A stretch of 64,000 nucleotides of DNA from the NCBI GenBank assembly GCA_964486215.1, contig CAZALI010000001.1, positions 12,837 through 76,836 of the forward strand. The letters run 5' to 3'. Below the pieces are notes generated by a model that worked only from the letters and a program-made list of their open reading frames with translations, did not search any database and was not told the DNA's origin. This document shows positions 1 to 64,000 of the stretch, one piece after another (position 1 is the first letter of the stretch; the number at the start of each line of letters is the position of its first letter). Position numbers and translations under genes: made by a program. Source of the stretch: an uncultured Muribaculaceae bacterium (GTDB lineage Bacteria; Bacillota_I; Bacilli_A; RF39; UBA660).

Positions 1-518
1 GAATGAGTATATTAAATCAATCATAAGTATTATTGCCAGTATTATAGATATATAATTTAGCTTTTTATTTGATAATTTATTAATAAATTTTTCAACTACT
101 GGTTGAAGTAAATATAAGAAGAAAACTCCTCCTATACCAAATCTAACACTTGGATTTAGGGCAATACGTCCTTCAAAGTTTAATTTATAATCATCGTATA
201 CCCATGGCCAGTCACCATTAAAGTATTCACAAATATAACTAGTTATTAATTCTAATGTCGTAGCGACAAACATACATCCAAGGAATACTAGTGGTAGTAA
301 ATACCATTTTTCTTTACCTTTTTTATTCTTAATAAGCGAATATATTGTGACTAAAAATAATAAAACACCAAAGCCGTATACTGGTAGATATGGTCCAAAT
401 AAAACTCCTCTATTAGTAAAACCAGTTTGATAAATAAGTACTTCTAACACTTCTTCATATATCCAACCTATAAAGGCATATATCATAAATATTAAAAAGT
501 ATTTTTGAATAGTTTTCA
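1..518 (-). CDS. Integral membrane protein, PF06541/DUF1113 (ABC_trans_CmpB)-like. Start codon ATG at 518-516; the 3' end runs off the window edge, so the gene is partial.
   Basis: Manual translation of the minus strand from 518 gives MKTIQKYFLIFMIYAFIGWIYEEV... with no stop before position 1. The RBS GGAGGTGAG lies upstream on the minus strand. There are several hydrophobic segments. This ORF is absent from the six-frame track because it is truncated. Confidence 0.4.
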
Positions 519-674
519 TATACTCACCTCTATTATGAGTATAAGTCTTTTAATTATTATAATCAACTTAAGAAATTTTATTTTTATAATTATTTTTATC
601 TTAATAATATTTTTTATTTATAGGAAAATTAAAAAAGTAAATTTATATTTCTATTAAAAGTAAATATCTACGAT

Positions 675-1061
675 TTGCTTAATATTCAAATCATTTATAA
701 GATGTTTTTGAGAGGAGGTGATTATATACTTAATCAGGTAATTTTAGTAGGTAGACTTACGCGTGATATTAGTGTGAATAAAGGTAAAGGATCTAAAGTT
801 GCGACTATATCTTTGGCTGTACCTAGAAGTTTTAAGAATTTAGATGGTAATTACGATACAGATTTTATAGATTGTTTAGCTTTCGATCAAGTGGCTGAGA
901 ATACTAAAGAATACTGTGGTCGTGGAGATATAGTAGGTGTGAAAGGCAGACTTCAAACAAGAAAAATAGAAGAGGATGGCAAGAGTAAAAATATAATGGA
1001 AATTATTACGGAAAAAGTAACATTTTTGAGTTCGAAGAAACCAGAAGAAGAAGCAGATTAA
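675..1061 (+). CDS. ssb: Single-stranded DNA-binding protein, short form lacking the acidic DIPF tail. The true start is probably downstream of the track start, near 726 after the RBS GGAGGTG (714-720), where no in-frame ATG exists.
   Basis: OB-fold SSB signature LNQVILVGRLTRD...ISLAVPRSFKN...DFIDCLAFDQVAEN...GDIVGVKGRLQTRKIEEDGKSKN. Confidence 0.75.
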   Translation: MLNIQIIYKMFLRGGDYILNQVILVGRLTRDISVNKGKGSKVATISLAVPRSFKNLDGNYDTDFIDCLAFDQVAENTKEYCGRGDIVGVKGRLQTRKIEEDGKSKNIMEIITEKVTFLSSKKPEEEAD

Positions 1062-1074
1062 CATCTGCTTTTTG
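1052..1074 (+). terminator. Intrinsic terminator after ssb.
   Basis: Stem AGCAGAT / ATCTGCT with loop TAAC, followed by a T-run. The stop codon lies within the hairpin. Confidence 0.5.
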
Positions 1075-1138
1075 TAAACTAAGAGATAAGTTTTGGTATA
1101 TTAGTTTAAATATTATATAATAAAATTGAGGTGTTTAT

Positions 1139-2455
1139 ATGAATGATTTTATAAATTTTGGTTATACTGAAGAGGATTATAAATATATAAGAAATTATTA
1201 TTTTATTAATGATATGAGTGATGATAAATTTGAAAGTAATTTTAATAATGTTAGTAAATGTTTATTGGAACTTGGTTATAGTAAAGATGAGATAATAAAG
1301 ATGACTAGGAAATTACCTAATATTTATAGTCATTCTGTTGACAATATAAAGAGAAAATTCAATGATATGATTGAATTTGGTTATAATAAAGATGAAATTA
1401 TAGATATAACAGTAAGTTCTCCTACAATTTATAGTCATTCTATGGAGACTATTAAACAGAAAGTGTCTAATATAATGTCTTTAGGTTATAGTAAAGATGA
1501 AGTATTAAAAATGACTAAGAATTGTCCTCCAATTTTTGGCTTATCATTTGATAATTTAGATAAGAAATTAAATGATATGGTAGATTTGGGTTATAGTAGA
1601 GAAGATGTATTAAATATGGCAAGGAAGAGTCCAGTTGTCTTTGCTTTGTCAATTGATAGTATGAAGCAAAAAATAAATGATTTGCTTGAACTTGGTTATA
1701 GTAAAGAAGATATTATTAAAATGGGTAAAAAATTACCTTCAATATATAGTCATAAAATAGATGATATAAAAGGAAAAATAGATAATTTTGAATCATTGGG
1801 TTATAGTAAAGATGAAGTATTAAAAATGACTAGATCTTCAGCTGATTTATTTAGTCATTCTGTAGAATATATAAAGCAAAGAATGGATGATATTATTGCT
1901 TTAGGTTATAGTAAAGATAATGTATTAAAGATGAGTAAAACTATTCCTAGGCTTTATGATTATTCACTTGATAATATAAAGAATAAAATAGACAGTATAG
2001 AATCATTTGGATATAGTCATGATGAAGTAATAGATATGTCTACTATTTTTCCTGCACTTTTCGGACTTCCTGTGGATACTTTAAAGATGAGAATAGCTAA
2101 TATAGAGAATCATGGCTATGATAGAGAAGATGTTCTCGACATGATTAAAAAAATGCCATCTCTTTTAGGATTCTCTTCTGATACTTTGGATGAAAAATTA
2201 GACTTTTATGATTCTATAGGTATGCATGATTTGGCATTGGTAGAAACTAGACAATTAATACAGAGTACAGCTCTTTCTTATGCAAGATATAAATTCTTTG
2301 AATCTACTGGGCTTGAAGTTAATATGAATAATTATAGTAAATTGTTTACTGGAAATAAACAATTTGAAAAACAGTATGGTATAGAAAAGAAAGAATTATT
2401 AGAAAAATATAATTATGATAATAATAAGGAGACTAAAGATGGAAGAACTTTATAG
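1139..2455 (+). CDS. Tandem-repeat helical protein with about eleven 35-aa repeats resembling mTERF motifs (LGYSKDEVLKMTKxxPxIFxxSxDxLKxKIxxLxxLGY).
   Basis: The repeat is visible in the translation with a 35-aa period, and at DNA level the block ggttatagtaaagatga recurs at about 1276, 1486, 1692, 1796 and 1902. The motif pattern (Leu-Gly-aromatic-Ser ... Pro ... hydrophobic Ser, then basic residues) matches mTERF repeats. Confidence 0.5.
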   Translation: MNDFINFGYTEEDYKYIRNYYFINDMSDDKFESNFNNVSKCLLELGYSKDEIIKMTRKLPNIYSHSVDNIKRKFNDMIEFGYNKDEIIDITVSSPTIYSHSMETIKQKVSNIMSLGYSKDEVLKMTKNCPPIFGLSFDNLDKKLNDMVDLGYSREDVLNMARKSPVVFALSIDSMKQKINDLLELGYSKEDIIKMGKKLPSIYSHKIDDIKGKIDNFESLGYSKDEVLKMTRSSADLFSHSVEYIKQRMDDIIALGYSKDNVLKMSKTIPRLYDYSLDNIKNKIDSIESFGYSHDEVIDMSTIFPALFGLPVDTLKMRIANIENHGYDREDVLDMIKKMPSLLGFSSDTLDEKLDFYDSIGMHDLALVETRQLIQSTALSYARYKFFESTGLEVNMNNYSKLFTGNKQFEKQYGIEKKELLEKYNYDNNKETKDGRTL

Positions 2456-2834
2456 TATGGGTATTAGAGATGAAATACTTAAAAGTATGATTGAAACTAA
2501 TCCGGAGATAACTGAGTTAAGTGATAGTGATATTAGAGATAAAGAAAATATATTACTTAATATGGGATGCAGTAATAAACAGGTGTTAAGTATTATAGGT
2601 AGTAATCCTACTTTTCTTAGTAGAACTGATGAAAGAATTAATAAATTGATAGACTATTTGGGTAGTATGGGATTTGATACTTTAAATATTTTATTTGATT
2701 CTAATCCATATATATTAAATTTAGAAGCATTTGAGATAGATAATTATATTAATAATAGAAAGAATAATGGAGAAGAGTTAGATAATATTATTGATGATTT
2801 AGATAGTAATCCATATTTGTTTTATGAGATGTAG
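2439..2834 (+). CDS. Second, shorter mTERF-like repeat protein. It begins at ATG 2439 with RBS AAGGAG at 2427-2432 and overlaps the upstream gene by 17 nt.
   Basis: Translation MEELYSMGIRDEILKSMIETNPEITELSD...MGCSNKQVLSIIGSNPTFLSRTDERINKLIDYLGSMGFD shows the same repeat grammar as 1139..2455. Confidence 0.45.
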   Translation: MEELYSMGIRDEILKSMIETNPEITELSDSDIRDKENILLNMGCSNKQVLSIIGSNPTFLSRTDERINKLIDYLGSMGFDTLNILFDSNPYILNLEAFEIDNYINNRKNNGEELDNIIDDLDSNPYLFYEM

Positions 2835-2932
2835 TTTAACTACTCTTTTTTTGTAAAGAAATGTATATAATTGTGATTATATTATTGTCATTATAAATAA
2901 CATTGTATAATTATAATAGTGAGGTTTTTATT

Positions 2933-3652
2933 ATGAGTGATGATTATGATTGGGCAGTTAGAGAACATGGAGGTGGAGTAAAAGTTGATCCACTTAAAGG
3001 TGACCATGGACCAGTACATGAATACTCAGTAGAAGAAGCAGCGGCTATAGAACATGGTGGAGGTGGAGTAAAGGTAGATTCACTTAAAAGTTATCATGGA
3101 CCAATACATGAATATTCAGTAGAAGAGGCTACAGCTATAGAATTTGGAATGGGTGCAGTTAAAGCTGATCCTATGGTAAAGCATGGAACTCGTGATGAAG
3201 AAATACTAAAAAATATTAATATTTTAAAAACAGCTAGTGATGTTACTAATTTAAGAGATCTTATGTCTAGTATTCCAGATAAAGCTATTCTTGAAGTTAT
3301 TTCATATCGTTATAAGAAATTTTCTAATATTGTTGATGATAGAGGATTTGCTTATTCCAAGAAGGCTAAAGAAGAATTAGAGACGGTTTTGGGTCTTGAC
3401 TTAGCCATTATAGAAGAAGCTATGAAAGAAGAAAGAGATTTATCAGAGATTGATACAGCTATTTATGTTGGACAAAATGAACATAAGAATGCAGATGAAT
3501 TGTTAGATACTTATAAAGATAAACTCAATAACTCTGGAGTAAATATTACTATTACCGATAAAGAAGGTGTAGAAAAAGATGCCATTGAAGTTATTGAAAA
3601 TATGAGAGAGGGTACTAGCAAAGATTTAGAAGAGAGAGGTTATGCAAGATAA
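2933..3652 (+). CDS. Hypothetical protein with an N-terminal ~29-aa repeat present 2-3 times (EHGGGVKVDPLKGDHGPVHEYSVEEAAAI).
   Basis: ORF with RBS AGTGAGG before ATG 2933; the repeat is visible in the translation. Confidence 0.5.
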   Translation: MSDDYDWAVREHGGGVKVDPLKGDHGPVHEYSVEEAAAIEHGGGGVKVDSLKSYHGPIHEYSVEEATAIEFGMGAVKADPMVKHGTRDEEILKNINILKTASDVTNLRDLMSSIPDKAILEVISYRYKKFSNIVDDRGFAYSKKAKEELETVLGLDLAIIEEAMKEERDLSEIDTAIYVGQNEHKNADELLDTYKDKLNNSGVNITITDKEGVEKDAIEVIENMREGTSKDLEERGYAR

Positions 3653-4034
3653 TAAAAGAAAGATAATTATAGGTGCATTTACTTTAGTAGTACTTATAAT
3701 ATTACTTATTTTTATGTTTAAAGGATTTAAGGCTACTAAAGATAAGTGTGATGTTTTTAGTGGTGGAGGATATGACTTACTTTTTGAGGCTAATGGTGGA
3801 AAGAAAGTTACTTTTTTAGATGTTTGTATAGGTTGTCCACCTGATGCTTATGATACTATTCCTACAACTACTAGAGCTGGCTATAAGTTTGCTGGTTGGT
3901 ATTACGATAAAGCTTTAACTAAGAAAGTTAAAGCTACGACTACTATGGATATTCCTACTAAGAATAAATATGATGAGAGAGGATGCCATATTGGTTACCA
4001 AGATATAACTTTATATGCAAAATGGGATAAATAA
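3642..4034 (+). CDS. Membrane-anchored protein with a Listeria-Bacteroides (Flg_new) type repeat.
   Basis: N-terminal transmembrane segment IIIGAFTLVVLIILLIFMF, and the motif GYKFAGWYYDKALTKKVKATTTMDIPT, which matches the GYxFxGWYxD hallmark. Confidence 0.5.
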   Translation: MQDNKRKIIIGAFTLVVLIILLIFMFKGFKATKDKCDVFSGGGYDLLFEANGGKKVTFLDVCIGCPPDAYDTIPTTTRAGYKFAGWYYDKALTKKVKATTTMDIPTKNKYDERGCHIGYQDITLYAKWDK

Positions 4035-4082
4035 TATTTATCTCTTTTTTATGTTATAATTATTTATAGTAGGAGTGATTTT

Positions 4083-4490
4083 ATGATAGAATTTAGAGAG
4101 TATGAAGATAATGACTTTGAAGATGTTAAAAATATAATAAAAGAAGCTTTTAATATTGATGTATTAAATATAGATAATGATTCTAATGTATATAGATTAG
4201 TTAGTGTTAAAGATGAAGAAGTAGTTGGGTATTTAGATATTACTTTTTCTCATGATGTTATTAGAAATTATAAATATGCATATATTAATTATGTGTGTGT
4301 TTCTAGTAGTTCTAGAGGACTTGGTATTGGACATAAGTTAGTAGAGAAAGCTATAGAGATTTGTAAAGAAAGAGGAGTATTTTCTATTAGATTAACATCT
4401 AATCCTAAGAGATGTCAGGCTAGAGATATTTATTTAAAACTTGGTTTTAAGATAAAAGATACTGATCTATTTGAGAGGGTGATAGAGTGA
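4083..4490 (+). CDS. GNAT family N-acetyltransferase.
   Basis: Motif A YVCVSSSSRGLGIGHKLVEKAIEICKERG. Confidence 0.7.
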   Translation: MIEFREYEDNDFEDVKNIIKEAFNIDVLNIDNDSNVYRLVSVKDEEVVGYLDITFSHDVIRNYKYAYINYVCVSSSSRGLGIGHKLVEKAIEICKERGVFSIRLTSNPKRCQARDIYLKLGFKIKDTDLFERVIE

Positions 4491-5710
4491 TATTAGATAT
4501 TATTAATAAAAAGAGGTTGGGAGAAGAGTTAACTTTTGAAGAATTAGATTATGCTTTTAATGGTTATCTGCATGGAAAAGTAAAAGATTATCAGATGTCT
4601 AGTTTACTTATGGCTATTTGCATAAATGGTATGAGTAAAGAAGAAGTATTTGATTTAACTAAGATATTTATAGATAGTGGTGAAGTATTAAACTATAAAA
4701 AGATTGGTACTATTGTCGATAAGCATTCTACTGGTGGTATAGGTGATAAAACTACTTTAGTTATTACTCCTATAGTCGCAGCTTGTGGAGTTAATGTCAT
4801 TAAAATGAGTGGTAGAGGACTTGGATATACTGGTGGTACTGCTGATAAATTGGAGTCTATTCCAGGATATAAACTTTCTTTAACTGATAAAGGAATTATT
4901 AGTAGAATTAAGAAAGTAGGAATAGTTCTTACTACACAAACTAAAAATTTAGTACCACTTGATAAAGCTATCTATTCTTTAAGAGATGTTAGTGGTACAG
5001 TATCTTCTGTTGGACTTATCGCAGTAAGTATTATGAGTAAAAAGATAGCTAGTGGAGCCGATAAGATAGTTATTGATTTAAAAGTTGGTGATGGAGCTTT
5101 AATCAGTAATAAAAAAGATGCTTTAGAATTAAAAGAATTAATGATAGATATAGGTAATAAATATAATAAAGAAGTTCATGTAATTATTAATGATATGAAT
5201 ACACCGCTTGGTTATAATATAGGTAATGCCTTAGAAGTAGAAGAAGCTATTGATGTACTTAAAGGAAAAGCTAAAAATAAGCATTTAATTGATGTTTGTT
5301 ATGACTTAGCTAGTGAAATGGTATCTATGGGTAAAGGTATTAGTAAAGAAGCAGCTCTAAATGAAGTTAGAGAAGTTGTTAATAATGGAAAAGCTTATGA
5401 TAAATTTGTAGAATGGATTACTAGTCAAGGTGGAAATATAAATAAACTTAAGATTAGTACTAAAACTAAGAATATTAGAGCATATAAGAGTGGTAAAATT
5501 ACTAAAATAGATGCCTTAGAAATTGGCAAATTGTCTGTTAAACTTGGAGCTGGTAGATTAAAACTTGATGATCAAATAGATTATGGAGTAGGAATAAAGC
5601 TAAACGTAAATGTTGGAGATAAAGTAAATAAAGGTGATTTATTAGCTACTTTATATGTAAAAAGAGATGTAAAAATAAATAATATTAGAGAAATATTTAA
5701 AATTAATTAA
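4487..5710 (+). CDS. pdp: Pyrimidine-nucleoside (thymidine) phosphorylase.
   Basis: HSTGGIGDKTTLVITPIVAACG motif and size (407 aa). Confidence 0.9.
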   Translation: MILDIINKKRLGEELTFEELDYAFNGYLHGKVKDYQMSSLLMAICINGMSKEEVFDLTKIFIDSGEVLNYKKIGTIVDKHSTGGIGDKTTLVITPIVAACGVNVIKMSGRGLGYTGGTADKLESIPGYKLSLTDKGIISRIKKVGIVLTTQTKNLVPLDKAIYSLRDVSGTVSSVGLIAVSIMSKKIASGADKIVIDLKVGDGALISNKKDALELKELMIDIGNKYNKEVHVIINDMNTPLGYNIGNALEVEEAIDVLKGKAKNKHLIDVCYDLASEMVSMGKGISKEAALNEVREVVNNGKAYDKFVEWITSQGGNINKLKISTKTKNIRAYKSGKITKIDALEIGKLSVKLGAGRLKLDDQIDYGVGIKLNVNVGDKVNKGDLLATLYVKRDVKINNIREIFKIN

Positions 5711-5771
5711 AAAAAGTATTTTATATAGAAAAAATATGTTATAATTTGTGTATAAGGTAAGGTGAAATAAT

Positions 5772-7040
5772 ATGGAAAAAATTTATGTTGATGAACCTCA
5801 AAAGAATAATAAGAAAAGTAAATGGAATCTTTTTAATGTATCTTTAGGTTTAACTTTTGCAGTTGCTTTTATAGCAATGGTATCAATCTTATTAGTAGGA
5901 CTTAGTGGACAGAGTTATGCATTAGATGATGATGAGACTGCTCCTGAAACTATTCATACTAACGAAATTAGTGCACTTATTGCGATGAGTCCAACACCTA
6001 GTGCTTTTCATGAAGTTGAAGTGTATACAGCAACAGCTAACAATGAAACTTTCCCAGTATTTTGCGTAGAAAGTGGAGTAACATATGCTGGTAATCATGA
6101 TCTTAATAGAGGAGATTTGATTGATGATGTTGGTTATGTTTATTTGTTCTCTAGATTAGAGCATTTATCTATGACTGATACAGATGCAGCTAAAAATAAA
6201 TATCTTAAAGCTTGGCTTGAGCAAACAGCAATTTGGTCTTATATAGGTCAAATTACTGATGCAGCTGATACTAAGACTGATGATTGTTTTAAAAAAGGCA
6301 CAGGAGCTGCATGCTATAATGAAGTTCAACAAGCTAATGAGTTGTATGTTTGTGATGGTAACCCTGCTGGTTGTCCAAAAACACAAGCACAGACTGTTAT
6401 AACTTCTGATGATACTTTCTATGAAGATTTTGGTATTGTTGATATAATCAATCAAGCTATTTATTATCATAATAATAATATTGATGCTCTTTCATTAACA
6501 ATAAATAAAGCTGGTTCTGAGTTTACTTTAACTGAAGATGGTAAGTACTTCCGTTCTCCTAAGTTAACAGTAGTTGCTAGTGCTGGAGTTGAAGATTTTG
6601 CTGAAGTACAAGATAACTATTCATTATCTTTAGTTAGCGCAGCTGAAGGTACTTATGTAGAAGGTATTAAAGATGGCGTAGCTAATAGATTAAATGATTT
6701 AAATGATTTATCTCTAAGCGAATATAAAGAATTCTATGTATATGTACCAAAAGATAAAGTAAATGAACAAACTAAGAGATTTGAAGTTTCTGTATCTGGT
6801 AATTTTGAAATATATTCTGGCTACTATTATACTGGACAAGGTGTTCAATCTGTTACTAGATTAAAAACACTTATTACTTCTACTGATAATGCAGTACCAT
6901 TAGAAATTGTTTATTCTCCTGATGTTCCAGATACAGCTATGAATGCTTCTCAAGGAATATATTTAGTTGGATTAATTGTATTACTTACTGGTTTAGGAAT
7001 TTTATATGTCAACGTTAAAAAACAACAAAATCAAAACTAG
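5772..7040 (+). CDS. Surface protein with an N-terminal signal anchor and a C-terminal sorting-signal-like tail. The tail is VPDTA + MNASQ + hydrophobic segment + KKQQNQN.
   Basis: N-terminal TM LGLTFAVAFIAMVSILLVGL. The C-terminus reads ...SPDVPDTAMNASQGIYLVGLIVLLTGLGILYVNVKKQQNQN. A sortase gene lies immediately downstream. Confidence 0.5.
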   Translation: MEKIYVDEPQKNNKKSKWNLFNVSLGLTFAVAFIAMVSILLVGLSGQSYALDDDETAPETIHTNEISALIAMSPTPSAFHEVEVYTATANNETFPVFCVESGVTYAGNHDLNRGDLIDDVGYVYLFSRLEHLSMTDTDAAKNKYLKAWLEQTAIWSYIGQITDAADTKTDDCFKKGTGAACYNEVQQANELYVCDGNPAGCPKTQAQTVITSDDTFYEDFGIVDIINQAIYYHNNNIDALSLTINKAGSEFTLTEDGKYFRSPKLTVVASAGVEDFAEVQDNYSLSLVSAAEGTYVEGIKDGVANRLNDLNDLSLSEYKEFYVYVPKDKVNEQTKRFEVSVSGNFEIYSGYYYTGQGVQSVTRLKTLITSTDNAVPLEIVYSPDVPDTAMNASQGIYLVGLIVLLTGLGILYVNVKKQQNQN

Positions 7041-7665
7041 AAATAAATTTCAATTAAAAAAGAGCCAGATCTTGTTATTTGGCTCTTTATTAATATTTCT
7101 TGGGACAATGTTTCTCTCTTGGGACTTCTTACTTAGTCTCCGTGATGAAATATATTCTGATATGATGTTAGCTTTTTCTACTACAACTAAGGATAAGAAA
7201 GATGTACCTATTACTAAGAATATTAAAGATAAGAATGGTACTATTTATGATCAAGGAGATATAGATTATGGAGAATACTTAGGTGTTTTATCTATACCTA
7301 AGATTGGTCTTAGGAGAGGATTTTTAGATGTTAATTCTAGGTATAATAATATACAGTATAATGTAACAATGTTACGTGGTTCTTCTACTCCTGATGTTAA
7401 GAATGGTAATTTAATGTTAATTGCTCATTCAGGAGATGCATATATTTCTTATTTTGCATATTTATATAGATTAGAAGTGGGAGACAAATGTTATGTAAAA
7501 TATAATGGCTATAATTATGAGTATCATATCGTTAAGATTTATAATACTCCTAAAACTGGTAAAGTAACTATATCTAGAAATTATGATAAAACTACTTTAA
7601 CTTTAATTACTTGTACTAAGGATAGTGATACTTTACAAACAGTTTATATAGCAGAAGCAGAATAA
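7006..7665 (+). CDS. Sortase family transpeptidase.
   Basis: N-terminal TM, a His in LMLIAHSGD, and the catalytic Cys motif TLTLITCTKD (TLxTC) near the C-terminus. Confidence 0.65.
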   Translation: MSTLKNNKIKTRNKFQLKKSQILLFGSLLIFLGTMFLSWDFLLSLRDEIYSDMMLAFSTTTKDKKDVPITKNIKDKNGTIYDQGDIDYGEYLGVLSIPKIGLRRGFLDVNSRYNNIQYNVTMLRGSSTPDVKNGNLMLIAHSGDAYISYFAYLYRLEVGDKCYVKYNGYNYEYHIVKIYNTPKTGKVTISRNYDKTTLTLITCTKDSDTLQTVYIAEAE

Positions 7666-7672
7666 TAATGGG

Positions 7673-8254
7673 GTGATATTAGTGAATAGTTCTTTTTTTG
7701 ATAAAATAGCTCTAGTTTTTAAGTACATATTTTCATCTTATATTACTATTGAACTATTCATTTTTTCTATACTATTATTTGCTTTATTAATTATTAATTT
7801 AAAGAGAAAAAGTACTGTTATTAATATAGGCTTTGTTACTATATTTTTTGGCTTATTATTATCAGTTATAGTTAGTTATACAGATTATATTAAAATATGC
7901 TTTAAAACACTTATTAAGAGTATTATGAAGTATGTTTATTTTCCATCTACAATAGTATATTTCTTTATAATATTATTTGTTACTTGTATGATTATTTATA
8001 CTATTTTTAGTAAGAGACTTACTAAGTTTAAAAGAATATTTAATTATAGTGTATTTAGTATGATATATTTATTATTTATGTTATTTGTTACTATTAGTGC
8101 TAGTAATGGAATAGATTTAAATAATATGAAAGAATTATATTTAAATGATACTATTTTATCTTTAGTTCAGATGAGTAATTTCTTATTACTATTTTGGATT
8201 GTTTATACTTTATTTTATAGATTATATCTTTATTATAAGAAGAAATTTGATTAG
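7673..8254 (+). CDS. Polytopic membrane protein, hypothetical. GTG start; an alternative GTG lies at 7682.
   Basis: About five hydrophobic helices. The gene is positioned after the sortase. Confidence 0.45.
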   Translation: MILVNSSFFDKIALVFKYIFSSYITIELFIFSILLFALLIINLKRKSTVINIGFVTIFFGLLLSVIVSYTDYIKICFKTLIKSIMKYVYFPSTIVYFFIILFVTCMIIYTIFSKRLTKFKRIFNYSVFSMIYLLFMLFVTISASNGIDLNNMKELYLNDTILSLVQMSNFLLLFWIVYTLFYRLYLYYKKKFD

Positions 8255-8262
8255 AGGTTTAT

Positions 8263-8814
8263 ATGGATGATTATGACAAGAAGGAATTTGGTTTATTATT
8301 TACTTTACTTGTGATAGCTATTACGACTGGTATTATAGCCGTTACGTATTCGCTATTCTTTTCCAGTGCTAAAAATAACGATAGTTTAAAAATAGCAAGG
8401 TGGGTAGTTAAAGTAAATAGTAAGAATGTTACTGAGAGTCAAGATCATACTTTTACTTTTGATGAATTTATATTCGATGATAATCCTAATGTAGAAGAGA
8501 ATATGTTTGCTCCTGGTGTTAGTGTAACTTTACCTATTACTATTGATGCTAGAGAAAGTGACGTAGACGTCGATTATGAAATAGTTGTTGATGAAGATTA
8601 TGTTCCTATAAATAAAGCTATAGTACTTAAGAATCTTCCTATTAGAGGTACACTTACTAAGTCTAATGGTATTATAAATATAAATAATGTAAAACTTGTA
8701 TGGGAAGATATTGAAGGTAATGATGAGGAAGATACATCTTTTGCTTTAAATAATGATTCGTTTAAAATACCAATAAAGATAAATTTAAAACAGCATGTTG
8801 ATAAAAGAAGTTAG
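8263..8814 (+). CDS. Membrane-anchored or secreted hypothetical protein.
   Basis: N-terminal hydrophobic segment LLFTLLVIAITTGIIAVTYSLFFSSAKN followed by a β-rich domain. Confidence 0.4.
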   Translation: MDDYDKKEFGLLFTLLVIAITTGIIAVTYSLFFSSAKNNDSLKIARWVVKVNSKNVTESQDHTFTFDEFIFDDNPNVEENMFAPGVSVTLPITIDARESDVDVDYEIVVDEDYVPINKAIVLKNLPIRGTLTKSNGIININNVKLVWEDIEGNDEEDTSFALNNDSFKIPIKINLKQHVDKRS

Positions 8815-8827
8815 ACTTCTTTTTTTG
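8805..8827 (+). terminator. Intrinsic terminator.
   Basis: AGAAGT / ACTTCT hairpin followed by a T-run. Confidence 0.5.
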
Positions 8828-8896
8828 TAAATTAAGTATATTTCTTATAATAATAGATAGTAATTATGATATAATTGTGATGATAGAGGTAAGTGT

Positions 8897-9901
8897 ATGG
8901 CAACAAAAACTAATAACATAAAAAAGAGAAGAAAAGATTATAATGACAAGAGTATTAGAAGTATCGATAAAAATTTAGATAATTCTAAAGTTTTTGATAC
9001 CAAAAAAATATCTGGTGCTAAACATGGCAGTGATTCTTCTTTAGATAAGACTAATATAGAAGAATTTCATTTTGATGATACTATGTTAGATGATTTTGAT
9101 AGTTTAGATGTTAGTTTTGTTGATAGTGGAAATAAGAAGAAAAAAGCTAGAAAAGAATTAAAAAAACGTAATATTAATAAGAAAATTAAGGTTAAAAGAG
9201 TTAGATTTAGAAGTATGAATTTTGTAGTATTTTTAATTTTAATTCTATTATCTATAGTATTAGGTGGTATTTTAACTTATATTGGTTTTTATGATAAATT
9301 TACACAAACTAAGATAGTTACTAAAGTAGAAGAGAAAAAAGTAGTTGACGATAACTATGTTTTTGTTGGGGACTCTTTATTTGCTCAATATAACTTGAGG
9401 GAATTCTTTGAAGGAGAAAGAGTAGTTAATTCTGGAATAGATGGTAATACTACTTCAGATATATTGTTTGATATGAATTATCGTATTTATAGGTATAATC
9501 CTTCTAAAGTATTCTTATTGGTTGGTACTAATGATATTAAGAAAGATAAAAGTGAAGAAGATATTGTTGAGAATATTGGTGAAATTATTGATGGTATTAA
9601 AAATAATCGTAAGTTAGCTGATATTTATTTACTTTCTCTTTTACCCGTTAATAAAAATAAAGAAGAAGATAAAGTAGATTTAGATATGATTGGTAGAAGA
9701 ACTAATTCTATTATCAAGAGTATTAATAAGAAACTTGAAGAGTTAGCTGAAGATAAAAAGATTAATTATATTGATGCCTATGATCCACTTACTGATGGTA
9801 ATGGTGATTTAGAAATTGATTATACTAAAGAAGGATTACATTTAAATGAAGATGGTTATAGTGCTTTAACTAAAGTTATTAAACGTAGTTTAAAGGATTA
9901 G
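8897..9901 (+). CDS. Membrane-anchored SGNH/GDSL hydrolase.
   Basis: Basic N-terminus plus TM, then the Ser block VFVGDSLFAQ, the Gly block GIDGNTTSD and the LLVGTNDI block. Confidence 0.7.
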   Translation: MATKTNNIKKRRKDYNDKSIRSIDKNLDNSKVFDTKKISGAKHGSDSSLDKTNIEEFHFDDTMLDDFDSLDVSFVDSGNKKKKARKELKKRNINKKIKVKRVRFRSMNFVVFLILILLSIVLGGILTYIGFYDKFTQTKIVTKVEEKKVVDDNYVFVGDSLFAQYNLREFFEGERVVNSGIDGNTTSDILFDMNYRIYRYNPSKVFLLVGTNDIKKDKSEEDIVENIGEIIDGIKNNRKLADIYLLSLLPVNKNKEEDKVDLDMIGRRTNSIIKSINKKLEELAEDKKINYIDAYDPLTDGNGDLEIDYTKEGLHLNEDGYSALTKVIKRSLKD

Positions 9902-9909
9902 GAGGTTCT

Positions 9910-10590
9910 ATGAGTACTTTTTATAAGAATGGTAAAACTTATATGTATTGTCCTCAATGTGGAGCTGAAATGGAAGAAAAAGCTAGGTTTTGTATGCATT
10001 GTGGTTATATAAATTATGATAATAAAGATAATAATTTTCTTAAACGTTTTGCTAGGAAGATAAAAAAATCACGTTTTAATATTAGAAAAGAACAAAGTGT
10101 AGATGATTTTTCTAAAGGAAGTAAAGTTACTCTTTCTAATTATAAGAAAGGTGACAAAGAGATTAAAAAGACTGGCTTGGAAATCAGATATACTTTGTTT
10201 AAAAATTTGATGAGATTAATTGTTTTAATAGTAGTTATTGTTGGTATTTACTATGGATATATGTTTATTAGAGATAAACAACAGAAGTATATTGTTGATG
10301 CTGAAAAGATAGTTAAGTATGTTAAAAATAATGTTCATACTTGTGGAAAGATTTATTATTTTAAATTTGATGAGAATTTAAGTTTAGATGTTAAATCTCC
10401 GTATACTAAAAAAGGATATAGTGGATATGTTCTTGTGATTAATGAAAATGGTGTTAAGAGATACTATATTTCTATGTATGATGGTACTTTTGGTTTTAAA
10501 GAATCTAGAGTAGAAGATTTGCAGTATTATAATGTTTTACCTTTATTTGGTGGAGCTAAGATTAATGATGTTACACAGACAAAGTGTTAG
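9910..10590 (+). CDS. Zinc-ribbon (CPQCGAEM...CMHCG) membrane protein.
   Basis: N-terminal CxxC...CxxC motif, a single TM segment, and a C-terminal domain ending YYISMYDGTFGFKE. Confidence 0.5.
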   Translation: MSTFYKNGKTYMYCPQCGAEMEEKARFCMHCGYINYDNKDNNFLKRFARKIKKSRFNIRKEQSVDDFSKGSKVTLSNYKKGDKEIKKTGLEIRYTLFKNLMRLIVLIVVIVGIYYGYMFIRDKQQKYIVDAEKIVKYVKNNVHTCGKIYYFKFDENLSLDVKSPYTKKGYSGYVLVINENGVKRYYISMYDGTFGFKESRVEDLQYYNVLPLFGGAKINDVTQTKC

Positions 10591-10598
10591 GTGATGAT

Positions 10599-11249
10599 AT
10601 GTTTTTTAAGAAGAGTGGTAATTTCGTTAGAGATGATGAATTATTAGATGATGAAGAGAAGAAATCTTTCTTTAAAGAATTATTTAAAAAGAAAAAGAAA
10701 GAAGATATTCCTCAAGATATTGATGATTCAGCTATAGATTTTGATAAACAATATTCTAAATTAAATAAGAAAAATGTTAATTTAGATGCTTTAATAATTA
10801 AAAGAATAATTATAGGTATAATTATTTGTATTATACTTTTTACTACATTACCTATAATAATTAGTAAATTTAGTAAAGGTAGAGAAGAGTATGCTTCTAT
10901 AGTAACTAAACTAGCTAAAGAAGTTAAAAAATACTATAATATGGATGGTCAAGTATGTACTACACAGAGCAGAGGTAGATATTATTATTACTTCTATGAT
11001 ACAAAAGAGAAGTTTGGAAAAGAGTATGCTTCTCCAATTACTGGTAATAAACTAGAAGGTTATGTAGAAATAGATATAGATTCTTCTGGTAATCAGAGTT
11101 ATTATGTATCTTTCTCTGATGGAATATTTGGTATGAAGAAGACTAATATTAATACTATTTCTAAGAAAGATGTAAGAATATTTCCATATTTAAATTTAGA
11201 AAGACATTCTAATATGGAATGTACTAAGGAATTTGTTTTTTCTAATTAA
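10599..11249 (+). CDS. Paralogue of the upstream gene that lacks the zinc ribbon. An alternative GTG start lies at 10584.
   Basis: TM segment plus a C-terminal domain ending YYVSFSDGIFGMKK. It shares the EGY...I motifs with 9910..10590. Confidence 0.5.
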   Translation: MFFKKSGNFVRDDELLDDEEKKSFFKELFKKKKKEDIPQDIDDSAIDFDKQYSKLNKKNVNLDALIIKRIIIGIIICIILFTTLPIIISKFSKGREEYASIVTKLAKEVKKYYNMDGQVCTTQSRGRYYYYFYDTKEKFGKEYASPITGNKLEGYVEIDIDSSGNQSYYVSFSDGIFGMKKTNINTISKKDVRIFPYLNLERHSNMECTKEFVFSN

Positions 11250-11261
11250 TTGTTGTATAAT

Positions 11262-11450
11262 TTAGTTGATCGAGGATTGGGGCTAATAATAAGAATTCTT
11301 ATTTTAGAGAGATCATGGTTGGTGAAAATGATTATAAGTACTTATTTATCTATCCCATAGAGATATAATAATATCCGGTGTAAGCCGTTATGTAATTAAG
11401 AAATAGAAGGATGGTACCGTGCATTGCACTCCTTGGACCATCTTTTTTTA
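11262..11450 (+). promoter_or_regulatory. T-box riboswitch leader, including a promoter at about 11253-11261 (TGTATAAT) and a terminator.
   Basis: T-box sequence AAGGATGGTACCGTGC at 11406-11422. Terminator hairpin GATGGTACC...GGACCATC followed by a T7 run ending 11449. Confidence 0.65.
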
Positions 11451-11466
11451 TTGTTTTGGAGGTTTT

Positions 11467-12420
11467 ATGTTTGATACTCATTATGATTTACTTACTATAG
11501 CATACAAAGCATATCTTACTAATGATTATTCTTATTTAGAAGAAATAACTAAGTATTTTAATGATAAGAATGTTACTGGTGTAATTGCGAATTTATACTT
11601 TATGAGTAAAGAAGAAATGGAAAATGAAATATGTGCTGGATATTATAAAGATGATGTTTCGGTACTTGATATGTTTGTTAAGTCGAAAGAGATACTTGAT
11701 AAGTATTTGCCTAATACAGAAATAATTTATAGTATTGAAGGTGCTGATTATATTAAAGATACTGTTGAATTAGAAAAATTATATTCTGTAGGACTTAGAG
11801 CTTTAATATTATGTTGGAATACTGAGAGTAAATATGCTTCGGGTAATAGAAGTGATAAAGGTTTAACTGATGATGGGAGAGAACTTATCTCTAAAGCAAT
11901 AGACTTAGGAATTGGAATAGACTTAAGTCATGCGAATAAGAAATCTTTCTATGATTTATGCGATTTAATAGAAGAAAAAAAGAATAATGGAGTAGATGTA
12001 TGCGTCTATGCATCGCATTCTAATGCGACATACTTATGTAAGAATTCACGTAATCTGGATGATGAACAATTGCATAGAATAAAAGATCTTGGAGGATTAG
12101 TTGGAGCTGTTGGTTATAGTTATTTTGTAGTAGATGAGCCTAATAATTATAGTGATATTTATTTAAAGAAGTATTATATAGAACATATTAAATATATAAA
12201 GAATATCGTTGGAGAAGAAAATATTATGACTTCTAGTGATGATATGGAATTCTGTAGTTGGTATGATGATAAATTCTCTAAGACATCAATTTACAATTAT
12301 AAAGATATTAAAAAAGACTTATATTCTGATTTAGAAGGAGAATTTAGTTTAGAAGAAATTAATAATATTATGTATAATAATGTTAAAAATAAAATATATA
12401 ATAAATTAATTAATAAATAG
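11467..12420 (+). CDS. Peptidase M19 (membrane dipeptidase)-like protein. The start is moved to ATG 11467, downstream of the T-box.
   Basis: FDTHYDLL (compare DGHNDLP), DLSHANKKSF and VYASHSNA blocks resemble M19 metal-binding motifs. Confidence 0.5.
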   Translation: MFDTHYDLLTIAYKAYLTNDYSYLEEITKYFNDKNVTGVIANLYFMSKEEMENEICAGYYKDDVSVLDMFVKSKEILDKYLPNTEIIYSIEGADYIKDTVELEKLYSVGLRALILCWNTESKYASGNRSDKGLTDDGRELISKAIDLGIGIDLSHANKKSFYDLCDLIEEKKNNGVDVCVYASHSNATYLCKNSRNLDDEQLHRIKDLGGLVGAVGYSYFVVDEPNNYSDIYLKKYYIEHIKYIKNIVGEENIMTSSDDMEFCSWYDDKFSKTSIYNYKDIKKDLYSDLEGEFSLEEINNIMYNNVKNKIYNKLINK

Positions 12421-12430
12421 GAGGTTTAAA

Positions 12431-13714
12431 ATGATAGATATTAATTTAATAAGAGAAAATAGTGATTTAGTAAAAGAGAATATTAAGAAGAAATTTCAAG
12501 ATGAGAAGTTGCCTCTAGTAGATGAAGTCAAGGAGTTAGATGAAAAGGCTAGGTCTTTACAGACTGAGGGAGATAACTTAAAAGCTGAAAAGAATAAGCT
12601 TAGTAAGAGTATTGGGGAATTCATGAGAAATGGTGAAAAAGATAAAGCTGATGAAGTAAAGAAAGAGATTGCCTCTAAAGATGAAAGAATTAAAGAGATA
12701 GATTCTGAATTACCTGATATTCAAGCTAAGATTAGGGAAGACATGATGGTTATTCCTCAAATTATGGATGAAAGTGTACCTATTGGAAAAGATGATAGTG
12801 AGAATGTTGAAGTACAAAAATTTGGAGATCCAGTAGTACCTGATTATGAAATACCATATCATGCTGATATACTTGAGAAAGTTGGAGGTATGGATAAAGC
12901 TAGTGCTGGACGTACTAGTGGAGAAGGATTTTACTATTTACTTGGCGATATAGCTCGTCTTCATGAAGCAATGATTGCCTATGCTAGAGATTTTATGATA
13001 GATGCAGGTTTTACGTATGCTATTCCACCATTTATGATTAGAAGTAATGTAGTAGAAGGAGTTATGTCTTTCCCAGAGATGGAAGCCATGATGTATAAAA
13101 TTGAAGGAGAAGACTTATACTTAATTGGTACTAGTGAACATTCAATGATTGGTAGATTTAAAGGACAAATGGTTAATAAAGAAGATCTTCCTATTACTAT
13201 GACAAGTTATTCACCTTGTTTTAGAAAAGAAGGAGGAAGTCATGGCTTGGAAGAGAGAGGATTATACAGAGTTCACCAATTTGAAAAACAGGAAATGATA
13301 GTTTTATGTGAACCGGAAGATTCTATGACTTGGTACAATAAGATGTGGAAGTTAACTGTTGATTTATTTAGAAACTTTAATGTACCAGTTAGACAGTTAG
13401 AATGCTGTAGTGGTGACTTAGCTGATTTAAAAGTAAAATCATGTGATGTGGAAGCTTGGTCTCCTCGTCAAAAGAAATACTTTGAAGTTGGTAGTTGTAG
13501 TACTTTAGGAGATGCTCAAGCAAGACGTCTTGGTATACGTGTTAAGAGTGATAAAGGTAATTATTATCTTCATACTTTAAATAATACAGTAGTTGCTACT
13601 CCTCGTGGATTAATAGCTGTGATTGAGAATAACTATAATGAAGATGGAAGTATTACAATACCTGAAGTATTAAGACCTTATATGGGTGGAAAAGAAAAAA
13701 TAGAAGTTAAGTAA
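12431..13714 (+). CDS. serS: Seryl-tRNA synthetase.
   Basis: N-terminal coiled-coil arm and class II core FRKEGGSHGLEERGLYRVHQFEKQE. Confidence 0.9.
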   Translation: MIDINLIRENSDLVKENIKKKFQDEKLPLVDEVKELDEKARSLQTEGDNLKAEKNKLSKSIGEFMRNGEKDKADEVKKEIASKDERIKEIDSELPDIQAKIREDMMVIPQIMDESVPIGKDDSENVEVQKFGDPVVPDYEIPYHADILEKVGGMDKASAGRTSGEGFYYLLGDIARLHEAMIAYARDFMIDAGFTYAIPPFMIRSNVVEGVMSFPEMEAMMYKIEGEDLYLIGTSEHSMIGRFKGQMVNKEDLPITMTSYSPCFRKEGGSHGLEERGLYRVHQFEKQEMIVLCEPEDSMTWYNKMWKLTVDLFRNFNVPVRQLECCSGDLADLKVKSCDVEAWSPRQKKYFEVGSCSTLGDAQARRLGIRVKSDKGNYYLHTLNNTVVATPRGLIAVIENNYNEDGSITIPEVLRPYMGGKEKIEVK

Positions 13715-13777
13715 TTTGACATTCATACCTCTTTTTGTTAGTATAGGTAATACGTGACTTTTGGAGGTAGATAAGTT

Positions 13778-14458
13778 ATGGATACTAATCTTCTTGATAT
13801 TATTAGTACATGTGATGATGATCCGTCCGCGGTTTTCCCGCTAATTAATAGAGGGGAAATGGATACTGTTAAGTATTTATTAGATAAGAATATTGTCAAT
13901 ATAAATACTGTTGATAGTAATGGAAATGATGTACTTGTCAGATTACTAAAATTAAGAGAATATACTTTAGTATTAAGGTATATGAAAAAGAAGAATTGGG
14001 ATGTTAATAAACAAAATATAGATGGAGATACTTTTGGACATATTTTAGCTTCACTTAATGATCCAAAAAGTATAAAAGTATTTGATACTTTAATTAGAAA
14101 GAAGAATTTTATACCTAATATAAAGAATAATAAAGGTGAAACATTACTCGATAAGTCTAAAGATTTAATACCTGTATTAAAGATAATAGAAGATAAGAGA
14201 TTTAATAATATAGATTTATATGAATTTAAGAAGTTATTTAGACTTAGTATTGATAATGATGACTATGGTAAATATTCTAAATTGAGTAATTTTGATTTAA
14301 TACTTAATTCTTTAGGTAAGAAAGATCTTCAACCTAATATGGAACTTTTAACAAAAAGAATGAAAGATAACAAAGAAGCTATAAAAAGTGATATAATGAA
14401 TAATAGTATAGATATTATACGAGATATAGTGAATTCTACTATAGAAGAAGTTAATTAG
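13778..14458 (+). CDS. Ankyrin-repeat-like protein.
   Basis: Repeats of the type DSNGNDVLVRLL...NIDGDTFGHILASLND...NNKGETLLDKS. Promoter TTGACA-17-TAGTAT at 13718-13746. Confidence 0.4.
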   Translation: MDTNLLDIISTCDDDPSAVFPLINRGEMDTVKYLLDKNIVNINTVDSNGNDVLVRLLKLREYTLVLRYMKKKNWDVNKQNIDGDTFGHILASLNDPKSIKVFDTLIRKKNFIPNIKNNKGETLLDKSKDLIPVLKIIEDKRFNNIDLYEFKKLFRLSIDNDDYGKYSKLSNFDLILNSLGKKDLQPNMELLTKRMKDNKEAIKSDIMNNSIDIIRDIVNSTIEEVN

Positions 14459-14474
14459 TCGATGATGAGGACAT

Positions 14475-14651
14475 AATTAATTATTGATATATCAGAGAGA
14501 CTATGGTTGGTGTGAATAGTTTATATTGGTAATTAATTCCTACCTTGGAGACAATATACGAAAGTATATTCGGGAGACCGTTATCAAATTAAGTTAAAAG
14601 AGGAATGGTACCGTGCATTGCACTTCCTGGTATCATTCTTTTTATTTTTAG
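14475..14651 (+). promoter_or_regulatory. T-box riboswitch leader for proS, with a candidate CCU (Pro) specifier.
   Basis: T-box AGGAATGGTACCGTGC at 14601-14616. Terminator GAATGGTACC...GGTATCATTC followed by a T-run at 14639-14650. Candidate specifier AATTCCTACC. Confidence 0.65.
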
Positions 14652-14661
14652 GAGGATAAAT

Positions 14662-16350
14662 ATGAGAATTGGGAATAGTTTTTTCTACACTTTGAGAGAA
14701 GACTCTAGTAATGATGCTAGTAAGAGCGGTGCTTTGCTTGTAAAAAGTGGCATGATTAAAAAGATAGGATCAGGTATATATACATATATGCCTATGGGTT
14801 ACAGAGTACTTCGTAAGATTGAGTCTATTATAGAGGATGAGATGGATAAAGCAGGAGCACAAGAGTTGTTGATGCCTAGCTTACTTCCAATAGACGTGTA
14901 TGCTAAAAGTGGAAGAGTAGATGCTTTTGGTAATGAGATGTTTAGATTAAAAGATCAAACAGGTAGAGATTTTGCTCTAGGTCCAACTCATGAAGAGATG
15001 TTTGCTATGGCTGCTAAAGAGAGAGTAAAGAGTTATAAAGATTTACCATTTAATCTTTACCAGCAAGCAGATAAATTTAGAGATGAAATTAGAAGTAGAT
15101 ATGGTCTTATTAGAGTAAGAGAATTTATTATGAAAGATGCTTATACTTTTGATACTCTAGATACTGTAGATAAGTCATATGGTAAGATGTATAAAGCTTA
15201 TTGTAATATATTTGATAGAATGCACATTAATTATAGAATAGTTAGAGCTTTAACTGGTGCTATGGGTGGAGATTTATCAGAAGAGTTTCAAGCTCTTAGT
15301 GATATTGGAGAAGATGACTTAGTATTCTGCGATAAGTGTGGTTATTCTTCTAATGGAGAAGTTGCTACGAGAAAGATTGTTCCTAGTAAAGAGACTCATA
15401 AGAAATTAGTTAAAGTAGAAACTCCTAATTGTAGTATTATAGAAGATGTTTGTAGGTACTTAAAAGTAGATATAAAGAAATCTGTTAAAGCTTTACTTAT
15501 GGATGTAGATGGAGAATTAGTTGCTTTCTTTGTAAGAGGAGATAGAGATCTTAATATTAGTAAAGCATGCATGCTACTTGGAGCTAAGAATATAGAATTT
15601 GCTAGTGATGAGTTAATTGCTAAGAGTAATGCTTGTCCTGGATTTACTGGCCCAATCAAATTAAATTGTAAGATAGTTGTTGATGAAGAAGTATTAACTA
15701 TGACTAATTTTGTAGTTGGTGCTAATGAAGCAAATTATCATATGATAAATGTTAATGTAGATGATTTTAAATACGATGTTAGTGGTGATATTACTAATGT
15801 TATTGCTGGAGATCTTTGCCCAAAATGTGGAAAAGAGTTATCTTTTGGACATGGTATTGAGATTGGTAATTTATTTAAACTTGGTACTAAGTATTCTGAA
15901 GCATATGATTTAAAGTACTTAGATGAAAATAATGAAGAACACTATGTTTATATGGGCAGTTATGGAATAGGACCTGGTAGAGTTATGTCTGCTGTTGCTG
16001 AACAAAATAATGATTCTCATGGTATTATTTGGCCTATTAGTATTGCTCCATATAAAGTAGGTATTGTTATTACAGATATGAATGATAAAGATAAAGTAAA
16101 TTGTGCATATGAGTTAGAAGAAAAGCTTGAAGAAAATGGTATAGATGTACTAGTAGATGATAGAGAAGATAGAGTTGGAGTTAAATTCAATGATATGGAT
16201 TTAATTGGTATACCTATTAGAATAACTATTGGTAAAGCTTTTAGTAATGGTGAAGTAGAAGTTAAGAAGAGGAATTCTAGTGACAGTAAGAATGTCAGTT
16301 TAGATAGTGTGATAGACGAAGTAAAAGAAATTATTAAAGATGAGGTGTAA
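14662..16350 (+). CDS. proS: Prolyl-tRNA synthetase, bacterial type with the INS editing domain. The start is moved to ATG 14662.
   Basis: MRIGNSFFYTLRED... class II motifs plus the insertion domain. Confidence 0.9.
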   Translation: MRIGNSFFYTLREDSSNDASKSGALLVKSGMIKKIGSGIYTYMPMGYRVLRKIESIIEDEMDKAGAQELLMPSLLPIDVYAKSGRVDAFGNEMFRLKDQTGRDFALGPTHEEMFAMAAKERVKSYKDLPFNLYQQADKFRDEIRSRYGLIRVREFIMKDAYTFDTLDTVDKSYGKMYKAYCNIFDRMHINYRIVRALTGAMGGDLSEEFQALSDIGEDDLVFCDKCGYSSNGEVATRKIVPSKETHKKLVKVETPNCSIIEDVCRYLKVDIKKSVKALLMDVDGELVAFFVRGDRDLNISKACMLLGAKNIEFASDELIAKSNACPGFTGPIKLNCKIVVDEEVLTMTNFVVGANEANYHMINVNVDDFKYDVSGDITNVIAGDLCPKCGKELSFGHGIEIGNLFKLGTKYSEAYDLKYLDENNEEHYVYMGSYGIGPGRVMSAVAEQNNDSHGIIWPISIAPYKVGIVITDMNDKDKVNCAYELEEKLEENGIDVLVDDREDRVGVKFNDMDLIGIPIRITIGKAFSNGEVEVKKRNSSDSKNVSLDSVIDEVKEIIKDEV

Positions 16351-16352
16351 TT

Positions 16353-17765
16353 ATGCTTTTACCTAATCAGAAAGAAGAAGCTTCTTTTGATAAAAAAGAG
16401 TATAAAGTAAAATCTTTTAATTTAGATAAATCTTATTTAGATAAGTATCGTGGTAAAAAGTTTTATTTAAAGACTTATGGTTGTCAAATGAATGAGAGAG
16501 ATAGTGAGACACTTGCCGCTATGCTTGTAGAATTAGGATATGATAGAACAGAAAATTATAGAGAAGCAGATTTATTATTACTTAATACTTGTAGTGTTAG
16601 AGAGAATGCTCATAATAAAGCTTTTGGTATGCTTGGTAGATTTAAACATTTAAAAGAAGAAAAGCCTGATATTATTGTTGGTATATGTGGATGTATGGCT
16701 CAAGAAGAAACTGTTTGTGATGAGATAATTAAAAACTATAAGTTTGTTAATTTAGTATTTGGTACTCATAATATAGATAAGTTACCTGAGTTACTAGATA
16801 AAGCTATTACTAATAATAGTCGTGAGATAGAAGTATTATCTAGAGAAGCAGATTTAGTAGAGAAGATGCCGGTTGTTAGAAGTAGTAAATATAAAGCTTA
16901 TGTTAATATTATTTATGGGTGTGATAAGTTTTGTACTTATTGTATAGTTCCTTATACTAGAGGAAGAGAGCAAAGTAGAAAAAGAGAAGATATTTTAGAG
17001 GAAGTTAATTCTTTAGTAAAAGATGGTTATAAAGAAGTAACTATTTTAGGACAAAATGTCAATGCTTATGGAAAAGATTTATATGATGATTATCATATGG
17101 GAGAGTTATTAGAAGATATTGCGAAGACTGGTATTCCTAGAATTAGATTTATGACTTCTCATCCTTGGGATTTTACAGATAAGATGATTGACGTTATGGC
17201 AAAATATCCTAATATAATGCCTAGTATTCACTTACCTGTACAGAGTGGATCTAATAGAATACTTAAACTTATGGGTAGAAGATATACTCGTGAGTCTTAC
17301 TTAGAATTGTTTCATAAGATTAAAGATAAAATACCTGGAGTTACGATATCTACTGATATTATTGTAGGTTTTCCTGGAGAGACAGAAGAAGACTTCTTAG
17401 AGACAATGTCTTTAGTAGATGAGTGTAAGTTTGATAATGCTTTTACATTTATTTATAGTGAGAGAATAGGTACTCCTGCTTGTAAGCTTAAAAATAGTGT
17501 AGATATTAATATTCGTGAAGAGAGATTACAAAGACTAAATGATAAAGTAAATGGATATTTCTTAGAACATAATAAAGAATTAATAGGAAAGAAGTTACCT
17601 GTTTTAGTAGAAGGCATTAGTGATAAGAAAAATATTTATTTTGGATATAGTGATACTAATAAACTTGTTAATTTTACTAGTGAAAAGGGAATTAATGCAG
17701 GTGATATAGTAGATGTGTTAATAAAAGAAGCACATACTTGGAGTATAGATGGAGAAGTTAGATAG
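16353..17765 (+). CDS. miaB: tRNA-i6A37 methylthiotransferase (MiaB family radical SAM enzyme).
   Basis: YLKTYGCQMNERDSE MTTase N-domain, GCDKFCTYCIVPYTRG radical SAM motif, and a C-terminal TRAM domain. Confidence 0.85.
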   Translation: MLLPNQKEEASFDKKEYKVKSFNLDKSYLDKYRGKKFYLKTYGCQMNERDSETLAAMLVELGYDRTENYREADLLLLNTCSVRENAHNKAFGMLGRFKHLKEEKPDIIVGICGCMAQEETVCDEIIKNYKFVNLVFGTHNIDKLPELLDKAITNNSREIEVLSREADLVEKMPVVRSSKYKAYVNIIYGCDKFCTYCIVPYTRGREQSRKREDILEEVNSLVKDGYKEVTILGQNVNAYGKDLYDDYHMGELLEDIAKTGIPRIRFMTSHPWDFTDKMIDVMAKYPNIMPSIHLPVQSGSNRILKLMGRRYTRESYLELFHKIKDKIPGVTISTDIIVGFPGETEEDFLETMSLVDECKFDNAFTFIYSERIGTPACKLKNSVDINIREERLQRLNDKVNGYFLEHNKELIGKKLPVLVEGISDKKNIYFGYSDTNKLVNFTSEKGINAGDIVDVLIKEAHTWSIDGEVR

Positions 17766-18069
17766 AGTTATTAATTATATTATGAATAGTCCTGAATATC
17801 AGGATTGTATCAAATTAAAGAAGCAGATGTCTTCTAATAAAGATTTAATTGAATTAATAGATAAAGTAAAAGATTTACAGAAGAAATATATTAAATCTAA
17901 TAGAGATGAGTCTATAAAAAAAGAGTTAGATTCTAGTGTTAAATTATTAGAAGAGATACCTATTTATAATATATATATGAGTAAACTTGATATAGTTAAT
18001 AGAGATATTGATTATGTTAAAGATGAATTAAATGAATATTTTTATAATATTACTAATAATGGCAAATAA
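17749..18069 (+). CDS. YmcA/RicA-like (UPF0342) protein.
   Basis: A 106-aa helical protein directly after miaB, as in Bacillus subtilis ymcB-ymcA. Terminator GGCAAAT/ATTTGCC at 18061-18085. Confidence 0.4.
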   Translation: MEKLDRVINYIMNSPEYQDCIKLKKQMSSNKDLIELIDKVKDLQKKYIKSNRDESIKKELDSSVKLLEEIPIYNIYMSKLDIVNRDIDYVKDELNEYFYNITNNGK

Positions 18070-18126
18070 TATTTGCCTTTTTTTTGCATAAATTGTATAA
18101 TTTATATAGACTAGGATGGTGGTTGT

Positions 18127-18420
18127 ATGGATACTCAAAAAGATGATAATTTTATTTCTGTAACTGATGATGAAGGTAAGAAATTTAGAGCAGAGATTCT
18201 AGATATCTTTCAAGTAGATGGTTATAATGATAATAATTATGTTGTCTATACTTTTGGAGAAGCTGTAGATGATAAGAATAGCCGTGTCTATATATCCAAA
18301 ATAGTTGAATCTGGTGATTCTGGTGAATTTAGTTTTGCTGGAATAGACGATGCTAAAGAGTGGGAAGCAGTAAATAATGCTTTTAATAAAACTCTAGATG
18401 CTGGTGGTGCTACTAAATGA
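18127..18420 (+). CDS. DUF1292 family protein.
   Basis: DDEGKKFRAEILDIFQVDGYNDNNYVVY pattern. Confidence 0.45.
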   Translation: MDTQKDDNFISVTDDEGKKFRAEILDIFQVDGYNDNNYVVYTFGEAVDDKNSRVYISKIVESGDSGEFSFAGIDDAKEWEAVNNAFNKTLDAGGATK

Positions 18421-18926
18421 TGGAAGATACTCTAAAAGAGATTGAAGATATAAATAAAATACTAGAGACTAATGAAGCTTATATAAGTAGTTTAAAAGAA
18501 AGAAAAGCTACTTTACAAAGTAAGCTAGGTAATAAAGAAGAAATAGAACCAGAAGAAAAAAAAGAGGAAATAGAACATTTAGATTCTGATGAGAAGAGTC
18601 CAGAAGAATGGGAAAGAGAGCAATTACAACTACTTAAAGAAAAAGAAATAAAGTTCTCTAGCAGGCAAAGAACTCTTTCATTAGGAAATGATAAGATAGA
18701 TATCTTACGTAATATGATAAAGCCTGTTGATAAGAGTATTAATTTAGATAAGTTAAAGAATAGTAATATTATAATAAATGGAGCTACTCCTATTACTGTT
18801 AGTAATGATAATATGGTAAAATTACGAGAAGCAATTACTCCTAAGAAAGAGAGTGTTGTAGAACAAGTACTTGATGATAGTATTCTAGATTCTTTAATTC
18901 CAACTGTTAAAGCTGCTACTATGTAG
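18417..18926 (+). CDS. Acidic coiled-coil hypothetical protein.
   Basis: ORF overlapping the upstream gene by 4 nt; E/K-rich sequence. Confidence 0.4.
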   Translation: MMEDTLKEIEDINKILETNEAYISSLKERKATLQSKLGNKEEIEPEEKKEEIEHLDSDEKSPEEWEREQLQLLKEKEIKFSSRQRTLSLGNDKIDILRNMIKPVDKSINLDKLKNSNIIINGATPITVSNDNMVKLREAITPKKESVVEQVLDDSILDSLIPTVKAATM

Positions 18927-18951
18927 TAGCTTTTATGTTAATAAAAAAAGG

Positions 18952-18980
18952 TTGACATATGTTTTTATATGTAATATAAT
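18952..18980 (+). promoter_or_regulatory. Consensus sigma-A promoter for rpsP.
   Basis: TTGACA (18952-18957), 17-nt spacer, TATAAT (18975-18980). Confidence 0.6.
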
Positions 18981-19006
18981 AACTACGTTATTGAAAGGAG
19001 ATTATT

Positions 19007-19282
19007 ATGGCTGTTAAATTAAGATTAATGCGTATGGGTGCTAAGAAGAAACCTACATATAGAATAGTTGCTACTAACTCTCGTAGAAGAAGAGATGGTG
19101 AATATATTGAATTATTAGGTACTTATGAACCTATGAAGGATAGTAAAGTTAAAATTAATGAAGAAGTAGCTTTAAAATGGTTAAATGAAGGAGCTATTCC
19201 TAGTGATACTGTTAAGAATATTTTAAGTAAGAATGGTATTATGAAGAAATTCGCTGAATCTAAAGTAAAGAAGGATAAATAA
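19007..19282 (+). CDS. rpsP: 30S ribosomal protein S16.
   Basis: [31 protein letters not shown]. Confidence 0.95.
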
Positions 19283-19283
19283 T

Positions 19284-19532
19284 ATGGATTTAGTGGCTTT
19301 AACTGAATTTATTGTTAAAAGTATTGTTAGTGACGAAGAAGCTGTTAGTGTTAAACAGTTTGATTCTGAAGATGAAAATACTATTTTAATCCAAGTTATT
19401 GTCAGTGAAGATGATATGGGTAAAGTTATTGGTAAGAATGGTAAATGTGCTAATGCTATTAGAACTTTAGTACAAGCTAGTAGTGCTTTAGGCGATAATA
19501 AATATGTAAAAATTAACATTGATAAATTTTAA
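19284..19532 (+). CDS. KH-domain RNA-binding protein (YlqC-like).
   Basis: VIGKNGKCANAIRTL GxxG KH motif. Terminator at 19531-19555. Confidence 0.8.
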   Translation: MDLVALTEFIVKSIVSDEEAVSVKQFDSEDENTILIQVIVSEDDMGKVIGKNGKCANAIRTLVQASSALGDNKYVKINIDKF

Positions 19533-19583
19533 GAAGTTTACACTTCTTTTTTTTTCTTGTATAATTAATATGAGGTATGTTTA

Positions 19584-20291
19584 ATGGATAATGTGAAAAT
19601 GCCTATACATCTTGGCATAATAATGGATGGTAATGGTAGATGGGCAACAGAGAGAGGCCTTGCACGTACAGAGGGACATAGAGAAGGAGCTAATACTTTA
19701 AAAGAATTAGTTCTGTATACTAATAAAATTGGTATTAAATATCTTTCTGTTTATGCTTTTTCTACTGAGAATTTTAAAAGAAGTAAACAAGAAGTAGATT
19801 TTTTAATGAATCTATTTACTACTTTATTTAAAAGTGAATTTGATGAAATTAATAGAAATAATATTAAAGTAATCTTTTCTGGAAGAAGAGATAATTTATC
19901 TACTAAAGTATTAGATGTTATGGATAGTTTAGTTGAAAAGACATCTAATAATACTGGTATGACTTTAAATATATGTCTAAATTATGGATCTAGAGCAGAG
20001 ATAGTTGATATGAGTAAAAAACTATGTACTCTATATAAAAATAATCAAATTAGTTTAGATGATATAGATGAAGAATATATTAGTAAGAATTTATATAATG
20101 ATCTTCCAGATATAGATTTATTAATAAGAACTAGTGGAGAGATTAGATTAAGTAATTTTATGTTATATCAATTGAGTTATGCAGAGTTATATTTTCCAAA
20201 TACTTATTTTCCAGATTTCCATAGTGATGAGTTAGATAAAGCTATAGAAATCTTTAATGATAGAGATAGAAGATATGGAGGAATAAAATGA
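19584..20291 (+). CDS. uppS: Undecaprenyl diphosphate synthase.
   Basis: HLGIIMDGNGRWA, and the FSTENFKR and RTSGEIRLSNF motifs. Confidence 0.9.
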   Translation: MDNVKMPIHLGIIMDGNGRWATERGLARTEGHREGANTLKELVLYTNKIGIKYLSVYAFSTENFKRSKQEVDFLMNLFTTLFKSEFDEINRNNIKVIFSGRRDNLSTKVLDVMDSLVEKTSNNTGMTLNICLNYGSRAEIVDMSKKLCTLYKNNQISLDDIDEEYISKNLYNDLPDIDLLIRTSGEIRLSNFMLYQLSYAELYFPNTYFPDFHSDELDKAIEIFNDRDRRYGGIK

Positions 20292-21088
20292 AAACAAGAG
20301 TTTTAAGTGCATTAGTATTAATAATCTTGATAGTACCTATTTTAATAATAGGAGAATGGCCTTTTAAAATTATGGTCACAGTATTTGCTTTAGCTGGTTT
20401 ATATGAATTACTTAGTATTAAAGGACAAGATGATACTTTACCAATATATATGAAGTTATTGGCATATTTAACAGTAATATTCTTATGTTTTAATAATTCT
20501 GGTAGTTTGACATCTACTTATAGTATTAGTTATAAGTTAATATCAGCTATGATATTTATATTCTTATTTCCACTTGTATTTATTAATGATAATAAAAAAT
20601 ATAATGTTAATGATGCTTTGTATTTAGTTGCTTCTGTATTATTTATAGGATTTAGTTTTAATTTAATGATTATTGCGAGAGAATCAGGTGCTGAATACTT
20701 ATTATATTTATTTATAGTTACTACTATTACTGATACATTTGCTTTATTTACTGGTACTTTGATTGGTAAACATAAATTGTGTAAAACTATTAGTCCTAAT
20801 AAGACTATAGAGGGAGCTATTGGTGGTACTATTATGGGTACTTTTATATCTACATGTTTTTATATGACTGTTATTGACAATACTAAATCTTTATTACTTG
20901 TAATACTTATATCTTTCTTATTAACAATAGTTGGTCAAATAGGAGATTTAGTATTCTCAGCTATTAAGAGGTATTATAAACAAAAGGATTTTAGTAACTT
21001 AATACCTGGTCATGGTGGAATACTTGATAGATTTGATAGTTTAGTATTTGTAGTATTAGCTTATATATTACTTATGGAATTTATTTAG
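20288..21088 (+). CDS. cdsA: Phosphatidate cytidylyltransferase.
   Basis: Polytopic membrane protein with the C-terminal signature GHGGILDRFDS. Confidence 0.85.
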   Translation: MKTRVLSALVLIILIVPILIIGEWPFKIMVTVFALAGLYELLSIKGQDDTLPIYMKLLAYLTVIFLCFNNSGSLTSTYSISYKLISAMIFIFLFPLVFINDNKKYNVNDALYLVASVLFIGFSFNLMIIARESGAEYLLYLFIVTTITDTFALFTGTLIGKHKLCKTISPNKTIEGAIGGTIMGTFISTCFYMTVIDNTKSLLLVILISFLLTIVGQIGDLVFSAIKRYYKQKDFSNLIPGHGGILDRFDSLVFVVLAYILLMEFI

Positions 21089-21098
21089 AGGTGGTTTT

Positions 21099-22151
21099 GT
21101 GACATTTATAATTAATTTATTACTGTTTATATTAATACTAGGTTTTATAGTTTTTGTACATGAATTTGGACACTTTATATGGGCAAAAATATGTGGAGTT
21201 TATGTATATGAATTTGCTTTAGGTATGGGGCCAAAACTTCTTTCTAAACAAGGTAAAGAAACAGAATACACAATTAGAGCTATTCCTCTAGGTGGATTTT
21301 GTGCTTTAGCTGGTGAAGATGTTGACGATGATGATAAAAGGAAAATACCTAAGAATAGAAGACTTCAAGATAAGAAGCCTTGGCAAAGATTTTTAATTAT
21401 GTTTTTTGGAGCTGGTAATAACTTTATATCAGCATTCATAATACTATTCTTTATTGCTTTAATATGGGGTGGAACTACTATGGATCCTGTCATTACTAAA
21501 GTAAGTAAGAAATCTCCAGCTTATGAGGCTGGTTTAGAGTCTAAAGACAGGATATTAAAAATAAATAAAAATAAAATTGTAACTAGTGATGATGTTACTT
21601 TATATTTAGCTGTTTCTAATCCTAAAGTAAAGAACAAATTTAAAGTAGAAAAAGAAGATGGATCAGTAAAGACATATGAAATAAAACCAGAGAAGAAGAC
21701 AGTTAAAGGAAAAGATTCATATGTTTATGGTATTATGATTAAACAGAAACCTACTCACGGATTTGTTAATAGTTTGTCTTATATGTGTAAGAAAGGCAAA
21801 TCAATATTTAAACAAATGTGGGTAACAGTATCTTATCTATTTACTGGTCGTATTAAGCTAAGTCAGTTATCTGGACCTGTTGGTATATATTCAATAGTAG
21901 GAGAGCAAAAGAAAGCCGGAATATCTAACTTATTATACTTAGTAGCTTTCTTAAGTATTAATGTAGGTTTTATTAATTTACTTCCTCTACCAGCTTTTGA
22001 TGGTGGACATATATTATTTATTTTAATAGAAATTATTAGAAGAAAACCTGTTTCACCTGAATTAGAAGCTAAGATACATACAGCGGGATTTATACTATTA
22101 TTATTACTTATGGTGATTGTTACTATTAATGATATACTTAATTTGACATAA
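21099..22151 (+). CDS. rseP: Site-2 protease RseP/RasP.
   Basis: GTG start, HEFGHF zinc motif, PDZ region and the C-terminal LPLPAFDGGH motif. Terminator at 22190-22222. Confidence 0.85.
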   Translation: MTFIINLLLFILILGFIVFVHEFGHFIWAKICGVYVYEFALGMGPKLLSKQGKETEYTIRAIPLGGFCALAGEDVDDDDKRKIPKNRRLQDKKPWQRFLIMFFGAGNNFISAFIILFFIALIWGGTTMDPVITKVSKKSPAYEAGLESKDRILKINKNKIVTSDDVTLYLAVSNPKVKNKFKVEKEDGSVKTYEIKPEKKTVKGKDSYVYGIMIKQKPTHGFVNSLSYMCKKGKSIFKQMWVTVSYLFTGRIKLSQLSGPVGIYSIVGEQKKAGISNLLYLVAFLSINVGFINLLPLPAFDGGHILFILIEIIRRKPVSPELEAKIHTAGFILLLLLMVIVTINDILNLT

Positions 22152-22271
22152 GCTTTTACGTAAATCATATAATATTAAAGTGTAAAGTACAGTTAATTAT
22201 GTTAACTGTTTCTTTTTTTTAAACTTGTACTGGTATATACTTATTATAGGAGTAGTGTAGAGGGGATTAAT

Positions 22272-22517
22272 ATGATAGTAAAGATTGAATTGATTATATT
22301 AAGTATTATTGCTATTGTATCTTTTATAACAGGTGTAGTTATAAATATACTAGACTCTTTGCGCGAAAAAAAGCTAAGAGAGAATAAGTTAAAAGCTAGA
22401 ATAATGAATGCTCCTCTAGATGGTACTACTATTATTAATGTTAATAATACAAATATAAATAGAAATGATAAGCCTGTTATCGTTAAATCTATGGATACAG
22501 ATGATGATATTATTTAG
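22272..22517 (+). CDS. Small membrane protein.
   Basis: An 81-aa ORF with an N-terminal TM segment. Confidence 0.35.
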   Translation: MIVKIELIILSIIAIVSFITGVVINILDSLREKKLRENKLKARIMNAPLDGTTIINVNNTNINRNDKPVIVKSMDTDDDII

Positions 22518-22535
22518 ACGAAAAGTGGTGATTTA

Positions 22536-23492
22536 ATGAAAATTATTAAATACATTATTGATACTACTATTAAAGGTTTCCTATTTATTATAAATACTAT
22601 TTGTAGTGGTATTTATACTGTATTAATAGGTTTTTTTAGATTGCTTAATTCTATTTTTAAAAATAAATTTGATAAACCATTAAATAGATTATATGGTAGA
22701 CAGAAACCAGCTTTAATATTATTACTTATAATTTATATGTTTAGTTTTACTGCTGTCTTTAATATGGTTTATTCTCCTAAACAAGATAAAGTTAGTCATA
22801 ATAAGCTTTTAGGCGATAATAATAATGGAGAAAAGAAAATATCAGCTGCATCTAGTAAGATGAGTGATAATAAGAATTTAGAAACTAATTTATATTGGAG
22901 ATTTGGAAAGACAAATTTAAAGGACGTAAATTTTGAAGAATTAAGAAAACAAAATCCAGGTACAGTAGCTTGGATTAGTGTTGATGGGACTAATATTAAT
23001 TATCCAGTAGTACAAAGTAGTGATAATGACTTTTATTTAACTCATTCTTTTAATAAAGAATATAATAATAATGGTTGGGTATTTATGGATTTTAGGAATA
23101 CTCCTATGGAAGATAAGAATGTTATTTTCTATGGGCATAATTTACTTAATGGAACTGGTTTTGGTACAGTAGGTGATATGTTTACTAAAAGTTGGAAGAA
23201 AAAATCATCTAGAACAATAATTGTTTTAACTGATACTACTGAGTATGTTTATAAAGTATTTTCTCTTTATTATACAAAACCTGTTGTAGGATACTTGACA
23301 GTAGTATTTAATAGTGAAGATGAATATGGTAACTGGGTTACTGATCTTAAGAATAAAGATACTATGGGATTAAATGAACCTGTATCAAAAGACAATAAGA
23401 TAATTACTTTATCTACTTGTACAGAAGATAATCAAGGTAGAAAGGTAGCTCATGCTAAACTAATTAGTGTAGAACCAAGAAAGATGAAATGA
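22536..23492 (+). CDS. srtB: Class B sortase.
   Basis: N-terminal TM segment, NVIFYGHNL block, and the catalytic IITLSTCTED block. Confidence 0.65.
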   Translation: MKIIKYIIDTTIKGFLFIINTICSGIYTVLIGFFRLLNSIFKNKFDKPLNRLYGRQKPALILLLIIYMFSFTAVFNMVYSPKQDKVSHNKLLGDNNNGEKKISAASSKMSDNKNLETNLYWRFGKTNLKDVNFEELRKQNPGTVAWISVDGTNINYPVVQSSDNDFYLTHSFNKEYNNNGWVFMDFRNTPMEDKNVIFYGHNLLNGTGFGTVGDMFTKSWKKKSSRTIIVLTDTTEYVYKVFSLYYTKPVVGYLTVVFNSEDEYGNWVTDLKNKDTMGLNEPVSKDNKIITLSTCTEDNQGRKVAHAKLISVEPRKMK

Positions 23493-23809
23493 AAAAGAAA
23501 AGAGTAATTGATTTAGACATTATTATAAAGACATATAATATTGTTTTAGTTATGTCTTTGTTAGTAGAAATATTAAGCCTTGTATCATTTATTAATGATA
23601 AAGTAACTATTTCTTTTATAGTGATTGATATTTTAGCTTTATTATTTACTATTATTAGTATAAATTTAATAAGAAAGAGAAATAAGTATACACCAATTAT
23701 AGGTTTAATTGGAGGACTACTATTATTCTTCACAAGAAATGTATTAGGTATTATGTTAGGAATATTATTAATATATAATTCTATTAGATTGGAAAAATAC
23801 TTAAAATAA
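23489..23809 (+). CDS. Small membrane protein.
   Basis: Three hydrophobic helices. Terminator GATGTAA/TTACATC at 23831-23854. Confidence 0.4.
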   Translation: MKKKRVIDLDIIIKTYNIVLVMSLLVEILSLVSFINDKVTISFIVIDILALLFTIISINLIRKRNKYTPIIGLIGGLLLFFTRNVLGIMLGILLIYNSIRLEKYLK

Positions 23810-23877
23810 TATATTTTTAGTTTATAATAAGATGTAAGCAATTACATCTTTTTGTTTTGAAAAGAGGAGGTGATAAT

Positions 23878-26043
23878 TTGGTAGTAGGTGTTTTGGTAGA
23901 GTTATCAGCTAAAAGTTTAGATAAAGAATTTGATTATTTAGTACCTGATAATATGATTTCTGATATTAAAGTTGGTATCAGAGTATTAGTACCATTTGGT
24001 AATAGAACAATAAATGGATTTATATTAGAGATTAAAGATGATAGTTCTTATTCTGATAAATTAAAGTATATTAAAGAAGTTATTGACAAAGATATAGTTT
24101 TAACTGATGAAATGTTATCTTTAGGCAAAGATATTCAAAAGATGACATTATCTACTTTAATAAGTGCTTATCAGATTATGCTTCCTAAAGCATTAAAAGC
24201 TAGTAAGAGTATTGTCAATAAAAAATATATTACTTATTATAAATTAAATGATTCTATTAATTTAAATGAATATAAATTAAATGATAAACAAAAGAGAATA
24301 GTAGATTTATGTTCTATTCCACAGAGAAGAGATACTCTTATAGAGATATCTGTAAGTAGTTTAAATACACTCATTAAAAAGAATATTTTGTTATGCGAAA
24401 AACGTGAAGAATATAGATTGAATTATAGTGATAATAAAATAATTAAACATAAACTTACATCTAATCAAGAAGAAGTATATGAAAAAATGCTTAGTTATAA
24501 TGACAATAAACCTTGTCTTTTATATGGGGTTACTGGTAGTGGAAAGACAGAAGTTTATATGGAGTTAATTGATTACTATTTAAAACAAAATAAAACAGCT
24601 ATTGTATTAGTACCAGAGATTAGTCTAACAGCTCAACTTATTAAAAGGTTCATTGATAGATTTGGAGATAAAATAGCGGCTTTACATTCAGCTTTATCTG
24701 ATGGTGAAAAGTATGATGAGTGGAGGAGAATAGAAAGAGGAGAAGCTCAAGTAGTTATAGGAGCTAGAAGTGCAATATTTGCTCCACTTAAGAATATAGG
24801 AGTAATTATAATTGATGAAGAGCATAGTGATTCCTATAAACAGAGTGATATGAATCCTAGATATAATGCGAAGGATATTGCATTAATTAGATCAAAAACA
24901 CATAATGCTTTACTTGTTATGGGAAGTGCTACTCCTTCACTAGAAGCTATGGCTAGAGCTAGAAAAGGTGTTTTCCATTTATTAGAACTAAATTCTAGAG
25001 TAAATGGAAGTACTCTTCCTACTGTTGATATTGTCGATATGAATAAAGAAATTAGGACTAGTTATGGGCACTTTTCTAGAGTACTTTTAGGCAAAATAAA
25101 GGAAAAAGTAGCTTTAGGAGAACAAGTAATTCTTCTTCTTAATAGGAGAGGTTATTCACCTGTTGTGATGTGTAAGAATTGTGGCCATACTTTTAAATGT
25201 CCTAACTGTGATATTACATATACTTATCATAAAAGTAATAATATGCTTATTTGTCATTATTGTGGTTATGCAGAAAAACTTCCTACTAGTTGTCCTGAAT
25301 GTCATAATTATTCTATTAGTGACATAGGAGTAGGAACAGAAAGAATAGAAGAAGAATTAGAAAAATATGCAGATGCTAGAGTACTAAGAATGGACTATGA
25401 TACTACGACAAGACATGGAGCTCATCAAAAGATGATAGATGCTTTTAAAAATCATGAGTACGATATACTTCTTGGTACACAGATGGTATCTAAAGGCCTA
25501 GATTTTCCATTAGTAACACTAGTTGGAGTAATAAATGCGGATACTTCTCTTAATATTCCAGACTTTAGATCTAGTGAAGTTACTTTCTCACTTCTTAATC
25601 AAGTTAGTGGTAGAGCAGGAAGAAGTGAAAAGCCTGGAGAAGTAATTATTCAAACTTATAATCCAGATCATTATGCGATTAAATATGCATCTAGTGGTAA
25701 TTACTTAGATTTTTACTTAGAGGAAATGAAGATTAGAAAAGTATTAAAATATCCACCATATTGTTATATATGTTATCTAAGAATTAGTGGAAAAGATAAT
25801 AGTTATGTAAATGGTGAAGCTAATAAAATAAAGAGAAGTTTAGAAAGAAATATAAATGAAGTTATACTTGGTCCAAGTGCTTCAGCTGTTTTTAGAGTAA
25901 ATAACATTTATAGATATGGAATTATCATTAAGTATAAAGATATTAATAATATTATAGATATCATACGCAAGATACAAGAGCATTATCAAAATAATAATAA
26001 AATCAAGATAGATATTGATTTTAATCCTACACATTTGATGTAA
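23878..26043 (+). CDS. priA: Primosomal protein N' (PriA helicase). The likely start is TTG at 23878, after the RBS AGGAGGTGA.
   Basis: Walker A GVTGSGKTEVY, DEEH box, Cys-rich zinc region CKNCGH...CPNCD...CHYCG...CPEC. Confidence 0.9.
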   Translation: MVVGVLVELSAKSLDKEFDYLVPDNMISDIKVGIRVLVPFGNRTINGFILEIKDDSSYSDKLKYIKEVIDKDIVLTDEMLSLGKDIQKMTLSTLISAYQIMLPKALKASKSIVNKKYITYYKLNDSINLNEYKLNDKQKRIVDLCSIPQRRDTLIEISVSSLNTLIKKNILLCEKREEYRLNYSDNKIIKHKLTSNQEEVYEKMLSYNDNKPCLLYGVTGSGKTEVYMELIDYYLKQNKTAIVLVPEISLTAQLIKRFIDRFGDKIAALHSALSDGEKYDEWRRIERGEAQVVIGARSAIFAPLKNIGVIIIDEEHSDSYKQSDMNPRYNAKDIALIRSKTHNALLVMGSATPSLEAMARARKGVFHLLELNSRVNGSTLPTVDIVDMNKEIRTSYGHFSRVLLGKIKEKVALGEQVILLLNRRGYSPVVMCKNCGHTFKCPNCDITYTYHKSNNMLICHYCGYAEKLPTSCPECHNYSISDIGVGTERIEEELEKYADARVLRMDYDTTTRHGAHQKMIDAFKNHEYDILLGTQMVSKGLDFPLVTLVGVINADTSLNIPDFRSSEVTFSLLNQVSGRAGRSEKPGEVIIQTYNPDHYAIKYASSGNYLDFYLEEMKIRKVLKYPPYCYICYLRISGKDNSYVNGEANKIKRSLERNINEVILGPSASAVFRVNNIYRYGIIIKYKDINNIIDIIRKIQEHYQNNNKIKIDIDFNPTHLM

Positions 26044-26079
26044 AATATGCTATTCTATTATTAGAATAGAGGTGTTTAG

Positions 26080-26331
26080 ATGCAGTTTTTTGATAATAAA
26101 GGAAATAATTATTCTGATAAAGAAATAGAAAACGAAAATTTAAACATAAATGAAGATGATAATGGTTCTGTTGTTAATAAAGAAAATGCTGATTATTATA
26201 AGCAATTAATGAGAGAGTCAACAACTAAGAAAGATGATTATTATGACAGTAATAATCCTATAATAAGAATTATTTTATTAGTATTATTTGTAATTATAGT
26301 TGTTGGATGTATATATGTTTTTACTAGGTAA
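26080..26331 (+). CDS. Small tail-anchored membrane protein.
   Basis: An 83-aa ORF with a C-terminal TM segment. Confidence 0.35.
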   Translation: MQFFDNKGNNYSDKEIENENLNINEDDNGSVVNKENADYYKQLMRESTTKKDDYYDSNNPIIRIILLVLFVIIVVGCIYVFTR

Positions 26332-26336
26332 TTTTT

Positions 26337-27431
26337 ATGTTTAACTATTTATTAAATAAAGATGAGACAATTTTGTTTTTAAAGACACTTATTAATAATA
26401 GTGTTTATCATGATAAAAAAGATTCTAATAAAGATGATGTTATTGGACTTTTTTATGATGCTTTATTTAAGTATAGTGTTTTATTAGATAGTGAAGATTA
26501 CTATAGTGAATTTTTAACTGATCTTAGAACAATCTTTAAAAAGATTAATAATATTAGTGAAATAGATGAAGGCATTAATAAATTACTTAGTAGATTAATA
26601 TTAAAGAAATTGGATACTAAAAATAAAAATACTTTTATTGAATATGTATATGATAGATTTATTAATAATGGTTATTTTATACATGCCTATAGTAATAAAT
26701 ATAAAAATAATATTGATAAAAATGGATTAATAATAGATGAATATGATAATTTATACGATAGATTTATTAAAGTACAAGATATTCTTAATAAATATAGTTC
26801 TTCTATTATTGATAAAGACTTTAATGATAAGAGTATTTATTTTACTGATAGTATGAAATTAGCTTACTATTATGCTTCTAGAAGTCCATATTATTTTTAT
26901 AACTTAATTTGTGGAGAAAAGTTTATTAAGAATAAAGATTCTTATAGTGAAAAGAATTATAAAGAATGTTTAGGTAATATTAAGAAACTTTGTTATAAAT
27001 ATAGTTTAACTAGTGATGATGAAGAATATGTAATAGATACTTTTAATAAAGAGTGGGAATTACTTGATAATAAAGATAATATTAATAGTTTTATATTAGT
27101 AAAAAGAAATGTTTTAGAGTATAATAAAATACCATTAGAGGAATTTATAAATAAATATAATACTGAAAGTTATGATTTTATTTTAGATAGATTAATTGAT
27201 GGTAATTATAGTAATATTAAATGTAATAAAAATATTGATAGAAATGATATTACTTTTATAGATATTAATCATGGTACTAAAGAAGAAGTTAAAGAAGATA
27301 AACATGAAGAGAAACAATATTTTGATGAATTTGATTTCAGTAATTCTTATGGTAAAGTATCATTACTATTGCTATTTGGAGCTATCTTAATTACTATTGG
27401 AATTATAATTACTATAATACTATTTGTATAG
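26337..27431 (+). CDS. Hypothetical protein with a C-terminal TM anchor.
   Basis: A 364-aa ORF ending LLLLFGAILITIGIIITIILFV. Confidence 0.45.
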   Translation: MFNYLLNKDETILFLKTLINNSVYHDKKDSNKDDVIGLFYDALFKYSVLLDSEDYYSEFLTDLRTIFKKINNISEIDEGINKLLSRLILKKLDTKNKNTFIEYVYDRFINNGYFIHAYSNKYKNNIDKNGLIIDEYDNLYDRFIKVQDILNKYSSSIIDKDFNDKSIYFTDSMKLAYYYASRSPYYFYNLICGEKFIKNKDSYSEKNYKECLGNIKKLCYKYSLTSDDEEYVIDTFNKEWELLDNKDNINSFILVKRNVLEYNKIPLEEFINKYNTESYDFILDRLIDGNYSNIKCNKNIDRNDITFIDINHGTKEEVKEDKHEEKQYFDEFDFSNSYGKVSLLLLFGAILITIGIIITIILFV

Positions 27432-27441
27432 GAGTGATAAT

Positions 27442-28365
27442 ATGAGAGTTGTATTTATGGGCACACCTAATTTTGCTTGTCCTGTATTATCTAGTTTAAT
27501 TGATAATTATGAAGTAGTAGGTGTTGTTAGTCAACCAGATAAAAAAGTAGGTCGTAAACAAATTCTTACTCCTACACCAATTAAAGAAATAGCTTTAAGT
27601 AATAATATTCCTGTTTTTCAACCAGTTAAAATAAGAGAAGATTATGAATCTATTTTAGAATGTAGGCCTGATATTATAGTGACTTGTGCATATGGACAGA
27701 TTATACCTAAAGAGATAATTGATTATCCTAAATATGGCTGTATTAATGTGCATGCTTCTCTTCTTCCTAAATATAGGGGAGGAGCTCCAATACATAGAGC
27801 TATTATGAATGGTGATGAAAAGACTGGTATTACAATAATGTATATGGATGAAGGAATGGATACTGGAGATATTATTAGTAGTGAAGAAGTTAAGATAGAA
27901 GATTCTGATAATTTAGAAACATTATCTCTTAAGTTAAGTGATTTAGGAGCTAAATTACTAATAAATACTTTACCAAGTATTATAGATGGAACTAGAGTAA
28001 GAACAAAACAAAATGAAGACGAAGTAACTTATGCTTATAATGTATCTAGTGAAGAAGAACATATTGATTTTAACAAAACTAGTCGTGATATATATAATTT
28101 AATTAGAGCTTTATCTCCTAATATTGGAGCATACTTTATGTTAGATGGAGAGAGAGTTAAAGTATATAAAGCTAGAATTGGTACTAATAAATATGACAAT
28201 GTCGGAATAATTAATAATATCTATAAAGATGGTATAGGCATTAGTTCTAGTGATGGAGAGATTGTTTTAGAAGAAATACAAGTTTCTGGTAAAAAGAAGA
28301 TGTCTGTCAATAGTTATTTAAATGGAATTAAAAAAGAAACATTAATGGGTAAGGAGTTAAAATGA
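27442..28365 (+). CDS. fmt: Methionyl-tRNA formyltransferase.
   Basis: MRVVFMGTPNFA..., HASLLPKYRGGAPI. Confidence 0.9.
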   Translation: MRVVFMGTPNFACPVLSSLIDNYEVVGVVSQPDKKVGRKQILTPTPIKEIALSNNIPVFQPVKIREDYESILECRPDIIVTCAYGQIIPKEIIDYPKYGCINVHASLLPKYRGGAPIHRAIMNGDEKTGITIMYMDEGMDTGDIISSEEVKIEDSDNLETLSLKLSDLGAKLLINTLPSIIDGTRVRTKQNEDEVTYAYNVSSEEEHIDFNKTSRDIYNLIRALSPNIGAYFMLDGERVKVYKARIGTNKYDNVGIINNIYKDGIGISSSDGEIVLEEIQVSGKKKMSVNSYLNGIKKETLMGKELK

Positions 28366-29072
28366 AAGACTTTTTAAAATATGTGAAAGAAATGCGAAAA
28401 AGTGAAAAAGGTAGAGCGATACTTTTCTTTGGTTTCTTCTTTATTTTCTTTTTAGCTTTAGCTATTATAGCTAGATTAGATCCAGGAGAGGCTCCTGAGT
28501 ATGAGCCTGCTTATACGCCTGATGTATCTATTGATCAGTTGCTTGATAATAATTTCAGTTATATATATACAATAGAAGCTGATACTAAAACTTATACAGT
28601 TACTGGTAAAATAAATGAAGGAATGGAAGAATTTACTTATGATGATGGTACTAATTCTACTAAGTACTATCGTAATGGTGAAAATTATTTAATTTATCAA
28701 AAAGATATGTGGGTAAAAGGATCAGAACCTACTAATTTGTTTAAATTCTTTAATACTAAATCTTTGAATAAATTAATAAAAAAAGCTACATATGATTCAA
28801 AAACTGATTATCAAAGTGGAAGAGTTAATCATCATTTTCTTATCAGTACTAATACTATTAATAAGGTATTAGATAAAATTAATAGTGATTTTGATGAAGT
28901 ACCAAATGAATTAGATGTTATATTTAATGAAAAGAAGGATATAGAAGAAATTAAGTTTAGTTTAAATAGTTATGGTGTGAATAATAAACTTGTCAAAAAA
29001 GATTTAACTATTAGATTACAGTATGATGATATAGGAAAAATTGGAGTAATAAAAAATCCATTAGATGAATAA
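28362..29072 (+). CDS. Membrane-anchored hypothetical protein.
   Basis: N-terminal TM segment followed by a β-rich domain. Terminator at 29072-29095. Confidence 0.45.
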   Translation: MKDFLKYVKEMRKSEKGRAILFFGFFFIFFLALAIIARLDPGEAPEYEPAYTPDVSIDQLLDNNFSYIYTIEADTKTYTVTGKINEGMEEFTYDDGTNSTKYYRNGENYLIYQKDMWVKGSEPTNLFKFFNTKSLNKLIKKATYDSKTDYQSGRVNHHFLISTNTINKVLDKINSDFDEVPNELDVIFNEKKDIEEIKFSLNSYGVNNKLVKKDLTIRLQYDDIGKIGVIKNPLDE

Positions 29073-29123
29073 GTCTATTTATAGACTTTTTCTTTTGTAG
29101 TATAATGTTTGTAGGTGATACTT

Positions 29124-30143
29124 TTGAATATATATGGATATACTTTAGAAGATATTGAAAATTATTTAGAAAAAATAGGTGAAAAGAAATTTCATGCTAA
29201 ACAGATTTATAGATGGTTATATGATAAAAGAGTTAATTCTTTTGATTTAATGACTGATTTAAGAAAAGAAGTTATTGATAAATTAAAAGAAGATTTTAGT
29301 ATGGATTTCATCAAAATAGTAAGAGTAGAAAAATCAGAAAAAGTTAGAAAATATCTATTTGAGCTTGAAGATCATGAACATGTAGAAGCAGTGCTTATGT
29401 TACATGACTATGGAAGAAGTGTATGTATATCTAGTCAAGTTGGCTGTAATATGGGCTGTAAGTTCTGTGAAAGTGGTAGAAGACGTAAAGTAAGAAACTT
29501 AGAAGCTTATGAGATGGTAGAACAAATACTTTTAATTGAAGAAGAATTTGGTCAATCTATTAGTCATGTTGTAGTTATGGGTATTGGGGAACCTTTCGAT
29601 AACTTTGATAATCTTATTCGCTTCTTGAAGATAATTAATTCTAACTTTGGTTTATCCATTGGTGCTAGACATATTACTGTTAGTACTTGTGGTATTATTC
29701 CTAAGATAGAAGAATTTAGTAATTTAGAAATACAGATAAATTTAGCTATTAGTTTGCATGCTCCTAATGATGAGATTAGAAATAAGATTATGCCTATTAA
29801 TAAAGTATATCGGGTTAAAGATTTAATGAAAGCTATAAAGAATTATTATGACAAGACTAATAGAAGAGTTACTATTGAGTATATTATGTTAGATGGAATT
29901 AATGATAGTAATGAATGTGCTTTAGAGTTAGCTAAATTACTTAGTAATTTAAATTGTTATGTTAATCTTATCCCATATAATGAAACAGAAAATATTGGAT
30001 TTAAAAGAAGTAAAATGATACAAATTAATAGATTTTATGATATACTTAAAAAGAATAATATTAATGTTACAATAAGAAGAGAATTTGGTGGTAGTATATC
30101 TGCTGCTTGTGGACAACTTAGAAGTAAGGAGGAAGATATATGA
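29124..30143 (+). CDS. rlmN: 23S rRNA and tRNA adenine-C2 methyltransferase RlmN. Candidate starts are TTG 29124 and GTG 29115.
   Basis: GEKKFHAKQIYRWLY, and CNMGCKFCESG radical SAM motif. Confidence 0.8.
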   Translation: MNIYGYTLEDIENYLEKIGEKKFHAKQIYRWLYDKRVNSFDLMTDLRKEVIDKLKEDFSMDFIKIVRVEKSEKVRKYLFELEDHEHVEAVLMLHDYGRSVCISSQVGCNMGCKFCESGRRRKVRNLEAYEMVEQILLIEEEFGQSISHVVVMGIGEPFDNFDNLIRFLKIINSNFGLSIGARHITVSTCGIIPKIEEFSNLEIQINLAISLHAPNDEIRNKIMPINKVYRVKDLMKAIKNYYDKTNRRVTIEYIMLDGINDSNECALELAKLLSNLNCYVNLIPYNETENIGFKRSKMIQINRFYDILKKNNINVTIRREFGGSISAACGQLRSKEEDI

Positions 30144-30880
30144 AATCCTTTTATTTAACTGATCCGGGTATAGTTAGAGATCATAATGAAGATAGTGTTG
30201 TTATTGTCAGTAATAAAGATGCTTGTTTAATGGCTATTGCTGATGGTATGGGAGGACACAGGGCAGGTGAGGTTGCTTCATCTATAGCAATTAAGTATTT
30301 AGGAGAACATTTTAAAGAAACATATATAAATGTAAGTAAAGTAGATGGAGTAAAATGGATAAGAAATGCTTATGAAGAGATAAATAGTTTAATATTTCAA
30401 CATGAGATGAATCATCCTGAAAGTAAGGGTATGGGTACTACACTTGTGTTAGCTATTCTTACTAAAGATTATCTATTATTTGGTAATGTTGGTGATTCAT
30501 CTGGCTTTGTTATGAAAGATGATGTTCTACATAAAGTAACTTATGATCATACTTTGGTTAATTTACTTGTTAGTGCTGGAGAATTAACTAAAGAGGAAGC
30601 TAGTAATCATCCTAAGAAGAATGTTTTGATGAAAGCTCTTGGTGCTAGTAGTAAAGTAGATGTTGATGTTTTTGATTGTAATATGGATATTAATGAGATA
30701 TTACTATCTAGTGATGGACTTACTAATATGCTTAGTAAAGAACAAATACAAAATGTTTTGCTGGAAAAAGAAGATGCAGAATATAAAGTTAATAAATTAA
30801 TTGCGAAAGCAAATAATCGTGGGGGTACAGATAATATTTCGGTTGCTTATTTAGTTCGTGAGGTAGGTGACTTTGAGTGA
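30140..30880 (+). CDS. stp: PP2C Ser/Thr phosphatase.
   Basis: IADGMGGH and LSSDGLTN motifs. Confidence 0.85.
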   Translation: MKSFYLTDPGIVRDHNEDSVVIVSNKDACLMAIADGMGGHRAGEVASSIAIKYLGEHFKETYINVSKVDGVKWIRNAYEEINSLIFQHEMNHPESKGMGTTLVLAILTKDYLLFGNVGDSSGFVMKDDVLHKVTYDHTLVNLLVSAGELTKEEASNHPKKNVLMKALGASSKVDVDVFDCNMDINEILLSSDGLTNMLSKEQIQNVLLEKEDAEYKVNKLIAKANNRGGTDNISVAYLVREVGDFE

Positions 30881-32640
30881 TAGCAAAAGGTCAAAAGATT
30901 AATGATCGTTATGAAGTAATTCGCTCTATTGGTGAAGGTGGTATGGCAAATGTCTATTTAGGTTATGATACTATACTAGATAGAAATGTTGCGATAAAAG
31001 TTTTAAGAGGAGATTTATCTAATGATGAAAAATTTGTTAGAAGATTTCAAAGAGAAGCTTTATCAGCATCAAGTCTTGCTCATCCTAATATTGTTGAAAT
31101 GTACGATGTGGGAGAAGACGATGGTTTATACTACATAGTTATGGAGTACATTGATGGTATTACTTTAAAACAACTATTAAAAAAACGTGGTAGTCTTACA
31201 TTGAGCGAGGCAATTGACATTATGTTACAACTTACTGATGGTATGGCTCATGCCCATGATTCATATATTATTCATAGAGATTTAAAACCTCAAAATATTA
31301 TGATTAAAGATGATGGACAAATTAAGATTACTGATTTTGGTATAGCTATGGCTCTTAATTCTACACAACTTACACAAACTAATAGCGTAATGGGTAGTGT
31401 ACATTACTTACCACCGGAACAAGCTAGTGGTAAAGGAGCTACTATTAAGAGTGATATTTATTCTATGGGAATTATCTTTTATGAATTACTTACTGGTAAA
31501 CTACCATTTAAAGGAGATAATGCTGTAGAAATAGCTTTAAAACAAATGAGAAATCCTTTACCTAGTGTTAAAGATGATAATCCAGAAATACCTCAAAGTA
31601 TTGAAAATATTATTATGAGAGCTACGGCTAAGAATCCTAAAAATAGATATGAAGATGCTAGAAGTATGCATGAAGATTTATTAACGGCACTAGATGATGA
31701 TAGAATAGATGAAGATCCAATTGAGTTTAAGTATTCTGAACATGATAATGATGATACTAAGAAAATAAAGAAGATAACAGATGCTGAAAAAGACGACGAT
31801 GAAGATACTGATGATCTTGCTACTAAAGTAGAAGATGATGACGATAAAAAGACTAGAAGAATAATAATTATTCTATCTATGATTTTAGCTAGTATCTTAT
31901 TAATACTATTCTTTATGTTCTTTATAATTCCAATGCTTACAGCTAAAAAGACTGTTGAAGTACCTAGTTGTAAGAATTTAACTGTTAGTAAATGTGAAAA
32001 GAAATTGCAGAAATTAGGATTTGATGTTAATCCTAAGATTAAATCTGTTTATAATTCTAAGATAAAGAAAGGTAAAGTTATTAGAACTAATCCTGGAGTA
32101 GGTAGAAGTGTTAAGCATGGAACTACTATTACTATTTATAAATCTAAAGGAGAAGAAACATTTAAGTTAGGTAATTATGTTGGTAAAAACTATAATGACG
32201 TAAAGAGTGAACTACAATTAAAGTATGGACTTGTTGTCAATATAGAGAAGAAAGAAGTAGAAGAGGCAGCTGAAGATACTAATTTAATTATTGAACAGAG
32301 TTTACCTGCAGGAACTAAAGTTAAAAAAGGAGATACTATTACATTATTTATTCCTAATTTAATAGAACAGTTCCCAGATATGGTAGCTTCTGGTTGGACT
32401 AAAGATGATGCTGAAGCGTTTGCTAAGAAATATGGTTTGAATCTTAAAGTTCAAACACAAGCTACAACTTTGTATAATGAAGGTAAGATAATAGATCAGT
32501 CACGTGCTCCAGGTACTAGTATAGTTAAAGGTTCTAATTTAACTATTACAGTCGCAACTAAACCTAAAGAGACACCTAAACCTAGTCCTAAACCAACACC
32601 ATCTAGTGATGAGCAGACTGAAGAAGATGACAATAGTTAA
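30877..32640 (+). CDS. pknB: Ser/Thr kinase with a TM segment and three PASTA domains. GTG start overlapping the stp stop (GTGA).
   Basis: Kinase motifs HRDLKPQN and DFGIA, a TM segment, and repeated PASTA-like units. Confidence 0.9.
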   Translation: MIAKGQKINDRYEVIRSIGEGGMANVYLGYDTILDRNVAIKVLRGDLSNDEKFVRRFQREALSASSLAHPNIVEMYDVGEDDGLYYIVMEYIDGITLKQLLKKRGSLTLSEAIDIMLQLTDGMAHAHDSYIIHRDLKPQNIMIKDDGQIKITDFGIAMALNSTQLTQTNSVMGSVHYLPPEQASGKGATIKSDIYSMGIIFYELLTGKLPFKGDNAVEIALKQMRNPLPSVKDDNPEIPQSIENIIMRATAKNPKNRYEDARSMHEDLLTALDDDRIDEDPIEFKYSEHDNDDTKKIKKITDAEKDDDEDTDDLATKVEDDDDKKTRRIIIILSMILASILLILFFMFFIIPMLTAKKTVEVPSCKNLTVSKCEKKLQKLGFDVNPKIKSVYNSKIKKGKVIRTNPGVGRSVKHGTTITIYKSKGEETFKLGNYVGKNYNDVKSELQLKYGLVVNIEKKEVEEAAEDTNLIIEQSLPAGTKVKKGDTITLFIPNLIEQFPDMVASGWTKDDAEAFAKKYGLNLKVQTQATTLYNEGKIIDQSRAPGTSIVKGSNLTITVATKPKETPKPSPKPTPSSDEQTEEDDNS

Positions 32641-32654
32641 TCAGGAGGTTTTAA

Positions 32655-33488
32655 ATGAGGGGACAAATTGTTAGAATAATTAGTGATTTACACTATGTAA
32701 AATATAATGAAGAAGTGTTTCCTTGTAAATGTAGAGGTTTGATTAAACATGAACATATTACTCCAGTAGTGGGGGATTATGTTCTTTTTGATAGTGAAAA
32801 ATTGTTAATAGAAAAAATTTTAGATAGAAAGAATATCTTTTCTAGACCAAAAGTTAGTAATATAGATCAAGCTTTTATTATTACTAGTATGGTAGTACCA
32901 GACTTTTCACTTAATTTACTTGATAAGTTAATAATATTAATGGAACTTCACAAAGTAAAACCAATTATTGTGATTAGTAAAAGCGATTTAGTTTCTGATA
33001 TGAGTGAATATGAAAAGATATTTGATTATTATAGATCTATTGGTTATACAGTAATTTATAATTATGAAGAAGATAAAATGAAAGAATTATTAAAAGATAA
33101 GACGTCTGTTATTACTGGACAAACTGGTGCTGGTAAATCAACTCTTTTAAATAGACTTGATTCTACATTTAATATTATGACTGGTGAAGTATCAGAAGCT
33201 CTTGGTAGAGGAAAACATACTACTAGGGAAGTTTCTATGTATGAATTATATGGTGGAGAAGTTATTGATACTCCAGGTTTTTCAGCATTAGATTTTAGTG
33301 ATTATTCTAAAGAAGAAATTAGAGATGCTTTTGTTGAATTTAAGAAATATAAATGTGAATATAATGATTGTATGCATATTAATACAGATAATTGTGGTGT
33401 ATATCAAGCTCTTATAGATAATAATATATTGAAGAGTAGATATGATAATTATCTAAAATTTATAGGAGATGATAATAATGAAAGTTAG
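32655..33488 (+). CDS. rsgA: Ribosome small-subunit biogenesis GTPase RsgA.
   Basis: VISKSDL, GQTGAGKSTLLN, and the C-terminal Cys cluster CxxxxC..C. Confidence 0.85.
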   Translation: MRGQIVRIISDLHYVKYNEEVFPCKCRGLIKHEHITPVVGDYVLFDSEKLLIEKILDRKNIFSRPKVSNIDQAFIITSMVVPDFSLNLLDKLIILMELHKVKPIIVISKSDLVSDMSEYEKIFDYYRSIGYTVIYNYEEDKMKELLKDKTSVITGQTGAGKSTLLNRLDSTFNIMTGEVSEALGRGKHTTREVSMYELYGGEVIDTPGFSALDFSDYSKEEIRDAFVEFKKYKCEYNDCMHINTDNCGVYQALIDNNILKSRYDNYLKFIGDDNNES

Positions 33489-34107
33489 TGCTTCTTTTTT
33501 AAGTAGTAATAATCCACCTAAAGATATTAGTTTATTAAATAACACTGATGTAGATTATATACATGTAGATATTATGGATGGGAAATTTGTTAAACAAAAG
33601 ACTATGCCATTTAGAGAGATGAAAAACATTTACAAGTATACTGATAAGCGATTAGATGTTCATTTAATGGTTAGTGATCCAGAGAAGTATATAGAAAATT
33701 ATGCTAGTCTAAATACTGAGTATATTACTATTCATGTAGAAATACTTGGTGATATTAGTAAATATATTAAGATGATAAAATCTTATGGTATAAAAGCAGG
33801 TCTTGCGATAAAACCTAATACTAATGTCAGAGATATTATTCCATATTTACCATATATTGATTTAATACTTGTCATGAGTGTTGAACCTGGTGAGGGTGGA
33901 CAAGAGTTTATTCCTGATAGTGAAGATAAAATAAAGGAAATAAGAAAATTATTTGATGAATATAATATACATGATGTAGTTTTAAATGTAGATGGTGGAG
34001 TTAATGATACTACTATTGATAAGTGTCATTTATGTGATATAGTTACTGCTGGTAGTTATATTCTAAGTAGTGATAATTTTCAAGAAAAGATAGATAGTTT
34101 AAGATAA
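33478..34107 (+). CDS. rpe: Ribulose-phosphate 3-epimerase.
   Basis: HVDIMDGKFV, HLMV and VEPGEGGQ motifs. Confidence 0.85.
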   Translation: MKVSASFLSSNNPPKDISLLNNTDVDYIHVDIMDGKFVKQKTMPFREMKNIYKYTDKRLDVHLMVSDPEKYIENYASLNTEYITIHVEILGDISKYIKMIKSYGIKAGLAIKPNTNVRDIIPYLPYIDLILVMSVEPGEGGQEFIPDSEDKIKEIRKLFDEYNIHDVVLNVDGGVNDTTIDKCHLCDIVTAGSYILSSDNFQEKIDSLR

Positions 34108-34142
34108 TTTTGTTATAATAAGAATAATAGAGGGGTGATTTT

Positions 34143-35000
34143 ATGAATAATGAACCTAATAATACAAATAATGTTAATAATACTAATAGTTCTACTACTA
34201 GTAATATTAATAATACTGATAATGTGAATACTAATACTAGTACTGTTAATACAACAACTACTAATCATGTAGCAACTACTAGTGCTCCTAATATTAATCC
34301 AGCTATTAGTAATATAAAAGATTCTCAAAGTATTAATACTAGTGCTTTTGCTAAAAGTGATGGACCAAGAATAGAGACTGAGAGTTCTCCTGCAACAACA
34401 ATTAATGCTTCTGCATATACTGCTACTAATAAGAAAGAAAAGAAAACTGCTAATGTAGAGGAGAAGCCTGCTAAGAGTAAAGCCGGAGTAATAATCTTTT
34501 TAATATTATTAATGGGTTTTGTTATATTCTTACCTAATATTACTAAACTAGTTGGTAGCTTAAATAATGGCGTTAATAATGAAAATGTTACTACTGGTGA
34601 ACTTAGATGTAGTCTTAAGAAAACTACTGATAATTTTGATATTACTTATGAACAGAATATTCCATTTAAGGATAATGAGTTAGAGTCATTAAAATTTATT
34701 ACTACTACTAAAGGTGATGTAACTAAAGATAAAAATGAATTAGAAGACTTAGATGCTACTTGTAATAAATTAAGTGAATTGGCTTCTGAGATTAAAGGAA
34801 TGGAAGTTAATTGTGAATTTGCTGGAGATAAGATGATAGAGACACATAATATTGAGTATAATGATCTTGACTTAAGTGCTATGAAATCAGCTTATACTGA
34901 AACTGGTGGTACTGCTCCTGAATTTACTTATAGAGATAATATTGACGATGTACAGAAACAACTTCAAGCTGTTGGTTATAAATGTAAAAAGATAAAATAG
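34143..35000 (+). CDS. Membrane protein with a ~120-aa N/T-rich low-complexity N-terminus, a TM segment and a Cys-containing ectodomain.
   Basis: Translation MNNEPNNTNNVNNTNSSTTSNINNTDNVNTNTST..., then IIFLILLMGFVIFL. Confidence 0.45.
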   Translation: MNNEPNNTNNVNNTNSSTTSNINNTDNVNTNTSTVNTTTTNHVATTSAPNINPAISNIKDSQSINTSAFAKSDGPRIETESSPATTINASAYTATNKKEKKTANVEEKPAKSKAGVIIFLILLMGFVIFLPNITKLVGSLNNGVNNENVTTGELRCSLKKTTDNFDITYEQNIPFKDNELESLKFITTTKGDVTKDKNELEDLDATCNKLSELASEIKGMEVNCEFAGDKMIETHNIEYNDLDLSAMKSAYTETGGTAPEFTYRDNIDDVQKQLQAVGYKCKKIK

Positions 35001-35058
35001 GAGTCTAATTTGGCTCTTTTTTTATTTTGTGATATAATACTTCTTATAGGAGAGATTT

Positions 35059-35697
35059 ATGGAGTCGATAAATAAATTTGTAGTTAAAAATATTTTTAAT
35101 ATAATTTGTATTTCTCTAATTATGATTTTTATCGGTATATATATGTTAAAACCTATAATTAATGAGAGTACTACTATTAAGATTGATGATAAAGATAAAG
35201 CTGTTAAGAGCTCTATTATATTAGATGTACAGACTAAACGTGTTACAGCAGTTAAGAAAGCTGCTATAGCTAAACAGAAAGCTGCGGAAGAAAAGAAACA
35301 GCAAGAAGCTAAAGTTGAAGAAGAGGCACCTAAGTTAGAGCCTACAGTTCAAGCTCGTGAAGAAAATGTTTTATCTGCTGGTAGTGGAAGAGTTACATAT
35401 TATTCATTAAATGGTGGAAATGTAGCTTGTGGAATACCTACTACTAATAGTTTGTATCATGATGCTAAGTATGGTAATGTTAGAGGATTAGCTGCTGGAA
35501 GTGAATTTCCTTGTGGTACTATTATCAACATAGATGGTGCTGGTATGGGTAGCTTTACTGGAATAGTAATTGATAGAGGTGGAGCTATTGGTATGGGTAG
35601 ACGTAATATGTTTGATATATTAGTAAACAATGATTCTATTGCTTATCAGTATGGAGTTAGTCAAGTAACATATAAAGTTTTAAGAATGGGATTTTAA
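35059..35697 (+). CDS. Membrane-anchored 3D/DPBB (RlpA/MltA-like) domain protein.
   Basis: C-terminal segment GRVTYYSLNGGNVACG...GTIINIDGAGMGSFTGIVIDRGGAIG. Confidence 0.5.
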   Translation: MESINKFVVKNIFNIICISLIMIFIGIYMLKPIINESTTIKIDDKDKAVKSSIILDVQTKRVTAVKKAAIAKQKAAEEKKQQEAKVEEEAPKLEPTVQAREENVLSAGSGRVTYYSLNGGNVACGIPTTNSLYHDAKYGNVRGLAAGSEFPCGTIINIDGAGMGSFTGIVIDRGGAIGMGRRNMFDILVNNDSIAYQYGVSQVTYKVLRMGF

Positions 35698-35713
35698 TTA
35701 CCATTCTTTTTTG
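35682..35713 (+). terminator. Intrinsic terminator. Its 3' half is tandemly duplicated at 35718-35747.
   Basis: AAGAATGG / CCATTCTT hairpin followed by T6. The second copy reads GGGATTTTAATTACCATTCTTTTTTT. Confidence 0.5.
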
Positions 35714-35767
35714 TATTGGGGATTTTAATTACCATTCTTTTTTTGTATAATAAATATTGGTGATAAA

Positions 35768-37921
35768 ATGCGTGAAGATATAATTGAACAAATTAGTAAA
35801 GATTTAAATATTAGTAATAAACAAGTTAGTACAGTACTTGAATTATTTAGTGAGGGAAATACTATTCCTTTTATTGCTAGATACAGAAAAGAGGCTACTG
35901 GTGGACTTGATGAAGAAGCAATTAAAAGTATAGGAGATGTCTATACTTATCAAGAAAATTTATTAAAAAGAAAAGAAGATGTTATTAGACTTATAGATGA
36001 AAAAGGTCTACTTACTGATGAATTGAAAGATAATATACTTAAATGTACTAAATTAGTAGAAGTGGAAGATTTATATAGACCATATAAAGAGAAAAAGAAG
36101 ACTAAGGCAACTGAAGCTATTAAGATGGGATTAGAGCCTATGGCTAAGATAATGATGTCTTTTCCTACTACTGGTAATATTCATGATTTAACTAAGAAAT
36201 ATGTTAAAGATAATTTAGATGAAGATAAATGTATTGAAGGATCTAAATATATAATAGCTGAATGGATTAGTGATAATGCAGTATATAGAAAGTGGATTAG
36301 AAGTTATTTTTATAAGAATGGTGTAATTGTATCTAAAAAGACAAAAGATGCGAAAGATGAAGCTAAAACATATGAAATGTACTATGAATATAGTGAAGCT
36401 GTTAAGTATATAAAGCCTCATAGAATATTAGCTATTAATAGAGGAGAAGCAGAAAAAGTACTAAATATTAGTATTGATGTAGAAAAAGAAGATATTATTG
36501 ATTATTTAAATAAAAAGATAATTAAAAATGAAAATAGTTTTGTAGTTAGTTATGTAAAAGAAGCTATAGAAGATGCTTATAAGAGATTAATTGGTCCTTC
36601 TGTTGAGAGAGAAGTTAGAAGTGATTTAACTGAGAAAGGTGAAGAAGCTGCGATTGACAACTTTGGTAAAAACTTGGAAGCTCTTTTACTTACTCCTCCT
36701 ATGAAGGAGAAGGTAATACTTGCTTTTGATCCAGGATTTGTAAATGGATGTAAACTGGCTGTTATTGACAAAACTGGTAAATATTTAGATTCTACGGTTA
36801 TTAAACCTTTCTTAAAAGGAAAGGAAGATGCTTTACGTGAAGTATCTCAGAAGACAGTAGTTGATTTAGTTAAAAAATACAATGTAGATATTATTGCGAT
36901 AGGTAATGGAACTGCATCTCGTGAGAGTGAAAAATTCTGTGCAGATATGATAAGAGAATATAAACTAACCTGCAAATACATTATTGTTAGTGAAGCAGGA
37001 GCATCTATTTACTCAGCTAGTGATGTAGCAATTGAAGAATTTCCGGATTTAGCTGTTGAAAAGAGAAGTGCTGTTAGTATTGGCAGACGTTGTCAAGATC
37101 CACTTGCGGAACTTGTAAAGATACCACCTGATGGTATTGGAGTAGGCTTATATCAGCATGATGTACAAAAATCAAAATTATCTACTTCGCTTGACTTTGT
37201 AGTAGAAAAGTGTGTTAACAGTGTAGGTGTAAATATAAATACAGCCTCTCGTTCACTTTTAAAATATGTTTCTGGTATTACTAAAAAGGCAATTGATAAG
37301 ATAATTGAGTATAGAGAATCTACTGGTAAGATTAAATCTAGAGAAGAAATAAAAAAGAAAAAGATATTAACAGATAAAGCTTATGAACAAGCAATTGGTT
37401 TTTTAAGAATAGCTGATGGTGATAATATACTTGATTCTACAGCTATACATCCAGAGAGTTATGATGTGGCTTTAAAATTACTTGATAAGATTAATTGTAG
37501 TTTAAATGATATTGGTGGCGATACTATTAAAGAGAAACTAGGTAAAATAGATGTTACTAGTATGTCTAAAGAATTAGGTACCGATACTTATACTTTGGAA
37601 GATGTTATGACTAGTTTAAAGAAACCTAATTTAGATCCTAGAGACGAGATGCCTCAACCAATATTAAAAAGTGATGTACTTGACATTAAAGATTTAAAAA
37701 TAGGAGATAAACTTCAAGGTACTGTTAGAAATGTAGTAGACTTTGGTTTATTTATAGATATTGGACTACATAATGATGGACTAGCTCATATTAGTAAGTT
37801 ATCAAATCAATATATAAAACATCCAAGTGATTTATTTAGTGTTGGAGATATAGTTGATTGTTATGTAGATGATATATCTATTGAAAAAGAAAAAGTAAGT
37901 TTAAGCTTACTGCCTAGATAA
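35768..37921 (+). CDS. tex: Transcription accessory protein Tex.
   Basis: 717 aa with YqgF/HhH regions and a C-terminal S1 domain. Terminator at 37916-37942. Confidence 0.9.
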   Translation: MREDIIEQISKDLNISNKQVSTVLELFSEGNTIPFIARYRKEATGGLDEEAIKSIGDVYTYQENLLKRKEDVIRLIDEKGLLTDELKDNILKCTKLVEVEDLYRPYKEKKKTKATEAIKMGLEPMAKIMMSFPTTGNIHDLTKKYVKDNLDEDKCIEGSKYIIAEWISDNAVYRKWIRSYFYKNGVIVSKKTKDAKDEAKTYEMYYEYSEAVKYIKPHRILAINRGEAEKVLNISIDVEKEDIIDYLNKKIIKNENSFVVSYVKEAIEDAYKRLIGPSVEREVRSDLTEKGEEAAIDNFGKNLEALLLTPPMKEKVILAFDPGFVNGCKLAVIDKTGKYLDSTVIKPFLKGKEDALREVSQKTVVDLVKKYNVDIIAIGNGTASRESEKFCADMIREYKLTCKYIIVSEAGASIYSASDVAIEEFPDLAVEKRSAVSIGRRCQDPLAELVKIPPDGIGVGLYQHDVQKSKLSTSLDFVVEKCVNSVGVNINTASRSLLKYVSGITKKAIDKIIEYRESTGKIKSREEIKKKKILTDKAYEQAIGFLRIADGDNILDSTAIHPESYDVALKLLDKINCSLNDIGGDTIKEKLGKIDVTSMSKELGTDTYTLEDVMTSLKKPNLDPRDEMPQPILKSDVLDIKDLKIGDKLQGTVRNVVDFGLFIDIGLHNDGLAHISKLSNQYIKHPSDLFSVGDIVDCYVDDISIEKEKVSLSLLPR

Positions 37922-38051
37922 AGATTTTCTTTATCTTTTTTTATTCAGAAAGTATCGAAAAGTAGTTTGCAAAATTGATATTATATGTTACTATATAAAC
38001 TATATACATTTTAGATATTACTAATATTATTACAAGGATGGGAGGTATGGT

Positions 38052-38954
38052 ATGAATAATATTGAAGTAACTAGTGTAAACATTATTGGAAATTTAATTT
38101 ATGAGGTTAGAGGGAAACAGGTAATGTTGGCTTCTGATTTAGCAAAACTTTATGAATGCAAAAATGGAACTAAGTCTATTAATTTAGCTGTTAGTAGAAA
38201 TATTGATAGATTTCCAAGTGATTTTTATTTTCAATTAACATCGGAAGAATATAACAACTTGAAGTTTCAAATTGAAACTTCAAGTTTAAATAATGAGCAT
38301 GGTGGTGTTAGAAAGTTGCCATATGTATTTACAGAACAAGGCGTAGCTATGCTTGCAACTGTTTTAAAAACAGAGGTGGCTTCTCAAATGAGTATATCTA
38401 TAATGAGAGCTTTTGTAGTTATGCGTAAATATGTTTCTCAAACTTTGTTGGAACAGAAATACATAAATAATCAAGTCGTTATAAATACAAAAAATATTAG
38501 ACAATTACAACGGTCATTAAATAAATTGGAAAAAGAGAAAAAAGTAAATGAAATTTATTTTAACGGACAAATATTTGATGCATATTCAAAAATATATGAT
38601 ATATTTAAAAGAGCTAAAAAGAAGCTTATAGTAATTGATGCATATGCAGATGTTTCGTTGTTGAATATTATAAAGAAATTTAATATAGACATTTTGATTA
38701 TTACTAGGAATAATAATCTTTTAACCAAACAAGATATAGATAAATATAATGAACAGTATCATAACTTGAAAATTGTCTTTATTGATACTTTTCATGATAG
38801 ATATTTTATTTTGGATGATAGAGAATGTTATCATTGTGGTACTAGTATTAACAGAATTGGTCATAAAACCTTTTCTATTAATTTAATAGGAGATAAAGAT
38901 GTTTGCGATAATTTGATTAATAAAGTTGGGCAAATTACTAAAACAAATGATTGA
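38052..38954 (+). CDS. ORF6N-domain protein (phage/mobile-element associated).
   Basis: N-terminal segment VTSVNIIGNLIYEVRGKQVMLASDLAKLYE...GGVRKLPYVFTEQGVAMLATVL. Confidence 0.55.
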   Translation: MNNIEVTSVNIIGNLIYEVRGKQVMLASDLAKLYECKNGTKSINLAVSRNIDRFPSDFYFQLTSEEYNNLKFQIETSSLNNEHGGVRKLPYVFTEQGVAMLATVLKTEVASQMSISIMRAFVVMRKYVSQTLLEQKYINNQVVINTKNIRQLQRSLNKLEKEKKVNEIYFNGQIFDAYSKIYDIFKRAKKKLIVIDAYADVSLLNIIKKFNIDILIITRNNNLLTKQDIDKYNEQYHNLKIVFIDTFHDRYFILDDRECYHCGTSINRIGHKTFSINLIGDKDVCDNLINKVGQITKTND

Positions 38955-38965
38955 ATGATTAATAT

Positions 38966-39457
38966 TTGTTTGATAAACTAAATTTTGGAGGATTATGTAT
39001 GAGTAGAGGATTTGAAATATGTAGAGGATTTGAAGATAAGAATATTAATTTGCCAGTTAGAAAGACTGCTAAAAGTGCAGGATATGATATAGAGGCAGCT
39101 GAGGATATAGTTATACCTAAGTTTAGTTTAGGAGTAAAACCAGTACTTATTCCTACAGGATTAAAAGCTTATATGGAAGATGATGAAGTATTATACCTGT
39201 ATAATAGAAGTTCTAATCCTAAGAAGAAAGGTTTAATACTTGCCAATTCTGTTGGAGTAATAGATAGTGACTATTATGGTAATCCTGATAATGATGGTCA
39301 TATTATGTTTGCTTTTTATAATGTAGGAGAAGAAGATATTTTAATTAAAAAAGGTGAAGCTATAGGACAAGGAGTATTTTCTAAATACTTAGTTACAGAT
39401 AATGATAATGCTAGTGGTGAAAGAATGGGTGGATTTGGATCTACTGATAATAAGTAA
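38966..39457 (+). CDS. dut: dUTP diphosphatase.
   Basis: SAGYDIEAAED, DSDYYGNPDNDGHIMF, and the C-terminal GERMGGFGSTD. Confidence 0.8.
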   Translation: MFDKLNFGGLCMSRGFEICRGFEDKNINLPVRKTAKSAGYDIEAAEDIVIPKFSLGVKPVLIPTGLKAYMEDDEVLYLYNRSSNPKKKGLILANSVGVIDSDYYGNPDNDGHIMFAFYNVGEEDILIKKGEAIGQGVFSKYLVTDNDNASGERMGGFGSTDNK

Positions 39458-39485
39458 AAAAGGCTTTTTAAAAGCCTTTTTTTGA
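39456..39485. terminator. Bidirectional terminator between convergent genes.
   Basis: AAAAGGCTTT / AAAGCCTTTT hairpin flanked by an A-run and a T-run. Confidence 0.55.
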
Positions 39486-39791
39486 TAATTCTAATATTTC
39501 ATCATAATTGTCATCTTTTGCCATAATATTTTTATGTATTTGATGACACTTTTCACATTTATAAATAATTTTATAAGTATCTTTAAATTTTTCTATACCA
39601 ATTGGTTTTAGTAATCCAAGACATGTATTTTGTCTATCTCCTGGATTTATGTCAACATGCTTTGAATAGAGGCAGTATGGGCAATGATCACGAGAAGAAT
39701 AATTTAGTTTATCTACGTGTCTGCCACAGTGTTCACAAGTAAATTCTTCATCTACTTCAGTAAATGTTTTCATATAATCACCTATATTCAT
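39468..39791 (-). CDS. RNHCP-domain zinc-ribbon protein.
   Basis: CEHCG...RDHCPYCLYSKHVD...CEKCHQIH. Confidence 0.45.
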   Translation of the reverse strand: MNIGDYMKTFTEVDEEFTCEHCGRHVDKLNYSSRDHCPYCLYSKHVDINPGDRQNTCLGLLKPIGIEKFKDTYKIIYKCEKCHQIHKNIMAKDDNYDEILELSKKGF

Positions 39792-39846
39792 AATAACATA
39801 TTTTGTGTTAAGAGTTAATTTTTGATATAATATTTATGGTGATAAT

Positions 39847-40983
39847 ATGAAATATGGCTTAGTACTTGCAGGTGGAGGAACTAAAGGTTCTTATCAAGTT
39901 GGTGCTTTAATCGCATTAAAAGAAATGAAGATAAATATAGGAGCTGTTTCAGGATCTTCTATTGGATCTATAAATGCGGCTTTATTTGTACAAGGAGATA
40001 CTATGTTACTTAGAGATCTTTATAGTAATATAGAGATGCATGATATTTTAAAATTAAGTGATAAGAATGCTTTAAAGAATACTGATACATTACTTAGTAA
40101 AGATAATGTTAAAAGTATGATTAAAGAATATATTGATAATAAAGGTATTTCTAATGAGCCATTAAGAAATTTATTAAATAAATATGTTGATATAGATAAA
40201 ATATATAAATCCAAAATAGATTTTGGTCTTATGACTTTTGATTTAGAGAAGAAAGAAGGCCTTGATTTATTTAAAGAAGATATTCCTAGAGATAAGTTTA
40301 TTGATTATTTATTAGCTAGTTCATGCTTTCCGGTATTTAAACCTCAAACTATTGGCAATAAGAAGTTTTTAGATGGTGGATTATATGATAATATACCTAT
40401 TAATATGGTAACAAAGAGAGGCTATAAAAAAATAATCATTATAGACTTATCTGGTGTTGGTTTCTTTAAGAGAAGTATAGATAAAGATGCTTATATAAAA
40501 GTTATTAAACCAAAAGAAGATTTAGGTAGTGTATTTGAATTTGATAAAAAACTAATTAATAGAAATATATATTATGGATACTTAGATACTTTAAAAGCAT
40601 TTAATAAGCTTATGGGTGAGAGATTCTATTTTAAACCTAACGAGTATTTTAAATTATTAAAGAGATATGGTGTTAGTAATACTTTAAATTTAGAAGAAGC
40701 TGGAGTAATATATAAACTTGATAAATTTAAGATATGGAAAGCTGATGAATTTATTGAAACTGTTTTAAGTAATTATAAAAGAGAGAGAAAAGAATACGAT
40801 AAAGTAAAAGCATCTAAACCTAATCTAAAAAATATTAAAGCTATTCTTAATAAAGGATTAGGAGTATCTTTATGTATGGATATTAATAATAATTATCCGA
40901 TGATATTAAATACTTATGGTGGTTTATTTAGTAATTATATTAAAGTATCTAAAATAATAGATGAAATTATTAGTAATGAATAA
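39847..40983 (+). CDS. Patatin-like phospholipase.
   Basis: LAGGGTKGSYQVG, GSSIGS (GxSxG) and the DGG dyad motif. Confidence 0.75.
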   Translation: MKYGLVLAGGGTKGSYQVGALIALKEMKINIGAVSGSSIGSINAALFVQGDTMLLRDLYSNIEMHDILKLSDKNALKNTDTLLSKDNVKSMIKEYIDNKGISNEPLRNLLNKYVDIDKIYKSKIDFGLMTFDLEKKEGLDLFKEDIPRDKFIDYLLASSCFPVFKPQTIGNKKFLDGGLYDNIPINMVTKRGYKKIIIIDLSGVGFFKRSIDKDAYIKVIKPKEDLGSVFEFDKKLINRNIYYGYLDTLKAFNKLMGERFYFKPNEYFKLLKRYGVSNTLNLEEAGVIYKLDKFKIWKADEFIETVLSNYKRERKEYDKVKASKPNLKNIKAILNKGLGVSLCMDINNNYPMILNTYGGLFSNYIKVSKIIDEIISNE

Positions 40984-41015
40984 TATGATATAATGTAATA
41001 GTTAGGTGTGATTAA

Positions 41016-41729
41016 ATGTTAGACTTTAAGATTAATGAATTTGAAGGTCCATTAGATTTATTACTTCATTTAATTAAAGTAAATGAAATGGATATAATGG
41101 ATATTAAAATAGAAGAGATAACTAAACAGTACATAGATTATATTGATTCACAAGAAAAATTAAATATAGAAGTGGCTTCTGAGTATTTAGTTATGGCTAG
41201 TGAATTGATTGAAATTAAGTCTAAATTATTATTACCTAGTAATACTTTAGATGAGGATGAAGAAGAAGAGGTAGATCCAAGAGAAGAATTAGTAGAAAAG
41301 TTACTTGAATATGAAGCATATAAGAAACTAAGTGATGTTTTAGTTAAAAAGAACGAAGATAGAAGTTCTTTCTATACTAAGTTACCTGAGAATTTTAGTA
41401 ATTATGCTAGTGAAGAAGCTATTTCAAATAATGGAGATATTGATGAATTAGTAGAAGCTTTTAAAGTATTCTTAGATAGAAAAAGTAAAAGTAAACCTCT
41501 TAAGACTAAAGTTACTATTAAAGAAGTTAGCGTTAGTGGTAGATGTATAGAGATTAGGAAAGCATTAAAGAAAAATAAAAAAGTATCTTTCTTTAGTTTA
41601 TTTACTTATGATACTAAAGAATATATAGTTGCGACTTTTTTAGCTGTATTAGAGATGGCTAAAGAAGGAGAACTTACTATTAAACAGAAAGATGCTTTTG
41701 GAGATATTATAGTGGAGAGTGTCAAATGA
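41016..41729 (+). CDS. scpA: Segregation and condensation protein A.
   Basis: FEGPLDLLLHLI. Confidence 0.85.
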   Translation: MLDFKINEFEGPLDLLLHLIKVNEMDIMDIKIEEITKQYIDYIDSQEKLNIEVASEYLVMASELIEIKSKLLLPSNTLDEDEEEEVDPREELVEKLLEYEAYKKLSDVLVKKNEDRSSFYTKLPENFSNYASEEAISNNGDIDELVEAFKVFLDRKSKSKPLKTKVTIKEVSVSGRCIEIRKALKKNKKVSFFSLFTYDTKEYIVATFLAVLEMAKEGELTIKQKDAFGDIIVESVK

Positions 41730-42301
41730 ATAAAGCAGTATTAGAAGGATTATTATTTGTTGTTGGAGAAGATGGACTAAGTTTAGATCAAATTAGTGAT
41801 GTTTTAGATATAAAAGTAGAAGAAGCTAAAGAATTAGTTAAAGAGTTAAAAAGTGATTATGAAAGTGAAGAAAGAGGTCTTAGAATAGACTTTTTAGGTA
41901 ATAAGTTTAAACTTACTACTAAGAGTGAACATAAAGATTATTATTCTAAGTTAATAGAAAATCCAATTACTAATAAACTTAGTCAAGCAGCTTTAGAGAC
42001 TTTAGCTATTATTGCGTATAATGAGCCAATAACTAGAATAAAGATTGATAATTTAAGAGGAGTTAGTACTGTTCAAATTATTAGAAAATTGGCTGCGAAA
42101 GGCTTAATAAAAGAGAGTGGTAGAAGTGATTTACCTGGTAGGCCTATTCTTTACGAAACTACTGATGAGTTTTTAGATTACTTTGGACTTTCTTCTCTAA
42201 AAGATTTACCTGATATGAGTGTATTCATTAATAAGAGTCAAGAAGAAGATAGTGATGATGAAGACTTATATAGTTCTAAATATAGAGAAGATAGTCAGTA
42301 A
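41726..42301 (+). CDS. scpB: Segregation and condensation protein B.
   Basis: LEGLLFVVGEDGLS; ATGA overlap with scpA. Confidence 0.85.
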   Translation: MNKAVLEGLLFVVGEDGLSLDQISDVLDIKVEEAKELVKELKSDYESEERGLRIDFLGNKFKLTTKSEHKDYYSKLIENPITNKLSQAALETLAIIAYNEPITRIKIDNLRGVSTVQIIRKLAAKGLIKESGRSDLPGRPILYETTDEFLDYFGLSSLKDLPDMSVFINKSQEEDSDDEDLYSSKYREDSQ

Positions 42302-42343
42302 CTTTACTTTTATAAAAAATGTGGTATAATTATATATGTAGTT

Positions 42344-42419
42344 GCCGAAGTAGCTCAATATCAGAGCAGTCGCGTTGTTTGCGAAAGGTTAGTGGTGTAA
42401 GTCCATCTCTTCGGCACCA
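42344..42419 (+). tRNA. tRNA-like element, 76 nt ending in CCA. It resembles tRNA-Thr(UGU) but has a degenerate T-arm, so it may be a pseudogene or an atypical tRNA.
   Basis: Acceptor stem GCCGAAG/CTTCGGC is perfect. D-arm GCTC..GAGC. Anticodon loop candidate GTTGTTT. The T-stem pairs poorly and there is no TTC motif. Own promoter TGGTATAAT at 42322-42330. Confidence 0.35.
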
Positions 42420-42481
42420 TTTTTGTTTATTACTAACTTTTAGTTAGTTTTTTTATTAATTATGTTATAATATATGTAGTT

Positions 42482-42568
42482 GCTTTCGTGGCGGAATTGG
42501 TAGACGCGGTGGACTCAAAATCCACTGGTAGCGATACTGTGCGGGTTCGAGTCCCGCCGAAAGCACCA
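42482..42568 (+). tRNA. tRNA-Leu (anticodon CAA), type II with a long variable arm and encoded CCA.
   Basis: Acceptor GCTTTCG/CGAAAGC. Anticodon stem GTGGA/TCCAC with loop CTCAAAA. T-arm GGGTTCGAGTCCCGC. Promoter TGTTATAAT at 42463-42471. Terminator at 42577-42603. Confidence 0.85.
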
Positions 42569-42642
42569 TAAGAAATAAAGAACTTATTATTAAGTTCTTT
42601 TCTTTATAAAAAAATGATATAATTTGTTTAGGAGGAGAAAAT

Positions 42643-43158
42643 ATGAGTACTGAAAAAAAACAAGAAATTAAAGATTTTATTGAAGAAAAAGCTTTAAGAT
42701 ATGGGCTTATATTAGTAGGGCTTATACTATTTGCTATTATTACTATAACTACATCTGGAGGAGAAAAGTTTAACTATGAGCAGGATAAGGCTGTTGAATA
42801 TGAAGGTGCTGAATACAAGATTGTTAAAGTGGAGAAAAAGCAAAATGATTTGTATGAAGACTATGATGATTTAAAAGTAACTATTAAGATTACTAATAAA
42901 AGTAAAGAGAAAATTAAATATGATAAAAATCACTTTTTTATAGCTAATAAAGATGATGAAGATATTACTAAAGCAACTCTAGCTATGGATGATGATAATT
43001 ATTTAGGTAGTGGTACTCTTAAACCAGGTGAGTCAGTAGAAGGAATTGTTTCTTGGACTATTAAAAAAGGAGCAAAAGATTTAAGAGTTAGGTATTTTGA
43101 AAATATAATATTAACTGGTAAAGAAGTACATAAATTTCAATGGTCATTGGATAATTAA
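42643..43158 (+). CDS. Membrane-anchored DUF4352-like protein.
   Basis: N-terminal TM segment, then a β-sandwich-like domain KVTIKITNKSKEKIKYDKNHFF. Confidence 0.4.
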   Translation: MSTEKKQEIKDFIEEKALRYGLILVGLILFAIITITTSGGEKFNYEQDKAVEYEGAEYKIVKVEKKQNDLYEDYDDLKVTIKITNKSKEKIKYDKNHFFIANKDDEDITKATLAMDDDNYLGSGTLKPGESVEGIVSWTIKKGAKDLRVRYFENIILTGKEVHKFQWSLDN

Positions 43159-43181
43159 AAAGAAAAGATAAATAAAAAGAA

Positions 43182-43811
43182 TTACTTGTTTAATAAAGTA
43201 ATTCTTTTTCCTTTTGTCTCGATAAAGCCATCTTCTTTTAGATATCTTAGTTCTCTAGACATAGCTGTTCTATCAATACATAAGTATTCAGCTAGATCTT
43301 TAAATGTAAATGGTAAATAAATGTACTTTGATTTTCTTTTATTATATTCAATGTCAAAATACTTTAATAATTTCCCTCTAATAGTTTTTTTACTTAGTAT
43401 TTCTATTCTTTCATTTTTACTTATTATTTTATCATTCATTATTAGAAATAAGTTTTTAATAAATTGATTAAAATAGGTAGTATCATTATCTAAGTTTTCT
43501 ACTATGTAATCATAATCTACAATAATTATTTTAGAGTCTTCCATAGTAATAATGTCAATATCTTTATTAGTTAGACTGGATGTAGTAGTAAAGACTTCAT
43601 TTTCATATAATTCTTCTATAGTATTAGTTGATCCATCATAGTTATTTCTATAGACTTTAATGTATCCCTCTTCAATAATACCAACAATATTTTCGTTTTT
43701 AAATCTCTCAGCTATTGACGTTTTTTTAGGAAAAGAATATTCTTTTGATTCTAGTAACCAAAGTAGTTTTTCTTTATTTTTTTGAGATATTTTATCGAAA
43801 GGATTTATCAT
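43182..43811 (-). CDS. Crp/Fnr family transcriptional regulator. The start is moved to ATG at 43811, after the RBS AGGTGGTG.
   Basis: cNMP-binding-like N-terminal half and the C-terminal HTH FTFKDLAEYLCIDRTAMSRELRYLKEDGFI. Confidence 0.75.
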   Translation of the reverse strand: MINPFDKISQKNKEKLLWLLESKEYSFPKKTSIAERFKNENIVGIIEEGYIKVYRNNYDGSTNTIEELYENEVFTTTSSLTNKDIDIITMEDSKIIIVDYDYIVENLDNDTTYFNQFIKNLFLIMNDKIISKNERIEILSKKTIRGKLLKYFDIEYNKRKSKYIYLPFTFKDLAEYLCIDRTAMSRELRYLKEDGFIETKGKRITLLNK

Positions 43812-43849
43812 TTTACACCACCTAAAAAATATTTTAACAAAAATTGTAA

Positions 43850-43869
43850 AATGTTGCAAATGCAACATT
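43850..43869. promoter_or_regulatory. Perfect 9-2-9 inverted repeat AATGTTGCA-AA-TGCAACATT between the divergent crp/fnr and nrdD genes. Candidate operator.
   Basis: Read directly from the sequence. Confidence 0.4.
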
Positions 43870-43920
43870 ATTTTTTTTAGATAAGTGCTATGATGAAAAT
43901 ATCAAAGAGAGGTGAAAGGT

Positions 43921-46116
43921 ATGAAAATAGTTAAAAGAGATGGACATATTGTTGATTATAGTCCAGATAAAATTGAGACTGCTATTTCTAAAGCTAATGC
44001 CGAAGTAGCTGAAGAAGAGCGTGTTACTGATGTACAAATAAGAAATATAATTAAGTATATTGAAGGACTTCATAAGAAAAGAATGTTAGTTGAAGATATA
44101 CAAGATATTATTGAAATGAGATTAATGGCACTTGGCAAGTATCAACTTGCGAAGACATATATTACTTATAGATATACAAGAGAATTAGTTAGAAGAAGTA
44201 ATACTACAGATAGATCTATCAAAGAGTTAATCGATGGAGAAAATGAGTATTGGAATACAGAGAATTCTAATAAGAATGCGAAAGTAGTTACTACTCAAAG
44301 AGATTATTTAGCTGGTATTACTAGTACAGATATTACAAGAAGATTCTTACTTCCTGAAGATATCGTCAATGCTCATGATACTGGTATTATCCACTTTCAT
44401 GATGCAGATTATTTTGCACAGAATGCACTACATAACTGTGATTTAATTAACTTAGATGATATGCTTCAGAATGGTACTAATATCAATGGTGTAATGATAG
44501 AGAAGCCTCATAGATTCTTAACAGCTATGACTATTGCTACACAATTAATTACAGCTGTTAGTTCTTCACAATATGGTGGAGCAACTATTACTCTTACACA
44601 CTTAGCTCCATTCGTTAGAGAAAGTAAGAAGAGAATTGAAGAAAAATATAAGAAACGTAAATTAACTAAAGCACAAATAGAAAAGTTTGTAGAGGAAGAT
44701 TTACATAAAGAGATAGTTGATGGAGTACAAACATTCCAATATCAAATTAATTCTATGACTACTACTAATGGTCAAGCTCCATTCTTAAGTGTTGCTATGT
44801 ACTTAGGAGAGACTGAAGAATATAAAGATGAGCTTGCTTTAATAATAGAAGAAGTATTAAAACAAAGACTTCAAGGTATGAAGAATGAACAAGGTGTTTA
44901 TATTACTCCTGCTTTTCCAAAACTTTTATATGTACTTGAGGAAGATAATATTAAACCTAGAAGTAAATATTATTACTTAACTAAATTAGCTGCTAAATGT
45001 ACAGCTAAGAGAATGGTTCCAGATTATATTTCTGAAAAGATGATGTTAAAGTTAAAGAAAAATGAGAAAGGTGTAGGAGAGTGCTATCCTTGTATGGGAT
45101 GTCGTTCATTCTTAACACCTGATAGAACTATGAGTTTAGGAAATATAGCTAAAGCTAAGAACTATGTTAAAGGTAAAGGTAAATACTATGGTAGATTTAA
45201 TCAAGGTGTTGTTACTATTAACTTACCTGATGTAGCTTTATCTTCTGGAAAAGATATGGATTTATTCTGGAAGATATTTGATGAAAGATTAGATCTATGT
45301 CATAGAGCTTTACAAATTAGACATAAACGTCTTTCTAAAGTTACTAGTGATGTAGCACCAATTCTATGGCAATATGGAGCTCTTGCTAGACTTGAGAAAG
45401 GTGAGTCAATACATGAATTATTACATCATGGATATTCTACTATTTCATTAGGATATGCTGGTTTATACGAATGTGTTAAGTATATGACTGGACATTCTCA
45501 TACAGATAATGGAATAGGTAAAGAATTTGGACTAAAAGTAATGCAACATATGAATGATGCTTGTAAGAAGTGGAAAGCTGAAGAGGATATAGATTATTCA
45601 GTATATGGAACTCCAATTGAATCTACTACTTATAAGTTTGCTAAATGCTTAAGAGAGAGATTTGGTAAGATTAAAGGTATTACTGATAGAGATTATATTA
45701 CTAATAGTTATCATGTACCTGTATTTGAAGAGATTGATGCATTTACTAAGTTAAAATTAGAGAGTGAATTTCAACAATTATCACCAGGAGGAGCTATCTC
45801 ATACATAGAGACTCCAAATTTACAAGACAACTTAGATACTGTTATGGAAGTAATAAAGTTTATTTATGACAATATTATGTATGCTGAGTTAAATACTAAG
45901 AGTGATTATTGTCAAGTATGTGGTTATACTGGTGAAATTCAGATAGATGAAAACTTAGAGTGGTATTGTCCACAATGTGGTAATAGAGATCATAATAAAT
46001 TAAATGTTGCTCGTAGGACTTGCGGTTATATTGGTACTAATTTCTGGAATAAAGGTAGAACTCAAGAGATTAAAGAGAGAGTATTACATCTAGATAATAA
46101 AGATGATGATGAATAA
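43921..46116 (+). CDS. nrdD: Anaerobic ribonucleoside-triphosphate reductase.
   Basis: ATP-cone N-terminus, a C-terminal zinc ribbon (CQVCGY...CPQCGN) and the glycyl-radical tail RTCGYIG. Confidence 0.9.
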   Translation: MKIVKRDGHIVDYSPDKIETAISKANAEVAEEERVTDVQIRNIIKYIEGLHKKRMLVEDIQDIIEMRLMALGKYQLAKTYITYRYTRELVRRSNTTDRSIKELIDGENEYWNTENSNKNAKVVTTQRDYLAGITSTDITRRFLLPEDIVNAHDTGIIHFHDADYFAQNALHNCDLINLDDMLQNGTNINGVMIEKPHRFLTAMTIATQLITAVSSSQYGGATITLTHLAPFVRESKKRIEEKYKKRKLTKAQIEKFVEEDLHKEIVDGVQTFQYQINSMTTTNGQAPFLSVAMYLGETEEYKDELALIIEEVLKQRLQGMKNEQGVYITPAFPKLLYVLEEDNIKPRSKYYYLTKLAAKCTAKRMVPDYISEKMMLKLKKNEKGVGECYPCMGCRSFLTPDRTMSLGNIAKAKNYVKGKGKYYGRFNQGVVTINLPDVALSSGKDMDLFWKIFDERLDLCHRALQIRHKRLSKVTSDVAPILWQYGALARLEKGESIHELLHHGYSTISLGYAGLYECVKYMTGHSHTDNGIGKEFGLKVMQHMNDACKKWKAEEDIDYSVYGTPIESTTYKFAKCLRERFGKIKGITDRDYITNSYHVPVFEEIDAFTKLKLESEFQQLSPGGAISYIETPNLQDNLDTVMEVIKFIYDNIMYAELNTKSDYCQVCGYTGEIQIDENLEWYCPQCGNRDHNKLNVARRTCGYIGTNFWNKGRTQEIKERVLHLDNKDDDE

Positions 46117-46619
46117 TGCAATATAATAAGATTAGAAAAATGGATATTTCTAACGGCCCAGGTGTTAGAGTATCTGTTTTCTTCCAAGGCTGTGAATTTC
46201 ATTGTAAGAATTGTTTTAATCCTGAGACATGGGCTTTTAGTGGAGGACATGAATTTACAGATGAGACTATTAATCATATCTTAGATTTATGTGATAGTGA
46301 TCATATAGCTGGTCTTTCTATGTTAGGAGGAGAACCAATGCATCCTAGGAATATAGAAGGTACTACTAAGCTAGCTAAAGCTTTTAAAGAGAGATTTCCT
46401 AATAAGAGCTTATGGTCATGGACAGGATTCTTATTTGATAAAGATTTAAAAGGAAAAGAAGTCTTAAATTATTTAGATGTATTAGTAGATGGACAATATA
46501 AAGATGAACTTCATGATCCTACTTTAAAATGGCGTGGTTCATCTAATCAGAGAGTTATCGATGTACCTAAGTCTTTAAAGGCAAAGAAAGTTGTTTTATA
46601 TAAAGATACTATTTACTAG
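46116..46619 (+). CDS. nrdG: Anaerobic ribonucleotide reductase activating protein.
   Basis: Radical SAM motif GCEFHCKNC; TAATG overlap with nrdD. Confidence 0.85.
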   Translation: MQYNKIRKMDISNGPGVRVSVFFQGCEFHCKNCFNPETWAFSGGHEFTDETINHILDLCDSDHIAGLSMLGGEPMHPRNIEGTTKLAKAFKERFPNKSLWSWTGFLFDKDLKGKEVLNYLDVLVDGQYKDELHDPTLKWRGSSNQRVIDVPKSLKAKKVVLYKDTIY

Positions 46620-46937
46620 TATCTTTTTTTGTAAAATAATATGTAAAGTACTTAAAAGTTTTAAAATAGTATTGACCTTATTCTTATAAAATGTTTTAAT
46701 GTAAGTGTTAGTACACAAGTTTTAGTTATTAACATAATAATTTATAATGATATTAATTATTTATTATGATTGTTAATACGTGCTTATCTGCTTGTCTACT
46801 AGTAGTTACAAATAAAGGAAAATATTATGTGGTAAGTGGCTAACGTAATATGACTAAGAGTTAGCTTCCATTGAACCGGGGTTAATAATGGTTATCAGTC
46901 AATTATTAATCTGACAAAAGTAGAGTTATCTTTTTGA

Positions 46938-46969
46938 GAATAGTGAGGTCATTTAACTATTCTTTTTTT
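46938..46969 (+). terminator. Intrinsic terminator inside the 1-kb gene-free region.
   Basis: GAATAGT / ACTATTC hairpin followed by T7. Confidence 0.5.
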
Positions 46970-46986
46970 ATATAAAAATTTGCACT

Positions 46987-47019
46987 AAAAAAGGATATTC
47001 ATTCAAATATCCTTTTTTT
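46987..47019. terminator. Bidirectional terminator.
   Basis: AAGGATAT / ATATCCTT hairpin flanked by A6 and T7. Confidence 0.5.
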
Positions 47020-47565
47020 CAATAAAGTTAAATAACGTTTCAAGAAACTTTTGATATTCAAATAATATTATAAATATTATTATAAATAACTAGGTAACTT
47101 GATAAATTAAATAACCGAGTTTCCCATTCACTTTATAACATTTGTATTTGGTATTATCAGTACCAAACGCGTGTTACCTTATCTTCGGGGAGTTTTCTTT
47201 CTCTTACTAAGTTACAGTATCTTGACTATAGTAAGTTATTGTTTAAAGTTTGTATTCCAAAACTTCCATAATTAAATGATAATTACTAATTTCTTCTTAT
47301 ATTTCTCGTATATATTAAATTAATAATACATATGGTACTACTATAAGCAAATACTCAGCAATTAATCAATTATTGAATAAATCAACAAAAGGTATAATTA
47401 CAATAGTATTAAACGAAATCGCAATCATGCCGATATCTTTTAGATCAAGATACATTATTAATTTAATATATAATTAGGTTATTGTCAATATTAATTTATG
47501 TTTTTAAAATGATTAGACACTTTATATGTAAAATGTGAAAAAATAGTAAAATTATGCAAAAAATA

Positions 47566-47593
47566 TTGTTAAATTAAATTTTCATGTTATAAT
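47566..47593 (+). promoter_or_regulatory. Sigma-A type promoter with an extended -10 element.
   Basis: TTGTTA, 16-nt spacer, TGTTATAAT. Confidence 0.5.
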
Positions 47594-47658
47594 TTTAATA
47601 GACATAGTAGGAAAGGTGGCATTGAAAATAGCAATATATAATTAAAATAGGTGGTTTG

Positions 47659-48351
47659 ATGAAGAATGAAGTAGAAGTTGATGCAAAAAAAGTATATAAG
47701 AAAAAGATGTTTGTAAAATTAGTTACAATTATCTTCTTAGCTTTACTTATATTACTTTCAATTATTTATTTATTTTTATATATTGTCTATGATGGTGGTA
47801 GGTTTACTATTAGTTTAGATAGGAATTTATCCAATAGAAAAAATGTCTATCTGTCGGAAGATGGTAAATTTGAAAATAAAAGATTCAAATTATCAGCTAA
47901 GACAATAGATTATATGGATAATATTTCTAAGGACTGGTTACCTGAGAATATCGATAAAGGTACTGGCAGCCATAATGGTAATAACTATATTGCTTATAGT
48001 TTCTATTTAGTAAATGCTGGTCATGAGACTGTCCATTATTGGTATGAGATAGATATTGACGATACCATAAAGAGAGTTGATGATGCTATTAGAATTATGA
48101 TAATTCAAAATGGCAAAAGAACAGTATATGCTAAAAGGAATCGTACTACTAAAAAGCCTGAGCCAGATACAGTGGCCTTTCGATCTAAGTCAGTTGTGGC
48201 TTTAAAGCAACGCAAGAAATTTAAACCGAAGAAGAAGGATCGATATACTATTGTCATATGGCTCGAGGGCAATGATCCAGAGTGCAAAAATGATTTAATT
48301 GGTGGAGAAATCAAGATGCATATGGACTTTACAGAAGAGCATATCAAATAA
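47659..48351 (+). CDS. Membrane-anchored protein of unknown function, the first gene of the TasA/SipW-like locus. An alternative TTG start lies at 47656.
   Basis: N-terminal TM segment VKLVTIIFLALLILLSIIYLFLYIV. Basic C-terminal region with locally raised GC content. Confidence 0.45.
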   Translation: MKNEVEVDAKKVYKKKMFVKLVTIIFLALLILLSIIYLFLYIVYDGGRFTISLDRNLSNRKNVYLSEDGKFENKRFKLSAKTIDYMDNISKDWLPENIDKGTGSHNGNNYIAYSFYLVNAGHETVHYWYEIDIDDTIKRVDDAIRIMIIQNGKRTVYAKRNRTTKKPEPDTVAFRSKSVVALKQRKKFKPKKKDRYTIVIWLEGNDPECKNDLIGGEIKMHMDFTEEHIK

Positions 48352-48369
48352 AAGAGGAGGAAAAGAGAT

Positions 48370-49404
48370 ATGGATAAGAAAACTCGTAATTACGAGAAAA
48401 AGAGAAAAAGAAAAATATTTTTATCAATTTTGATGATCTTGTTCGTAGGTATTATTTTAACTGCTAGTACTTACGCATGGTTCACAGCAAACCAAACTGT
48501 AACTGTTAATACTATTGATGTTAACGTAGCAGCTCAAAATGGTTTACTAATATCAACTGATGCTGATTCTTGGAAGACTGTTATTACTAATGAGGATATC
48601 ATAAATACTACTACTAGTGCATCTTCAAAATATAGCACTAATGAAAATATGATTCCATTTGGTACAGGTAGTCAAATTACACCAGTTTCTACTGTTGGTG
48701 AAATTGGTAGTGCTGGAAAACTAGCATTCTTTGCTGGTACACTTTCTAATAATGCCACTACTGATGCTTTAGAGTTAACTGCTAGTGCAGTAACTGAGGC
48801 AAAAGGAACTACTGGTGCTATGGTAGCTTTCGATTTATTCTTTAAAGTTACTGAAGAGTCACAAGTTTATTTAACTCCATCATCTAGCGTTATTAGTGCT
48901 GACCAAGACGATAGAGGATTAAAAAATGCTGCTCGTGTAGGTTGGTTAAGAGAAGGTAATGGTGATTTGAACCAAACTCTAGCTACATGGCAAGGATATC
49001 ATGCTACTAGTACTACAGATGGTGTAGCTAACCCAGCTAATAACTTAATTATTTGGGAACCTAATAGTGAAACTCATACTGCTGCTGGTACTGATAATGC
49101 AAGAAACTATGGTATTACTGATACTACACCAACTGCATTAACTTATGTTGGAGTAAAGGCAGCTATTACTAATGCTGTTCCAGTTGGTAGCCAAGATACT
49201 AACTATTTCGGTAGTGTAAAAGGATTATTTACTACAACTAATTCTACTGGAGTACCTGCTGGTACTAGATGGTTTAAATTAGCACCTGGTGTTACTAAAG
49301 TTAGATTCTATCTATGGATCGAAGGTCAAGACGTTGACTGTGAGAATGCAGCTTCAGGAGCTTCAATTTCTTACAACATGCAGTTCAGTTTATTGAACAC
49401 ATAG
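48370..49404 (+). CDS. TasA/camelysin-family protein with a SipW-cognate signal peptide.
   Basis: Basic N-terminus KKRKRK, a hydrophobic stretch, then STYAWFTANQ, which matches the GT(Y/W)A(F/W)F(S/T)D SipW-cognate class motif. 344 aa, T/A/G-rich. Terminator at 49418-49445. Confidence 0.55.
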   Translation: MDKKTRNYEKKRKRKIFLSILMILFVGIILTASTYAWFTANQTVTVNTIDVNVAAQNGLLISTDADSWKTVITNEDIINTTTSASSKYSTNENMIPFGTGSQITPVSTVGEIGSAGKLAFFAGTLSNNATTDALELTASAVTEAKGTTGAMVAFDLFFKVTEESQVYLTPSSSVISADQDDRGLKNAARVGWLREGNGDLNQTLATWQGYHATSTTDGVANPANNLIIWEPNSETHTAAGTDNARNYGITDTTPTALTYVGVKAAITNAVPVGSQDTNYFGSVKGLFTTTNSTGVPAGTRWFKLAPGVTKVRFYLWIEGQDVDCENAASGASISYNMQFSLLNT

Positions 49405-49459
49405 TTAGTTGGTTATGAAAAGGTCTTCCTTGAAGACCTTTTATTCTTAGAGGTGACAT

Positions 49460-49621
49460 ATGGATAAAGTAAATATTGAAGCATTAAATAGATTGAATAA
49501 TGAAGAGCTTTTATCATTGTATGATAGTATTAATGATCATATAAAATTTTTGAATGAAAATATAATTAAAGCTGAAGAGAAGAAAGAGGAAGAAGAGAGT
49601 AACGAGTCAAATGGAGAATGA
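49460..49621 (+). CDS. Small (53-aa) coiled-coil ORF, not in the supplied track. It overlaps the start of the next gene by 11 nt.
   Basis: RBS AGAGGTGA followed by ATG 49460. Translation MDKVNIEALNRLNNEELLSLYDSINDHIKFLNENIIKAEEKKEEEESNESNGE. Confidence 0.25.
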   Translation: MDKVNIEALNRLNNEELLSLYDSINDHIKFLNENIIKAEEKKEEEESNESNGE

Positions 49622-51269
49622 TGATAAGGTATTTATATTAAAAGAGATTGATATAGATAAAGAACATTTATCTTCTTTTCCTATGGAAACAGATTCTGGT
49701 ACTAAGAAAATAAAAGAAGAATTCCATAAAAAAGCTATTCAAGATAGAAATGCCTATGTTGATATGCAAATTAGGAAATTTACTGAGTATCGGAATGATG
49801 TTTTTAAAATGCTTAAAGCTAGAGCTCTTAGTATATTTCCAAATAATAGTATAAATGCATATGAAAACATTAATAATCACTTAGCTTTATTGCAAGATGC
49901 TGTAGTGGATACTAATAAATATGTTGATAACTACTATAAACTTGGATTCTCTTATCTAATAGAAGATATTGATGATAATGCTTCATTATTATTACTTAAT
50001 AAACACCTAAAAACATTTATTTCTAAATTTAATGAAATGGGTATAGAACTAAAAAAAGAAGATTTTAATTATACTATGTTTACGGCAAACTATATGAAAG
50101 AATTTTTAGATTCTTTATCTATGAATGATAATGATTTCTCTATGAAGATGAGGACTACTTTTGATTCTATATATTGGGAATGTCCTACTATTATTTATCA
50201 AATTAAGTTAAATTTACTTTATATTTTAGATAAATATAAGAAAGAATTAGACAAGTATTTAGCTGATAAAAATGCTAAATTATTAAATAATTTAGGCTGT
50301 GATAGGAATACTATTTTAGATGAGTATCTAAAGAAGAGATTAGAAGCAGGAGTTACTTTTGCGAGAGATGAATATAAGAATTTAGAAGTATTTTTGAATG
50401 GATCTAAGAATATAGAAGATTATTTACCTAGTAGTGAAATAAGAAGCAAAAATTATAATACTTATTGTAATGGTAATTTTGATGATTTAACTCCTGAAGA
50501 TAAGAATAAGTTTGATTTTGCTATGGCAGATTTACATAATACTTTAGTTGTTTTAAAGAAGTATTATACTTATGAACCTATTGTTAAGGACTTATTAAAG
50601 AAATATAAAGAAAAAGATAAAGTTAAGACTGAATTTGCTAATAACAATAAAGAAATAGATAAAGAAGATAAGAAGAGATTAGCTATTAATAAAGAATTTG
50701 CTAGAGCTAATGGAGAAGGATTCTTAGCTAAATATAATTCTGATAAGATTAAGAATGCTAAAGTTAAGATGAATGATGAAATTAGTAAGATTAAACAACT
50801 TTATCTTAAGAAATTTGGTTATGAAATTAGTATTAATTTAGATAAATATATAAAAGAATCTTCTACTTTGTATGATTTATTTATGGCATGTACTTCATCA
50901 TTTAATTATTTAAGTAATCAATTAAAGACTATTTATAAAGATGAGGAAGATTTTAATATTGAAAAAGAAGTTAATAATTTCTATAGATTTATCTTTAATC
51001 CTAGTAATGTATTCTTAAGGAAGAGTACTTGCTTTAGTGATTCTAAGATTGAAACTATTGTGAGTGATAAGTATCGTTTGTTGGGATTAAATATCAGTGA
51101 TAGTGATGTTAGTAAAGCATCTATTGATAGTACTATGGAAACCGTTGCTTATATCAATTTGATTCAAAACATTAATAAAGGAAGATTGTCTTTAGAAAAC
51201 ATTGCATTCATCTGCAATGTCAATAAAATAGAAGAATTAAAACCTGAAAAAGAAGCAGAAATGTTATAG
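49611..51269 (+). CDS. Hypothetical 552-aa protein, predicted cytoplasmic, with no recognised domain.
   Basis: K/E/D-rich ORF. Terminator GACCAC/GTGGTC at 51268-51293. Confidence 0.5.
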   Translation: MENDDKVFILKEIDIDKEHLSSFPMETDSGTKKIKEEFHKKAIQDRNAYVDMQIRKFTEYRNDVFKMLKARALSIFPNNSINAYENINNHLALLQDAVVDTNKYVDNYYKLGFSYLIEDIDDNASLLLLNKHLKTFISKFNEMGIELKKEDFNYTMFTANYMKEFLDSLSMNDNDFSMKMRTTFDSIYWECPTIIYQIKLNLLYILDKYKKELDKYLADKNAKLLNNLGCDRNTILDEYLKKRLEAGVTFARDEYKNLEVFLNGSKNIEDYLPSSEIRSKNYNTYCNGNFDDLTPEDKNKFDFAMADLHNTLVVLKKYYTYEPIVKDLLKKYKEKDKVKTEFANNNKEIDKEDKKRLAINKEFARANGEGFLAKYNSDKIKNAKVKMNDEISKIKQLYLKKFGYEISINLDKYIKESSTLYDLFMACTSSFNYLSNQLKTIYKDEEDFNIEKEVNNFYRFIFNPSNVFLRKSTCFSDSKIETIVSDKYRLLGLNISDSDVSKASIDSTMETVAYINLIQNINKGRLSLENIAFICNVNKIEELKPEKEAEML

Positions 51270-51358
51270 ACCACAAAAGTGGTCTTTTTTTTATGAATTT
51301 TTATTGGTTATTTACTTGTATTATGGTATAATGTTAATAGAATAATTGGAGTGTGCAT

Positions 51359-52618
51359 ATGAAGAGTGTGAAGAAAATTTTAAAGTATATAGCGTATGCA
51401 TTTTTATCATTTTTGATATTACTATGCGTATATACTTTTGTAGTAACAGATATTTTAAAGAAAGACCATGTAAATGTGTTTGGATATACATATTTTGTGG
51501 TAGCTAGCGGTTCTATGTCAGGTACTATTGAAGTTAATGATATTATCTTTGTTAAGCTTACTAAGAATGTCAAAGTAGATGATATTATTTCTTATAAAAA
51601 TAGTTCTGGAGAAATAATAACTCACCGTATTGTTGATAAGAGTGGTAATAGACTTATTACTAAAGGTGATGCCAATAATAGTCAAGATGATCCAATAAGT
51701 AAAAATGATGTACTTGGCAAGATTATTTGGATATTATCACCTAAAGTAATACTTGAATTTATCGCAGTATGCTTAATTGTATTTATTGGACTTGCTCTTA
51801 TTAATTTTGATAGGATATTTAAACGATATGTTGTTAAGAATGATAATACAGAGACAAATGATTTTGATAGAGAAGTTTTACCACAAGAAGTATTCTCTAG
51901 TCCAAAAGATAGAAAAGATTATAAACATAGTGGTTTAACTGTTACTATTCCATTGAAAGAGATAGATAATATCCGTAAGATACAGGATGAAGAGAAACAA
52001 GAAGATGAAGATGGAGTAGAGATATTAACAGAAGAAGAGGTATTAGATTTAGATAGTAATTCTATTGTTACTATCAGTAATACACAGAAAGAGAAAGAAA
52101 AAGAAATAGTTGATTTAGTTACTAATTTACTTAGAGTTAAGAATGATGAGTTAGCAACTTCTAGAATTAATAAGAAATGGTTACTTAAATATCAATTTAT
52201 TTATAAAATATCTAATATCATATTACTTGGTGATACTAAGAGTTTATTTGAATCTGTTGAACATCCTTCGTTTAAGGAAGTATATGATTATGACTTAGAG
52301 AAGATAGGCTTATATGAGAATTTACGAAATAAAATCTATGAAATGCCTATATATGTTTTCTTAAAAATATTATTTATAGCTATTTTATATAATGATGATG
52401 CTTTCTTTGACGGAGTATTCAAGATTATGAAATATAAAATTATGATTGATAAGAATAATCATTTTAGAACTATAAAGAATGATAATTATTCAAGAAGACA
52501 ATTAAAAGGATTAATTACATTTATGGAAAAGATTTCTAAACAATATGATAATAAGCATGTATTTGAATTAGATAAGATAGAGAGAATGACTAAGATTAAA
52601 AATTACGTTAACGATTAG
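51359..52618 (+). CDS. SipW-type (archaeal/eukaryotic-type) signal peptidase I fused to a ~270-aa C-terminal extension.
   Basis: N-terminal TM segment, then VVASGSMSGTIEVNDIIFVKL (Ser motif SGSM), ITHRIVDK (His) and ITKGDANNSQDDP (GDxN...D). A second TM segment (KIIWILSPKVILEFIAVCLIVFIGLALINF) is followed by a long additional domain. Promoter TGGTATAAT at about 51323-51331. Confidence 0.6.
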   Translation: MKSVKKILKYIAYAFLSFLILLCVYTFVVTDILKKDHVNVFGYTYFVVASGSMSGTIEVNDIIFVKLTKNVKVDDIISYKNSSGEIITHRIVDKSGNRLITKGDANNSQDDPISKNDVLGKIIWILSPKVILEFIAVCLIVFIGLALINFDRIFKRYVVKNDNTETNDFDREVLPQEVFSSPKDRKDYKHSGLTVTIPLKEIDNIRKIQDEEKQEDEDGVEILTEEEVLDLDSNSIVTISNTQKEKEKEIVDLVTNLLRVKNDELATSRINKKWLLKYQFIYKISNIILLGDTKSLFESVEHPSFKEVYDYDLEKIGLYENLRNKIYEMPIYVFLKILFIAILYNDDAFFDGVFKIMKYKIMIDKNNHFRTIKNDNYSRRQLKGLITFMEKISKQYDNKHVFELDKIERMTKIKNYVND

Positions 52619-52627
52619 GAGAAGAAT

Positions 52628-55600
52628 ATGAAACTTACTAAAAGAAAACTTACACATATAATATTTTCATTGTTCATGTTAATGATACTTTCTTTTAGTA
52701 TTGTTTCTTTTTTTTCTAGAAGTACTTTAAGTGATATTAATTATGTTAAATGGGATGGAAAAGAAGTAGCTACTTCTTTTGCTGGAGGTAATGGTACCAA
52801 AGAGAATCCATATAAAATTAATAATGGCGGACAATTAATGTACTTTAAGAAGATGGTAGAAGAAGAGAATAATTTTCTTGATAAATACTATGTTCTTGGA
52901 GCAAACATTGATTTAGATGATCATGAAATTACTCCTATTGGTACTGATACTAAGTACTTTAGTGGCTCTTTAGATGGAAAAGGATATACTATTACTAATA
53001 TTAATATCAAAGAAGGCAAAGAAGATAATCAAATAAACTATTATGGTTTATTTAATAAAATTAAAGGTACTATTAATAATCTTAATATAGATGAAATTAC
53101 TATTAATCCTGAAAGTGAAGATCCTGTTATTATAGGATCTTTAGCTGGTAAAATAGAAGAAGAATCTAGTATTAAGAATATTTCTATTCATAAGAGTAAT
53201 ATTTATTTAACTAATACTACTAATGATAAGTCTAATAATATAGCTTTATTTAGTGGAATAATAGAAGAGAAGAGTACTATTACTAATATTAGTGTATTTG
53301 GTAAATTTTATTCTCCTTATAGTGATAATGTTTCTATTATTAGTAATAAATTAGATAGTAATATTAAAAACGCTATTATGAAAGTTGAATATGAAGATGG
53401 TATTAATGATTTAGCTACTTTTGGTAATATAGGTGATGAAGTAGAAACTACTAATATATTTAATTTTATTAATAAAGATAGAATTGTTATTAAGAATGAA
53501 ACATATACTGCTAGTGAAGTAGTTAATGTATTTAATGATGAAATACTTGATAATTACTATTGGGATTATGATGAAGATTTTTCTATTTATGTAAGAGATA
53601 ATAAAATAGATAATACTCCTAAAGTTAGAAGTTTTAGTTTTACTCCTAGTGGTACTATAGCATTACATGATAGTGGAGTATCTACTGCGGATAAGACTGT
53701 TTATATTAATGATTTAACTAGTGATTATAACTACTACATGGGTCTTAATTATACTACTACTAGTAATGGAAATGTTCCTACTGGATCTAGTAATAATACT
53801 TATACTGATAGTAATTTAGTAGCAGTATATATGGCTTATAGAGGAGAAAGCATTAACGATGATGGAAAAATTGGATATGTATCTCTTAATGAACAAATAT
53901 CTGATTTTATATATTATAAGTATTATGTAATAGAAAATGGTTATATAACTATTCCTCTAATAGATAATCCATATGCTGATAGACCTAATGATATGGCTTT
54001 TAATGGATGGATAACTGATTATCCTAATGCAGTTGTTAGTTATGATGCTGATACTTATACTAGATATGTTAAGATACCGGCAACAACTGGTCCTATATCA
54101 ATTACTATGTATGCTACATGGACAGAAGCTACTGTTGTTAACGCTAGTGTTAGTAGTAATAATTTAAGTACTACTGGACTTAAACCTATTAGTATGCAAC
54201 CAATTATTACTAGGACTCCTAATTATAATGGTTATACTTTCCCAACTCTATATACAAGAGGTTCTGTAACTAGTGAAGCTAATAGAAATGGAGCTGTTCC
54301 TTATCCTGCTGGAGCAGTTGATGATAGAGGAAATAGTTTAAGTAACTCTATGTGTGAACCTATTGTTACTGGTAGTGGCTGGAATAGGAGATATAGTTCA
54401 CAAACATGTTATTACTATATGCAAGCTGATACTACTAATATTGATCCAAATGAGTCTTATTATCAAATAGGTAATAATGGTAGCATGACTTCTTATACAT
54501 TACCTACACCTACTGGATATGATTATGAAAGAGTTATAGATGTTGGTGATAGTGTAGCTGGTTTCTATAAGAGACATACGGAGGCTGGTAGTTTAGTTGG
54601 TTATTATAATAATAGAGGAGTTCAATATACTTCTGGTAGTTGTAGTAGTAATTGTGAGTATTATGAGTTAGTACAGTTTGATGAGAATAATGTCATGCAA
54701 GAGACGGATTCAGAAACACTTTATTATTACTTAGTTACTCGTGATACTAATATTGCCTTTTTAAATAGTAATATTCAAGGATTTACTAATAGTGTTCCAG
54801 TTACGGTTACAGGTATTAATAATGGTGTTGATCATAGTAACTATGAGATTCAAGTTAATACGCGTAGTATAAGAGCTGGAGCTGATTTAAGAGTTGAATG
54901 GGCTCTTGTCAATAGAAACAGTTATTCTACGAATACTAGTGGTCCATCTGATAGTAATACTAATAATATTTATGGTGAGTATCATAACTTGAAAATTGGT
55001 AGAGGAATAGAAATTGAAACTACAACAACGACAGAATGGCAATATATTGATGGTAGATATCAACAAGTTCAAGTTACAAGAAAATATTTGACTGCTACTT
55101 CTGTTGTTGGAGGAAGCTCTAGTGCTGCAGGTGGTAGTGGTAGTCCTGAAAAATATAATCTAATCGTAGAATCAGGCTATTATAATGTTTTGAGTGCTGT
55201 TAGTACAACTAGTTCTTCATCTACTTATTATACAAATGCTGTTGCGACATATGGTTGTGATTTTGATAGAGTAAATAATGCTGATAACTCTAAACTAGGA
55301 GTTTATTATACAGCTGCTTCTAGTTGGGGCGGTAGCATTTATAGTTCTTCTAGTTCTACTGATACAGAGTTATTCTCAACACAAATTGTTAAGAGTGGAA
55401 CATTTGGTGAAGTTGAGAGTGAAGCTGCATCTGGTATATATGCTGGAGGATTAAATGGTGGTACTATTTATGCTCCTGCTAGACTTATTATTGAAGGTGG
55501 AGATTTATTTAATGTTAATGGTGGACCATTAATTAGTTCTAATAGAAAAACTAAGAATATGATTTATATTAATATGAAAGGCGGAAATGCTGACTTTATA

Positions 55601-58600
55601 TTTGGTGGTGCTGCCTTATCACAAACTTATGGTAATCGTATTATCAATGTTACTGGTGGACAAGTTAATTACTCTGTATTTGGAGGATCTAATGGTGTCG
55701 AAGGTGGTAACGGTGATGGTACTTTGGATGGAGATTCTTTCGTATATGTTGGTGGTAATGCCAAGATTGGAGACGACTCTATTACTGATACTAAGTGGGG
55801 AGTTGAATCAGGCTCTGTATTTGGTATAGGTAATGGTAATTCTTCATATGATACAATTGGTTCTACTAATAATTCTAATGTTATTATAGCGGGTTCTGCT
55901 ACTATAAAGACTAATGTCTATGGTGGTGGTAACTATGGTGCTGTTGGTGTTAAAGGAAATACATCTACAACTACTACTAATGTTAAGATAATCGGTGGAG
56001 ATGTTAAAGGTAGTGTCTATGGTGGAGGTAATAATGCTGGATCTGGTACTTCTTCATATACTTCTACAGTAAACATTACTATGGATGGTGGTACTGTAGA
56101 AAAGAATGTCTTTGGTGGAAGTAGAACTAAAGGTATTATTTATGGTTCTACTAACGTTAATATAAATCAAGGTGTTGTTGAAAAAGACGTATACGGTGGC
56201 GGTGAAGGTGGTTATGAAGATAGTAATACTCCTGGTACATACGTTGCTCGTGACGTTAATGTAGTTATTGGTGATACTAATACAACTACTAGTAATTTAA
56301 CTATTAAAGGTAGTGTCTATGGTGGTAGTGCTTATGGTTCTGTAAATGGAAGTTCTAATAATGCATCTGCTACAGCTACATATAAGACAAATGTTACAGT
56401 CAATGGTGGAAAAATTGAAACCAATGTCTATGGTGGAGGTAAAGGTGATTCTACTCATACTCCAAAAGAATTTGGTGATGTTACTGTTACTATCGAAGGC
56501 GGTAGTATTGGTGACGTATATGGCGGTAATGATCAAGCTGGTTCTCCACAAAGAGGCGATGTTGTTAACTTAAATGGTGGAACAATTGCCAATGGATTTG
56601 GTGGAGGTAATAATACTGGGCAAACAACTACTAATATTAATCTAGCTGGTACAACTGTTACTGGTAACTTATATGGTGGTTCTAATAATGGTGGTATTGT
56701 TACTACTTCTAATGTTCATGTTACAAGTGGTTCTGTTACTAACGTATATGGTGGTAATAACTTAAATGGTTCAACGACAACAACTAATGTCATTATTGAT
56801 GGTGGTACTTTCTCAGGTGATGTTTATGGTGGAGGTAACCAAGCTAATTCTAGTACTTCAAATGTCACAATAAATGCTAGTACAAATCACAATGTCTATG
56901 GTGGAGGTAACCAAGCAGGTGTTACTACTCAAACTAATGTAAATATAAATGCTGGTACAATAGTTGATGTATTTGGTGGATCTAATAGTTCTGGAGAAAT
57001 CAATAATACTCATGTTATTGTATCTGGTACTGGTGCCAAGAACATTCAAAATGTCTATGGTGGTAATAATTTAGGTGGTACTACTGATAATGCTATATCT
57101 GTTATTGAAGTAAGCAGTGGTACAATTGGAAACATCTATGGTGGAGGTAATAAAGTTGGACTTGATACTTCTAATGTAACAGTTACAGGTGGAACAATTA
57201 CTTCTGTATATGGTGGTTCTAATACTAGCGGAGATCTTAATGAATCTAATGTAACTATTGGATCTACTACTAGTCAAGTTACGGTACAAGATGTCTATGG
57301 TGGTAATAACTTAGGTGGTGTTACAGATGATGCCAATATCGTTGTTACAAATGCTACTGTAAATAACTTATACGGTGGAGGTAATCAAGCTGCCGTTGGT
57401 TCTACACATGTAGAGGTAGTTGATAGTACTATTCAGAATATCTATGGTGGAGGTAACCAAGCTGGTGTTACTGGTAATACATATTTGGATGTTGATAACT
57501 CTACTGTTTCTACTAACATTTATGGTGGAGGTAATCAAGGAGCAGTAGGTGGAAATACTGAAGTTTATATTACTGATGGTACAATTGGTGGTAGTTGTTA
57601 TGCCGGTGGTAATGGTTCTACAGCTATCGTAAGTGGTAATACTCTTATTACTGTTGATGGTGATACTGTTGTTGGTAGTGCATCATCTACTGGAACAGAG
57701 GGTAGCGTCTTCGGTGGTGGTAATGCTGCTGCTACTGGTAGTTCATCTACTAATAATAGTGTTGCTACGGTAAATATTGTTGGCGGACATATTTATGGTA
57801 ACGTATATGGTGGTGCTAATACTTCAGTTGTTTATGGCGAAACTCATACAAATATTGGTACTAATGCTGTAAATGTATCTGGTTTAGACGAAGCTGATTT
57901 AATAATTGAAGGAACTGTCTTCGGTGGTGGTGAAGCTAATGCTTCTGGCAGTGATAGTTACGACTTCTCATTCATTTCTGTCACAAGAGGAATTGATGTT
58001 AATATAGATGGTTTGAATTATCTTACTCATGGAAATAGATTTGAACTTAATGGATCTATCTTTGGTTCAGGTAATGCTTCATCTTCTGCTGGTACTAGTG
58101 AAGTTTATATTAGAAATCTAGGTACGAGAACTAATCCTAGTTCAAATGTATCAATACAGAGAGCAGATAAAGTCGTGATTGATAATAGTGTTATTGAACT
58201 TTCTGGTACTGTTGATACTACAAATGATTATTCAAATATTAAATATTCATTGAACAGAATTGAAGACTTTATTATTAAAAATAATACGGTACTTCTATTA
58301 AAAGAAAATGCCAACCTTCTACAATCATTTAGATCTATGGTTGGTACTGATGGTAACGAAGTATTAGCAACTGTTAATATAAATGATGATACACAAACAG
58401 TTACTAAGAATGTTGACAATAGACTTTATATGTTAGCTGATAAGAACTTGAATGTTGCTACTAACCAGGATGCTACTGCTTATGGTGAAGTTAAAGGTAT
58501 GACATTCCTTGGAATGTATACTATGGGTACTACTGGTAGTAGGAGGTATGGTGTCTATAGTGATACATTTGATTATGGTTCAGCATCTGATGCTGGTGAT

Positions 58601-60718
58601 ATGATCATTGGTGGTACAAGTGTTAAAGGTTCACATCTCGTAAATCATGATATAACTAAAGATGGTTTCTATTCTAACTATCTAGATGAAGAGAATAACT
58701 ATTCTGAAGTTAGAGTAGCTTACGTAGAACCTCAACCACCAGCTTCAAACTTCTATATATGGTCTATTGGTGAAGAGACAATTAGTTATGAATTTACAAT
58801 GACGGCTTCTAAGTATGGTTCATTAGGTACATATACACTTTCTATGTCAGAATTTGCTGATGGTAATACAATCTTCAATGTCAGTGGATTTAATACTGAA
58901 GGTTTAGCAAGTGGTGTATCATTAATTGATTCTGATACTGTACCTAAGATTGCTCATACACAAGCAGAAGCTAATAGTGTCTTTGGTTTATCAATGAAAG
59001 CTGAGACACGTGAGTGGACTAGTTATGGTACAACAAAACTATTAAGTCGTGATAATGGTGATACGACTGGTACAGATAGTTATAAAACAGACTCTCAGTC
59101 TATAGCACCAACAATGATGTTCTATTTCTACCATGCTAAGAATATTGCTCTTACAGCAGAACTTGGAACAGCAGTATTAACACTACAAGCTATGGTACCA
59201 ATAAATGAGATAGAGTATGATATCCAGTTAATTACTATTACGATTAACTTAGAGGCACAAGAATACGATGACGAAGATGCTTACGATGCTTCAATATCTT
59301 ACGATAAAAAGTATGAGATGCCTTCAGCTACACCAGTTAATATTACTAATAGGAGCCAATTCACAGCATATTATTCTATGATTGCTATGCCTGAAAGCTT
59401 TAGTGCTTTCTATGGTAGAGATGGAGACTATTATCATGCTTTAGTTACAGATGCAGCTTTACCTGTTGGAACTGAGATTACAATGATTGATAATAGTATA
59501 GAGGGTCATCCTGAAGAATATTATTTAACAATAGATCAGGCTCGGTATAATGCATCGACAGCTCAACTTAGTGCTGATAGTGAAATTAGTTATAAACTAT
59601 CGGAATTCATAAAGATGGATAGTACTAGTACTACTAATAAATATAGTGACGTTCAAATGAATCAAGTTTACTTTGACGATGATTATAATCTAGTTATGGA
59701 AGAGTTCTTATTCATCTTTGACTTTAAGAACACGACAGTTTCTGATGGAGTATTAAATAAATATATGTTATTTGAATTACGTAATGGTGAGGATAGAACA
59801 ATGTATCACGTTGTTACTCCACGTCGACAATTTATGTATTACAATACATATGCAGCATCTAACTCAGTACTTGTTGGTTCAATTACTCCTGAACGTTACT
59901 TGTATCAAGATATTGATAGTACAACGCCAATTTCAGCAGAAGTTGACTACGACGAAACTTCTGGACGTGAGTCAATTATTGATACTAACTATGAGAGTAG
60001 TTCTATGGGACTTAACTTAGCTATTCTAGACCACAGTGGTAACCAAGTAAGTTCTAGTATGCTTATTGGTACATCAGTTACTATTAATAATACTGAGTAC
60101 TATGCTGATAGCGATGGTGTATTTAGAATAAAACTAGCTGGAAAAGTATCTAATATTAATGGTACGATGACATTGAAAACAGATAAGAGCCTGCCAGTAG
60201 GTGAATATACATTCAGATTTACTTTGTTTGCTTCTAACGATGGTCTTCATAATTCTGATCCAGATAGAGCAACAGTATATAATAGAACAGTAACGGTTGT
60301 TGGTAGTAATAACTCTATTGTAGTTACTGGTGATGATAAAAACAAAGTAGTAGACGGAGTAACTTCACTTAATGAATTAGGAGCTAAATACAATAATTAT
60401 AGTATTAAGTATGTATCAGCTTTGTCTAATCCTAACTTTAGAGTTTCTCTATATAAACGTGATATTACTGATAGCGTTACTACTAATTATACTGAAGTAC
60501 CATTTAATTCATTGTTTACTGATACATTAACTGATGCGACTGGTGGAACTGCTTATGAAAAAATTGTTCCTACAGGTACTTCACCGTTTAATGTTAGATA
60601 TAATTTTGCTGATAATTTAACTTCTGGAACTTATAAAATAGTATTTAAATTATATGATGGTAATCAATTAGTAGATAGTGATAATGAATTTATTATTGTT
60701 AAGAAGAGAACTCCTTAA
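52628..60718 (+). CDS. Giant (2696-aa) secreted or cell-surface protein with a central β-solenoid-like tandem repeat region.
   Basis: RBS AGGAGAAG. N-terminal signal anchor. The central region contains more than 30 repeats of about 25 aa with the motif x(V/I)(Y/F)GG(G/S)N followed by N(V/I)x(V/I)xxG(T/S)I. Confidence 0.8.
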   Translation: MKLTKRKLTHIIFSLFMLMILSFSIVSFFSRSTLSDINYVKWDGKEVATSFAGGNGTKENPYKINNGGQLMYFKKMVEEENNFLDKYYVLGANIDLDDHEITPIGTDTKYFSGSLDGKGYTITNINIKEGKEDNQINYYGLFNKIKGTINNLNIDEITINPESEDPVIIGSLAGKIEEESSIKNISIHKSNIYLTNTTNDKSNNIALFSGIIEEKSTITNISVFGKFYSPYSDNVSIISNKLDSNIKNAIMKVEYEDGINDLATFGNIGDEVETTNIFNFINKDRIVIKNETYTASEVVNVFNDEILDNYYWDYDEDFSIYVRDNKIDNTPKVRSFSFTPSGTIALHDSGVSTADKTVYINDLTSDYNYYMGLNYTTTSNGNVPTGSSNNTYTDSNLVAVYMAYRGESINDDGKIGYVSLNEQISDFIYYKYYVIENGYITIPLIDNPYADRPNDMAFNGWITDYPNAVVSYDADTYTRYVKIPATTGPISITMYATWTEATVVNASVSSNNLSTTGLKPISMQPIITRTPNYNGYTFPTLYTRGSVTSEANRNGAVPYPAGAVDDRGNSLSNSMCEPIVTGSGWNRRYSSQTCYYYMQADTTNIDPNESYYQIGNNGSMTSYTLPTPTGYDYERVIDVGDSVAGFYKRHTEAGSLVGYYNNRGVQYTSGSCSSNCEYYELVQFDENNVMQETDSETLYYYLVTRDTNIAFLNSNIQGFTNSVPVTVTGINNGVDHSNYEIQVNTRSIRAGADLRVEWALVNRNSYSTNTSGPSDSNTNNIYGEYHNLKIGRGIEIETTTTTEWQYIDGRYQQVQVTRKYLTATSVVGGSSSAAGGSGSPEKYNLIVESGYYNVLSAVSTTSSSSTYYTNAVATYGCDFDRVNNADNSKLGVYYTAASSWGGSIYSSSSSTDTELFSTQIVKSGTFGEVESEAASGIYAGGLNGGTIYAPARLIIEGGDLFNVNGGPLISSNRKTKNMIYINMKGGNADFIFGGAALSQTYGNRIINVTGGQVNYSVFGGSNGVEGGNGDGTLDGDSFVYVGGNAKIGDDSITDTKWGVESGSVFGIGNGNSSYDTIGSTNNSNVIIAGSATIKTNVYGGGNYGAVGVKGNTSTTTTNVKIIGGDVKGSVYGGGNNAGSGTSSYTSTVNITMDGGTVEKNVFGGSRTKGIIYGSTNVNINQGVVEKDVYGGGEGGYEDSNTPGTYVARDVNVVIGDTNTTTSNLTIKGSVYGGSAYGSVNGSSNNASATATYKTNVTVNGGKIETNVYGGGKGDSTHTPKEFGDVTVTIEGGSIGDVYGGNDQAGSPQRGDVVNLNGGTIANGFGGGNNTGQTTTNINLAGTTVTGNLYGGSNNGGIVTTSNVHVTSGSVTNVYGGNNLNGSTTTTNVIIDGGTFSGDVYGGGNQANSSTSNVTINASTNHNVYGGGNQAGVTTQTNVNINAGTIVDVFGGSNSSGEINNTHVIVSGTGAKNIQNVYGGNNLGGTTDNAISVIEVSSGTIGNIYGGGNKVGLDTSNVTVTGGTITSVYGGSNTSGDLNESNVTIGSTTSQVTVQDVYGGNNLGGVTDDANIVVTNATVNNLYGGGNQAAVGSTHVEVVDSTIQNIYGGGNQAGVTGNTYLDVDNSTVSTNIYGGGNQGAVGGNTEVYITDGTIGGSCYAGGNGSTAIVSGNTLITVDGDTVVGSASSTGTEGSVFGGGNAAATGSSSTNNSVATVNIVGGHIYGNVYGGANTSVVYGETHTNIGTNAVNVSGLDEADLIIEGTVFGGGEANASGSDSYDFSFISVTRGIDVNIDGLNYLTHGNRFELNGSIFGSGNASSSAGTSEVYIRNLGTRTNPSSNVSIQRADKVVIDNSVIELSGTVDTTNDYSNIKYSLNRIEDFIIKNNTVLLLKENANLLQSFRSMVGTDGNEVLATVNINDDTQTVTKNVDNRLYMLADKNLNVATNQDATAYGEVKGMTFLGMYTMGTTGSRRYGVYSDTFDYGSASDAGDMIIGGTSVKGSHLVNHDITKDGFYSNYLDEENNYSEVRVAYVEPQPPASNFYIWSIGEETISYEFTMTASKYGSLGTYTLSMSEFADGNTIFNVSGFNTEGLASGVSLIDSDTVPKIAHTQAEANSVFGLSMKAETREWTSYGTTKLLSRDNGDTTGTDSYKTDSQSIAPTMMFYFYHAKNIALTAELGTAVLTLQAMVPINEIEYDIQLITITINLEAQEYDDEDAYDASISYDKKYEMPSATPVNITNRSQFTAYYSMIAMPESFSAFYGRDGDYYHALVTDAALPVGTEITMIDNSIEGHPEEYYLTIDQARYNASTAQLSADSEISYKLSEFIKMDSTSTTNKYSDVQMNQVYFDDDYNLVMEEFLFIFDFKNTTVSDGVLNKYMLFELRNGEDRTMYHVVTPRRQFMYYNTYAASNSVLVGSITPERYLYQDIDSTTPISAEVDYDETSGRESIIDTNYESSSMGLNLAILDHSGNQVSSSMLIGTSVTINNTEYYADSDGVFRIKLAGKVSNINGTMTLKTDKSLPVGEYTFRFTLFASNDGLHNSDPDRATVYNRTVTVVGSNNSIVVTGDDKNKVVDGVTSLNELGAKYNNYSIKYVSALSNPNFRVSLYKRDITDSVTTNYTEVPFNSLFTDTLTDATGGTAYEKIVPTGTSPFNVRYNFADNLTSGTYKIVFKLYDGNQLVDSDNEFIIVKKRTP
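55400..58100 (+). repeat. Tandem degenerate repeats (period ~72-84 nt) encoding the YGG(G/S)N β-solenoid units.
   Basis: Near-identical blocks (a/g)tctatggtgg(a/t)(g/a)gtaa recur at about 56018, 56318, 56427, 56895, 57052, 57135, 57293, 57441 and 57521. Confidence 0.7.
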
Positions 60719-60770
60719 TTAATAATTGAAATTAAATTTTTAATATGATAAAATGAGAGTGGTGATTTAA

Positions 60771-61448
60771 ATGATAAAAAGAATTTTTGGGGTAATATGG
60801 GATATATTAGAAATTTTAATAATAATTTATGTTATATTCATAACAGCTTGTATATTATTTAGAAACGATTATGGATTTACACAGTTTGGTGATTATACTT
60901 TAGCTAGTCTTGGTAAAAATGATGCTAAATATATCAAGAATACTAATAATGGCGATCTATTAATAGTTAAGAAGAGTAAAAATATAGCTGTTGGTGATTA
61001 TATTTATTACTATGCTGTTATTGATGAAAGCTATGTAATTAGAACAGGTGTTGTACAAGGAGTTACTAAAGATGATTATAATTCTTTATACAATATAAAG
61101 ACTAAGATTTCTAATGATAAGACTGTTAAGATAAGCGTTAATCATAAACGTGTTCTTGGCAAAGCTGCTAATAATTATGCTAAGTTAGGAGATATTCTTA
61201 AATTCTTAGAGACAAGACTTGGTTTCTTAGTATTTGTACTTCTTCCTATTATGCTTGTATTTGTATATCAAATATATATATTCGTAGTTTTATTAAATTA
61301 TGAAAAGAAGGAAACTTTGAATAAAATTATTAGTACTAATAATAAAGAAGCTTTAAATAAACCAGAAGTAAAAGAAGAAAAACCTGTAGAAAAAGAAGTT
61401 CCAAAAGAAGAAGAGAAAAAAGATGATGAAGATATAGAAGTTTTATAA
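60771..61448 (+). CDS. Bitopic membrane protein, possibly a catalytically degenerate SipW-like paralogue.
   Basis: Architecture is TM segment, β-domain, TM segment, acidic tail, as in the SipW-like gene. Short local similarity FGDYT...NGDLLIVKK compared with FGYTY...NDIIFVKL, but no SGSM Ser or HR His. Confidence 0.35.
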   Translation: MIKRIFGVIWDILEILIIIYVIFITACILFRNDYGFTQFGDYTLASLGKNDAKYIKNTNNGDLLIVKKSKNIAVGDYIYYYAVIDESYVIRTGVVQGVTKDDYNSLYNIKTKISNDKTVKISVNHKRVLGKAANNYAKLGDILKFLETRLGFLVFVLLPIMLVFVYQIYIFVVLLNYEKKETLNKIISTNNKEALNKPEVKEEKPVEKEVPKEEEKKDDEDIEVL

Positions 61449-61499
61449 CTCTATATCTTTTTTTTTGTGATATAATTTTTCATAGAAAAGGAGGCTTAT

Positions 61500-62105
61500 A
61501 TGGATTTTAGTGAATTAAAAGAAAAAGCTAAGAAAAGTTTGGAAGGAAAATGGTCAGAGACTATAAAGTTAATGTTGGCTTATACGATATTAACAGGAAT
61601 ATTCTATGGACTTGGAAATACTACTGATAATACTACAGCTAAATCTCTTTATTCTCTAGTTGCTTTTGTTATTGTTTGCTTTATTACTTTTGGCTATTGT
61701 AGTTATTTCTTGAAAATATCACGTGATGAAAAGGTAGAGTGGAGAGAATTATTCAGTAAGACTAATTTGGCATTTGATTGTTTTATCATTTCTCTTGTCA
61801 CAGCGTTAGCTGTATTCGTTGGAATGATGCTATTAGTAGTTCCTGGTATTATAGTTGCTATTATGTTTTCACAAGCTTATTTTATAAAACTTGATAATCC
61901 TGATATGAAAGCAATCGATACTCTTTCAGAAAGTGCTAGAATTATTAAAGGTCATAAGATGGATTATTTCTTACTTGGTCTTAGTTTCTTAGGATGGCTC
62001 TTACTTGGATTATTTACTTTTGGAATTTTATACTTCTGGTTAACTCCATACATGAGTGTTACTATGTGTAATTTCTACAATAAAATAAAAGATGAAAAAA
62101 AATAG
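61500..62105 (+). CDS. DUF975 family integral membrane protein.
   Basis: N-terminal segment MDFSELKEKAKKSLEGKWSETIKL, typical of DUF975, and four TM helices. Confidence 0.45.
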   Translation: MDFSELKEKAKKSLEGKWSETIKLMLAYTILTGIFYGLGNTTDNTTAKSLYSLVAFVIVCFITFGYCSYFLKISRDEKVEWRELFSKTNLAFDCFIISLVTALAVFVGMMLLVVPGIIVAIMFSQAYFIKLDNPDMKAIDTLSESARIIKGHKMDYFLLGLSFLGWLLLGLFTFGILYFWLTPYMSVTMCNFYNKIKDEKK

Positions 62106-62179
62106 ACTAAAAAGTCTATTTTTTCTTGGTAAAAATAAATTAAAATGTTATAATGGAATTATAATAAGGAGACGATATC

Positions 62180-63913
62180 ATGAAGAAGTATTTGTTGATT
62201 GCTTTGATTAGTTTTTTACTTATACCAACACAAGTTTTTGCTGTTGATAAAGCTAGTAAAGTTATTAGTGGTTTAAGTGATAGTAACTTAGTTAATGATG
62301 GAACTAGTGATAATAATAAACGTTATGTAGGAATGAATCCTAATAACTATGTTTTATTTAATGGAGAGACTCCTGGAGTTGCTACTGAAAAATATAGAAT
62401 TTATTTAACAAATACTTTGTTGCCAAAGGATGATGAACATGATGGTTATCCTACTGAAGCAGATTGTACGTCTGATGTTAATAGTTATGTAGGGCATGTT
62501 ATGGATTATGGTGCTTCATATACTTGTACTCTAAATACTGATACTAGTGAGTATGAATTAAGAACGACAGGCTATTTAAGTAATGATTATATAAATACAA
62601 ATGGTGGTTATGATGATACTAGTTTATCTTCTTGCCAAGGTTTTATAAGTAATGTTGGAATGCCTGATACTGCGGCTTGTACGGAAAATCACATTATGTT
62701 CAAAGGCTGGAGAATAGTTGGAGTATTTAATGTTAATGGTGTTAAGAGAGTTAAACTTGTAAGAAACGAATCTATTGGTCTTTATTCTTGGGATAGTACT
62801 CCTAGTGATGTTAATGCTGGATTTGGTAGAAATGAATGGAGTGAATCAGGAATACAGAGATTACTTAATCCTGGATATACAGGAATAGCTAATAATAGTT
62901 TATATTGGGATAGTGGAAGTGGTTTCTGTTATACCAATGCAGGAGCATCTGCTAATCCTTGTGATTTTGCTGATTCTGGCTTGAAAGACAGCGGCAAAGC
63001 ATTTATAGATGACGCTTTATGGCATACTAGTTTTGTTAATACTGCTGCTAGTTCTGTTGCTTTATATGAAGCTGAAAAGAGTGGTAATACTACTATTACT
63101 CCTCCAACAGATTCACCAGCAACTGATGGTATAACAAGACATGCTACTTGGACTGGTAAAGTAGGACTTCTATCTGCTAGTGATTTAGCTTTAGCTAGTC
63201 TTAATTGTAATGCTAGTTTAATAGATAGTGGTGTTTCTGGATGCGCTAATAACTGGTTATTTGATACAACTAAGCCTACACTTACAATGACTTCTAGTGT
63301 TAAAGGAGTTTCTAAAGTACTTATTAATGATACTACTAATATATTTACTACTACTGATGCATCTAATCCTGGTGAAGTTTACCCAGCTGTATTCTTATCA
63401 GATGATACATATATTATCAGTGGTACTGGTAGTGTTAATGATCCATTTATTTTAGGTAAAGGTAAATCAGTAGATGTAGATCTTATCTTAGGTAATAATT
63501 ATAGTTTAAGTAATTATATAACTGATATTAGTGATTTCTCTTCACTTAACTGGGAAATTGATGATCCAACTGTTGTAGGAGTAAGTGGTGCTTCTCTAAC
63601 ACCTAAGAAAGTTGGAGTTACTAAGATGAGTACATTTACTAATGGTTTATATTATGTAGTAAATGTTAACGTAAGAAAAGTACAACCTAGAATAGATCCA
63701 GATGCATCTTCTAATACTAGTGGTTCTTCTAGTAGTAGTGTTAGTTCTGGAACAAGCAATTCATCTAATGAACTAGTAAATCCAAAGACTAGTTATTTAA
63801 ATAAAATTAATAATGTTAAGAATAATTTAAGAGGAGATATAATAACATTTGTAATATTCTTAGTAGTATCTGCATTCTCTTTATTCGCAGCATTTAAATA
63901 TAAGAAAAATTAA
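62180..63913 (+). CDS. Secreted surface protein with a Big_2 (bacterial Ig-like) domain and a C-terminal NPKTS sorting-signal-like tail.
   Basis: Sec signal peptide LLIPTQVFA|VD. Big_2-like segment LILGNNYSLSNYITDISDFSSLNWEIDDPTVVGVSGASLTPKKVGVT. C-terminal tail NPKTS...IITFVIFLVVSAFSLFAAFKYKKN. Terminator at 63913-63936. Confidence 0.5.
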   Translation: MKKYLLIALISFLLIPTQVFAVDKASKVISGLSDSNLVNDGTSDNNKRYVGMNPNNYVLFNGETPGVATEKYRIYLTNTLLPKDDEHDGYPTEADCTSDVNSYVGHVMDYGASYTCTLNTDTSEYELRTTGYLSNDYINTNGGYDDTSLSSCQGFISNVGMPDTAACTENHIMFKGWRIVGVFNVNGVKRVKLVRNESIGLYSWDSTPSDVNAGFGRNEWSESGIQRLLNPGYTGIANNSLYWDSGSGFCYTNAGASANPCDFADSGLKDSGKAFIDDALWHTSFVNTAASSVALYEAEKSGNTTITPPTDSPATDGITRHATWTGKVGLLSASDLALASLNCNASLIDSGVSGCANNWLFDTTKPTLTMTSSVKGVSKVLINDTTNIFTTTDASNPGEVYPAVFLSDDTYIISGTGSVNDPFILGKGKSVDVDLILGNNYSLSNYITDISDFSSLNWEIDDPTVVGVSGASLTPKKVGVTKMSTFTNGLYYVVNVNVRKVQPRIDPDASSNTSGSSSSSVSSGTSNSSNELVNPKTSYLNKINNVKNNLRGDIITFVIFLVVSAFSLFAAFKYKKN

Positions 63914-64000
63914 GGCAATTTATTGCCTCTTTTTTATGGCAATTTATTCTCTTTTTTTGTATGAATTTGTATTTAAGTATGTTATAATTTAAGAGTAGGA

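Follow-up and report, generated by a model that had tools for sequence, protein, structure and literature searches.

A giant repeat protein, predicted to form a beta-solenoid rod, is encoded in a conserved cassette with a SipW-type signal peptidase in uncultured gut Bacilli

Introduction

A 64-kb stretch of DNA from an uncultured Bacilli bacterium (referred to below as the window) contains a single gene of 8.1 kb whose product, 2,696 amino acids in length, carries a long block of glycine-rich repeats. The locus raises the question of what such a protein is, how it might reach the cell surface and whether its repeats serve to vary its length. To our knowledge, surface building and attachment are very little understood in the uncultured, reduced-genome organisms that carry loci of this type. 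Database records label the carriers "Bacilli bacterium", "Mycoplasma sp. CAG:877" or "uncultured Erysipelotrichaceae", and the samples behind them are from human gut, Hadza gut and rumen.

An earlier note on this DNA described the repeats and overlooked the conserved gene cassette that surrounds them, which includes a dedicated signal peptidase of the SipW type. In Bacillus subtilis and Clostridium perfringens, polymerising matrix proteins are served by a dedicated peptidase, SipW, whose gene lies beside theirs (PMC7395162). Here we describe the giant gene, the predicted structure of its product and the cassette, and weigh several readings of the protein's role. The one that we favour, and which in our estimate has about an even chance of being right, is that of a surface fibre or adhesin exported by Sec and serviced by SipW.

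The giant gene and its repeats

The giant gene lies in DNA of 25-36% GC. Its Shine-Dalgarno sequence (Table 1) overlaps the stop codon of the signal peptidase gene upstream, an arrangement consistent with translational coupling of the two genes. Homologues of the protein number 383, many of them full-length (2,600-3,000 aa) and 40-74% identical. Given the long reading frame, the strong ribosome-binding site, these homologues and the finding that strain variants differ by substitutions only (see below), this is a real gene, and one under selection.

Table 1. Features of the giant gene and of the cassette that contains it (positions in the window).
Feature	Position	Strand	Basis
g231, 231 aa, N-terminal transmembrane segment	47656..48351	+	ORF, synteny
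g344, 344 aa, predicted secreted beta-sandwich protein with SipW-dependent-type signal peptide (…LTASTYAWFTAN…)	48370..49404	+	TIGR04088, AF2
Small acidic ORF, 53 aa	49460..49621	+	ORF list
g552, 552 aa, K/E-rich	49611..51269	+	ORF, synteny
Terminator-like hairpin, then T-run	51268..51285	+	pattern scan, consensus match only
SipW-type (archaeal/ER-type) signal peptidase I, 421 aa	51353..52618	+	TIGR02228
Shine-Dalgarno AGGAG of giant gene, 6 nt before ATG	52617..52621	+	read from sequence
Giant gene, ATG start, 2,696 aa	52628..60718	+	ORF read directly
Giant protein aa 1-31, K/R-rich n-region and hydrophobic segment of ~22 residues	52628..52720	+	hydropathy, logo
Giant protein aa 32-796, N-terminal region, most variable part, with indels	52721..55015	+	conservation profile
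Giant protein aa ~797-1935, continuous all-beta rod (predicted)	55016..58432	+	AF2 model
V-[YF]-G-G-[GSN]-N repeat block proper, aa 937-1840	55436..58147	+	repeat anchors
Giant protein aa 1936-2696 and stop codon, C-terminal module	58433..60718	+	conservation profile
g225, paralogue of SipW catalytic domain, predicted catalytically dead	60771..61448	+	hhalign

The regions flanking the repeats are non-repetitive and rich in T, S and N, as first noted. Conserved islands occur in the N-terminal region at aa 42-124 (WDG…GNGT.ENPY) and aa 347-500. The C-terminal module is essentially gap-free, with conservation of 0.42-0.72 that runs among orthologues to the final residues (…Y-[IV]-I-[IV]-K). At least the segment aa 1841-2200 is common to about 80 of 147 distant representatives, whose C-termini are alike, and both C-terminal segments are present in 68 of the 147.

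Between these flanks, 27 strict [YF][GA]G motifs were counted (aa 938-1765), against 3.0 ± 1.6, with a maximum of 10, in 2,000 composition-preserving shuffles of the repeat region. A looser pattern gave 31 anchors (aa 937-1811), spaced 13-54 residues apart with a median of 26. The repeats are real; the initial figure of more than 30 was slightly generous, about 30 being a fair count. The unit originally quoted, NVYGGGNQAGVTTQTNVNINAGTIVDVFGGSNSSGEINNTHVIVSG, is found at aa 1422-1467. By itself, the repeat module accounts for over 1,500 clusters at the 50% identity level, with proteins as long as 7,555 aa among them.

An AlphaFold2 model of aa 750-1940, based on an alignment of 50 sequences, had a mean pLDDT of 90.8 and a pTM of 0.74, and DSSP assigned short strands throughout and almost no helix. 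The model thus bears out the beta-solenoid reading given to the repeat block in the earlier note, with PDB neighbours that are beta-helical, though non-significant: by prediction, aa ~797-1935 form a beta-solenoid rod. Each coil would be made of one unit of 24-26 residues (V-[YF]-G-G-[GSN]-N…T-N-V-x-I). The usual rise per coil of a beta-solenoid is about 4.8 Å, at which the roughly 30-40 coils of the rod would extend over about 15-20 nm.

Comparison of the rod model with the PDB (Foldseek) returned IgA1 protease, MpAFP, VacA, EspP, Hap, EtpA and tapirin as neighbours, all with E >= 0.4; the top neighbours are all beta-helical adhesins, toxins or ice-binding proteins, and none is significant. 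Hap, EspP, IgA1 protease, EtpA and VacA (TM <= 0.2) share with the predicted rod the character of a very long single-chain parallel beta-helix that serves as an extended surface stalk. However, the giant protein has no beta-barrel translocator, TPS domain or Pfam autotransporter signature of the kind found in Gram-negative autotransporter and TPS adhesins; it belongs to a monoderm Bacillota host, bears an N-terminal Sec-type signal and has repeats of the form V-Y-G-G-G-N with a length of 24-26 aa. The best local geometric match, again non-significant, was to region IV of the Marinomonas primoryensis ice-binding adhesin (PDB 3p4g; target-normalised TM 0.41-0.46, probability up to 0.51, sequence identity 15-16%); in this part of a giant adhesin, too, glycine-rich turns occur within a regular solenoid. 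Coils of this region are Ca2+-dependent and have 19 residues with an xGTGND-type motif, whereas those of the giant protein have 24-26 residues, with GGxGxD absent and no RTX match in Pfam. The tapirins of Caldicellulosiruptor (PDB 6n2b) are also beta-helical surface adhesins, from a Gram-positive Firmicute, but the match to the rod is very weak (E 9.4, TM 0.07-0.15), and they are much smaller than the giant protein and have no SipW cassette.

Searches of Pfam, NCBIfam and PDB sequences assigned the repeats to no well-characterised family, and the initial judgement that they lie outside the LPXTG, SLH and choline-binding vocabularies held up, extending to RTX and Pmp repeats as well (Pfam, NCBIfam, motif scans). 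With the giant protein as query, Pfam (E <= 1) gave no family except a spurious 14-bit match to YfjS_YafY, NCBIfam (E <= 0.1) gave none, and a 26-sequence profile matched no PDB sequence; Pfam and NCBIfam yielded nothing usable for three full-length orthologues, six N-terminal fragments and three distant relatives. The RTX motif GG.G.D was absent by regular expression, as was a Pfam match, and the period is 24-26 aa, not 9. As for Pmp and autotransporter repeats, GGA[ILV] was absent, FxxN occurred only 6 times and scattered, and Pfam again gave no match. No Pfam or NCBIfam model for SLH, choline-binding or other catalogued wall-binding repeats matched the protein. A lead only was provided by PF05342 (M26 IgA1-protease N-terminal/GLUG-type), which scored 24.7 bits in orthologue P0004 against a cut-off of 27.7; neither PF05342 nor Glug was matched by the N-terminal part of the window protein or of five other orthologues.

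Polysaccharide lyases and glycosidases of the pectate-lyase-like type classically fold as a right-handed beta-helix. A carbohydrate-active enzyme of this kind, acting on dietary or host glycans, would suit carriers that reside in gut and rumen, and GH55 and a capybara-gut beta-helix were among the weak Foldseek matches. It seems quite improbable to us, however, that the giant protein is such an enzyme: neither Beta_helix, nor pectate lyase, nor any CAZy-type family was matched in Pfam, every structural match was non-significant, and nearly every invariant residue in the solenoid is a Gly, Asn, Ser, Tyr or Val of the ladder type, with no conserved acidic or basic catalytic cluster in aa 937-1760.

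Foldseek comparison with BFVD produced three matches, at E <= 1e-3, to long viral beta-helical fibres, as might be expected of a tail fibre or tailspike derived from a phage or prophage. Their TM of at most 0.24 and RMSD of 11-55 Å indicate generic beta-helix resemblance, and because nothing but generic long beta-helix fibres was retrieved, a phage origin was rejected. The cassette, moreover, is chromosomal and syntenic across genera, lies in housekeeping surroundings and has no phage structural genes visible beside it, so that a viral derivation is scarcely credible.

Repeat number and protein length

Near-identical 17-20-mers do recur in the DNA of the giant gene, several of them up to three times, and exact repeats reach 22 nt. 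On such grounds the earlier note had proposed that repeat number might vary by slipped-strand or recombinational events, as it would in a phase- or antigen-variable contingency adhesin. A much larger relative, of ~6,800 aa, does vary between 6,609 and 6,818 aa inside one 90% cluster. In the giant gene, however, Tandem Repeats Finder detected no tandem array, and whole repeat copies are 60-87% identical to one another. Protein length was compared in four clusters of at least 90% identity, each of 100-514 members, of which up to 40 were read and 15 listed per cluster. All full-length members listed have 2833 aa in one cluster and 2703 aa in another; in the remaining two they have 2619 aa, with one of 2600, and 2818 or 2819 aa. 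The motif count ranges from 22 to 32 across 120 orthologues, and an alignment of the repeat block from 26 orthologues at 40-75% identity is almost gap-free. Strain variants differ by substitutions only, at a low level evenly spread over the protein, with no hypervariable region. The missing array, the divergence of the copies and the near-constant lengths rule against the proposed variation, and the contingency-adhesin reading, to which we now attach very little probability, is largely refuted for the subfamily to which the giant protein belongs.

A conserved cassette around the giant gene

The giant gene forms part of a cassette (47656-61448) made up of g231, g344, a 53-aa ORF, g552, the signal peptidase gene, the giant gene itself and g225. 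The cassette is kept, between differing outer flanks, in 11 further loci that were fetched (L001-L009, L011 and L012), which stand for about eight distinct orthologues (L001 and L002 carry the same protein, as do L003 and L004), and it also accompanies giant orthologues of only 35-42% identity. The genes around it are housekeeping genes (nrdDG, aminoacyl-tRNA synthetases, PriA, PknB). The terminator-like hairpin may split the cassette into two transcription units; the pattern scan that identified it found 5 sites where 3.7 were expected.

The cassette signal peptidase passes the TIGR02228 cut-off (64.6 bits vs 51.85) but falls short of NF046067, the equivalog model of Bacillus SipW (56.5 bits vs 190). 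It consists of a catalytic domain (aa ~17-134), a second transmembrane segment (~aa 130-150) and a C-terminal extension of 270 aa, for which no known relatives were found; a search of PDB sequences gave no match for the peptidase. The Ser (S-G-S-M) and His (T-H-R) residues are conserved in six orthologues. Eight loci (L001-L007, L009), which stand for about five distinct orthologues, have this gene directly upstream of the giant gene. On the other side, g225 follows the giant gene directly in L001, L003, L005-L007 and L009 and is found nearby in L012. Its product has the topology of the peptidase, namely a transmembrane segment, an ectodomain of ~110 aa, a second transmembrane segment and a K/E-rich tail. 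BLASTP did not match the two proteins, and their relationship emerged from profile-profile comparison (hhalign probability 94.5%, E 7.5e-8, 119 columns). Neither the Ser nor the His of the peptidase is conserved in g225.

The g344 protein clears the TIGR04088 cut-off of 19 bits with scores of 20-22.4, and its residues Y35, W37, F38 and N41 are invariant in 30 homologues. Its homologues total 2,182, none of them named. An AlphaFold2 model (pLDDT 79.1) places beta strands after an N-terminal helix. No Pfam family matched at E <= 10, TasA/camelysin (Peptidase_M73) included, and PDB sequence searches with the single sequence or a 30-homologue profile returned nothing relevant. A TasA-like fold for g344 was considered and found unsupported: the best Foldseek hit in the PDB had a non-significant E of 0.067, and TasA was outside the top 50.

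In all cassette-bearing loci fetched (about 10-11), g231 is kept near the giant gene, at 44-75% identity. It has no match in Pfam or NCBIfam but shares with g344 a C-terminal motif, W-[IL]-E-G-x-D-x-[DE]-C-x-N, and hhalign relates it to the g344 family over 31 C-terminal columns (probability 68%, E 4.8e-5). We propose that g231 is a membrane-anchored minor partner. The position of the small acidic ORF is held in other loci by a gene of 42-83 aa with weakly conserved sequence; among the fetched loci, tblastn matched the ORF in L001 only. The g552 gene is kept near the giant gene in every cassette locus, with identities of 22-54%. Its product had no match in Pfam, NCBIfam or PDB, and inspection by eye revealed no signal peptide or hydrophobic segment; it is proposed to be a cytoplasmic component of the cassette.

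Export signal and anchoring

The hydrophobic segment at aa 7-31 contains the sole Kyte-Doolittle window above 1.6 in the giant protein. A logo of 120 orthologues shows a degenerate Y-S-L-[LF]-T-[GA] at the end of the h-region, paralleling the Y-A-W-F-T-A of g344. TIGR04088 did not match the first 60 aa of five giant orthologues (E <= 10), and therefore no canonical SipW signal is claimed for the giant protein. Judged by its sequence, the N-terminal segment could be an uncleaved signal-anchor or a cleaved signal peptide, either of which fits. The earlier note had held that the protein has no anchor and would be retained through a partner. This was correct for the C-terminus, which ends in …EFIIVKKRTP without a hydrophobic tail, and no LP.T[GAS] or NP.T[GNS] motif occurs anywhere in the protein; the N-terminal hydrophobic segment, a candidate anchor, had been missed. 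A sortase gene is present in the window at 22536-23492.

Discussion

In the reading that we favour, the giant protein would leave the cell by the general Sec pathway by means of the export signal in aa 1-31. Once outside, aa ~797-1935 would fold into a rigid rod that sets the variable N-terminal region apart from the highly conserved C-terminal module of 760 residues. The cassette would supply the peptidase, its dead paralogue, the beta-sandwich partners g344 and g231 and the presumably cytoplasmic g552. The dedicated peptidase would free g344, and probably the giant protein too, from their signal peptides, and the released products might then assemble into a fibre or matrix at the cell surface, with the giant protein as a long rigid spacer or adhesive element. 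An adhesin or S-layer-associated role, as suggested in the earlier note, is a plausible candidate.

By analogy, such a mechanism most likely parallels that of tapA-sipW-tasA in B. subtilis and sipW-bsaABC in C. perfringens. As in these operons (tapA-sipW-tasA; sipW-bsaABC(RSD)), a signal peptidase I of the ER/archaeal type is encoded beside secreted clients (PMC7395162). The cassette client g344 bears the SipW-cognate signal motif, and the related, membrane-associated g231 stands beside g344 as TapA does beside TasA. Unlike the operons, however, the cassette has a peptidase outside the Bacillus SipW equivalog, and g344 shows no detected homology or fold in common with TasA/camelysin, so that a TasA-like donor-strand fibre is an analogy only. 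The cassette also adds the 2,696-aa beta-solenoid protein, the dead peptidase paralogue, the 552-aa protein and the 270-aa extension of the peptidase. We know of no counterpart to these four additions in the Bacillus or Clostridium operons.

Some observations count against a cleaved, adhesive fibre. The N-terminus of the giant protein falls below TIGR04088, its ~22-residue stretch being equally suited to an uncleaved signal-anchor, and a fixed length with no hypervariable region is unusual for a host-facing adhesin and fits a structural envelope element at least equally. Such an element would be an S-layer-like stalk or spacer, anchored by its uncleaved N-terminal segment, with the peptidase serving g344 only; a rod of constant length would then fix a distance at the surface of reduced-genome Bacilli. 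The near-constant length among the listed members of strain-level clusters, extending to nearly gap-free alignment across genera, the low and even variation, the long hydrophobic segment and the location of the gene among housekeeping genes all speak for this alternative. We consider it rather unlikely nonetheless. No S-layer, SLH or wall-binding domain was found (Pfam, NCBIfam), the overlap of the peptidase stop codon with the giant gene's ribosome-binding site suggests that the peptidase has the giant protein among its clients, and in many orthologues extra domains of about 105-320 aa are looped out of the rod, more in the manner of binding-module display than of a pure ruler.

The SipW-serviced fibre can also be taken further, to the unlikely case, more doubtful than either of the foregoing, that the whole cassette encodes a new SipW-dependent surface appendage of uncultured gut Bacilli with its own assembly machinery. 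Here, once cleaved, g344 would form a polymer, possibly by donation of the invariant strand at its new N-terminus, WFTANKTVTV, with g231 as the membrane anchor. A dedicated sorting or assembly platform might be formed by g225, the cytoplasmic extension of the peptidase and g552, and the constant-length solenoid, attached through its conserved C-terminal module, would serve as a distal rigid arm. If this were true, the locus would hold a new assembly machinery and represent more than just one further large adhesin.

A literature search on SipW and on the bacterial groups concerned found no description of the giant protein or the cassette, and the only SipW precedents that it found were those of Bacillus and Clostridium. 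Apart from the peptidase domain and the TIGR04088 signal of g344, the cassette proteins have no match in Pfam, NCBIfam or PDB, and their characterisation would put a name and a fold on much "dark matter" of gut metagenomes and carry the principle of a dedicated SipW peptidase past fibres of the TasA and BsaA types. At 8 kb, the giant gene takes up ~1.5% of genomes in this size class, and across genera it is kept intact, at near-constant length, with five or six partner genes. For protein engineering, the giant protein would also be a naturally occurring, monodisperse beta-solenoid rod with a defined length.

Gene context of the giant gene

The main new finding concerns the gene context of the giant gene. 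Its open reading frame, as described in the earlier note, was borne out at the exact coordinates on the forward strand (see table). The ATG is preceded at 6 nt by an AGGAG ribosome-binding site that overlaps the stop codon of the preceding gene, and the product is on record as MBQ6477470.1, "MAG: hypothetical protein [Bacilli bacterium]". The giant gene lies in a conserved cassette that runs from g231 to g225 (see table). The same gene set surrounds it in nine of the loci fetched for its relatives (L001-L009); the outer flanks vary (nrdDG in the window and L001, VanY/PBP5/VanW in L003). In three loci whose giant protein is 35-42% identical (L008, L011 and L012) the order is permuted, with g231, g344, the giant gene and g552 still together.

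Features of the window, by position
Feature	Position	Strand	Remarks
mTERF-family protein	1139-2455		438 aa
Sortase	22536-23492
PASTA-domain Ser/Thr kinase	30877-32640
ORF6N region	38052-38954, 42344-42565		upstream of nrdDG
ORF-free gap	46620-47655		~1 kb, 22.6% GC, between nrdG and cassette
Rfam PGK RNA motif match	47147-47243	-	within the gap
g231	47656-48351		first gene of cassette; N-terminal transmembrane segment
g344	48370-49404		second gene of cassette
Small acidic ORF	49460-49621		between g344 and g552
g552	49611-51269		no signal peptide visible
SipW-type signal peptidase	51353-52618		421 aa; just before giant gene
C-terminal extension of peptidase	51803-52618		aa 151-421
Giant gene	52628-60718	+	2,696 aa
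g225	60771-61448		225 aa; directly 3' of giant gene
Secreted protein	62180-63913		577 aa; C-terminal transmembrane segment

The cassette peptidase scores above the cut-off of TIGR02228, a model of archaeal/ER-type signal peptidase I (64.6 against 51.85 bits), and its catalytic serine (in SGSM) and histidine (in THR) are conserved. Typical SipW proteins have about 190 aa, and the Bacillus SipW model NF046067 has 189 positions. The cassette enzyme carries in addition, after its second transmembrane segment, a 270-aa C-terminal extension with no relatives and no match in Pfam or the PDB; peptidase orthologues, extension included, are 46-71% identical over their full length. The g225 product aligns with the peptidase catalytic domain over 119 columns (hhalign probability 94.5%, E 7.5e-8) and has a peptidase-like membrane topology without the catalytic Ser and His. 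To judge from this alignment, it is remotely paralogous to the SipW-type peptidase and catalytically dead; a conserved pseudo-signal-peptidase inside a secretion cassette is unusual.

The g344 product exceeds the cut-off of the SipW-dependent signal-peptide model TIGR04088 (20-22.4 against 19 bits). Nearly all positions of its motif …T-A-S-T-Y-A-W-F-T-A-N-K-T-V-T-V… are invariant or at least 90% conserved among 30 homologues, and every one of the 2,182 members of its family is unnamed. A C-terminal W-[IL]-E-G-x-D-x-[DE]-C-x-N motif is common to g231 and g344 (hhalign E 4.8e-5).

A possible SipW-serviced surface assembly

SipW is a dedicated signal peptidase serving polymerising matrix proteins encoded alongside it: in B. 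subtilis these are TapA and TasA, in C. perfringens BsaA, which stays in the cell when sipW is mutated (PMC7395162). By analogy with these systems, the cassette peptidase would process g344 and probably the giant protein as well, and the products would assemble at the cell surface, with the rigid rod of the giant protein as a long arm for spacing or adhesion. The end of the giant protein's h-region, Y-S-L-[LF]-T-[GA], is a degenerate echo of Y-A-W-F-T-A in g344. The N-terminus of the giant protein does not reach the TIGR04088 cut-off, and no relationship between g344 and TasA was detected by sequence or predicted fold; both results weaken this reading. The N-terminus, whose residues 7-31 form the only hydrophobic segment of the protein, could instead be an uncleaved anchor. 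On balance we give a peptidase-serviced surface assembly, with the giant rod as spacer or adhesive arm, about an even chance of being correct.

Repeats and predicted fold

The tandem YGG(G/S)N repeats described earlier are present, as 27 strict [YF][GA]G motifs or 31 anchors by a looser pattern (aa 937-1840), spaced 13-54 residues apart (median 26), with the consensus V-[YF]-G-G-[GSN]-N-x-x-G-x-x-x-T-N-V-x-I-x-G-G-T-I-x-x-x. In 2,000 composition-preserving shuffles of this region, motifs numbered 3.0 ± 1.6 (maximum 10); the pattern is far in excess of chance. The block is 20% Gly, 12% Asn and 12% Thr, and its flanks are indeed non-repetitive and T/S/N-rich.

The earlier note's failure to recognise a known repeat vocabulary also stands: LPXTG, RTX and Pmp motifs are absent from the giant protein, Pfam gave no match at E <= 1 except a spurious one of 14 bits, NCBIfam gave none at E <= 0.1, and a 26-sequence profile found nothing among PDB sequences. 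That the protein is an enzyme seems unlikely. An AlphaFold2 model of aa 750-1940, built on an alignment of 50 sequences, has a mean pLDDT of 90.8 and a pTM of 0.74, with every segment at pLDDT 50 or higher. DSSP reads it as a near-unbroken run of short beta-strands over model residues ~48-1186 (protein aa ~797-1935). Foldseek found no significant PDB neighbour (best E 0.41); the entries listed, non-significant as they are, are mostly beta-helical, the six best all so, and include IgA1 protease, the MpAFP ice-binding solenoid, VacA, EspP, Hap, EtpA, EspC, a gut-metagenome beta-helix and tapirin. Strands and Foldseek entries together support the beta-solenoid proposed from the sequence, a predicted solenoid without close solved relative. 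At an assumed 4.8 Å per coil the rod would be ~15-20 nm long; its handedness is likewise conjectural.

The systems closest in function are the SipW operons of Bacillus and Clostridium; those closest in fold are Gram-negative beta-helical adhesins and the MpIBP solenoid. The giant protein belongs to none of these families, defining features of which were sought and not found. Its kind, in the sense of giant beta-helical surface proteins and SipW-serviced extracellular assemblies, is already known.

Constancy of repeat number

The 17-20-mers noted in the DNA do recur, several of them three times each (longest exact repeat 22 nt). The variation in repeat number they were thought to permit did not hold up: Tandem Repeats Finder detected no array in the giant gene, and whole copies are merely 60-87% identical at the DNA level. 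Among 120 orthologues the motif count is 22-32 (mode 26-28), and an alignment of 26 of them across the repeat block is almost gap-free. Four clusters at >=90% identity argue most strongly against such variation; each has 100-514 members, of which up to 40 were read and up to 15 listed. Full-length variants among the members listed all have 2,833 aa in one cluster and 2,703 aa in another; the others have 2,619 aa with one of 2,600, and 2,818/2,819 aa. Scattered substitutions are the sole difference between these variants. Repeat number is constant, at least within the giant protein's own subfamily, and a contingency adhesin is very improbable.

Unvarying length fits well with the main rival, a structural element of the envelope, anchored in the membrane and fixed in length, which we regard as a possibility of distinctly lower probability than the peptidase-serviced assembly. 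The solenoid and the last 760 residues are the most conserved parts, practically without gaps, and the C-terminal …Y-[IV]-I-[IV]-K is kept to the protein end even in distant relatives; the least conserved stretches, which carry indels, are aa 200-350, 500-650 and 800-850 of the N-terminal third.

Orthologues differ in size through entire additional domains that loop out of the rod: one of ~115-129 aa follows aa 1547 in 12 of 26 orthologues (P0014, P0016, P0077 and others), one of ~105-136 aa follows aa 1468 in three, including P0010, and one of ~320 aa follows aa 1108-1118 in two, P0071 and P0113. The window's protein has none of them. By eye, the ~120-aa insert (…TIKVKVVNASDENVDTWQVQLNLP…) resembles a CBM-type beta-sandwich, yet it has no Pfam match.

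Relatives of ~6,800 aa (P0415, P0454-P0458) have only the solenoid module in common with the giant protein and within one >=90% cluster measure 6,609, 6,688, 6,697, 6,805 and 6,818 aa; the module is thus capable of expansion in other proteins. This branch may reflect a change in repeat number or else imperfect assemblies.

Distribution of relatives

All 383 homologues of the giant protein are unnamed and metagenomic; the full-length ones (2,600-3,000 aa), of which there are many, show 40-74% identity. Species-representative genomes with an orthologue bear the labels 'uncultured Erysipelotrichaceae', 'Mycoplasma sp. CAG:877', 'uncultured Bacilli (Hadza gut)', 'Bacillales Tb.RUG.212' and 'Bacilli HGM10852', which we take to belong to RFN20/RF39-type orders. 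These orders are treated elsewhere (PMC10868615).

When the repeat block alone was compared, by HMMER and without a profile, with 1.84 billion cluster representatives, 1,538 clusters matched at E <= 1e-3, 434 of them at E <= 1e-30, the largest proteins reaching 7,555 aa. Ten of ten distant relatives looked up had no informative name, and three searched against Pfam had no match. About 80 of the best 147 relatives combine the solenoid with at least part of the C-terminal module (68 with all of it). The large family is entirely without annotation.

Gut Firmicutes commonly have giant repetitive surface proteins. Beyond the ordinary are a length that stays constant, a peptidase machinery that is both fused and duplicated, and a complete lack of annotation throughout a lineage widespread in human and ruminant guts.

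A 5,374-aa relative (locus L010) shares only the solenoid module and lies in another gene context, the SipW cassette being absent from L010 1-33093. That stretch holds three giant genes in a row (>3,815, 5,374 and 2,251 aa), with a Gp49/HTH toxin-antitoxin-like pair between the first two; the 2,251-aa protein has Fn3_assoc, CHB_HEX_C and Peptidase_M26_N domains.

Surroundings of the cassette

Outside the cassette the window is ordinary chromosome (SerRS, ProRS, MiaB, RseP, PriA, Fmt, RlmN, a PASTA kinase, RsgA, Tex, NrdDG and a sortase); a phage fibre is the least probable of the readings considered. The sortase and the PASTA-domain kinase suggest that the organism keeps a peptidoglycan wall with sortase-dependent anchoring, which the giant protein bypasses.

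The gap before the cassette has three patches 68-79% identical to the matching gap of L001, and its Rfam match scores 42.9 bits, below the gathering score of 50.8 (E 0.001). The gap may serve as a regulatory leader or encode a small RNA. The N-terminal part of the 577-aa protein (…NNKRYVGMNPNNYVLFNGE…WRIVGVFNVNGVKRVKLV…), which has no Pfam match, looks by eye like the ~320-aa solenoid insert. The mTERF match is strong (1.5e-48, three matched stretches) and noteworthy on a bacterial chromosome, since this family is best known from organelles. ORF6N domains are associated with phage antirepressors; a few kb separate the ORF6N-domain protein from two tRNA genes, and its region may be a small mobile-element remnant.
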